Part shown: piece after piece, positions 1-46,114 of the stretch
Layout of the letters: every line of letters begins with the position of its first letter
Position numbering within the stretch: position 1 is the stretch's first letter
Notes under the pieces: generated by a model
What the model was told of the DNA's origin: nothing
What the model saw: only the letters and a program-made list of their open reading frames with translations
Database searches by the model: none
Assembly: GCA_004431415.1 (NCBI GenBank)
Contig: QPMI01000302.1
Coordinates: 1-46,114 of the forward strand
From: Cyanophora paradoxa CCMP329
Lineage: Eukaryota; Plantae; Glaucophyta
DNA: 46,114 nt
Reading direction: 5' to 3'
Program-made: the position numbers and the translations under genes

Positions 1-12
1 CCGTACGCGGGG

Positions 13-2261
13 ATGCCGGTGACGTCGAACTCGCGGAGCGGGTCGGCCTCGTCGGCGACGTCGGCGCAGCGGCTCGCGCTGCTGAAGAAGAAGCACCCGC
101 AGCTCATCCGGCGCACGGACTCGGCGGGGGAGCGCCCCGGCGAGGACCCCGCCTTCGGCTACGCCCCGCAGGCCGAGTACGGCGCCGCCGGCCGCCGCGC
201 CGCCGCCGCCGCCGCCGCCGGCAACGGCTACGGCCAGCGCAGCGCGGGGCGCGGCTACCGCGAGGAGGAGGAGGAGGAGGAGGAGCGCGGGTACCGGCCC
301 GGGCGCCAGTTCCAGGAAGACCAGCCGGCGGTGGCGCGGCGGCCCGCCGCTCGCGCCCCGGCCTACGACTACGACGCTTACGACGCGCCCGACCCGCCGC
401 CCCGCCAGGCCCCGCTCGCCGCCCGCCGCCCGGCCAGCGGCCCTACGACGACGAGCCGCCGGCCGCCGCGGCGCGCCGCCCCGCCGCCGGCGCCTCGCGG
501 TTCGACGAGGACCAGCCGGCGGTGGCGCGGCGTGGTCCCTCGGGCGGTTCGATGCGCCAGTTTGACGAGGACCAGCCGGCGGTGGCGCGGCGCGCCCCGG
601 GGCGCGCCCCGCCCACGAGGATGAGTACGACGAGCCGCCGGCGCGGCAGCAGCCGCCGCGCCGCCCGCCCTGGCGCGGCGCCGCCGACGACGAGGAGGAG
701 CCTCCGCCGCCGCCGCCGCGCAAGGCGGCCGCGGGGCGCGCCCCCGCCCGGCCGCAGTGGAATGACGACGTGAGCGCGGGGGCGCCCCAGGACGACGACG
801 GGTACGGCTACAAGCCGACCGCCCGCGCCCCCGTCCGCAAGCCCCCGGCCCCGGCCGCCCGTGCCCCGGCGCGGCCCCAGTGGAACGACGACACTGCGTC
901 CGGCGGCTTCGACGACCCGCCGCCGCCCCCGGCCCGGCGCGCCCAGGCCCCGCCCAGCGCGCCGCCCCGGCCCGCGCCGCGCCCCGGCCCAGCGCGGGGG
1001 CTACCGCGCGAACGAATACGAGGAGGAGGAACAGGAGCCGCCGCGGCGGCAGCCGCCGCGGGGCGCCCCGCGGGGGCAAGCCAGCAGCGCTCCGCGCCGC
1101 CGCCGGCGGCGGCGGCGCGTTCCTCTCCGGACGACGACCGGCCGGCCGTGGCGCGCAACGCGGGCGGCGGCGAGGGCGGCATCACGGTCCGCGCCGCTCC
1201 TCACGGCTTGCCGCCCGACCCGCCCCCGCCGACGCCCCTGCAGGGCTTCTTCAAGAACCTCTTCGGCGGGGGCCGCCCCAGCTCGCCCTCCGCCGCCGCC
1301 GCCGTGGGTGCGCCGCCCGGGGCCTCCGCAGGCGCGGCGCCTGACGGGACGGGCAGGCTGCCTCCGGAGGCCTTCGAGGCGGCGACGGGCCCGCTCGTCC
1401 CCTGCCCGGACTGCGGCCGCAGCTTCGCAGAGGAGGCGCGCCCCGGCCGCCCGCGCCCCGCGCCCCGCCCCGCCCCGGCGTGACGTCGAGCAGGCGCTGG
1501 AGAAGCACAGCCGCGTGTGCCAGAAGGTCTTCCAGCAGAAGCGCAAGGCCTTCGACTCCACCAAGGCCCGCGTCGCCGGCACCGAGGCCGCCAAGTTCGT
1601 CGAGAAGGCGCGCCCGCCCCGCCCCGCCCCGCGCCCCCTCCCGCCCCGCGCGCCTTCCCCGCCGGGCTGACGGGGCGGGGCAGGCGAAGGCGCGGGAGCG
1701 GGAAGGGGCGCGGCCGGCGGGCGGCGGGCGGAAGGGGGCGAGCCTGGACGACCGGCCGGTGCAGGTGAGCAAGAAGGCCAAGTGGAAGGCCGACCACGAG
1801 GCCTTCCAGGCCGCCATCCGCGCCGCCCGCCAGTACAAGGAGGCCAAGGCCAAGGGCATCGACGTGCGCCGCCCGCGCGGCCCCGCTCGCCGGCTGCCGC
1901 GAGGCCGGGTCTCCTCTGAGCGGGGCGGGGGCAGGTGCGGGACATCCCGATGGCCCCCTCCGCCCCCGACGACCGCCAGCTCTGCAAGAACTGCGGCCGC
2001 AAGGCCCGCCCGGCCCGGCCCGCCCCGCCCCGCCCGCGCTGAGGGCGCCCGCAGTTCGGGGACAATGCGTTCGAGCGCCACGTGCAGCACTGCAAGAACA
2101 TCATCAGGCGAGTGCCCCTGTCCCCTGCCCGCCCGCCGTCCCAGCTGAGCCGCCGAGCGGCGCGCAGCAAGCCGAAGATGCTGGTGCGGGGCGGCGGGAC
2201 CTCTGTCGCCGCCGGCAACTCCAAGGGATTCATCCCCGGGGGCCCCCCGGGGCGTAGGTAG
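13..2261 (+). CDS. Zinc finger C2HC domain protein (ZC2HC1/FAM164-like), multi-exon
   Basis: Spliced product has LVPCPDCGRSFAEE|ALEKHSRVCQKVFQQKRKAFDSTKAR, KWKADHEAFQAAIRAAR and CKNCGRK|FGDNAFERHVQHCKNII, i.e. two C2HC fingers. Introns: 1187-1243 GT-AG, 1436-1493 GC-AG, 1608-1683 GC-AG, 1864-1934 GT-AG, 2004-2054 GC-AG, 2108-2167 GC-AG. The 5' low-complexity half has apparent indels; start uncertain. Confidence 0.85.
310..592 (+). repeat. Three coding copies of F(Q/D)EDQPAVARR (~32-bp near-identical units)
   Basis: gaccagccggcggtggcgcggcg recurs in units starting at 310, 501 and 561; related DDRPAVAR near 1130. Confidence 0.8.
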
Positions 2262-2391
2262 AGGCGGCCGCAGCGGCGAGCAGCAGGCAGCAGAGGCAGG
2301 AATGGCGTCCAGCTCAGAACACGAACCGCACACGCTCGCCTAGCCATGCACGTGGCCGTCTAGGGTGGGGCGCCGCTGGAGCCTCACGGGG

Positions 2392-3458
2392 TCACCTCCG
2401 CCCGCCCGACTGGTCGGTGCTGAGGCACTGCGCATGCGGGCAGAGGTCGGGTGCGGGACTGGCGTCGCCACGCAGGCTCCGCAGCCTCCCGGCCTGGACC
2501 ACGCACCCTGCCCCAGCAGTTCGCTTGCTTCGTCTTCGCCAGCAGCTCCGTCTTGAAGCCCTGGCGCTTGGCCTCGGCCAGCAGCCGCCGGTACGTGCCC
2601 TCTTCCATGTCAGGCCTCCGCGACAGCACGTACAGCTGCGCGTGCGAGCCAACCGGCGGGGCGAGCTGCGGTCAGCGGCCGCTTCGGGGGCGCCAGGAGA
2701 AGGCGCACCTGGTTCCGCTTCGGCTCGCCTGAAGCCAGAAGGGGCGCGCGCGTCGCGCGCGAAACCTCAGAGGGCAGCAGGCCCGAGCGCGCGTGTGCGC
2801 GGGACGCACCGATGAGGGCGTACGAAGATGTGTCGCAGGAGATGACCTGGAACGGCGCCCGGACGAGGCCAGCGAACGCCGACAGGACCAGCTTCCCCGG
2901 CGTCGCCGGGTTTGGGACCCGCCCCGACAGCTCCGCCTTCGAGGAAGTCAAATCAAAAGGCTAAGCAACTCGAGCTCAGTCACGTCCGCGCCTTGATGAG
3001 TTTCCCGTCAATGTTGTTCTTCCTGCACTCGTTACGTACGAGCAGCGTCCCGTCCTGCCTGAGCGTATAGTCGGCGCGCGCTGCAAGAGGAAGTGAGCCG
3101 CAGACAGACTGCAGCGCGGATCCCTGGATCCGGACGCACTACAGACGCAGCCGCGCTCGAAGAAGCGTCCGGGGTTCAACGGCGCGACGTTGTAGTGACT
3201 AATCTACGAGCGCGCATATAAGTGAGAGCGCCGCGGGCGCGCCTCCGCCAGCCGGCACCGCGGGCGCGGCGCTGGCGCTGGCCGCGGCGACGAGAGACAC
3301 TCGCCGGGCGCGGCGACGGCGACGAGACCTCTAGAGCAATGCGCAGAGGATACCTCGAACCATTCACCCTGGAAGCGCCGGAGGTCGAGCTTCGGGACGG
3401 TGTCGAGCTCGTTGGACGGCGCGGACTTCGACGAAGGGTAGCGGCCGCGCCGGATCAT
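2392..3458 (-). CDS. Lipocalin (Blc/ApoD/TIL-like), multi-exon
   Basis: TVPKLDLRRFQGEWFE|ISH (GxW motif), FFERGCVC|TRADYTLRQDGTLLVRNEC, PATPGKLVLS, YALIG|EPKRNQ|LYVLSRRPDMEEGTYRRLLAEAKRQGF. Includes a 20-nt microexon at 2709-2728. The last exon is tentative. Confidence 0.85.
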
Positions 3459-3588
3459 CGACCTTTTTGAAGGCCGAGCAAATTACAGCTGGAGACGTAC
3501 GTACAGCAAACTGAGCGATCGGCGAATGCAGCTCGAAACTTGTACCCTAGGTGGGGGGATACAGGCACGCCCAACGGCAAGTGCCAGC

Positions 3589-6500
3589 ATGGGCCTCCGC
3601 GACGTGTGCCTTGGCGGTGGCCCGGAGCTGAAGAGGCCGCGTACTGCGCCGGGAGCACTCTTGCGGCCCCCAACCGCGGCGGCGGCTAAAGACGATGCGA
3701 CGCCCCTGTCCAACATCGTGGTCGCCGTCCGGTTAGCCAGCAACCGCGCATGTGCTCTAAAGAGGCTGGGGACTAGCTCTGATCGTCCCTCCGCCGCAGC
3801 GTGCGCCCTAAGAACGCTCGGGAGGCGGAGAAGGACGACCCGCCCGTGGTGAAGGCCATGGACGAGCACGTCGTTGTCTTCGACCCCAACATCGCTGGAG
3901 TATGCTGACTTTGCAGAGATTACGGGTCCAGGGACTCGGAGGGCCTGACGCCGCATTCCCGTTGCGCAGGACGCGCCAGCCGCCAGCCGGAGGGTCCCAG
4001 GCTCACGGCGCAGCAAGGAGATCCAGTATGCGTTTGATCGGGTGTTTGGAGAGGACACCACGCAGCGCGAGGTGTACGAGGGGACGGCGAAGGGGCTCGT
4101 TGACTACGTGCTCGACGGTTACAACGCGACCGTGTTTGCCTACGGCGCCACGGGTCCGCCGCCCATCTCGCCCGGCTTCCGGTGCTTTGGGGATGCTGAG
4201 ATGCGAGGGGCGCGGCGCAGGCTCGGGGAAAACGTTCACGATGATCGGGAACGAGCAGTTCGGGCAGGGGGTGATGGTCTCGACGCTCTCGGACCTGTTC
4301 CAGAAAATCGAGGAGCGCAAGCTGGACGACGAGTACAACGTCCGCATTGCGTATCTGGAGGCGAGCTCCACGCCGCGCGCCTCGGCGGCCGCCGGCGGGC
4401 CCTGACGGGGGCGGGGCGGGGCAGATCTACAACGAGCAGATCCGGGACCTGCTGGACCCGCAGGGGGCGCTGAAGCACCCGCTGGAGCTGCGGGAGGACC
4501 AGAAGGGCGACACCGTCGTCAGCGGCCTCCACTACCACACCCTCAACTCGGCCGAGAAGGTCTTCGAGATGCTCGAGCAGGGCAACGCGCGCCGCTCGCA
4601 GTCCCCCACCGAGGCCAACCAGAACTCCTCCCGCTCCCACGCCGTCCTCCAGGCCCGCCCCGCTTCATCTTTCGCCCGCGCCTCCTGCCCCCCCGCGAGC
4701 GCCGCCGCAGATCCTCGTCGAGAAGCGCGCCCGCGGGGCCATCCAGCAGGAGGGCGCGCCCGCCGCTTCCTCCGCCCTCGCCCCTTCTCGCGTGCCGCTG
4801 AGGCCGCGCCGCCGCGCAGTGAAGCTCGGGAAGCTCTCGATGATCGACCTCGCCGGCTCCGAGCGCGCCGCTGTCACCGCCGTGCGCCGCCTCGAGCCCT
4901 CCGAAGCTTTCCCCGCCCGCGCGGCGCCGACGGCGGGGCGGGGCTCAGAACCGGGGCAAGTTGTTGCGGGAGGGTGCCAACATTAACCAATCGCTCCTCG
5001 CCCTCGGCAACTGCATCAACGCCCTCTGCTGCAACAAGAAGGCGCGCGGCGCCTCTCTTCTTCCGCCCCCACGCGGCGTCGAGCCGCCTCGCGCAGGGCA
5101 CGTTCGTCCCGTACCGCAACTCGAAGCTCACGCGATTCCTGCGGGTGCGTCGCCCCGCGCTCGCCGGCGCCGCGCGGGGGCCGAGGTGGGGGGCGCAGGA
5201 CTCGCTGGGGGGCAACTGCAAGACGGTGATGATTGCGGCGGTGAGCCCGTCGCAGCTCTCGTACGAGGACACGCACAACACCCTCAAGTACGCCAACCGC
5301 GCCAAGGACATCAAGACAAAGGCCCGCCCCCGCGCCCCCGCCCCCGGCGCCGCGCTCGGGGCGACGGGGTGCGGCGGGGGCGCAGGTCGTGGCGAACGTG
5401 ATCAGCGTGCAGGCGCACATCACGGAGTACCGACGGAAGATGGCGGACCTGCAGTCGCAGAACGAGGAGCTGCGGAAGAAGCTGAAGGCGATGGAGAAGA
5501 ACGAGACGGAGGCGGTGGAGCGGGAGCACTTCTCGCTCGCGCAGGCGGAGGTCGACCGCTACCTCAAGGCCTACCGCGACATCGCCGAGAAGACCCTCGC
5601 CGAGGACGCCGAGCGCCTCCAGGTGGGGGCCCCCGCACGCCCCCCGCACGCCCCCCGCGCGCCCCGCCCCCGCCTCACCCCGCCCGCCCCCGCGCAGCTC
5701 GACTTCGACGGCCACACGCAGGAGGCGGCCGTCTCGAAGCTGCGGGAGGGCCTCTCGGAGCCCGGGGCCGACGCCGCGCTCCTCGGCGAGCGCATCCACA
5801 TGGCGGAGCTGGCGATCCAGCAGCGGCGGCAGGCGATGCACCAGAAGGACACCGTGCTGCGGAGCCTGCGGACGCGCCTGGAGGAGGCGGCCTCGAACCT
5901 CCAGAAGCTCGTCGCCGAGTACACGACCTCGACCTTCACCCGCGAGCGCCGCGCCTACTTCGAGCGCGTGCGCGACCAGTTCGAGGGCGAGATCCGCCTG
6001 CAGGCCGCCCGCCGCGAGGCGCGCCGCAGCGAGGAGACGTACAAGTACGTGCGCGAGCACGCCAAGGCCCTCGCCGCCGCCACCAAGACCTTCCTCCACG
6101 GTCCGCCCCCTCGCCCTGCCCCGCCGCCGCCCCCCCGCCCGACGCCGAGCGCGCAGCCGGCGTCTCGATCTCGTCGCTGCAGCGGCTCGTCGACGAGTAC
6201 AACCGCTTCGCCATCCTCAACGCCATCCCCCCGCACAAGCAGCCCGTCCCCCTCCGCGAGCTCGGCACCGTCTTCCCCGCCGGCACCGCGGCCGCCCCTG
6301 CCCCCGCCCCCGCCCCGGCACCGCAGCCGGTCTCCTCCCCGCCGCCCACGGCGCGCAAGTCGCGCGGGGGCGAGCTGCTCGCAATCTCCGTGGAGGACGT
6401 CACGCCCTCGCGCCGGAGCCGCGCGCACCGCGAGCGCGAGAGCGCAGCGCCCGAGGCCCCGACGCCCTCCCCGCCGCCCCTGCGACGCGGCCGCCTCCCC

Positions 6501-7356
6501 GCGGCGGCCTCCCCGGCGCCGACGGCGGAGACGCCGCCCTCGCCGGCGGCCTCGCTGGCGATGCCCCGACGCCGACGCTGCAGGGGCCGGCCGCCGAGTC
6601 GGCGCGCCCGCCGCTGCGCGCCATCGTCCGCCTCAACAACTTCGTCGCCGAGGGCCTCCCGCCCGCCCCGAGAGGGACGCCGCCCGCCCCGCCCACGCCC
6701 CCGCCGCGCGCCAGCGCGACCCGCGCGAGGCCTACAAGCCCCGCGAGCGCGACCCCGTGCGCCCCGCCCCGCCGCCGTGCGCCGCCGGCCACCCCTGACG
6801 AGGACCGCAGACCCCGCCGACGAGAACTCGCGGGCGCTGGCGGCCGCGGTGAACGGCGGCGGCCTGCGCCGCATCCGCTCGTTCGCGACGGAGAAGGCGG
6901 GGGCGGGGGCGGCACCGGCCCCGCCACGGCCGGCGCCCTCGCCCTCGCGCAGCTCGACCTCGCCGAGTCCCCGCCGCGCCCCGCAGGCGCCCCGAAGCGG
7001 ATGGGCGCCCGCCGCCCGGCGCACCCCTCCCGCCTGGGTGCCGGCCCGGGCGCCCGGAGCCGTGCCGCCGGCCTCGCGCCGGCGACGGCGCGGAAGGAGG
7101 CCGTGCCGCCGGCGCGGCCAGCGACGGGCGACGCCGCGGCGGCCGGCGGGGCGCGGCGGCCGCCACTGAGCGCGAACAACATGCAGCTCGTCCTTGCCGG
7201 CCCGCCCGTCTTCGGGCCGGCATCCGCCCGGGGCCCTCGCCGCCGGCCGGCCTCATCGGCGGCGGCGCGAAGCGCGTCGCCCCGCCCGCCGCCTCCCGCA
7301 CACTCGCCGTGGGCGCCGAGCGGCACCCGGTCGCCCCGCGCCTCGCCGCCAAGTAA
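3589..7356 (+). CDS. Kinesin-8 family motor (KIF18/KIF19-like), multi-exon
   Basis: [40 protein letters not shown] (P-loop), [72 protein letters not shown]...[18 protein letters not shown], then coiled coil. Twelve introns mapped between 3732 and 6156. The Pro/Ser-rich tail beyond ~6500 has frame ambiguities, so the end is approximate. Confidence 0.93.
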
Positions 7357-8191
7357 GCGGCAAGGCCTCACCTGCCCGCCGTGGCCCGTGCCCCGTGCGG
7401 CTGCACGTGTACAGCACGACCGTCATCGATATCCTTCGCGGACTTCGTTTATGTAGCATCTATCTATCGCGCAATTTTGCTCTGAGGTTTAGATTGTAGG
7501 CGCGCCGCTGAAAATGAGGGACGTTTTCGGCAATCGAACTTGACCTCTCGTGAAATTCACACAAGCCTTCGCGATCGAATTCGCATGCCATGATGGGCTG
7601 CGGCACTGAGTCAACTTGCCAAGTTGCCACTGGCCATGCCAAGCCTTGAAGTGTTGAGCTTGAAGCCCAGTGAAGCCTTTAAGTTCCAACGGTTGTCACA
7701 GTGTCGCACCGTGGCACTGCGGCACTGCGGCACGCGGCCGTGTTCCGAAGTTCAAGATAGAGCAATGATGGCGATGTTAATTGCAACTTGGCAACTTTTG
7801 GCAAGTCAAAATGATTGAGACACACTGACACAATGATTGGCAAGTCGGACAAATTAAAGCAGAGCCTGAGAGCGAACAAGAGGACAAATCTACTGTGAGA
7901 AGACGTATGCGTCGGCCAAGCGACTAGGGGATCTAAGCTCAAGAAGCCTTGAAGACCACATTGAATTCGACGAGTTTACGTGCCTACGGTTAGGAATTGA
8001 ACTCGGCTTCGAATTCGGGACGCATACGTATACATCCGTTTACTTACAGATTGACTCAGCTGAAGGACCTCCGATTCCTACATTACCTAGAAGTGACTAA
8101 ACAGGTCGCGGAAGAAACGGCGCGAAATGCATGGAAATGGAGGGGCGAGTTGAAGCGGGGCGCTCGGAGGCGGCGGGGGCGGGGCGGCGGT

Positions 8192-10623
8192 TCAAGGGGC
8201 GGGGGCGCGGCGGGGGCGGGGGGCGGGCCAGGCGATGCTGGCCTCCTTCTGCTTGCCGAGGAGGTCGACGGCGATGTAGAGGTTGTTCGCCAGGAACCTG
8301 CCGCCGGGGGCCTGAGCCGCACGCCAGGGGCGCGGGGCGGGGCGGGGCGGACATGAGGGAGAAGAAGAAGACGGTGGCGTGGTTCCTGGCGCGGCGGAAC
8401 TCGAGCTGGTAGGCCGCGAGGAGCCAGAGGCCGAGGAAGGCGAGCCAGACGAAGACCTTGCCCGCCCCCTGCCCGCCCCGCCCCCGTCAAGCCCCGCTCG
8501 CCCCACGCCGGCGGGGGGCGGGGCGCCGGCTCGCCTGCCAGCGCAGGCGCTCGGCGTTGCCGGCGAGGGCGAGGGGCAGCAGCGCCAGGTACCACACGAA
8601 GTACTGCACCGTCACGACCTGCGGCGGGGGCGGGGTGAGGGGCGGGGCGGGGCGGGGCGGGGGGGGGGCGGCGGGGGGCGGGCCTTGTTGAGGGCGACGA
8701 AGAAGAAGGTCTGGTAGAAGAAGGCGGCGGGGAGGTCGCGGTGCAGCGCCACCCCGAGGCTCACCACCGCGAACGCCTGCCCCCCCGTCAGCCGGCGGGC
8801 GCGGCGGGGCGGGGCGGGGCGGGGCGCCTGCGGGAGGAAGGCGAGGAGGCCGGCGAGGGGCAGCGGCTTCATCGCCCCCGTCTCCACCGCCCGCACGTAG
8901 TACCTGCGCAGGCGGGGCCCGTCGCCCCCCCGAGGCGCACCCGCGCAGGCCGGCGCCCGGGCGGTACCAGAAGGGCGAGAAGTTGTGGTGCGAGTCGGCG
9001 CGGCCGAAGTGGTAGAGGTACGCCGCGTCGATCGCCTCCTGTCCGTACCTGCCCCGCGCCGGCGCGCGCGCGTTGGGGAGGGGCGAGTGGGGGGGAGGGG
9101 GGCAGGCGCACGCGAGGTAGGCGGCGAGGGTCGGGGCGGCGGCGGCGGCGAGGAGGGCGGCGAGGAAGGCGGCGCGGCGGGCGGTGATCTGCGTCGCCAG
9201 GAAGCGCACGTCGAGCGCCGCCGCGAAGTCGACCGGCAGCAGCGGGCCCGACGCCGCCGCCGCCGACTCCCTCGCAGGCTCGCTCGTCGTGGCGGACGCC
9301 CCCGCGGGGCTGGCGAGGCGGCGGGGCCTCGGCGGCGGCGGCGGCGCGGGAGGCGGAGGCGCGGCGGCCGCGGGACGGAGAGGGCGAGGCGGCCGCCTTC
9401 TTGGCAGCGGCGCGGGCCGGCGACGCGCGGGCTGGCGAGGCGCGGGCCGGCGAGGCGCGGGTCGAGGCGCGCCGGGCCGGCGACGGCGAGGCGGCCGCGG
9501 CCCCGGCGGCGGCAGTCGCTGCGGGTCGTCGTCAAAACGCTGCGAGAGCAGAGAGAGAGAGGAAGGGTGGGGATGGGGGACGGGGCGCACAGTCGCGCTT
9601 CGAGGGGCGGCCACGGCGGCGCGGGGCGGGGCTCGCATCGGGCTCGGCGGCACTCTGGGGGGCGACGACGGCCTCCTCAGACTCCGAGGCCATCTTGTCG
9701 GCGTTATTGTGGTCGACAAAGAGGAGCGCCGGCAGCACGTAGATCACGGGGTACAGCTTCAGGTGGATCGAGAGGCCCAGGCTGCGGCGGGGTGGGCGGG
9801 GCGGGGCGGGGCGGGGGCGGCGGGCGCACGCGACGGCGGCGGCGATGGCGCGGCCCTTGACGAGGAAGAGGACGGCGAAGACGACGAGGAAGGTGACGAG
9901 AGAGTCGGCGTTGCCGCGCGTGCTCACCGCGATGACCACCGGGTTGAAGAGCCACCAGAGCCAGACGAGGTTGATCTTCTCCGGCTCCTGCGGGACAGGA
10001 GTCGGCCGACTGGATCCTCGGGGGCGGGCGGCGGCGGGCGGACCGTGTTGCCCGAGGCGCGGTCGCGGAGGACGCGCTTGCCAGCGGCGGCGGAGCGGAG
10101 GCGGCCGAGCTTCGAAAGGACGAAGTTGTACGCGCCATTCAGGAACCCGGTGAGGCTCTTCTCGTATGAAGCCTCCACCGAGCGGCCGCGGGCGCGGAAG
10201 ATCGCGTGCAGGACGCAGGCCACTCCGACGTCGATGGCGCAGAAAATGACCTTGCCGGCCCAGCTCTTCCACCAGACGCTCGGAAGCATTACGAGGGCAC
10301 TGGGATTGATCAGCCAAGGGCTGAATGGGGCCGGGAGGCCGGCAGGGAGGCGGCGCACAAGAAAGGCGAGTAGCGGTACTCCTTCTCCTTGTACGGCGAG
10401 CCTCCTGCAGCCACATGCTGAGCTGCACGAGTAAACACCTTGTAATCGACGTCGGTGTAGCCCGGCTCGTTCTTCGGCACTGCGCGGGAAACTCAGGTTC
10501 CGGAGTTGATCGCCGTTTCAAATTCGGCGCACGCTTCTGGTCCGCGTACTCCGAGACGGCGATTAGGGCGAGCCGGACGAGCAGGCCCAGCGTAAGGGCG
10601 ACGTTCGCGTTCAGGGGCTTCAT
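8192..10623 (-). CDS. PIGM: GPI mannosyltransferase 1 (PIG-M/GPI14), multi-exon
   Basis: YTDVDYKVF (DxD motif), GGSPY..YRYSP, WLFNPVVIAVSTRGNADS, GLSIHLKLYPVIY, AYLYHFGRADSHHNFSPFWY, QTFFFVALNKVVTVQYFVWYLALLPL, AYQLEF. Confidence 0.93.
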
Positions 10624-10681
10624 GGCACCGAAAGCCCGCCTTGGAGGTCCCCTGTACCCCCCCGACACGAACTTCGAAAAG

Positions 10682-11890
10682 ATGGTGCTCCGCTCCCTGC
10701 GCCGCCTCACAACCGCTTCCCTGTGATCTATGTTGTCGCCTCTGACGCGCGGCTGCTCCGCAGGGCCGAACCGGTGAGATGGAATGCGCCGGCAGCTGGG
10801 CGTGAGCTAACGCTTGTTTCTTGTGTTGCCATAGACGGAGGCATCTCGACCGCCCATGCGAAGCTGCTCGCTTTGGCGCGGGTGCGCCCTTTGTGGGTGC
10901 CGTTAGTTGGAAAGCGCGCGCCCGCAAGGACCGGCTGACCTGCGCCGCCAGCATCGCGCGTACGATGCGGCAGACGAGCCGGAGCTGGATCTCAGCAGCC
11001 GCATAGACGGTGATGTCCTCGCCGGTGAGCCAAACCAAAACGGCAGCGGCGCCATTCGACGCGGTGCGCAGCGGAGGACGACGCGGTGCTCGCGCTCATG
11101 CGGAACGAGGTCGCGCGGGTCCGATCGACCCGCCGCCGACACGCCGCGCGGGGGCGCGTCGGCCCACGCGGCCCGGGGCGTGCAGATGCGGGCGACGAAG
11201 CAGGAGGAGGAGGCGAAGGAGGAGCGCCTCGACGACGAGCTGCAGGCCGCCGACGAGGACGGCGAGGGCGGTGCGCCGCCTCGCCTCCCCCGCCCCCGCC
11301 CCCTGCCGCCTGCCCCGCCTCACCTCCCGAGGGCAGCGGAGGGGGCCCCCTCGAGCTGCCCGTACCGGCAGAGCTTCGAGCGCGTCCAGAGCCTCGTCAA
11401 CAAGACCGGCAACGGAGTGCGAGAGGGCGCGGCGCCCCGTTCTGCTTCAGGCGGCCTCAGCGGGGCGCAGGGGACGGGCCCGGGGGACAAGCTCGCCTTC
11501 TACGAGGCCCTGATGGCCATGTCCGGCGTGCGCTTGTGGCCCAGCGGTCGGCGGGGGCGGCGGGTGCGGGGCGGGGGGCGAGGGGCGGGGAGGGTGGCTC
11601 GCAGAGGCAGGAGGCGGAGGAGGAGGGGGAGGGGCGGGCGATGGCGGAGTTCCTCGCCGAGGCCGACAGCGACGCCGCCCTCGCCGGTGCCCCGCACCCC
11701 GAGCCCCGCCCCCCGCCCCCGCCCCCGCTGACGCGCCGGGCCGGCAGAGGCCTGCGGGCCGGCGCGGCGACGGCGGAGGAGGCCGGGCTGTACGAGGCGG
11801 GCGCCCCCCGCCGGCCCCGCCGCGCGCTGCGGGGGCGCTCACGCGGGGCGGCAGGCGGAGGCGGAGGAGCTCGACGCCTTCGACGCGTGA
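10682..11890 (+). CDS. Hypothetical acidic protein, multi-exon
   Basis: A consistent frame is obtained with ATG|intron 10685-10763, a 10-nt exon 10764-10773, and further short introns: MGRTDGGISTAHAKLLALARHRAYDAADEPELDL...MRATKQEEEAKEERLDDELQ...CPYRQSFERVQSLVNK...DKLAFYEALMAMSG. No family recognised. Confidence 0.6.
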
Positions 11891-12329
11891 GCGGCCCCCG
11901 GCCCCGGCGCCGCACGGACCGGGAGAGCGCAGGGCCACGAGAGCCGAGAGCTAGAGGCTTGCATCGGAATGTGATCTTGATCATAATTACACGCATGTCT
12001 GCTCAAACGAATTAACATACAGTCGGAATTCGTCGTGAATATACATCATGATGAAAGCGACTGGCAACGAGGAAAGAAACTTCGAAAGAAACAAGTCAGA
12101 AGTGAAGATCTAGAGAGGAGGGAGGGACGCCTCCACTGGGCCAGCAGCAGCACCTCATGATCAGGGCCGGCGCGGGGCCCTCAGGGCCCTCCAGGCCACC
12201 TACAACTCGAGCGCGGCTTTCAAGTTTTGCCGCCGCCCCCGCCCGCGCTGCGCATGCCTCGCAATGCGACAGCCTCGAATTCTAGCTGCACGTGAAATGG
12301 CTCCGGATCCTGTAGCTGACCATGGATGG

Positions 12330-15194
12330 CTACTTGTGGGACTTCTCGAAGTCACGCATGGCCTTCATTGCGGCCTCGCCGACAGCGCGCATCGCCGCGG
12401 CCCGCTCCAGGTCCTCCTCCAGCTCTCGCACCCGCCCCCGCAGCCGCTCCGCCTCCCCCTCCGCCCCCGCCGCCCGCCTCTCGGCAGCCATCGCCCGCGC
12501 CTCCGTCACCTCCACTGCCGCTCTCGCCGCCTCCTCGGCCGCCGCTGCCCGCGCCTCTGCTGCTGCTGCCCGTGTCTCGGCATCGCGCTGCCTCTGCTCC
12601 GCCGCTGATGCCCGCTGCTCCGCCTGCTGCAGCTGCGGGCGCAATCTCGCATGTGTCTCCTCCCCAAACAGCCGCCGGAAGTGCTCAAGCGCCTCCGCCG
12701 CTGTCCGCGGGGGCTCCGACCCGCGGCTGCCCCCAGCCGTTGTCCCGGCCTCCGGCTCGCGATCGTCCATGGCTGGAGCCTCCGCTGAAGCGAGCCGCTG
12801 CTCCGAGGGGCCGGCCCCGCATTCGGCTGCCGCTGGCCATGGCCCGAAACCGCTGGGGCTCACAGACGCCGGCGGAAGGGAGGGTGCCGGTGCCGGCGGG
12901 GGGTTGCGTGGGCTGGGCTTCTTGTCAGCCGCGGGCCCCGCGCTGCGCTTCGCCGTCTCCGCGCTCCCCGCCGCGAGATCGAGGGCCTTCTTTTCCGCCT
13001 TCAGAGGGCCCAGGGCAGGGCGCTTGGCCGACTCGAGCTCGAGCTCCGCCGGCCGCTTCTCGGCCTTGAGCTTCGGCTGGAGGTGGGACCGGGCGCCCGT
13101 GCACGCGGCCGCGGACGCCGAGGAGGAGGAGGCGGCAGGGCTCTGTCACAGCGCCGGCGCGGTGAGCGAGGGGGACGCGAGCTGGCGGGGGGCATGGAGG
13201 GCGTACCGGGGGCCGGGGGACGAGGGAGAGGGCGCGCACGGACCAGTCCTCGCACGAGGCGAAGATGGTGCGGCCGTCCTGCCGGCGCGGGGGCCGCTGA
13301 GCGAGGGAGGATGGGGAGCCTCGGGGCGGGGGCCGGGGGGGCGCACGGCGGTGAGGGCGAGGCCGTGGACGCCCTTTGCCTCCTCGAGGAAGAACTTCTC
13401 GACGAGGGTGCAGGGCGGGGCCGAGCTCGAGCTGCTCCCGGCACCCGACGCCGGCAGCGTGCAGACGTGCACGACGGCGTCGAAGCCGTGGTCAGTCGGC
13501 TTCTTGCTGTTGACCTCGACGTCGCTGCCCACCACGAAGCCGCTCCCGTCCTGCGTGCCTTCACGTTAGAGATTTCAAACAAGTGCAGGATCCGGATATA
13601 CGGATTTAAGCGCACGGGGAAGAGCTTGATGACGCGGACAGGGAGGGGCTTGGTGTTGAAGTTTTGATCTGGCTCGCCGACGCACTCGAAGAGATACTCG
13701 CCGACGAGCGCGAGGGCCACCTGGCCGGCCGCCTCCGCCGCCCCGGGGGGGATGCGATAGACCCAGGCCTTCCCCTCGCCGCTCCCGAAGGCGACCACGT
13801 CCTGTCCGAGCATCAGATCCACACAGCCAAGGCTCTAAAGCTCGAATTCGAATCTAGAGCAGACGCGGACCTGGGCGAAGGAGATGGAGTGGACGCCGTA
13901 GATTGAGCGGGCGCCTTCGGACTTGCGGTCGAGGCTCTCGGTGTAGACACTGGCGACTTGGGCGACGAGGGCGTCGGCGAGGTCGCCCGCCCGCAGCTCC
14001 GTCCGGAAGAGTAGCACGAAGGTGCGCTTCCGCTGCTCGTTGAAGACGGCCACCGCGACGAGCTTCGCGTCCTGCCCCGCGCCCCGCCATGATCATGAGG
14101 GACTCACGTAATTCCTATAGCGCATGCACGCGCACGCACGGGGGACAGGGCGACGGCGCTGACTGGCCCAGTCCACTCATCCGGCAGCCTCACGTGCAGG
14201 ACCTCGCCGCGGGATGCAGCAGGCGCGTTGGGAGGGACGTGCGGATTAAGACCTCCGATGAACGCGTAGGGTTCGAATTGCCGTTGGCCAATGATCTTCC
14301 AGATGTCGGTCGTGCCATTCGCGCCTCCCGCCACGATGACCGCCCCGTCCTGCGCATGTGCACCAGGATGCAGGATTCAAAACGCTTGCAAAGTGATCAA
14401 CATTAATACGAATGTTGGACCTTTGAGATTGCGACGGAGGAAACGTAGAAAATGCCCTGCATGAGCTCCTGGATGGGTCTCGGCTGCGCGGCATTCGATC
14501 TCGCGGACCATACTCCGACTGCGCCGTCCGCGCCAGCGCTGGCGATGAGGTGGTCTGCCTCGGACTGCCCCTGATGGACGTTCACTGGATCCTGCGCGCG
14601 CGCAGGAAGCCCGTCGCGTCAGTCGTCGCTCACTCGAAACCAAGGACTGCGAGAGCAGCTAGCTATAGCTATAGCTAGTAGCTATAGAAATGCGCAAGCA
14701 CGGACCTCCGTCATGTCCATCGACCAGACGCCGGACGTGCATGTGCCGTTCCCGTGGTACACAGCGACCCAGCGCTGTGCAAATCCGGCAGCTGCAGCCG
14801 GCGCCCCCGGCGCTAAAACTTTCGAGTACAGGTTGACGAGAGCGTCGTCGCCTCCAAATGCCACAATGTCCCCGTTCTGCGCGCGCATCCGGAAATCCTT
14901 TCGTTAGGTCACGGCCGCGGGCCCCGGCCGCGGCGCCCGCGCGCGGCACTCGAGCTCGAAAGCGCGCAGCTAGCGCTGCGGCCGCGCGCGCGCGACCACG
15001 GGCTGGGGACTCTGGGATATCGATCCGGAAATTAAAGAGCTCGCGCTTCGCACCATCGAGCAGGCGACTCCCCGCATAGTTTGCGATCGTCCGCTTCGAG
15101 AAGCTGGCGGACGAACGTAAAAGCGGTCGGCCTGGGCGGCCTGCGCGTTCCAGGCGACAGCCATATGCATCGCCATTTCGTCAGATCTGGCCAT
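12330..15194 (-). CDS. WD40/beta-propeller protein with C-terminal coiled coil, multi-exon
   Basis: WD-like segments DIVAFGGDDALVNLY, HLIASAGADGAVGVW, IVAGGANGTTDIW, VVAFGSGEGKAWVY; terminal exon AEQRASAAEQRQRDAETRAAAAEAR...RELEEDLER. Start codon uncertain. Confidence 0.65.
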
Positions 15195-15435
15195 GGGGCT
15201 CGGCGATCAGCTTTCGAGTTCTAGATCTACTCGAATGAAAAACTCACATCTCAGTTATACGCGTGCCTCAGAGGGCGTGTCGGCGCTCGCCTCAATGTGC
15301 AGGAACGCGACGAGCTGCGAGTTCGCGTTCACCTAGGCCTGCGCCTCGGAGCTCGACTTGATGAAACCTGGCGCATGACGAGGGGTAAAGATCTGAATGT
15401 GCAATGCGAGTTTTCCAGTGGGATAATGCTCAGAA

Positions 15436-15486
15436 CGTGCGCCTAGATGACATGCATTCGCGTGCGCCTAGATGACATGCATTCGC
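15436..15486. repeat. Perfect 25-bp direct tandem duplication
   Basis: cgtgcgcctagatgacatgcattcg x2 (15436-15460 and 15461-15485). Confidence 0.95.
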
Positions 15487-16326
15487 CTCGTGCTCACCTT
15501 CGCCCTTCAGTTTCAAATCGTTGCAAAACGCAACAATAGCCGGCTTTTGAGCGCGCCGGGTCGTCCGATGTGCTGCAGCGGCTGCACGAAGGCTGGGTAT
15601 TCTCGTCTTGTCGTACCCCCCCGAAACCGCGGGATTCGCGGCGGAAACTTGGCAGTTATATCGATCTGCCGCAGGAAGTATGAAGATGCAGCTTGGCAAG
15701 TACATGCAAAGCGCACCGACCTCGCCGCAAGCGCTAGTGGCAGCGGGGCCTGGCCCGCCCGGGTCGCCCGAGCGCGAATCCGCCGCGGCGACCAGCGATG
15801 CCGACATGTACTCCCAGCACACGGGAGCCGGCTCCGACGCGGAGGAGCGCGAGCGGGGCCGCCAGCTCGAAGAGTGGGAGCGGTCGACAACGGCGGCCCA
15901 GATCGCCGAACGGCCCTGATGCAGACTCCGCGTGGTTTGCGAGGCCCGCGGCCGCCGCGCGTCCCGCTCCGGCTCCCGCCGCACACGTTCTCTTCTCTTC
16001 GCCGCATGCGCACGGCGCCGCCTACGGCCTGAGCAGGCGCCAGCGGAAGCGGCTGCGGAGAGAGCAGGCGGCGTACTAGCAGTCTCACGCAAAGCAGCCG
16101 CGTGCGCGCCCCGCCCTTTCCCCTGCCACGCCCCCCGCCTGAGCGCCCGGGCCCCGCCGACGCTGCTCCGCCGCAGGCGTCTCGGCGTCCACGCACCACG
16201 CGCCGGCGCGCCACGCGCGCGCGCGCCGGCGCCTGGCCACAGAGCACACGGGCGAAGATCGCACGAGCCACAGCATCGGGGGCAACCCGACGCGGGGCGC
16301 CACGCGGCTAGCAGCTCTGCCAGCGG

Positions 16327-18129
16327 ATGCGCTGGCCCCGTCCCGCCCCGCCCTGTCCCTGCGGGGCCCCGCCGGGCCCGCCCTTCGCCTTTGGGCGGCT
16401 GCCGCCGGAGCTGCTGTCGCGCGTCCTGCAGCTCGCCGGCCCGGGGCCGCCTGGGGCCTCCGGCGCGTCGCCCGCGCCTGGCGCGCCGCCTTCGCCGGGG
16501 TCGCCTGGGAGCCGTCGGACCCCTTCCCCGTCCGCCTCCGCTCGGCCGCCGCGGCGCGCGCCGCCGCAGAGGCCGCCGCCGCGGGGCGGCTGCCGGTGCG
16601 GGGCGCCGTGCTGGCGGCGGCGGGCGGCGGCCTCTGCGCGGAGGAGGGAGCACCTGCCGGCCCTCGCGGCCTTGGCGGCAGCGCCGGGCGGGGCGTGGGA
16701 GCTCGCGGAGGCGCGCGTGGAGTGCGCCGTGCCCGCCGCCGCCCTTTCTTCGCACCTCCTCGCCACGCTAGAGGCCCTGCGGCCCGCCGCCCCGCGCCTC
16801 GCCCGCCTCTCCCTCGCCGCCGCCCTCCGCCCCGCCCCGCACGGCCACGGCATCGGCCCCGTACCCCTGCTGCCCCCGGAGCGCCTGGGGCCCCTGCTGG
16901 AGCCCTTCGCGGCCCTGGAGTCCCTGCAGCTCCCGCCCCGCCTCGCCGTACCCCCCAGCCTCGCGGAGTGCATCGCCGCCTGCTGCCCGCGCCTGCGCCG
17001 GGCGGCCCTCGCCCTCGCCCCCGCCGACCTGCCGGCCCTCTCCGCGCTGCCCCTCGAGTGCTTCGCCCTCTACGCCGAGCAGCCCCGCGTGGCGCGCGCA
17101 CCCTCCCTCGCACGCCCTTGCTCCAGGCGGCCCCGCCTCCTGACCCCCGCCCAGCTCGCAGAGAGCGTCGGGACGTTCCCCTCCCTGCGATCCCTCCACC
17201 TCCTCCCGCCCCCCGACGACCCCGCCGCCCACTGCCCGCTCTGCGCCTCGGGCCCCGCCCTGCGCTCCCTCCCCGCGAGCTTCCCCCGCCTCGCCCGCCT
17301 GGACGCCCTCCTGCAGGCCCGCCGGCCCCCGCCCCGCGCCCCGCGCCCCGCGCCCCTCCTCCCGCGGGCTGACGTCGCAGGCGGCCTCAGATCGAGGAGG
17401 GGGCGAGCGGCGAGGAGGTGGCGGCCCTCGCGGCCCTCCCCCGCCTCACCGCCCTCCGCCTGCGCCTCGCCGCCTGGGGCCCCGCCCGCGCCCCCACCCG
17501 CGCCCTCCGCTCCCTCCGCGAGGCCGGCGCCCTCGCCGCGATCGACCTCCACTGCCCGCCCGTCCTCAGTGCCCCCCCGTCCCCGCGCCTGCCCTGGCCG
17601 ACATGCTCTGAGCCGCCGGCGCCGCCCCGCGCGCGCAGCGGAGGAGGAGGCGGCGTCCTTCAAGGCTTTGCGGGGCTCCTCGCCGGCTGCGGGCCGCCCT
17701 CGCCGCCCTCGACGACGAGCTCGCCCCCGGCGGCGCGTCCGTCGAGGCCGCCCTCGAGGCCCTCGCCCGCGCCGCCGCCGGCGCCCGCCGCCTCCGCCCC
17801 CTGCGCCTCGCCGCGCTGGCGCCGACGGACACGGACGAGGGGCTCGAGGCGTGGGGCGCCCTCGCGGACCTCGCGCCCCTGGGCCGCCGCCTCGAGCTGC
17901 GCGTCACCCTCGTCAGCCCGCAGCGCTACGAGCGCCGCGACTGGCACCACTACGCCGACGGCCGCCGCCAGTCCCCCATCGAGGAGGAGTACCGCAGGCG
18001 CGCCCCGCGCCCTCTCCACGGCCCGCCCCGTCTTCTCTAACGGGGCGGGCCTGCACGCGCAGCTACCTCCCCGCGCTGGTGCCGGCCGCCGCCGTCCGCT
18101 TCGAGACTGAGTACTCCGAGTTCTGGTGA
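16327..18129 (+). CDS. F-box-like / leucine-rich repeat protein, multi-exon
   Basis: FGRLPPELLSRVLQLA (F-box-like start), then LRR-like CPRLRRAAL, FPSLRSLHL, FPRLARLDA, LPRLTALRLRL; ends AVRFETEYSEFW*. Probable indels internally. Confidence 0.6.
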   Translation: MRWPRPAPPCPCGAPPGPPFAFGRLPPELLSRVLQLAGPGPPGASGASPAPGAPPSPGSPGSRRTPSPSASARPPRRAPPQRPPPRGGCRCGAPCWRRRAAASARRREHLPALAALAAAPGGAWELAEARVECAVPAAALSSHLLATLEALRPAAPRLARLSLAAALRPAPHGHGIGPVPLLPPERLGPLLEPFAALESLQLPPRLAVPPSLAECIAACCPRLRRAALALAPADLPALSALPLECFALYAEQPRVARAPSLARPCSRRPRLLTPAQLAESVGTFPSLRSLHLLPPPDDPAAHCPLCASGPALRSLPASFPRLARLDALLQARRPPPRAPRPAPLLPRADVAGGLRSRRGRAARRWRPSRPSPASPPSACASPPGAPPAPPPAPSAPSARPAPSPRSTSTARPSSVPPRPRACPGRHALSRRRRPARAAEEEAASFKALRGSSPAAGRPRRPRRRARPRRRVRRGRPRGPRPRRRRRPPPPPPAPRRAGADGHGRGARGVGRPRGPRAPGPPPRAARHPRQPAALRAPRLAPLRRRPPPVPHRGGVPQARPAPSPRPAPSSLTGRACTRSYLPALVPAAAVRFETEYSEFW

Positions 18130-18550
18130 TCGATTCCCTGCAGCTGCCGGCGCCCCATAAAGTTCTAGGGGCACTGTAGCAGATCCAGCCATATGCATAC
18201 ACATGCAGGGCTCGCGAACGCCCGGCGGCGGCCCCTGGGGCCCTGCGCATGCGCGCCCCTTTTAGCTTCGACTCACATTCTCGTGAGGGGCTTCAATTTG
18301 TTTAGTATTGGCACTATGCTACTATGGTACTCGATTAATAGAATCAAATAGCTGATCATGTCCCAAACTGGAACCAAGTGCAAAGCAGCACGCCGGGAAA
18401 ATCACATAACGCTGAACACGTCGAGAATAACGCAAGCCCTTAATGTGACACACCACTGGCGATGGCAATGGCAGAAGCCGGATAAGCGGAAATGGAAACT
18501 CCTGGGCTCGCGGGGGGCGCGGCGCGGGGCCGGGGCCGGGGCTCAGGCGG

Positions 18551-20026
18551 CTAGTTGATGAGGATGGAGCCGCCGTGGAGGGTGATCGAGGCGCCGGCCT
18601 CGACGCTCACGAGGGCCGTCGGCGCCGCCTCCAGCGCCCCCGCAGCGCACACGTCCTGCCCCCGCCTCAGCCCCCGAGTTGCGCGCGGCAGGCCACGCGG
18701 CGGAGCTCGGGCGGACGGCGCCGGGGCCCGCCGCGTAGAACTGGGCGGTGACGCCGGAGGCGGCGGTGTCGGCGAAGGGCGCCCCGTCCACGTCGTTCGC
18801 GAGGCCGGCCGCCCCCAGCGAGACCCCCGTCGGGCCCTCCGTCAGCGGCGCTGCCCGCCCCGGCCCGCGTCGTCCTCGCCCCCGGAGCGGCGCTGTGCGG
18901 GCGGGCGGGCGGGGCGGACCGCTGATGCGGAGGCCCGGGAAGAGGGAAATGCTAGCGGGGCGCACGCGCCAGCGGCGCGCCTGCGCGATCTGACTCGCCG
19001 ACCGCGCGTAGTTCCAGACGCGGACCTGCGGCCGGCGGGGCGGGCGGGGTCGGGCTCGGCTGCGTGCTCGAAACCGCAGCGCGCGCGGGGCGGCGCAGGG
19101 GCGCGCCTCGGCGATGCCGACGATCTGGCCCGTGGCGCCGGCGGGGTGGACGTTGAAGCGGAAGCCCGGGCTCGCGAAGCCGCTGGCGGCGGGGAGGGTC
19201 CACGAGGAAGTCACGTCCGCCAGCGCCGCCCCGTTCGCGTAGATCAGGATGCGCGCGCGGCTCGTCCCGTCCTTGGACGACGTCAGCACGAACGCGTAGT
19301 GGTTCCACTCTGCGCGGCCGCCTTATCAGAGCCTAGCGGGGCCGGCTGCTGCAGCTGCGGCATGCACAGGGTGGCGGGGAGCTGGCGGGCCGGGCTGGGA
19401 GCGGCGCACGGGTGACCTGCGAGCTCGGGAGGCTCGTGAAGAGCGTATCGGAGGCTGCGACCGCTGGGCTCGAGCCGTCTGCCCAGCTGCAGTAGAAGGT
19501 GACCGGGTCCCCGCTGATTACTGCGCGCGCGCACGCGTACGCTCAGCCCGCCGTGAGATAACCCCCGACAGGGCACGGCGCGCACTCGAGCACGCAATGG
19601 AAGGATAGGTTGATTCGCATATTTCCACCATCGGCACGTAGCCTGCGGGAGGGCTGTCCAAACGCGCCTGCGGGTCTCCTCCATCGCTGAAATTCGAGGC
19701 GGGATGCGCTAAGGCGGCGCACCCAGTACTCGATCGTGACATCCTGGTTCGCGGTCCAGACGAGCTTCGAGGCTTCAGCTAGCGAGAGAGGCAGCGTGAA
19801 CTGCTGGCGGGTCAGAAAGGGCGAGGAATGCCAGCGAGCGCCGAAGCAGCGGCACCTCGAAAGCAGAGGTGGAAGTCGGCCGGAGCTCAACACACCCTTG
19901 AGCGGAGCCGGACGCAACGACGAGCGCCAGCACGAGCAGGATCCGGAGCGCTGCGAGCTGCACCCGTACGCGGGCCTCCGGGCTCTCTGCGGTGCTTCCT
20001 GGAGCCCGGAGCCGTATGCTCTCCAT
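18551..20026 (-). CDS. Secreted concanavalin A-like/LamG-domain protein, multi-exon
   Basis: Hydrophobic signal LRILLVLALVVASGSAQG; LamG-like motifs DVTIEYW, EWNHYAFV, ILIYANG, IAEVRVWNYARSASQI. Confidence 0.75.
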
Positions 20027-20293
20027 GCCTGGGCTGCCAGGCTGGGCAGCGCGGGTGCTTCCAGCTGGCCCTGGGGACAAGGGGCTCCCAGCTGACGCTA
20101 TGCGCTCAAATCTGGGTCGCCGCTGGTTTTCTCCGTCGCCTGCCTCGGAATCTCGGTTAGCTATGCACTGTAACACGGCGCGGAGTCGCTGTGGAGTCAG
20201 TGTGGACGTCGGCCCGGGTACCTGAAGTCACCTCGCCAACTCCAACGGTTCGACTCCGCGCGGAGCCACTTCTCCTGCCCACCCCTGCTCGTC

Positions 20294-20917
20294 ATGGCGG
20301 CGCCCCTCTCGCCCCCGTCGAGCCCGCTCAACGTGCCGCCGGAGCTGGTGCCGCCAGTTCCCGGCATTCTTGATCGCTGGAAGGTGTTGGGGGCGAACCT
20401 GCGCGGCTTGGACAAGCGGCCGTTCCACCGCGAGGGTCTCCTGCGCCCTTGGACGCCGGAGGATGTCGACAAGTTCATCGCCGAGGACAAGCTCCACGGC
20501 CCTCAGGTTAGTACGGCCGTATCGCGACATCCACCCCGCTTTGGGACGCTCGCACGTTCCCACGTAGGGCATTAGCGCCGAGCTCAAGCGCACAGCGCGG
20601 ACCGGAGCGCCCATTCCGGCCCGCGTGCCGCTGACGCCATCCCGCTTATGCAGGTCCAGGCCATCCGAGACAGCCAGATGCTGATTGGAGGCGCCGGTGT
20701 GGGATTCGGAGGGTTCGTGTACGCGTACGGCGCGTATGCCTCCAGGAAGCCGCTCCTGGCGCTCCTTCCGGGCGCCGCCGCCTTCTGCGTGGGCCTTCTG
20801 GTCGGGGACAGCATCTCGCGGGTGACCTTGTTACGCGGCGTCGACCGCGCCCTTGCGGACCGTGCGTTCCAGCAATGGTGGAAGGCCGAGTACGACCGCC
20901 GCACCGCTGGCAAGTAG
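20294..20917 (+). CDS. Small two-TM protein resembling plant succinate dehydrogenase subunit 6 (SDH6)
   Basis: Two exons (intron 20507-20653 GT-AG). PWTPEDVDKFIAEDKLHGPQ, then two Gly-rich hydrophobic helices, then RAFQQWWK. This matches my recollection of the plant SDH6 pattern W...DV..FIA.D..HGP ... F..WW; not database-checked. Confidence 0.65.
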
Positions 20918-21422
20918 GGCCTTCCTGTACAAAATCCTTGAATTCAAGTTTCAACTTTCCCCGATCCTGTACAGTTCTGCAGTGACGCAGTATGCTCTCT
21001 AATCGACTTCTTCCATGACTGTGCTCTAGGCGCAGTCCCTTGAATGTTACTGTTAGCTCGAGGGGCCGCTAGAAGATTGAATTAGGCTTCAGCGCCGGGT
21101 GCACCATGCATATGACCGTCAGCGACCAGCTGCAGCAGCGGCCGGCCTGGCAAATTTGTCGAGCCGCGCAGTGGTGCGCCGCCACTGGGCGCCCGCCTCG
21201 CCAGTGAGTCGCCACCCGCGGCGCTCGGCCTGCAATTGCAAGCTTGCGCATGCGCACATCATCAACAGATCCATTCCTCAATTAACTGTGGTATACTAAC
21301 ACTGAAACACTATTCGATAACTGTTAACTGTGCATTTGACTGCAAGTCACTGGCCCCGGTGTTGGCGCGCGCGTCCGCTAGATGTGCGGATTCGGGAGAG
21401 GAGCAGACGGAGTGGGGAGGGC

Positions 21423-21871
21423 TCATAGTGATATCTGATGTTGCAACCGCTCCGTGATAGCTCCGAGAATGCCTCGGAACACGGGCGGGGAGGTGTCCTT
21501 GAGGCCCAAGGCGAGGAGCAGCGGTCGGTCCGTCTTCTTGCTGACAAGCGGAATGATTGCGCGCGCGTAGATGGCCGGCACAGGGTCGTCCGGCGCCCCC
21601 AGCAGAGTGCGCACTGAGAAGGTCTCCGCCCCCTCAATTGTCGTGTCCTTGTGCGCCTGAGCCTGCGGCGCGGACCGCGCACGTCACAAAAGCGCCGCAG
21701 CTAAGCGCGGACTACCTTGCGATGCGGCGGGCGCACCCAGGTCGCCCACTTCCCGATTTGGCTGATGCCGACAAAGACGCGGTCGGCAAAGTCGCTAATG
21801 ACCACCTCCGTGTGTGTGTCGTTTACCAGTAGCGCGAACTGGTGCAACCCTGGGCCGCCAGGACCGGGCAT
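21423..21871 (-). CDS. PSMG3: Proteasome assembly chaperone 3 (PAC3), two exons
   Basis: THTEVVISDFADRVFVGISQIGKWATW|AQAHKDTTIEGAETFSVRTLLGAPDDPVPAIYARAII...RPLLLALGLKD. Confidence 0.85.
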
Positions 21872-22010
21872 GGCTGCGTTATTCTCCCCCCGCTGCGAAC
21901 GAAGGAGGGGGTAGACGCCGAGGCAAGTCCAGCGCTTCCGGCTGCGGCGTTCTCCGCTGAGGCGCGGCCGCGGCGTTCTCCTGCACAAGCGCAGTATTGC
22001 CGGGTGCATC

Positions 22011-23842
22011 ATGTCCCTCTGCGGCCTCGCCGAAGCAGCGGTTGGTCTGGCCGATGCGGCCGTGGCGCCCAGCGCGCTGCCGCTAGGCGCCCGGCTCGCC
22101 ACCCGCCTCCCCTGCATCGGTCTTTTCGCTGCGAAGGGCTGGAGTACGAGCGTGTGCCTGACGACACTGCAGTGCTTCATGTTCTACGTGACGATGGAGG
22201 TTTCCTTCCTAGTTCTTTCCTTCTTTGTTCGCTGCGTCGCCGCCTTCAGCTTCAGCCGTCGCCGCTCAGCAGCCTGCGCGGCTGGGCGCGCTCTCTCGGC
22301 GGAGGCGCGGATCGCGGCTGCCATGCTGCGCGTCGGCAAGCTCACTACAAGTGCGCCCGCCACGATTAAGTTGACCGAGAACGCGGCGCGGCGTATGCGG
22401 GGCGCGGTTAAGCTTGCGCAATCGCATTGACTGATGAGCAGGCAACGATATCGACGCCATCAAGCGAAAGAACTTGGACGCAGGTGCACGCGAAGTCAAG
22501 CGCCCAGCGTACCATCCTGACTCGAGCCCAGCGTACTATCTTCCGCCGCCGCGCTTCGACATCTGCACGTACGAGTGGGTCGCCACGGGCCCCGGCGAGG
22601 ACAAGTCGGAGCTCGTGTACCGGAGAAACGCGCCGGGCGGCTTCGGGGGCGGCGATCGCCCTGTCGTTCTCTTCCTGCAGTGCGCGTAGCTCCGGGCAAT
22701 TTCCCGGGCGGGGCGTGCGGGGTGTCGGGCCAACCGGTGCCACCGGCAGCGGCGGGGGCTTCTTCTCGGGCCACTCGCGCATGTACTCCTACTTCCTGGG
22801 GTCCCTCGCGGAGGCCCTGGGCGCCGACGTGCTCGCCCCGAACTACCGGCTGGCCCCCGCGCACAAGTGGCCTGCCCCGCTGCACGACTGCCTCGACGCG
22901 TACCGCTGGCTCGTGGAGGCTCGAGGCGTCGACCCCGCCCGCATCCTCCTCGTGGGGGACAGCGCTGGGGGCGGCCTCTGCGCGCACCTCGCCGCCGCCA
23001 TCGCCCAGGGCCGCGTCGCCCTCCCCATGCCCCGCGCCGCCGTCCTCATCTCCCCCTTCCTGGACGTCTCCTTCTCGTTCGCATCCTTCCACACCCATCG
23101 GAAGCGCGATCCCTTCCTCAAGGCGCGGGCGCCCTCGCCGCGCTCCCCCCGGGGCCCCCTGGGGGCCGCGAGCGGGAGGCGCAGGTGGATGAGGTGCTGG
23201 CCAAGGTCCTCGTCCACGAGATTGTCGGCATCCCCCCGGAGGCCGTCAGGCGCCCCCCGCCCCCGCCACGCCGCCCGCCCCGCCCCACTGCCCTGGCCTG
23301 AGGCTGCCCGGCAGCGACCCGGCGGTGATGCCGGCGAGCGGGCCGCTGGCCGGCCCCGGCGGGCGCCTCTGCCCCCTCCTCGTCTTCGTCGGCAGCGAGG
23401 AGGTCCTCGTCGACGGTGACGGCCCCGCCCCGCCCGACCCGACCCGACCCCGGCTCGGCCCCGCCGCGGTGTCTGAGAGCCAGCCGCACGGCAGACGTGC
23501 GCGTCTTCGCGGCGCGGGCAGAGGCGGCGGGCGTCGAGGCCGACCTGCACGTCGCAGAGGGACTGGTGCGCCAGCAGCGCGCCCGCCCCGCACCGCCTCC
23601 CCCCGCCGCCCGACGCCCGCCCGCAGTTCCACGTCTACCCGTGCCTCTACCCGCGCCTGCCCGAGAGCCGCGACGCGATGGAGCAGATGCGGGCCTTCGC
23701 GAAGCGCGTCTGGGCCGCCCCGCCCCCGCCCCCGACTGCGCCCCGCGGGGCGTCCCCCGCCCCGTCCGGCGCCGCCGGCCGCGCCCCGCCTCTCGTCGTG
23801 GAGCTCGATGGAGTGAGCCCCACTTCCGGCGCTGGCGGGTAG
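22011..23842 (+). CDS. HSL-family alpha/beta hydrolase (esterase/lipase), multi-exon
   Basis: VVLFLH|GGGF (oxyanion motif split by an intron), NYRLAPAHKWPAPLHDCLDAYRWL, GDSAGG nucleophile, ISPFLD, VGSEEVLVDD, EGL|FHVYP. Confidence 0.9.
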
Positions 23843-24151
23843 CCGCCCCACGCGGCTCGCCTTTCTTTTCATGTTCACTTTCGTCGCTTTCGCTTAGGTT
23901 CGTTCCTACCGTGGCAAGGGTAGTGCAGTTGGGTTCGATGTGCAGTCAGGGACCTGGGGACATACTATAATCATGATAGCAGCAGCATTCCGGTATTCAG
24001 TGGTTCGGCATGTGTTGTTTTCGAAAATTTGATGGCCCAGTGGTTCGCGGTGCTACCTCCATCTAAAGGCGTATGCATCCGGCAGAGGTGGTCGCTTGAA
24101 GGAAAATGGGGGACGGGTGGGGGGCGCGGCAGGGATCACTGGCGCGGTGGG

Positions 24152-25247
24152 TCAGTGGGCGGGGAGGCGGTCGTAGATCTCGTCGAGGATGGTGGTGAGG
24201 TACTGCAGGCGGATGGCGTGCCGCCGCGCCGCCTCCAGCTCCCCCGCGTCGAAGCTCCTCGTCAGGTCCCGCACGCACTCCCTCGCCAGGCCCGTGTATC
24301 TGCAGCGAGGGTCGGCGCCGGCGGGGCGGGCGGGCGGGATGGCGCGGGCCGCTCGTTGAGGGCGCCAAGGGCCGCGGCATCGTCCTCGGCGTCCTCGATG
24401 GCCTCTCGCCCCTCCATCGCCTCCATGAGCACCTGAGGGTCCGCGATCGTACCGCCCGTCTCCCCCACGTCGATGCCGAACAGCCGCAGCTGCCCCCGCG
24501 TCGGCCCCTGCGGCCGCGGCCGCGCGGCGAGAGCGCAGGAGAGGGCGCACGAGGTACGTGGCGCGGGAGTGCGGGCGCTTCAGGATCGTGTAAGCCTCGT
24601 TGACCCGCGCGGACTGCATCGCGGCGATCTCGCGCTCCCGCTGCAGCCGGCGGACCGAGCGTTCGGAGACGGGCCGCGCGCGTTTACAACCGCGGCGTAC
24701 CTCGGTCTGGGTGGCGAAGCGATCCGGGTGCAGCCGCATCTGCAGGTTCTTGTACCTCTTGTCCAGGTCCTTCGGGTCCAGCTCAAACGTGCGCGGGCTG
24801 CAGCCGGCGTGAGCGCAACTCTTCCAATGACTCGCGGAACAAGATTCGGGCAGCCGAGCACCAGGTGAAGACGGCGAAATGGTCACACGGCCGCGGCTCT
24901 TGGACGCGGTTGCAACCTATGCAGAAGAAGGAGCGCTCTGGGACCGGCGACTTGCAGTTCCAGCAACGAGCGAACGCCGCCCGGGAGCAGTCGTGGCACG
25001 CCTTCTCATCGGCTGGCTTCGGATGCGGGCAACCGTGCTCCTCGGCCAAAGCGGCGCCGGAGCTTTGCCAGCGCACTCCGCGTGCACCGCGCAGTGTTGA
25101 AGGCGCCGTGATGGTGTCCTGCGTTGGCGGCGGTGGGAGAGGGAGCTCGGCGTCGTGCCGCCGGATGGGCCGCGGTCGGGCGGTCGGCCGAATCGCTCGC
25201 GCCGCGCGCCGGCCAAACGCCGCAACGTCGAATACGCTGGCTGACAT
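24152..25247 (-). CDS. HSCB: Mitochondrial Fe-S cluster co-chaperone HscB/Hsc20/Jac1, multi-exon
   Basis: Arg-rich presequence, CWNC...FFCIGCNRVQ tetracysteine module, J-domain LQMRLHPDRF, SARVNEAYTILKRPHSRATYLL, C-terminal IRLQYLTTILDEI. Confidence 0.93.
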
Positions 25248-25745
25248 CTCGGACCTGAGGGCTCGTCGGTGCCTGCTTCGAATTCGCCGCGGTACGTGTG
25301 CTGCAAGCCGCTTCGAATTCGAGTCCCCCTGAAGCTCGCCCCGTCGACCCTAGCTGCAGTGGGCCAACCCTGACACTAGAAGTCTAACGATAACGAAAAC
25401 CCAGCCTGAGGCACCAGTGGCCGACCACGGATCACGCGTTTAACGATTAACTTCTTGATTCACATTGGGGCGCGAGGTTGGAGGGAGCGAAGAGGAGAGA
25501 GAGTGGGGAAGGCGGCGCTAAGTAGGTACACTCCTAAATGTCGGACGAGGCACGGGCCGGGGGCCTCGACCGGACGCCGAGACCGGAAAAAGAAGATCAA
25601 TGGGGTGACGACCCCAGAACACGAGCTCCAACTGAGCACACGTGATGACACAGCGGTTGCCGGGAAGAAAGGTATGGGCAACCGCCAGAAGAGCCGCTAT
25701 TGGCAGTGGGTTGCAGCGCCCCCCACACAGTATCCTTGTGACGGC

Positions 25746-27228
25746 TTACTTGGCGCCTTTCCTCTTCTTCGCTGCGGGCTCCTCCTCGTCCTCTGCGATG
25801 CAGATCGGGCGACTGGGACACCGAGCGCAACACAATTCAAAGAGGGCGCACCGTCGTCGTCCCCATCCAAGTCCTCGTCTTCCTCGTTGTCATCGCCTTC
25901 TTGCGGCTCGAAGTCATCACCCTCCTCCTCCTCTTCCTCATCGACCTGCTCAATAAGGTTCAGCAAAGAAGAAAAGAGGAGTCGGCAAGCGCGCGGACCT
26001 TGGGATCGGCCGCGAGGAACGCTGTGCCGGGGTTATCCTCGTCGTCCTCCTGCAGGCACCGATCAGCGGCGCGAAGGAGGGCACATAAGCACTCAAGACC
26101 CGCACATCTTCCCCATCGTCCCCTTCCTCTTCATCATCCTCCTCTTCAACTGCGCAGAGAGATGCTCGATCAGTGACACACAGACAAAACCGCTCAAGGA
26201 GCCGATTGGGCATGCACGCTAGCTAAGAGCTAGGCTTTGCGTGTGCAGCTCACGAATACACGACGCACCTCCTGTGCCAGAGGGTCCTGCATCCTCCTCC
26301 TCCTCCTCGTTCTCCTCCTCTTCGCCGCCCGCCTCAGGATCACCGAGGTCTTCCGCTTCATCTAGGCATACATGCAGGAACGTAAGACCGCAAAACACAT
26401 GCGCGAAGAGGTCCGCAACTGCGCACCGCCATCGGCGTTTTCGCCATTGACCTCGTCGCCGTAGCCCTCTCCGCCCGCGCCCTCGTCTTCCTCCGATCGA
26501 TCCTCGTCCTCGTCGACCGGGTTGTTTTCCCTACCGAGGTGATCAGGAGCGGGGCGGCAAAAGATGCCGAGGCAGCGGACTTGTCGGCGTTGTCGAGGAT
26601 CTGGAGTGCAGGGAGCATGCTGAAGACCTTCTCGCGGAATCCCTCAATATTGCACACCTCGTTCGCCATCAGATCAAGGATCATCAGCTTGGGGAGATCC
26701 GCCTGAGCCGGACAAAGTGAGCGGGCTTCGCGGTAAGAGGACGCGGGTGATTCTGTGTTCCTGAACTTCTATCAAAGAAGACAAACCAGCGGCTTCAAAT
26801 CGTCCAGCGATTTGATGCGGTTCCCGCATAGTTTCAGGCTCTGGAGCTCGGCAAGGTGCTTCAGGTGATGCAGCCCGCCCGAGATCTTGTTGTCGTTCAT
26901 ACATAGCTGCGCCAAAGCCTCGAAATGAGCCGCAGGGATCGAGATGGTAGAGGACGCGAGTTTGAAATTCGACGAAGCCCCGAGCCTCCGGATAGCGCCC
27001 GATCCTTTCTAGAGACTAATATGGGCGCACCTCCTCCAGCTGGGGGAGATCTGGGAAGCCCTCGAGCGTGGAGATGGAGATGTTTGACAAAGAGAGAATT
27101 CGCAGATTCGTGAACTTGTCGAGGCCGACAACCTTCGCGCTCGTGCACTTGCCATCCAGATTGAGCTCTTCGAGGTCCTCGGGCGCCTGCCTCGCCGAGG
27201 CCGCCTCCGTAAGCGCGCAGGCCTCCAT
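25746..27228 (-). CDS. ANP32: Acidic leucine-rich nuclear phosphoprotein 32 family, multi-exon
   Basis: LEELNLDGKC, ISTLEGFPDLPQLEE|LCMNDNKISGGLHHL, LCGNRIKSLDDLKPL, LDLMANEVCNIEGFREKVFSMLPALQILDNAD (LRRcap), a long Asp/Glu tail, and terminal NLS PAAKKRKGAK*. Confidence 0.92.
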
Positions 27229-27348
27229 CAGGGTACACTAAAACTCTGGCCCGAGCATCGCGCTTGCCGCAGCTGGCGAGCCCGCAGCGCTTAGGTACCC
27301 ATGCGACTCGCAGGTGGCCGCAGCGAGGATCCCATGTCTCGCAAAGCC

Positions 27349-29030
27349 ATGGCCGCGTTCGTATCGCTGCAGTTGCGGGCGCCCACATGGCCAGCGATCA
27401 GCACGCCTCCTCGCGCTCAGCATGCGGCGTGCTTCAGGAGACGTAGCGGACCTAGCGACGCCGTCCGTCCCACCGGCCTCGCAGCGCCACGGATCGGCTT
27501 CTTCGGGGACACGACGCGCAAGTTCGGGGCATGGACGACGCGGTCCTTGCGAGATCGTGCAGCATTCGTGCGGCCGTTCAGGCCACACGAGACGCGATGT
27601 ATGGAGAGCAAGGCCACACCAGAGCCGCCCGGAGACGGCAGGCCCGCTCTACCCGCGGCGCTGCAGAGCGTGGTGGACTTCCTGCGCGCAGTAATCCCGA
27701 AGAAATTCTTTGGCGTGAGCGGCTGCACCCCTCGCTGCGCGCGAACGCCGTCTGACCGCTTCCGGCCCGCCGCCCAGTTCCTGCCGAGGCGGCGGACGCT
27801 GAGCACGATCGGCGTGCTGATCGTAGCCATTCTAATCATCTTTCTCGGAGGATGGTACTATACCGCGGCGATCGCCGCAATGCAGGCGGTCTGCCTGCGC
27901 GAATACTTCGCCCTTGTCAAGGCGAAGGGCTACAGCCCCACGGTGCGGGCGCCTGCGGCGGGGCTTCCGCCGCTCCCTCAGCGGCAAGGCAGGTGCGGAC
28001 GACGATCCTGGCGTCGTTGGTGCACCTGGCCTCGGCGCAGGCCTTCCCCATGTACTCGGACGGCTTCATCGCCCTCGCCGGCATGTTCATCATCTTCTAC
28101 CTCCTCGTGCACCCCCACGCCGCCTGCCGTGCCCGCGCCCCATCTGCCGCGAGCGAGCGAGCGCGCCGCCGGCGCAGCTCCATGGCGATCGCCTCGCCAC
28201 CATTGCCGACCTCTCCGGCTCCATCCTCGGCCTCTTCTACCTCGGGTGACCCCGTACCCCCCTGCCCGCCTCCCCCTCCCTATCCGGCCGGGCGAGCTGG
28301 GGCGGGGCGGCAGCTACTTTCCTGGCTTCGTGGTCCGGCTCCGGAACCTGGAGCAGCGGGAGATGAAGAACTTCCCGTTCGCGGGGTACTGGCCGCAGAC
28401 GGCGGCGGAGTGGAAGCCGGCGCTGTGGCCGCGGGGCCTGCAGGCGTCCTTCCTGATGATGCTCTGCATCGCCGCCTCGGACATTGGCGCCTACATCATC
28501 GGCAAGTCCTTCGGCCGCACCAAGCTCATCACCAAGATCTCCCCCAAGAAGACCTGGGAGGGCGGTGTGCCCCGCCCTCCTCCCTCCTCTGAGCCCCGCA
28601 CCGCGCCCCTCCGAGCCGCCGCGCAGCGTGTGGCGGCTTCGCGAGCGCGATGCTCATCGGCGCTGTCGGTTTCTGGGCCTACGCGTGGCCCGGGGGGCCC
28701 CTGCTCGGCGCCCTCTTCGGTGCCCGCCGCTTCCCCGGGCCGTCGGCCGGCCTGAGCTCGGGCGGGGCGGGCAGGGCTGACGATGTCGGGGGTGGGCTTG
28801 CTGGGGGACCTCACCGAGTCCCTCATGAAGCGCGACGCCGGCGTCAAGTGCGCCGCCGCCGGCGAGCCGGCGCCCGGGGCGCTGAAGCCGGGCGGGGCAG
28901 GGACAGCGGGGACATCATCCCGGGGCACGGCGGCATGCTCGACCGCCTCGACTCGTTCATCTTCACCTCCCCCATCGCCTACTACTTCGTCACCCTCCTC
29001 CTGCCCCTCTTCGCCGCCCTCCGCAAGTGA
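27349..29030 (+). CDS. cdsA: Plastid-targeted phosphatidate cytidylyltransferase (CDP-DAG synthase, cyanobacterial type), multi-exon
   Basis: ASDIGAYIIGKSFGRTKLITKISPKKTWEG and GDLTESLMKRDAGVK|DSGDIIPGHGGMLDRLDSF signature; N-terminal MAAFVS... Arg/Ser/Thr-rich transit peptide. Confidence 0.95.
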
Positions 29031-29238
29031 CCCCCCCCTCCCCACCTGCATCCCACACGCTTCGACTCGTCCACGGGAGCACTGTACACGCACGCGCCGG
29101 GCGCTCGGCCCTCGGCAGCGGCAGAAAAACAAAAAAGGGTGGTTGTACAGGGGAAAAATGGGGCGGCCGAGGCCGGAGGCCGCAGCTCGATGGTACAGGA
29201 GACGGGCCGGAAGCCCCCGCGCGGGCCCCCCAGGAGTC

Positions 29239-30628
<1,390 letters not shown>

Positions 30629-30737
30629 TTATATGATTGCTTGAATTGCTGTTTTAACTACACTGTGTGCCGCTGTGCGTTGAGGTGGGCACTGGGGGCC
30701 CAGTGGGGGGCGACCCGGGGGTACACATAGTTGAAAG

Positions 30738-32327
30738 ATGAAGCCGGCGGGGAAGGAGGGTCCAGATGCGCCTACCGATCGGCCAGAACCGTCGCGAGTG
30801 CGCTGTCCGCGCCCCTTCATGCCTCGAACCGAAGCGCCCTGTCTGAAGCGCGCTCCGCAATCTTGTTCTGTCTGAAGCTCCGCTGACTCCGCAATCTCGC
30901 GGACGTTCGTAGTCCCAAACGCAGGAACGCGAGCGGCTCCGGCTTGCCGGTCAAGGAGCGAGCGGCATCGACTCGTCCGAAGCTGGCCCGTCCGTGACCT
31001 TCAAGCCGCTCTTGATTCCAGATGCTGCATCAGACTCCTCCGCGTTGGACAAAACGCCGATCAGTTCGAAGCGGAGCTCCTGGTCTGACGTAGCCGCGCC
31101 GTCGCCCTCCAGCGCCTCCAAGCGGACGCCGTCGCGCGAGGCACAGAAGCCGATCGACTACGACCGGTACAATGTCTCGTTGTGCGGGTAAGCGCAACCT
31201 CCGCCGGATCCGCTCGGCTGTGGCTCCGGGTAACCTCGTCGCCCCGCAAACAGGTGCTGCAAGTCGCGGAGGGCATGCACGGAGGGGATGTGCTTCTTGT
31301 GAGCGCCAGCGGATCCGCGAGCCCGCTCCGTCCGCGGTTCGCCTGACGCGGCGGGCAGCCCGCGGATGGTGCGGAGGATCAAGCACATGCGGGCCTACTC
31401 GTACGGGACGCGTGCGGAGCGGGAGGCGGCCGAGGCGCGGGACAAGGTGCGCGGGGCCGCGGAGGCGCCGGCGGCTGGCCGCGGGACGCCGAGGCGCGGC
31501 GCAGGTGCAGGAGGCGGCGGAGGCGGTGCTGTGCCACCCCTGCGTCGTCGATTGCCTCAAGGCCGCCTGCGCGCCCCTGCTCAAGCCGTTCAAGGCGCGC
31601 TCCGCTCTCCCCTCGCGGCCGCGCGGGAAGCGAAGCGGCCACGGCGCGCGCTGACGGGGCGGGGCGGGGCGGGCAGGCGCTGATGGGCTGCTCGGCCTTC
31701 CTCGACGACTGTATCCCCCAGTGCCGCTACTGCACCTGCCCCTGCATCTACGCAGGCTCGCCCGCCCGCCGGCTGCCCCTTGCTCCCCCGCAAACGCAAC
31801 GCCCCGCCGGTGCTAAGGGGGGCCCCGCCGCAGCGTGCGAGGGCGCGGCCCTTCGCTTCTACCTCGTGCGCACTGCCCCGGCTGCTCCTTCTCGCCGCGC
31901 TGCGTCCCCGGGAGTCACGCGGCTGCGCCCGCCCGCAGAGGAAGCAGTGGCGGATGGGCAAGGCGGAGAGCCCCGGCTGCACCTGCTGCGGCAACGAGTG
32001 CCTCTGCCGCGACTGCTGCGAGGCACGCCCCGGCCCCGGCCCGCGCTCGCCCTGTCCCGCCGACTGAGCTGAGGGGCCCCCGTTGCAGTACCTGTGCTGC
32101 CCCTGCTGCGCTCTGACGGTCCGCCCCGCCGCCGCTCCTCCCCCCGAAGCCGGCCGATCGCGGCGCGCGAGCAGAAGGACTATCGGGAGCGCAAGCTGCG
32201 GAGCGAGCGGCGGCCGCCGCCAGAGGACCGGCCCTCCTTCGACGCCCCGGGTGCGGCCCGCCCGCCCGCTGCTCGCTCTGGATCGTCGCAGCCTCTGAGG
32301 CATCCCTTGCCGCAGACGTGCAGGTGA
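30738..32327 (+). CDS. PLAC8/cornifelin-family cysteine-rich protein, multi-exon
   Basis: YNVSLCG|CCKSRRACTEGMCFL|P...CTCPCIYA...LRFYL|RKQWRMG...CRDCCE|YLCCPCCALT|(Q)KDYRE (CCxCCAL.Q..RE motif). The 3' end is approximate. Confidence 0.8.
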
Positions 32328-32819
32328 TGGCGCCCTAGCAAGCTTCGTTCAGGAGCGACGGTCCAGAGCGTGCAGGCCCGTTCATCCTGGCAGGCTGGGC
32401 GGGGGTTTCCGTGTTTCCGGGCAGATTTGAGGTTTGGCTAGGCTGGACGTCCTATCAAGCTTTGATTTGATTAATTATTCAGTCCACTATCAGAACTCGA
32501 GCTCGCTACGGGCCGCGGCCCGCGGGTCGAACCCCCCAGTGGGCCCCCACGCGGCCGGCGCCGCCGACGGTGCCGGCGAGCCGGCGCCCGCCGCCCGCGC
32601 CGAAGGCTCGGCGAACTCGAACGGGGTACAGGATTTCACAAGTGGGGGCAAGCTCATGCATTAACTAGCTACAGCTTGGCGTTGTTCATCCGGTATGTGC
32701 TCTGCTGTACGCTAGTAAACGTACGGTGGCTGCACGCCGCCGCGCGAAGTTCGAATCGCGGATCCGCGTCTTCCGCAGCGGCTGGATTCAACGAACGAGT
32801 TCGGACTTGGGAGTCTTCG

Positions 32820-35800
32820 ATGGCGACGTCGAGCTCCTCGTCCCCAGCGCTCGGAGATAGTGCAGCTGCGAGCTCCTCGTCGCAACCGGGGGCTTCAGCC
32901 ACCTTGACTGCTGCGTCTCTTGCAGCCGTCGCCGGGCGGCCTGCCTGGCGCCCTGCCTCCCCCAGTTCATCAAGTGGAGCGTCTTCAGATCTGGAACCGT
33001 GGCCTTCGGCTACAGATGACGCCACAGCCGCGCCGTGTACAGACGCCGCAGCCGCAGCGGACGCGGCCGGCGGGGACGCGCCGCCCGCGGGCGCGGCGGC
33101 TTCGTCGGCTGCAGATCGCGACAGCTCGCTGCCGTCCGCTGAGGGGAGCGCCCCTGCTTCCGGTGCTCCGAGCGATGAGCCGGCGGCCGGCGAGCCACTG
33201 CCGCTCTCGGCGGCTGCCCTGTTCACCGTCGCGAGCCGCGCCGGCATGTTCGGAACAGGGCCGATACAGCCGGTCGGACGCGGGGGCGGGGCCGCTGCGC
33301 CGCCTCTCCATCAGACCGCGCCGGCGGTGACCACCGAGATAGTCCGCGCCGCTCTGGATGTAGAGGAGGCCGAGCTGCTCTCCTCGCTCGAGCCGGCCCC
33401 CGGCGCTGGCGCCGACCCCAACGCCGCGCCGGTGCGCCGGCCGCGAGCGCACCCTCGCTCGCCGCGCCCTGAGCAAGGCGCAGGCCCCGCAGCGGGCGCC
33501 GCGGCCGCAGTCTGAGGGACCCAGCAAGCGACCCAGGACGGAGCCGCCGCGCCCCGACGGCCCCGCACCGGGCCCTTCTGCGCCGCCCGCGCCCCCGCCG
33601 CGCGCCACCCCGGCCCTTCCCGCTCGCCGCGCCGCCCCGGTTTGTCCCGCCGGCCGCCCCGTTCCGCGCCCCCGCTGGCGATCCGAAACTGGCGCTGGCA
33701 CAGGGGAAGGGGAGCGGGCCGCAGCAGACAGTGGGGCGGCTGGCGGCGCAGCTGAGCGAGGCGCAGCTGGCGCGGGCGACGGCGGAGGGGCGGGCGGCGG
33801 AGCTGGAGCTGCGGCTTCGGGAGGGCGACGCCGAGCGCGAGCGCCTACGCGCCGAGCTTGCCGCCCTCCACGCCCGCCTCGAGGCCCCGGCCCCGCATCC
33901 GCCAGCCCGCCCCCGGCCCCGCCGCCCCCGCCCCGGCCCCCAAGGAGAGCGAGGAGCTCGAGGCCGAGCGGGAGCTACGGGGCCTGCGGGAGGCGGAGCT
34001 CGCGGTGGAGCGGCAGCGGGTGGCGGAGCTGCGGCGGGAGGCGGCGGCGCGGGAGGCGCGCCTCGAGCTGCTCGCGGGGCGGGCCGGGGAGGCGGAGGCG
34101 CTGCGGGCGCGCCTCGAGGACGCGCTGCGCGCCCTCGGCGACCTCCAGCAGCGCCTCACCGCCGCCGAGGCCGCCGGGGAGGCGCAGGGGGCGAGCCCGC
34201 GCCCCCTCTCGCCCTCGTTCCCCTGTTAAAGGCCGGCGCAGGATCCCCGGGCAGCAGCATCGAGCGCGGGGGCGACTGGGCGAGTGGCGGTGGAGCCAGG
34301 CCCAGCGTCAGCGGAGAGGCACCGGCACGCGCGCAGCAGGTCGAGCACGGGAACGGCGTACGACCCGAGCGTGGAGGCGGCAGAGGCGAGCGCGACAGGG
34401 GCGTCACCGAGTGCGGCGGCGGCGGCGGCGGCGGCGGCAGAGCAGCGCGCGGCGGCAGCGGAGGCGAGCGGGAGAGGGCGGCGGTGGCGGGCTGGGACCA
34501 GCTGCAGGGCATCCTCGCGGCCTCGGCCCGCCGCGACCGCGAGCTCATCGCCGCCCTCGAGCAGGCGCCCGCCCGCCCGCCCCCCCCCCCCCCCCGCGCC
34601 CCGCCGCGGCCGCGGACGAGGCGGGAGCGGCGCGCAGGAGCTGGCGTGGACGCGGGAGCGGGTGGAGGCGCTCACGGCGGCCGTCGACGAGGCCCGCGCC
34701 CTCTCCACCAAGGCCCGCCGCGCCCCGCCCCGCCACGCCACGCCGGCGCCGGCGGCAGCGGGGTGACGGGGAGGGGGGCAGTACCTGCTGCGGTCGGCGG
34801 AGGCGGAGCGGGGGAAGGCGGAGGCGGGGCGGGCGGCGGAGGCGGCGGTGGAGGACGCCGCGCAGCAGCGCATCCAGCTCATCTCCACCAACGTCCAGTA
34901 CCAGCAGGTCCTCAAGCGCATGTCCGAGGCGAGCACCCGCGCCCCGCCGCCCCGCCCCCCTGCCCCGCCCCGCTGACGGGCGGCGCGCGGGGGCTGCCGG
35001 CAGATGAGCAACCAGATGGCGTGCTCGGAGCGGTTCGACGAGGAGTACCTGAAGAAGCGGAGCAGCGGCGAGCTGCGGGAGATGCGGGGGCGGCTGAAGC
35101 AGCTGCGCAGGCGCCTCAAGGAGCTCCTGCGCGCCGCCATCTTCAGCGAGTCCGAGCCCTTCCACTGCGTCCGCTGCCGCGCACGGGCCCGCCCCCCTTC
35201 CCCCCCGCCCCGCCCCCGCCCCCCCCCCCTCCGCCCCCGTCGCGCCGACGGGGCCGCGCAGCGCCCGACCTTGGCGCGAGCCTCCCTCCAGCCCTGCGGG
35301 CACCCCGTCTGCGTGTGCGTCCCGCAGCGCCCCGCCCCCGCCGCCGGCGTCGCGCCGGGGCGACGGCGACGGCGGGGCGGGTGCGCAGGGACCGCGGGTG
35401 CGCGCAGCAGATCGCCGTGCACCGTCTGCCGTGCCCCCAGTGCCGCATCGCCACCGCCGGCTTCCTCCGCGGCGCCCCTGGAGACCCGCCGCCCCCTCCC
35501 GGCGCCGCCCCCACCGGGCTCCCCGCCCCCGCCGCCCCAAGCACTGCACGTGCGGCGTTCGGTGCCGCCGCCGCCTCGTCGGCGGTCCCCAGCGCACCTG
35601 GCCCCGCACCAGCAGCCTCCGGCGCCCTCCCCGCTTCGTCCGCACCATCCCGTGCCCCCCCGACTGCCCCGTCACCCGGAACCCCGGGCGCCGTGCCCGC
35701 CGCGCCTCGTGCACCGGGCGCCGTGCCCGCCGCGCCTCGTGCCCCGGGCGCCGTGCCCGCCGCGCCTCGTGCCCCGGGCGCCGTGACCGTGGCGTCTGGC

Positions 35801-36715
35801 ACCCCAGGCGCTGCACCTGCGGCGTCTGGTACCCCAGGCGCCGTGCCCGTGTCGTCCGGTACCCCAGGCGCCGTACTCGTGACGTCTGGCACCCCAGGCG
35901 CTGCACCTGCGGCGTCTGGTACCCCAGGCGCCGTGTCCGTGGCGTCCGGTACCCCAGGCGCCGTACTCGTGACGTCTGGCACCCCAGGCGCTGCACCTGC
36001 GGCGTCTGGTACCCCAGGCGCTGCACCTGCGGCGTCCGGTACCCCAGGAGCTGCACCTGCGGCGTCTGGTGCGCCAGGCGCTGCACCTGCGGCGTCTGTT
36101 ACCCCTGGCGCTGGACCTGCGGCGTCTGGTGCCGCGCCCGCGGCGTCTGGTGCCCCAGGCTCCGTACCCCTGGCGTCCTCTGCTCCGTCCACCCCGGTCC
36201 CGCCGCCTACTGTCCCCGTCGCTCCATCACAGCCGCCACCCAGTGCACCCGCCTCGTCCCAGCCGCCCCGTGCCCAAGCCGCGCCGTCTCGGCGCGCCGC
36301 CGTCCCCGGCAGCGGTACGCAAGCCAGGTCGCAGCGGGCCGCCGCCTCGGCGCCTCCGCCCGAGCCGCGACCTCCGGCGGCCTCCACGAGCAAGAGCAAG
36401 CCCTCGAAGCGGCAGCGTGCGGCCGCACACGAGTCGGGGCAGCCGAAGGAGGTCGTCCGGGGGCCTGCAGGGAGGAGCCAGCGCAGCGAGCAGCGGGGCC
36501 CCGGGGCCGACGAGGCGAGGCAGCCTGGGGTGAGCGCGGCAGTGCAAGCGGGGCTCCCGGAGGGCGCCATGCCCCAGTTCTTCCCTCCCTCGGGCACCCT
36601 CATTCCCGGCAACGTGCTCCCGTCCGCGTGGAATGCAGCTGCCGGCGCCTGGCCGGCCACCCCCTGGCTCCCCATGACCTGGCCCCCCCATGGCCACTGG
36701 CCTCCCGCCCTCTGA
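32820..36715 (+). CDS. Coiled-coil + C3HC4 RING finger protein with Pro/Ala/Gly repeat tail, multi-exon
   Basis: Long heptad region (GRLAAQLSEAQLARATAEGRAAELELRLRE...); spliced RING CVRC...LQPCGHPVCV|DRGC...CPQCR; intron-free last exon of ~1.3 kb. The join across 33430-33730 was not resolved. Confidence 0.72.
35682..36160 (+). repeat. Coding minisatellite, 30-bp unit (PGAxPAASGT / PGAVPAAPRA), ~15 copies
   Basis: Units ccccgggcgccgtgcccgccgcgcctcgtg and accccaggcgctgcacctgcggcgtctggt; 90-bp higher-order duplication at 35811-35900 / 35901-35990. Confidence 0.95.
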
Positions 36716-37380
36716 TGTCGATGCGTCAACAATTGCACGAGGGGCAGCGCAAGCAGATCGCCCCCCTGATCATGAACGTGCGGCGGCCGCCCCGGGTATG
36801 CGATGCACGTGGCATAGTAGGAAACGCATGCTCGCGCATGTGCAAGTCACAGTGTGTGCACGAGGACAATATAATGTCTACACACAACCGCTAAAGCCTA
36901 AGCTCGAGCTGCAGAACCGCTAAAGCCGAGCTCAACATGTTACTTAATGCTACAAATATTAAATCGCACGTACTACATAGAATAGCCGCTAGTAGCGACG
37001 CCGGCAACGGCGTTGGCTAATGTAGATGAATTCGAAACGTTTATAAGTTAAATCAGCTGAGCAGATTACGTGTATGTAGTGTTAAGGTTTATTTATAAAA
37101 TTAATATTCATGAAGCCGAATGTTGTACTCTACGTTAACAAGGTGAATGAAGAATGAGCAAAAGCAGAAATCTGTGCACTGAACTCGAAGCTGTATATAT
37201 GCTATGTGCGAAAATCACAAGATCTGGAGGCTAAGCCTATCTGATTTCTTAGGAAGCCTCTTTACTTGTACATGTACAGTCCTTATGAATGAATCCCGAA
37301 TGTCGACGTCTAGGATTAACAAAATATACGGTTTGGAGGCCGGGCGGCTCAAGCATGCGCGACTCGCTGAGGTCAAGCCC

Positions 37381-40300
37381 TCAGTCGTCCTCGTTGTCGC
37401 CGTTGATGCCGACAAAGTAGCTGTGCAGGTGCACGCACTGCGCGCGGGGAAGAGGCGAAGTTCGGAGAGGGCGAGGGGGGGGGAGAGACGCGGGGGAGGG
37501 GGGGGGGGGGGGGGGGGGACGGGGGACGCGCCTTGAGGACGACGTCCTTGGGGACCATCTTGAGGATCTGGCCGGCGCGCCCCGTCTCCTCCCCGAGGCG
37601 GGCGAGCATGGGGGCGAAGAGGTAGACTGCGCGGCCCGCCCCCGCGCGCGTCGGCGGGGGCGGGGGCGGGCGTGCGCCACCGGCGCCCGGGGCGCACCGT
37701 AGAGGACCATCAGGAAGATCACAACGAAGCTCAGAATGAGCGCCTGCCGTGGCGCGCCCCGCGCGGAAGCAGCGTGAGCAGGGGCGAGCGCGACCGCGGC
37801 GGGGCGGGCCGGGGGCGGGGGCGGGCCTCCATGAGCTCGATGACGGCCATGGAGGCGACGGCCTCGGTGACGATCGCCCCCACCGCCTGGTTCAGCCCGT
37901 CGTCCAGGTCCCCCTCGTCGATTTCCTGCCCCCCGCCCCGCCACTCATCATCACCACGAAACCCAGAGCTGCAGGCATGCGCAAGGGCGGGCGGCGGCGG
38001 GCGGCGGACCATCATCAGGTTGAGCTGCTTGGAGTTGAGATTGTTGTAGTTGTTCTTGCGCACGATCGACGGGTCCTCCTTGCCCGTGAGCAGCAGGTCG
38101 GGCGCCGTCTCCTGCCGGTCGCCGTGATCGTGAGACGGAAAGTAAGCGCAACACGCGAGCGACGTCGGCGGGAATGCAAGGTCGGACCTGCATGATCATG
38201 GTGACGATGTCGACGACGCCCATGACCAGCGCGTCGAGCCCGTTCACTGCCGCCCCGCGGCCCGCCCCGCCTCAGAGCCGGCACCCGCGATCGCTGGAGC
38301 GCGTCCACTGTGGGGGGGCGCACCGACGAGCTGCATGTCCTCGACGCGGTCCGGCGTGCACTTGCTCTGCTGCAGCCGTAGGCACTCCGAGTCGTACATG
38401 ATCGTGTCCAGCGCCTGCGCCCCCGCGCCCTTCAGCGCCCCGCGCGCCCCCGGCCCCCGGCCGCGGCAGAGGCGGCCCGCCAGAGGGCTCGGACCTTGTT
38501 GCGGCCGTTGGCGCCCGTCACCTGGAACTCTTTGTCGCCGAACTTGAGGCCCTGCGCGCGCCCGAGCTCAGATCAGCACCCCGCCCTCCCTCGCCGCCCG
38601 CCGCGGGGGCCGCGCCCGGGGCGCCGCGTCACGGGCCTGGTGGATGCTCTTGAAGAGCTCCGTCTTCTGCTGGAGCCGCTCGAAGATGTCCTGTCGCTCG
38701 AGGAAGATCCCGTCTGCCCCGCACACGCCCCGCGGCCCGGCCCGTACGCGTCACGAGCCGGCCGGCGCCGTCCCCGGGGCGCCGGCCGGGGCGCACCGTT
38801 GATGTAGAGCTCGCGGGCGTAGAACGCGACCTCGCGCGCGATCGAGCGGCGCTGCGCCCCGCCGCGGGCCTCAGCGCCGGCGGCCGACGATCGCGAACGG
38901 GGGGGCCGCGCGCGGAACGCACGCGGCCGCCGAGGTTGATCTCGTAGGCGAAGCTGCGAGCAGGGCGCGCCGGCGCGCCGCCGTCAGAAACGAGAGGCGG
39001 CGGGGGCGAAAAGGCGGGGTCCGGGCCGGGTCGGAGGCCCTAGGGCGAGGGCGGGGAGGGGCGGACCCCTTGCCGGCGTCGAGGATGACGAAGCAAACAA
39101 TGAAGTTGACGATGAAGATACCGCCGATGATCACCTGAGAGGAGGCTCGCTGCCTTGCACCAGTCCGACAGAACCGGCGCATGCTCACGAAGGCGATGGT
39201 GTACTTGCGGGTGAGCATGTCGAGGATGTCGGGCCCGCGGGACTCCCCCTCCTCCCCCTTCTTCTTCTCCCGCTCCTTCTTCTTCTTCTTCGCCGCCTCG
39301 TCGCCGCTCGAGGAGCCCGAGCCCGAGCTCTTCTCCTTCTTCTCCGACTTGCCGCTCTTCGCCGCCTCCGCCTCCGGATCCTCCCCCTCCCCGCGCTTCT
39401 TCCGCCCCTTGCCCTTGCCCGCGCCCTCCTCCGCGGGAGGGGCGGCCTTGGGGGGCAGCTGGAGGGCGGCCTTCGGGTCCTCCTCCTCCCCGATCGCGAG
39501 CCGCAGCGCCGCCGGCAGGCCCTCGCCGCCCGCCCCGCCCCCCGCCCCCGCGTCGTGCCTGCCGGGCTCCCTGGGGCGGCCGCCGCGGAGCATGCCGCCC
39601 GAGGCGACGCTGGGGCGGCGCTCGAGGGCGGCGCTGGGGCGGCGCAGCTGGAGCGCCCCCTCGCTCGCCCCGGAGCGCCCGCTCGGGCCGCGCTCCCGCT
39701 GCCGCCCTCCTCCGCCTCCACCTCGGGGAAGAGGTCGGCGACGATGGCCCGCCGCTCCTCCCCGCCCGCCTTCCCGTTCTTCCCGCCCTTGCCCGCCTCG
39801 GGGTACGGCGCGTCCATCAGGTCCGGCAGCGCGAGCAGCTCCTCCTGCCGCCGCCTCGCCCCGCTCGGCCCCCGCGGGGGCGGGGGCGGGCCGGGGCGGC
39901 GGGGGCACACGGAGGAGACGGGGGTCTTGGGGTGGGCGGCCTTGGCCCCGCTGCCCCCCGTCCTGCTCCCCGTGCTCCCTCTGCCCCGTCGCCCCCGCTC
40001 GGCCCCGCCCCGTCCCGGGGGCGAGGGGCGCGCGCTGGCGGCGCACGTGAAGGAGCCCAGCGGCCCCGCGTCGGCGCCGGCGTCGGGCCGGCGCCAGGCT
40101 CCTCGTCGTCCGCCCCGCGAGCGCCGCCCCGCCTTCAGCTGCCCCGCGCTCCCTCCCGAGCGCGCCGAGGGGCCTCGCTGGGGCGGCCCGAGGAGGCCCC
40201 GGCGGCGCCCTCCGCCTCGCGCTGCTCGGGCACCGCGGGGAGGGGCGGCACGGGCACCGCCGCCGCCGCCGCCGCCGCCTTCACCTCCGCCTCGCTCTCC

Positions 40301-43300
40301 GTCACACTCGTCGCCCCCGTGTCGCTCTCCCTGCCCCGCCCCCCGTCAGCGCCCCGCCGCCCGGCCTGGCACCGGCCCCACCCGCGCCGGGGGACGCACG
40401 CCGCCTTGCCCTTCTTTTGCTTGCGCCGCGAGGCCCCGCGCTTCTTCTCCTTCCGCCCGCCGTGCTTTTTCCTCGCCTTCTTTTCGCCGGCGCCGCCCTC
40501 GCGATCGCCGTCGGACTTGGGGTCGGGGCCGCCCTCCTCGTCGCTCCCCGCCGCCTCCTCCTCGGCCGGCTTCTTGCGCTGCAGGCGCAGCCGCCGCGTG
40601 CTCCGCGAGCGCGCCCGGCCCCCGTCCGAGTCCTCGTCGCCGCTGGCGGCCTCGGAGCTGCTCGAGGCGGAGCCGCGGCGGCTCTTCCCGCCCTCCTCCC
40701 CGTCCGAGGCCGAGGCGTCCGAGCCGTCCTCGTCCTGCGCCCTCTTGTGCGCCTTGCTGTAGTGCTTCGCCACCTGCTTCAGGAGGGGCCGCGGGATGCC
40801 CGAGAGGATGTCCGAGACGCCCCGCATCGTGATCCGCACGTTCTTGAAGCTCGGCCTGCCCCGACCCGGGCCCGTCACCCCGGCCCCCTCTCGCCGCCCG
40901 GCCCGCCGCGCGCGCAGAGCGGGCCCCGGCGCACCGGAAGACAAAGAGCGCCTCAGAGATGAGGGTGCAGATGGAGACGCAGCAGATGGCGAGCAGGACC
41001 CTGCGCGCAGCGCCGAGTGAGTCGAGAGGGCACGCCAGGCCGGGCCGCGCCCCGCGGCTCGAGGGTCGCGATCGAGGAGAGAGAGGGCCCTCTTCGAACG
41101 CTGCCGCCTCGAAATGGAGCTCGAGGCGGGGCCGCGCGGCGCACCACTTGGCCTTCTCGATGACGCCCATGACCTCGTCCTCGTAGAGGCCGGCCCCCAC
41201 GTTCAGCTCCTCCAGGATCCCGAAGAGCGCTGCGCCCCCGAGCCATCGCTCGCTGCCTCTGCTGCCCACGCGCCGCATTCTCCAAGGGGCGCCAGGGCGC
41301 GCGCACCATTCTGGAAGACAAACTTCACCTCCTTGATCTTCTGCAGGTCTGCGCGCCCGCCGGCCCGTCAGCGCGCCGCGCGCACGCGCCGACGCCTTGC
41401 GCGGGGCGGGGCGCGGGGCCGGACCCCTGAAGTTGTCGGGGTGCATGAGGGAGATGCGCCTGCAGGCGATCATGATCTGCGGGGCGGGGCGATGCTCGCG
41501 TTCTGCATCTTTCGCGCGTGATATCGATATGATGAGGCTCTCTCTGGACTCACGGCGTTGCCGGCGTCCCACATCGACTGCCGCTCGTGGATCTCTGCCC
41601 CGTGACCGTCAGAGGAGAGGAGATGGGGGGCGCGCGGGGCGGACCGTAGATGGGGGGTCCCGGGAAGAACTTGATGATGTCGGCGTCTGGTTGGCGCCAG
41701 TACTCCACCAGCGCCGGCGTCGTGCTCGGCGGCATCCCCGTGTCTGCGCCAAGAGACGACCGGGCAGCGCTCAGAGGGGCCCAGCGCCACACCCGACCCG
41801 CAGAGCAGCCTCGCGCAGGGCTAGGCGGGTGGGTAGCGCCGGCGGCGGACCCTCGTATCCGAAGCTGCGGGCCCGAGCAGGGGGGCGGGGGTGAGGAGGG
41901 GGCGGGGGGCGGGGGTGGGGGCGGTGCGGGGCGGGGGGCGCGGGGCGCGTGCGCACTAGAGGCCGCGGTGGTCGTAGGAGAAGTCCTTCGAGCGGAGGCC
42001 GACCTCGCCCGCCCAGTAGCTGAAGCGCCCCGTGTCTGCCCCAGCGGCACGTGCACCCCCCGTGAGGGGGCGGGGTGCAGGGGGCGCGGGCGAGCGGCGC
42101 GCCGTTGCCGAGGGCGGAGAGGTGCATCCAGCGGATCATGTTGTTGACGGCGACGACGCGGCGGCGCTGGAAGGAGAGGAAGCGGAGGCGCTGGCTGGCC
42201 TGCGTGTACTCGACGAAGAGGAGCTTGACGGCGATGAACATGGCGGTGGCGAGGGCGGCGAGGAAGAGGAGGCCGACGACGACGCCCCAGAAGAGCCTGC
42301 GCACGGCGCGCGTCTCGTTCGCCCGCATCTTCAGCTCCTTGTTCCCCGCCCGCTTCCGCGCCAGCGCGCTCGACGAGGCCCCTGCCGCCCGCCTCAGCCG
42401 GGGGCGGGGGCGGGGCGGGGCGGGGCGGGGCGGGGCGGGGCGGGGACCGGAGGAGGCGGACTCGGAGACGGAGGCGGACTCCTTGGCGGAGGGGCCGCCC
42501 CCCGCGCTCTGCGACTGCGACTGCGACTGCGACGCCGAGAGGGACGCCGTCTTCGACTCCGACTCCTCCACCTCGTCTGCTTTCTGCGCCCCGCCCCCCT
42601 CGGCTCGCGCCCCGGCCCCCCGCCCCGCCCCGCCCCCGCTGACCATGAAGTAGAGCTGCGCCCGCGCCTTGTCGTTCTGCCCGCCCCCGCCGCCCCCTGC
42701 GCGTCAGCCGAGGAGGAGGAGCGGAGGAGGCGGAGGGAGGGCGGGATGTGGCGGGAGAGGAGTAGAATTTCGAAGCCCAATTTATAATTTCGAAGGCTGG
42801 AGGGGCGGGGCCGGGGCGCGCCATGCACTGCTCGAGGAAGGCGGCGTAGGAGCGCAGCAGGATCTTCGAATTGCTGTACCCTACGCACGCGCCCGCGTGA
42901 GGCCGCGCCGGCGCTGCTTGCGCCGCGGGCGCTGGGGGGCGGACGCTTGATGAGGAGGGCGTAGACTTGATCGGCCTCCTTCGCCGTCTGTGCGATGTCC
43001 GCCAGCCTGCGCCGGCGCCCTCAGACGCGAGCGAGGGCGGGCCGGGGCGGGGCGGGCGGGCCGGCGGGGGACGTCGTCCAGGGCGCCCGCCACGTGCAGG
43101 TTCTTCTTCGCGAGGCCGACCCTGCCCCCCCGCCCCGCCCTCGCTCCCCGCACCCCCGCCCCCCGCGCGAGGCCGGCACCAGAAGGCGCGGATGAGCTTG
43201 ATGGTGCGCGTGTGGCCGGTGCGGGCCTGCGGGGGGCCACATGTGTGAGCGGGCCTGCCGGCTTCACGGCTCACGCTCGTGCGCGCGGGGGCCGGCGCGC

Positions 43301-46093
43301 CTGCTCGTACTGGCGCTTGGCATCGGCGCTGCTGAAGAGGTCCGCCGCCGCGCCCCCGGCCCCGCTCGCCGCGTGCACCTGCGCCTGCCGCTCCCAGCTG
43401 CCCCGCGCGCCCCGATCCGTGAGGGGCAGAGGGGCACTGGGGCGCTGGGGCGCTGGGGGGCGGGCTGCGGGCCGCACAAGAGTTTCGTGGAGTGGAGCTC
43501 GTAGCGGTAGTCGATCGCTGCGGCGGCGCGGCGTGAGCGTCGATCGCGAGGGCGGGGCCGGGGCCGGGGGCCGGGCGGGGCGGACCGGGCTCCTTGCGCC
43601 AGCCGTTGCGGATCTCGGCGGAGGCGGCGTTCGGGTTGTTCGCGAACGACTTGAGCACGTGCGCCAGCTGCCCCGGCCCCCAGCTCGCCCCCGCAGGGGC
43701 GCTGCGAAGGGCTAGGGCCCGGGGCGCGGCGCCGGCCGCACGATGATGTGGACGTAGGCGGAGGCGGGGAACTGGAGGAGGGCGTTGCGCAGCATGAGCT
43801 CGGCCTTCTGCACGGCCGCCGGCGAGTCGTCCTCCGTGAGGAGCACCCGCACCGCCAGCTCCGCCTCCGTCGGGCTGCCGCCCCCTCAGCCCCCGCCCGC
43901 CCCGCCCGCAAGCCTCGCGCGCGCGCGCGCCTCTTGAACTCGAGCGACTCGACCTCTTGAGCCGCCGCCAGCTTCCCGATCTGCCAGTACCGGAACTCTG
44001 CGATTTCGAGCCGTATGCAATTAGAGGCGGCTCGGGGCCGAGAGCGCGCTGGGGGGGGGGGTCGCCGGGGCGCGCGCACTGACGGCGGCGGCGGCGGCGG
44101 CGAAGGCGAAGCCGGCGAGGGCGGCGGCGACGCTGGAGGCGAGCACGCGGAGGGCGTCGTCGCGCTTGCCCACCGACGTCAGCACGCACGACGCCAGCGC
44201 CAGGTACGTCCCCGCCCCCAGGAAGCCGCCCCGCTGCGCCCCGACGCCGCCGCCGTCAGTGGCGGCGGGGCGGGATTGGGGAGGGATGCGGGCGGGCCAT
44301 GTAGTTGAAGGCGGGGCGGTAGGAAGGGAGGTGGGAGAGGAGGATGCGGAAGGGGAGGGCGGTGCAGGCGAGGTAGAGGATGCAGACGATCGTGCTCTCC
44401 TCCGCGACGACCACTGAGGCGGCGCGTGAGCTCGAGGAGACCGAGGCGGCCGCCCCCGCCGCCGCGTGGAGGGAGACGGACCGGAGGCGGCGACCATGAG
44501 GAGGCGGCCGAGGGCGTAGGCGGCGTGGAAGCGCCCGTGGGGCCGGCTCTCCCAGTCCGGGCAGTGCTGCGCGTGCGCGCCCCGTCGGGCGGGGCCCCGG
44601 CCCCGGGGCGAGGGGCCGCTGGCGCTGGGCGGGCACGATGTGGTTGTGGCGGAAGAGGAGGAAGAAGAAGAGGCTCGCGAGGACGAACAAGGCGAGCGTC
44701 CCCGCCGCCACCGCCGCGTGCACCGTCTGCCCCCCCGCGCCCCCGACCTCCGTCAGCAAGCGGGGGGGGGGGGGGGGGGGCGGCGGGGCTCGGGGGGTGC
44801 TCGGCTGCGGCGCGCCCAGGCGAGGTCGAGGCACTTGAAGAGGGCGGGGGAGGTCGGCGCGCCCGGCAGCAGGTCGTCCTGTCCGCACGAGAAGACCGAC
44901 CCGAACACCTTCCTGCGCGCCCCCGTCGCCACGAGCCCTCCGCCCAGGCCGGCGCGCGAGGGGACCGATTGCGAGAGCTCGCGAGCTCGAGGGCGGGATC
45001 GCGCGCGCGCACAGGTAGGGGATGTAGATGCCGTAGAGGCAGCCCTGCGCGCCGCATCGGCCCCTCGGACCGACGCCGCAGCGGAGGGGGTGCGGCCAAG
45101 CGGGGGCGCCCGGCGGGGACGGGCGGGGCGGACGCGGGCGGCGATGCTCATCCAGATCTGCACCTCCCGGCCCTTGTTCTTCTGGAGGCGCAGGACGTAG
45201 TAGAGAAATGAGACGAGCACGAAGAGCGTGATCCCGAAGAGCGCCCAGAAGGTCCGCTGCGCCCCGTCCGCCCCGCTCGCCCCCGCCCCGCCCGACAGAA
45301 AGGGGGGGCGGTATGGGCGCGCCGAGAAGGCAACAATCTCGTGCTGGGTGAAGAGGGCGTATAGGTCGATCCAGCGGAGGAAGGGCCGCGTCACCCCCGC
45401 CGCGAACCCTGCTCCCGAACGGATGCGCCCCCGGCCCCCTCGCGATCGGTTGATCGCAGCTCGATCGCGATCGCGAGTGGGGCGGGACTGCAATTGGGCG
45501 CGGCAGGCCTAGGGGGCGCGGACCCGAGGTGCGGCCCATCACGAGACAGAGGAGCTGGATGCCGTCCAAGATCGCCCAGAGCTGTGAGGCCGCCCCGCGG
45601 TGAGACCCAGGGGAGCGCCGCAGGCGGCGCTAGCGCTGGGGCGGCGCGCGCCGGCGCCGGATATCGATCCGGAACGCCGCCGAGCGTGCGCGCACCACAG
45701 CCAGGTACTGTTCCCGCCGGTTGTTGTATTTCTTGTTGCTGCACGCGGTCGCTCGCTGCATCAGCGCCGGTCCGGCACGGGCAAGGGGGGTCGGGCGCGG
45801 CCATCCAGTGCAGCGCTAGCGCCAGTGCAGGGCCGACCTGATTTCAGTCTGCGTGCGCGAGACGGAGAGGCGTGCGGTCAGCCGGCCCTGGCACGAGGGA
45901 CATCCGAGAGTGGGCGGGGCGGGGCGGGGCTTACGAGGCCGACTTGGACTGCAGGAGGTGGGGCCAGGGCGCGGGCGGGGCGGGCGGGGCGCGGCTGGCG
46001 TTAGTGCCGGGACGAGGCCGTCGCCGGCGCCGGCGCTGGGCGATCGCGCCGGCCTCGCCACGCGCACGCACCCGAGAAAGTCGCCCTCCATAA
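37381..46093 (-). CDS. Large polytopic membrane protein of the Tiny macrocysts TmcB/TmcC type (5' end beyond window)
   Basis: N-terminal TM bundle (LDGIQLLCLV, SRPHGRFHAAY, LPSYRPAFNYMRGG), helical repeats (LLQFPASAYVHII; YSNSKILLRSYAAFLEQCM|NDKARAQLYF), further TM/loop modules (YWRQPD..SMWDAGN), an acidic/Lys-rich linker, and a C-terminal TM followed by ILKMVPKDV. Dozens of short introns. Confidence 0.72.
45838..45948 (-). other. Two consecutive microexons (14 nt at 45935-45948; 11 nt at 45838-45848)
   Basis: Each is flanked by CAG|...|GT with an upstream branch motif (ctaac, ctgac). Using both gives the open frame LWRATFSVQVGLTEISNKKYNNRREQYLAVLWAILDG. Confidence 0.75.
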
Positions 46094-46114
46094 CTGCGCA
46101 TGTGCATGCGCGGG

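Follow-up and report, generated by a model that had tools for sequence, protein, structure and literature searches.

Silent codons in a 46-kb stretch of Cyanophora paradoxa DNA (the window, to which all in-window counts are limited) flip from G-ending to C-ending along exons, and this flip is real and strong. In the main exon set, 98 internal exons from 14 genes on both strands, G and C at four-fold degenerate sites numbered 558:334 in the first half of the exon and 182:708 in the second, which correspond to G shares of 63% and 20%, respectively. The difference between halves of 0.42 compares with 0.013 ± 0.022 upon shuffling within exons, a distance of about 18 SD, and the four-fold G/C skew by relative exon position is thus not flat in the window. 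A sequence-only reading had proposed a second layer overlaid on the genes at silent sites, which is supported. The flip is present in all eight codon boxes over the 98 exons (for example, TCG:TCC of 46:9 and then 23:49).

Gene models

Exon 4425-4652 is a 100% match to one database protein, Cyanophora paradoxa tig00001284_g8001.t1 (EukProt EP00741; P0001), whose relatives are named kinesin 18/19. The spliced alignment of this protein is exact from position 3589; its introns, which are GT-AG or GC-AG, measure 54-89 nt, and P0001 is exact on exons 4425-4652, 5199-5321, and 5386-5622. The kinesin introns are likewise skipped by contigs from three runs guessed to be RNA, with borders equal within a 2-nt AG ambiguity, and the kinesin exon borders first read from the letters alone match both the alignment and these contigs. 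The rest of the window was modeled with a small gene finder, using a coding model without a positional term, plus curation, and exons were kept when they had clear splice signals and a plausible protein. Besides the kinesin, only a portion of the first gene has RNA support; several start codons are approximate, and Pfam backs the reading frame of the kinesin, CdsA, PIG-M, hydrolase, and UPRT exons. Independent contigs carry extra single C or G bases at 6496-7229, which point to probable single-base assembly errors in GC-rich stretches. The C. paradoxa genome is GC-rich and carries about nine short introns per gene (PMC6704402).

Table 1 Features of the window that bear on the G/C wave. Paired ratios are G:C counts; paired decimals are skews of intron halves.
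Feature	Position	Strand	Evidence
First gene, long coding stretch with very sharp G/C blocks and an internal C-to-G switch	1..384	+	interior block test p<0.002
Kinesin-8 (KIF18/19-like) gene, host of the wave	3589..7356	+	P0001 spliced alignment; Pfam Kinesin, two exons
Kinesin model, firm to ~6280; 3' part low-complexity with probable single-base assembly errors		+	contig comparison
Kinesin exons 1-4, 5' part; block structure weak or absent, more silent-site A/T	3589..4360	+	codon strings
GC-AG intron, C-to-G (-0.22 then +0.38)	4361..4424	+	alignment; RNA-like contig (X16 record 9)
Exon, G block to C block, switch ~4502 (change point ± 7 nt)	4425..4652	+	11:6 vs 3:19, p=0.002
Four short exons and five introns	4653..5198	+	codon strings, intron skews
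Exon, G block to C block, switch ~5277	5199..5321	+	10:2 vs 2:5
GC-AG intron, clear C-to-G (-0.46 then +0.44)	5322..5385	+	half skews
Exon, 164-nt G block to 73-nt C block, switch ~5550	5386..5622	+	14:1 vs 7:13
GT-AG intron, C-rich in both halves (-0.52, -0.62)	5623..5697	+	half skews
CdsA (cytidylyltransferase) exon, switch ~28459	28314..28564	+	17:4 vs 4:17; Pfam CTP_transf_1
456-nt exon, G-C-G-C-G alternation ~150 nt apart (by eye)	40400..40855	-	codon string
Ser-rich exon, switch ~42498	42448..42583	-	10:2 vs 3:14
Exon of long membrane-protein gene, switch ~44168	44080..44233	-	16:4 vs 1:21, p=5e-7

The flip across exons and sequence contexts

Every exon named in the sequence-only reading flips, including those at 4425, 5199, 5386, 28314, 44233, and 42583 (Table 1) and the last exons of HSCB (12:1 vs 3:10) and of the LamG gene (10:2 vs 1:10). 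Last exons as a group flip without any downstream donor (57:49 vs 21:74, p=6e-6), and about 10 of 84 exons are entirely C or entirely G. Amino acids shift mildly along exons, with Gly and Val early and Phe and Lys late. The pattern does read the same on both strands, but this agreement is a mere identity and adds no evidence, because the reverse complement of G-then-C is again G-then-C.

The effect is present in every flanking-base context and is somewhat larger where CpG arises (log odds 2.1-2.3 vs 1.5). A purine/pyrimidine wave was rejected, as A and T in Cyanophora do not follow the blocks (p=0.56, few sites). Avoidance of decoy donors or CAG acceptors was likewise rejected as the cause, since the effect stays where no decoy arises (log odds 1.75).

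It is extremely unlikely that the flip is an artefact created by selective choice of examples, by the gene models, or by repeats of amino acids. Models other than the kinesin come from our own gene finder and curation, and single-base errors occur in GC-rich stretches, both of which could favor such an origin. However, the size of the effect in SD, its recurrence in every codon box, and its presence in the independently annotated kinesin argue against it, as do the coding model without a positional term, the exclusion of same-box pairs from the block tests, and the GC-rich comparison loci described below, most of which are weakly blocky at most.

Onset of the wave within genes

The wave begins 400-800 nt past the start codon, and only the distal gene body carries it. 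When the variance of local skew was divided by that of shuffles, the ratio was 0.97 for the 400 nt that follow the start codon, 1.7 between 400 and 800 nt, and 1.6-3.6 further on, and it was larger distally in 12 of 12 genes having both parts; in the kinesin it was 0.66 in the first 600 nt vs 1.65 past 800 nt. No wave was found between genes, where the variance ratio was 0.88-1.07, a limited test given that the spacers are short promoters and terminators. Along the same stretch GC content rises from 0.66 to 0.77 and the share of GC donors from 17% to 41-50%, and at 1.2-4.4 kb the sense strand has a net bias toward C (-0.10 to -0.16). This distal confinement is a feature missing from the sequence-only reading.

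A survey that included C. paradoxa placed 6mA near the TSS in AMT1-encoding species (PMC12695648), and in expressed genes of C. paradoxa 5mC increases in the 3' direction (PMC12344493). Methylation in this alga is of the DNMT1/DNMT3 type, is repressive, and lies chiefly in repeats and silent genes (PMC12344493). The distal onset of the wave parallels the 5' 6mA domain and the 3' rise of 5mC.

The restriction to transcribed distal gene bodies, with intergenic ratios near 1, and the net C bias of the sense strand would also suit a transcription-linked DNA structure, in which the blocks cap G-rich nascent RNA and so limit R-loops or G-quadruplexes, or else set pauses that time co-transcriptional splicing. 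GC skew in human genes has been tied to R-loops and pausing (PMC3787257, PMC4617957), a further point in its favor. Nevertheless, we consider this explanation improbable, as it predicts avoidance of G rather than blocks with 79% G and gives no reason for G blocks that are phase-locked to acceptors.

Two states with a sharp switch

A sharp-switch model with exon-specific position returned two states, with a G share of 0.79 before the switch and 0.10 after it. The switch lay at 0.46 ± 0.19 of the exon with a width of about 1%, and with the number of parameters held equal, a smooth gradient with an exon intercept fell 28 lnL short of a sharp latent switch. A fixed distance from the acceptor or the donor alone was rejected (AIC 2233 and 2160, compared to 2032 for relative position); a model using the distance to both ends gave an AIC of 2028. 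Longer exons have both longer G blocks and longer C blocks (slope about 0.5). A single switch is usual in exons of 230-280 nt, and the interiors of exons longer than 330 nt are blocky (p<0.001, same-box pairs excluded).

The wave is coupled to exons, not bound to them. Although 73 of 75 G-to-C flips fall within exons, C-to-G flips are distributed over introns (39), positions just inside the exon at the acceptor (about 20), and positions deep in exons (about 13), the last of these 42-222 nt away from the nearest acceptor. Donors are in the C state in 78 of 98 cases and acceptors in the G state in 76 of 108, against a sequence background of 58% and 42%, and in the final 40 nt of exons of at least 90 nt G makes up only 3-16%. 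The state carries over splice sites, with rho 0.34 between the 3' skew of an intron and the start of the next exon and rho 0.40 between the end of an exon and the start of the following intron. In the kinesin, the C state runs unbroken across introns 4653-4710 and 4754-4819 and the exon between them (4711-4753), so that the wave skips one exon, and exon 5698-6100 has a mixed start and a G block only later. Exon 40400-40855 contains C-to-G switches without an intron (interior block test p=0.006-0.01). The combined length of C block and intron was not compensated in the position of the next switch (rho -0.05).

Introns had been described as typically passing from C-rich to G-rich, with the switch near the branch point. 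The first half of this statement stands, with a C-rich 5' half in 95 of 113 introns, whereas only 54 of 113 have a G-rich 3' half; 4 of the 8 introns inside the 4361-5697 region stay C-rich. Intron 42643-42584, upstream of the Ser-rich exon, is G-rich along its whole length. The placement of the switch holds, as the mean skew crosses zero near the branch point.

It is possible, though on balance unlikely, that the wave is a polarity code for splice sites acting on RNA, in which C-richness identifies the donor end of an exon and G-richness its acceptor end. Its readers would be single-strand RNA-binding proteins of the poly(C)-binding and G-run-binding types, and it would offset the GC donors and the missing polypyrimidine tract of introns with about 85% GC. 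The exonic location of the G-to-C flips, the states at donors and acceptors, the scarcity of G at exon ends, the scaling of blocks with exon length, and the jump in GC donors where the wave starts all speak for such a code, as does the finding that GC-donor introns begin more C-rich (p=0.01). However, exon ends are equally C-rich before GC and GT donors (p=0.46), and selection anchored at exon ends does not predict a sharp, variable switch in mid-exon. Flips inside long exons and in last exons, the single-state exons, the half of introns that never become G-rich, and the related waves in near-intronless genomes described below are additional points against it.

Synonymous choice reportedly depends on splice-site position (Parmley and Hurst, 2007). 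Known exon-end codon skews are mild, purine/A-rich, roughly symmetric at both ends, and decay gradually. The Cyanophora wave shares the bias by position relative to splice sites, but it is antisymmetric, two-state, and sharp, and a gradual decay from exon ends to an unbiased core was not found in the window, where the cores of long exons are blocky.

Periodicity and base pairing

The median G block is 78 nt, the median C block 108 nt, and the median G-to-C spacing 183 nt, which exceeds the median exon-plus-intron unit of 151 nt. Nucleosome/linker phasing, one of the DNA-level options in the sequence-only reading, did not withstand examination in the form of a fixed period: the autocorrelation in the window has a trough at 90 nt and no return peak, spectra of individual gene pieces have peak periods scattered over 140-380 nt, and the spacing of switches shows no regularity beyond the expectation from exon structure (p 0.3-0.6). 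Pairwise switch distances have a weak maximum at 165 nt. A fixed lattice of 160-165 nt was rejected, as permuting the relative positions of switches among exons yields this maximum again (p 0.31-0.65). No clear CpG peak was found at C-to-G switches in the window, where CpG amounts to 1.2-1.7 per 10 nt throughout with an observed/expected ratio of 1.0-1.2, nor was there any CpG periodicity.

These results make it quite improbable that the wave reflects nucleosomes in a fixed lattice whose linkers are methylated, the arrangement of Dnmt5 algae; C-to-G switches would then be CpG-dense linkers every 160-180 nt. The weak maximum, the larger effect where CpG is made, and the existence of a true 175-nt wave in another eukaryote (below) lend it some weight. 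The permutation result, the lack of a clear CpG signal, and the DNMT1/DNMT3-type methylation of C. paradoxa, found mainly in repeats and silent genes, weigh against it (PMC12344493).

Pairing of G halves with C halves on RNA, giving exon hairpins or looped-out introns, was the other route proposed from the sequence. Composition permits helices of G blocks with C blocks, and single intron ends can appear complementary. However, three controls were negative. Exons gained nothing in folding over synonymous shuffles (mean ddG -0.01 kcal/mol; 60 exons, p=0.81), intron windows extended by 30 nt on either side folded no better than their G/C shuffles (82 introns, p=0.57), and in five pairings native arms matched each other no better than arms exchanged with another intron or exon (p 0.23-0.97). 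Additionally, switch positions vary widely and the arms are not balanced. RNA pairing of the halves is therefore not supported, and we regard it as very unlikely.

Waves in other eukaryotes

The comparison set consisted of 80 kinesin-8 loci from metagenomes. In the GC-rich loci L023, L045, L052, L054, L058, and L065, four-fold blocks are weak at most, and the short-range autocorrelation stays below 0.1, compared to 0.29 in the Cyanophora window. As most GC-rich loci have such weak blocks, high GC alone is insufficient for the wave.

Two kinds of loci nonetheless carry waves of their own. In L056, from a marine eukaryote with 62% GC, the four-fold sites of two stretches free of introns have a sharp G/C period of 175 nt (p<0.0005, based on only about 310 sites). 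A 400-480-nt wave is present in the nearly intron-free genes of L060, its syntenic relatives L081 and L083, and also L001. The orthologues in L060, L081, and L083 are only 35-45% identical at four-fold sites, and the phase of the wave is partly kept, with phase correlations of rho 0.27-0.46 for two genes and about 0-0.1 for the kinesin. The L060 group has in-frame 15-nt GT..AG inserts, and its nearest named relatives are Blepharisma and Stentor, which suggests that these contigs probably derive from heterotrich ciliates.

The intron-free waves in L056 and the L060-type loci indicate that silent-site G/C waves can exist without introns. A common origin with the Cyanophora wave is putative at most, although the waves seem related in kind. 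Their occurrence in two unrelated intron-poor lineages suggests a wider phenomenon.

Discussion

The best explanation for the wave, which we favor tentatively and at something short of even chances, is a chromatin-linked polarity of the DNA in nucleosome-sized, exon-coupled units. G-rich and C-rich states alternate in the distal gene body at all positions free to vary, four-fold sites as well as intron interiors, and the two states may represent the two halves of one chromatin unit. Exon sequence would be wrapped on a nucleosome whose two-fold axis lies close to the G-to-C switch, and the linker, in which introns tend to lie, would hold the C-to-G switch. A DNA-bound object with two-fold symmetry is expected to leave an antisymmetric skew, and we infer such a unit because the skew is sharp, antisymmetric, independent of context, and crosses splice sites. 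The polarity could stem from damage, repair, or conversion that treats the two strands unequally, in a genome from which A/T has been almost purged, or alternatively from selection for a polarity read by a remodeller. The units would track exon-intron architecture and not a lattice, with short exons sometimes skipped and long exons stretched or given two cycles.

The sharp switch with its 28 lnL, the state carried over splice sites, the deep-exon and last-exon flips, the blocky interiors of long exons, the indifference to flanking bases, the distal onset in parallel with the methylation domains, a cycle longer than the exon-plus-intron unit, and the intron-free waves in L056 and the heterotrich-like contigs support this chromatin-linked polarity, as does the yeast precedent described below. 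Against it stand the absence of a fixed period and the scaling of blocks with exon length, together with 10 of 56 G-to-C spacings below 140 nt, which are too tight for adjacent nucleosome centers unless they reflect placement error. The wave is also weakest at 5' ends, and nucleosomes are usually best positioned at the 5' ends of genes. Exon-length scaling and 5' weakness are the main objections. The DNA-level branch of the sequence-only reading thus survives in part: the sharp switch, the state across splice sites, and the flips in long exons agree with it, whereas a fixed nucleosome phase and a clear CpG peak do not appear in the window.

Several known systems place a positional compositional code in coding DNA. 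Inside yeast ORFs, nucleosomes carry base profiles that are asymmetric and palindromic (Quintales et al. 2015, PMC4422121). Like the Cyanophora wave, these profiles are strand-antisymmetric in coding sequence and bias both codons and amino acids; however, they concern mainly A/T, are modest, emerge from averages over tens of thousands of nucleosomes, and are tied to mapped dyads (PMC4422121). The wave in Cyanophora instead opposes G to C, is visible in single exons (0.79 vs 0.10), is coupled to exons, and is known from sequence alone. It has the antisymmetric coding profile, together with a net sense-strand C bias, but not the signature that yeast also has in intergenic DNA, as the variance ratios in short spacers show. 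The DNA-guided nucleosomes of Tetrahymena likewise come with a coding wave that alters synonymous codons and amino acids (Beh et al. 2015, PMC4617968). That wave is one of GC content, with an amplitude of 3-4% and a period of about 200 bp just downstream of the TSS (PMC4617968), in contrast to Cyanophora, where it is a G-vs-C skew, far larger, and missing from the 5' end.

The Dnmt5 algae resemble Cyanophora in having compact, GC-rich algal genomes, theirs being shaped by nucleosome linkers. Introner introns are said to have inserted in linkers (Huff, Zilberman and Roy, 2016), and C-to-G changes in composition at linkers were reportedly described as well (Huff and Zilberman, 2014). The confinement of Dnmt5-type methylation to linkers is reported at second hand (PMC5728721). 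Cyanophora differs in its DNMT1/DNMT3-type methylation (PMC12344493) and in showing, within the one 46-kb window, neither repeat-length periodicity nor clear CpG clustering at C-to-G switches.

No published description of a silent-codon G/C wave was found in the literature searched, whose coverage gaps make this weak evidence, and the linker changes mentioned above could lower the novelty of the wave. It is a variant of position-dependent compositional codes in coding DNA, which differs from the others in base pair, size, location, and exon coupling. Three points are new here: the restriction of the wave to the distal parts of genes, the test for a sharp switch, and the waves that other eukaryotes have in DNA free of introns.

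A broader and rather speculative proposal is that a G/C polarity code of two states, under selection and read by a chromatin factor or a co-transcriptional one, runs through the gene bodies of many microbial eukaryotes. Its wavelength would be lineage-specific, scaled to exons in Cyanophora, 175 nt in L056, and about 430 nt in the heterotrich-like contigs, and in Cyanophora it would jointly define nucleosome and exon units where the 5' chromatin marks end.

Four-fold sites are treated as nearly neutral, whereas in this alga position decides whether they carry G or C, and the odds between the two states are about 34 to 1. Studies of codon bias, dS, and gene prediction in glaucophytes would consequently be misled unless the wave is modeled. 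Finally, as the signal is visible in single genes, the old question of whether chromatin and splicing overlay coding DNA with a second code, and which of the two comes first, becomes directly testable in this alga.

Within-gene composition and splice signals

Across all genes of the window, GC content averaged over the 400 nt following the start codon was 0.66, rising to 0.77 past 800 nt; the proportion of A/T at four-fold sites dropped from 12% to 1–3% along the same course, constituting a within-gene 5′-to-3′ GC3 ramp. In an ANP32-like acidic leucine-rich gene, GC content was low throughout (59–62%) and the wave, the alternation of G-ending and C-ending blocks at four-fold sites, was weak. 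A coiled-coil, zinc-finger-like gene carries, in its final portion, tandem coding repeats rich in Pro, Ala, and Gly, with A/T above that of neighboring sequence.

GC donors were identified in 39 of the 113 mapped introns of the window, accounting for 17% within the first 700 nt of genes versus 41–50% at 700–2000 nt. The acceptors of these 113 introns lacked a polypyrimidine tract; approximately 22 nt upstream of them lay a branch motif, CTGA/CTCA.

Gene models in the window

At eight sites in the kinesin-8 gene, independent DNA and RNA-like contigs carry one additional C or G. On this basis, the assembly is probably missing single bases within GC-rich sequence, and the 3′ end of the published kinesin model is doubtful. 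The convergent zinc-finger and lipocalin-like genes end within ~300 nt of each other and may overlap in their 3′ UTRs, as reported for many Cyanophora paradoxa genes (PMC6704402). The long membrane-protein gene was judged by eye to resemble TmcB/PAS-type proteins; a homologue search with one of its exons returned no match.

Features of the window and of L056
Feature	Location	Strand	Remark
Zinc-finger (+) and lipocalin-like (-) genes	window 2165-2543	+/-	convergent
Additional C/G sites	window 6496-7229		eight sites
ANP32-like gene	window 25700-27228	-	identity by eye
Tandem coding repeats	window 35690-36160		
Membrane-protein gene	window 37381-46100	-	~47 short introns
Periodic stretches	L056 1154-2185, 2380-3420		ATG3 and kinesin-8 coding, without introns

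Periodicity in metagenomic kinesin-8 loci

Among kinesin-8 loci fetched from metagenomes, L056 (MDSY01057078.1), from a marine eukaryote with 62% GC, showed a sharp 175-nt period in the G-versus-C balance of four-fold sites along both tabulated stretches, where no clear CpG period was found. A four-fold-site G/C wave of 400–480 nt was present in L060, L081, L083, and L001, and also in L025, L066, and L082, contigs with densely packed genes and almost no introns. L060, L081, and L083 are probably from heterotrich ciliates; in the waves of L081 and L083, A tracks G and T tracks C. Orthologues keep the phase of the 400–480-nt wave in part, and this phase may be linked to the start codon.
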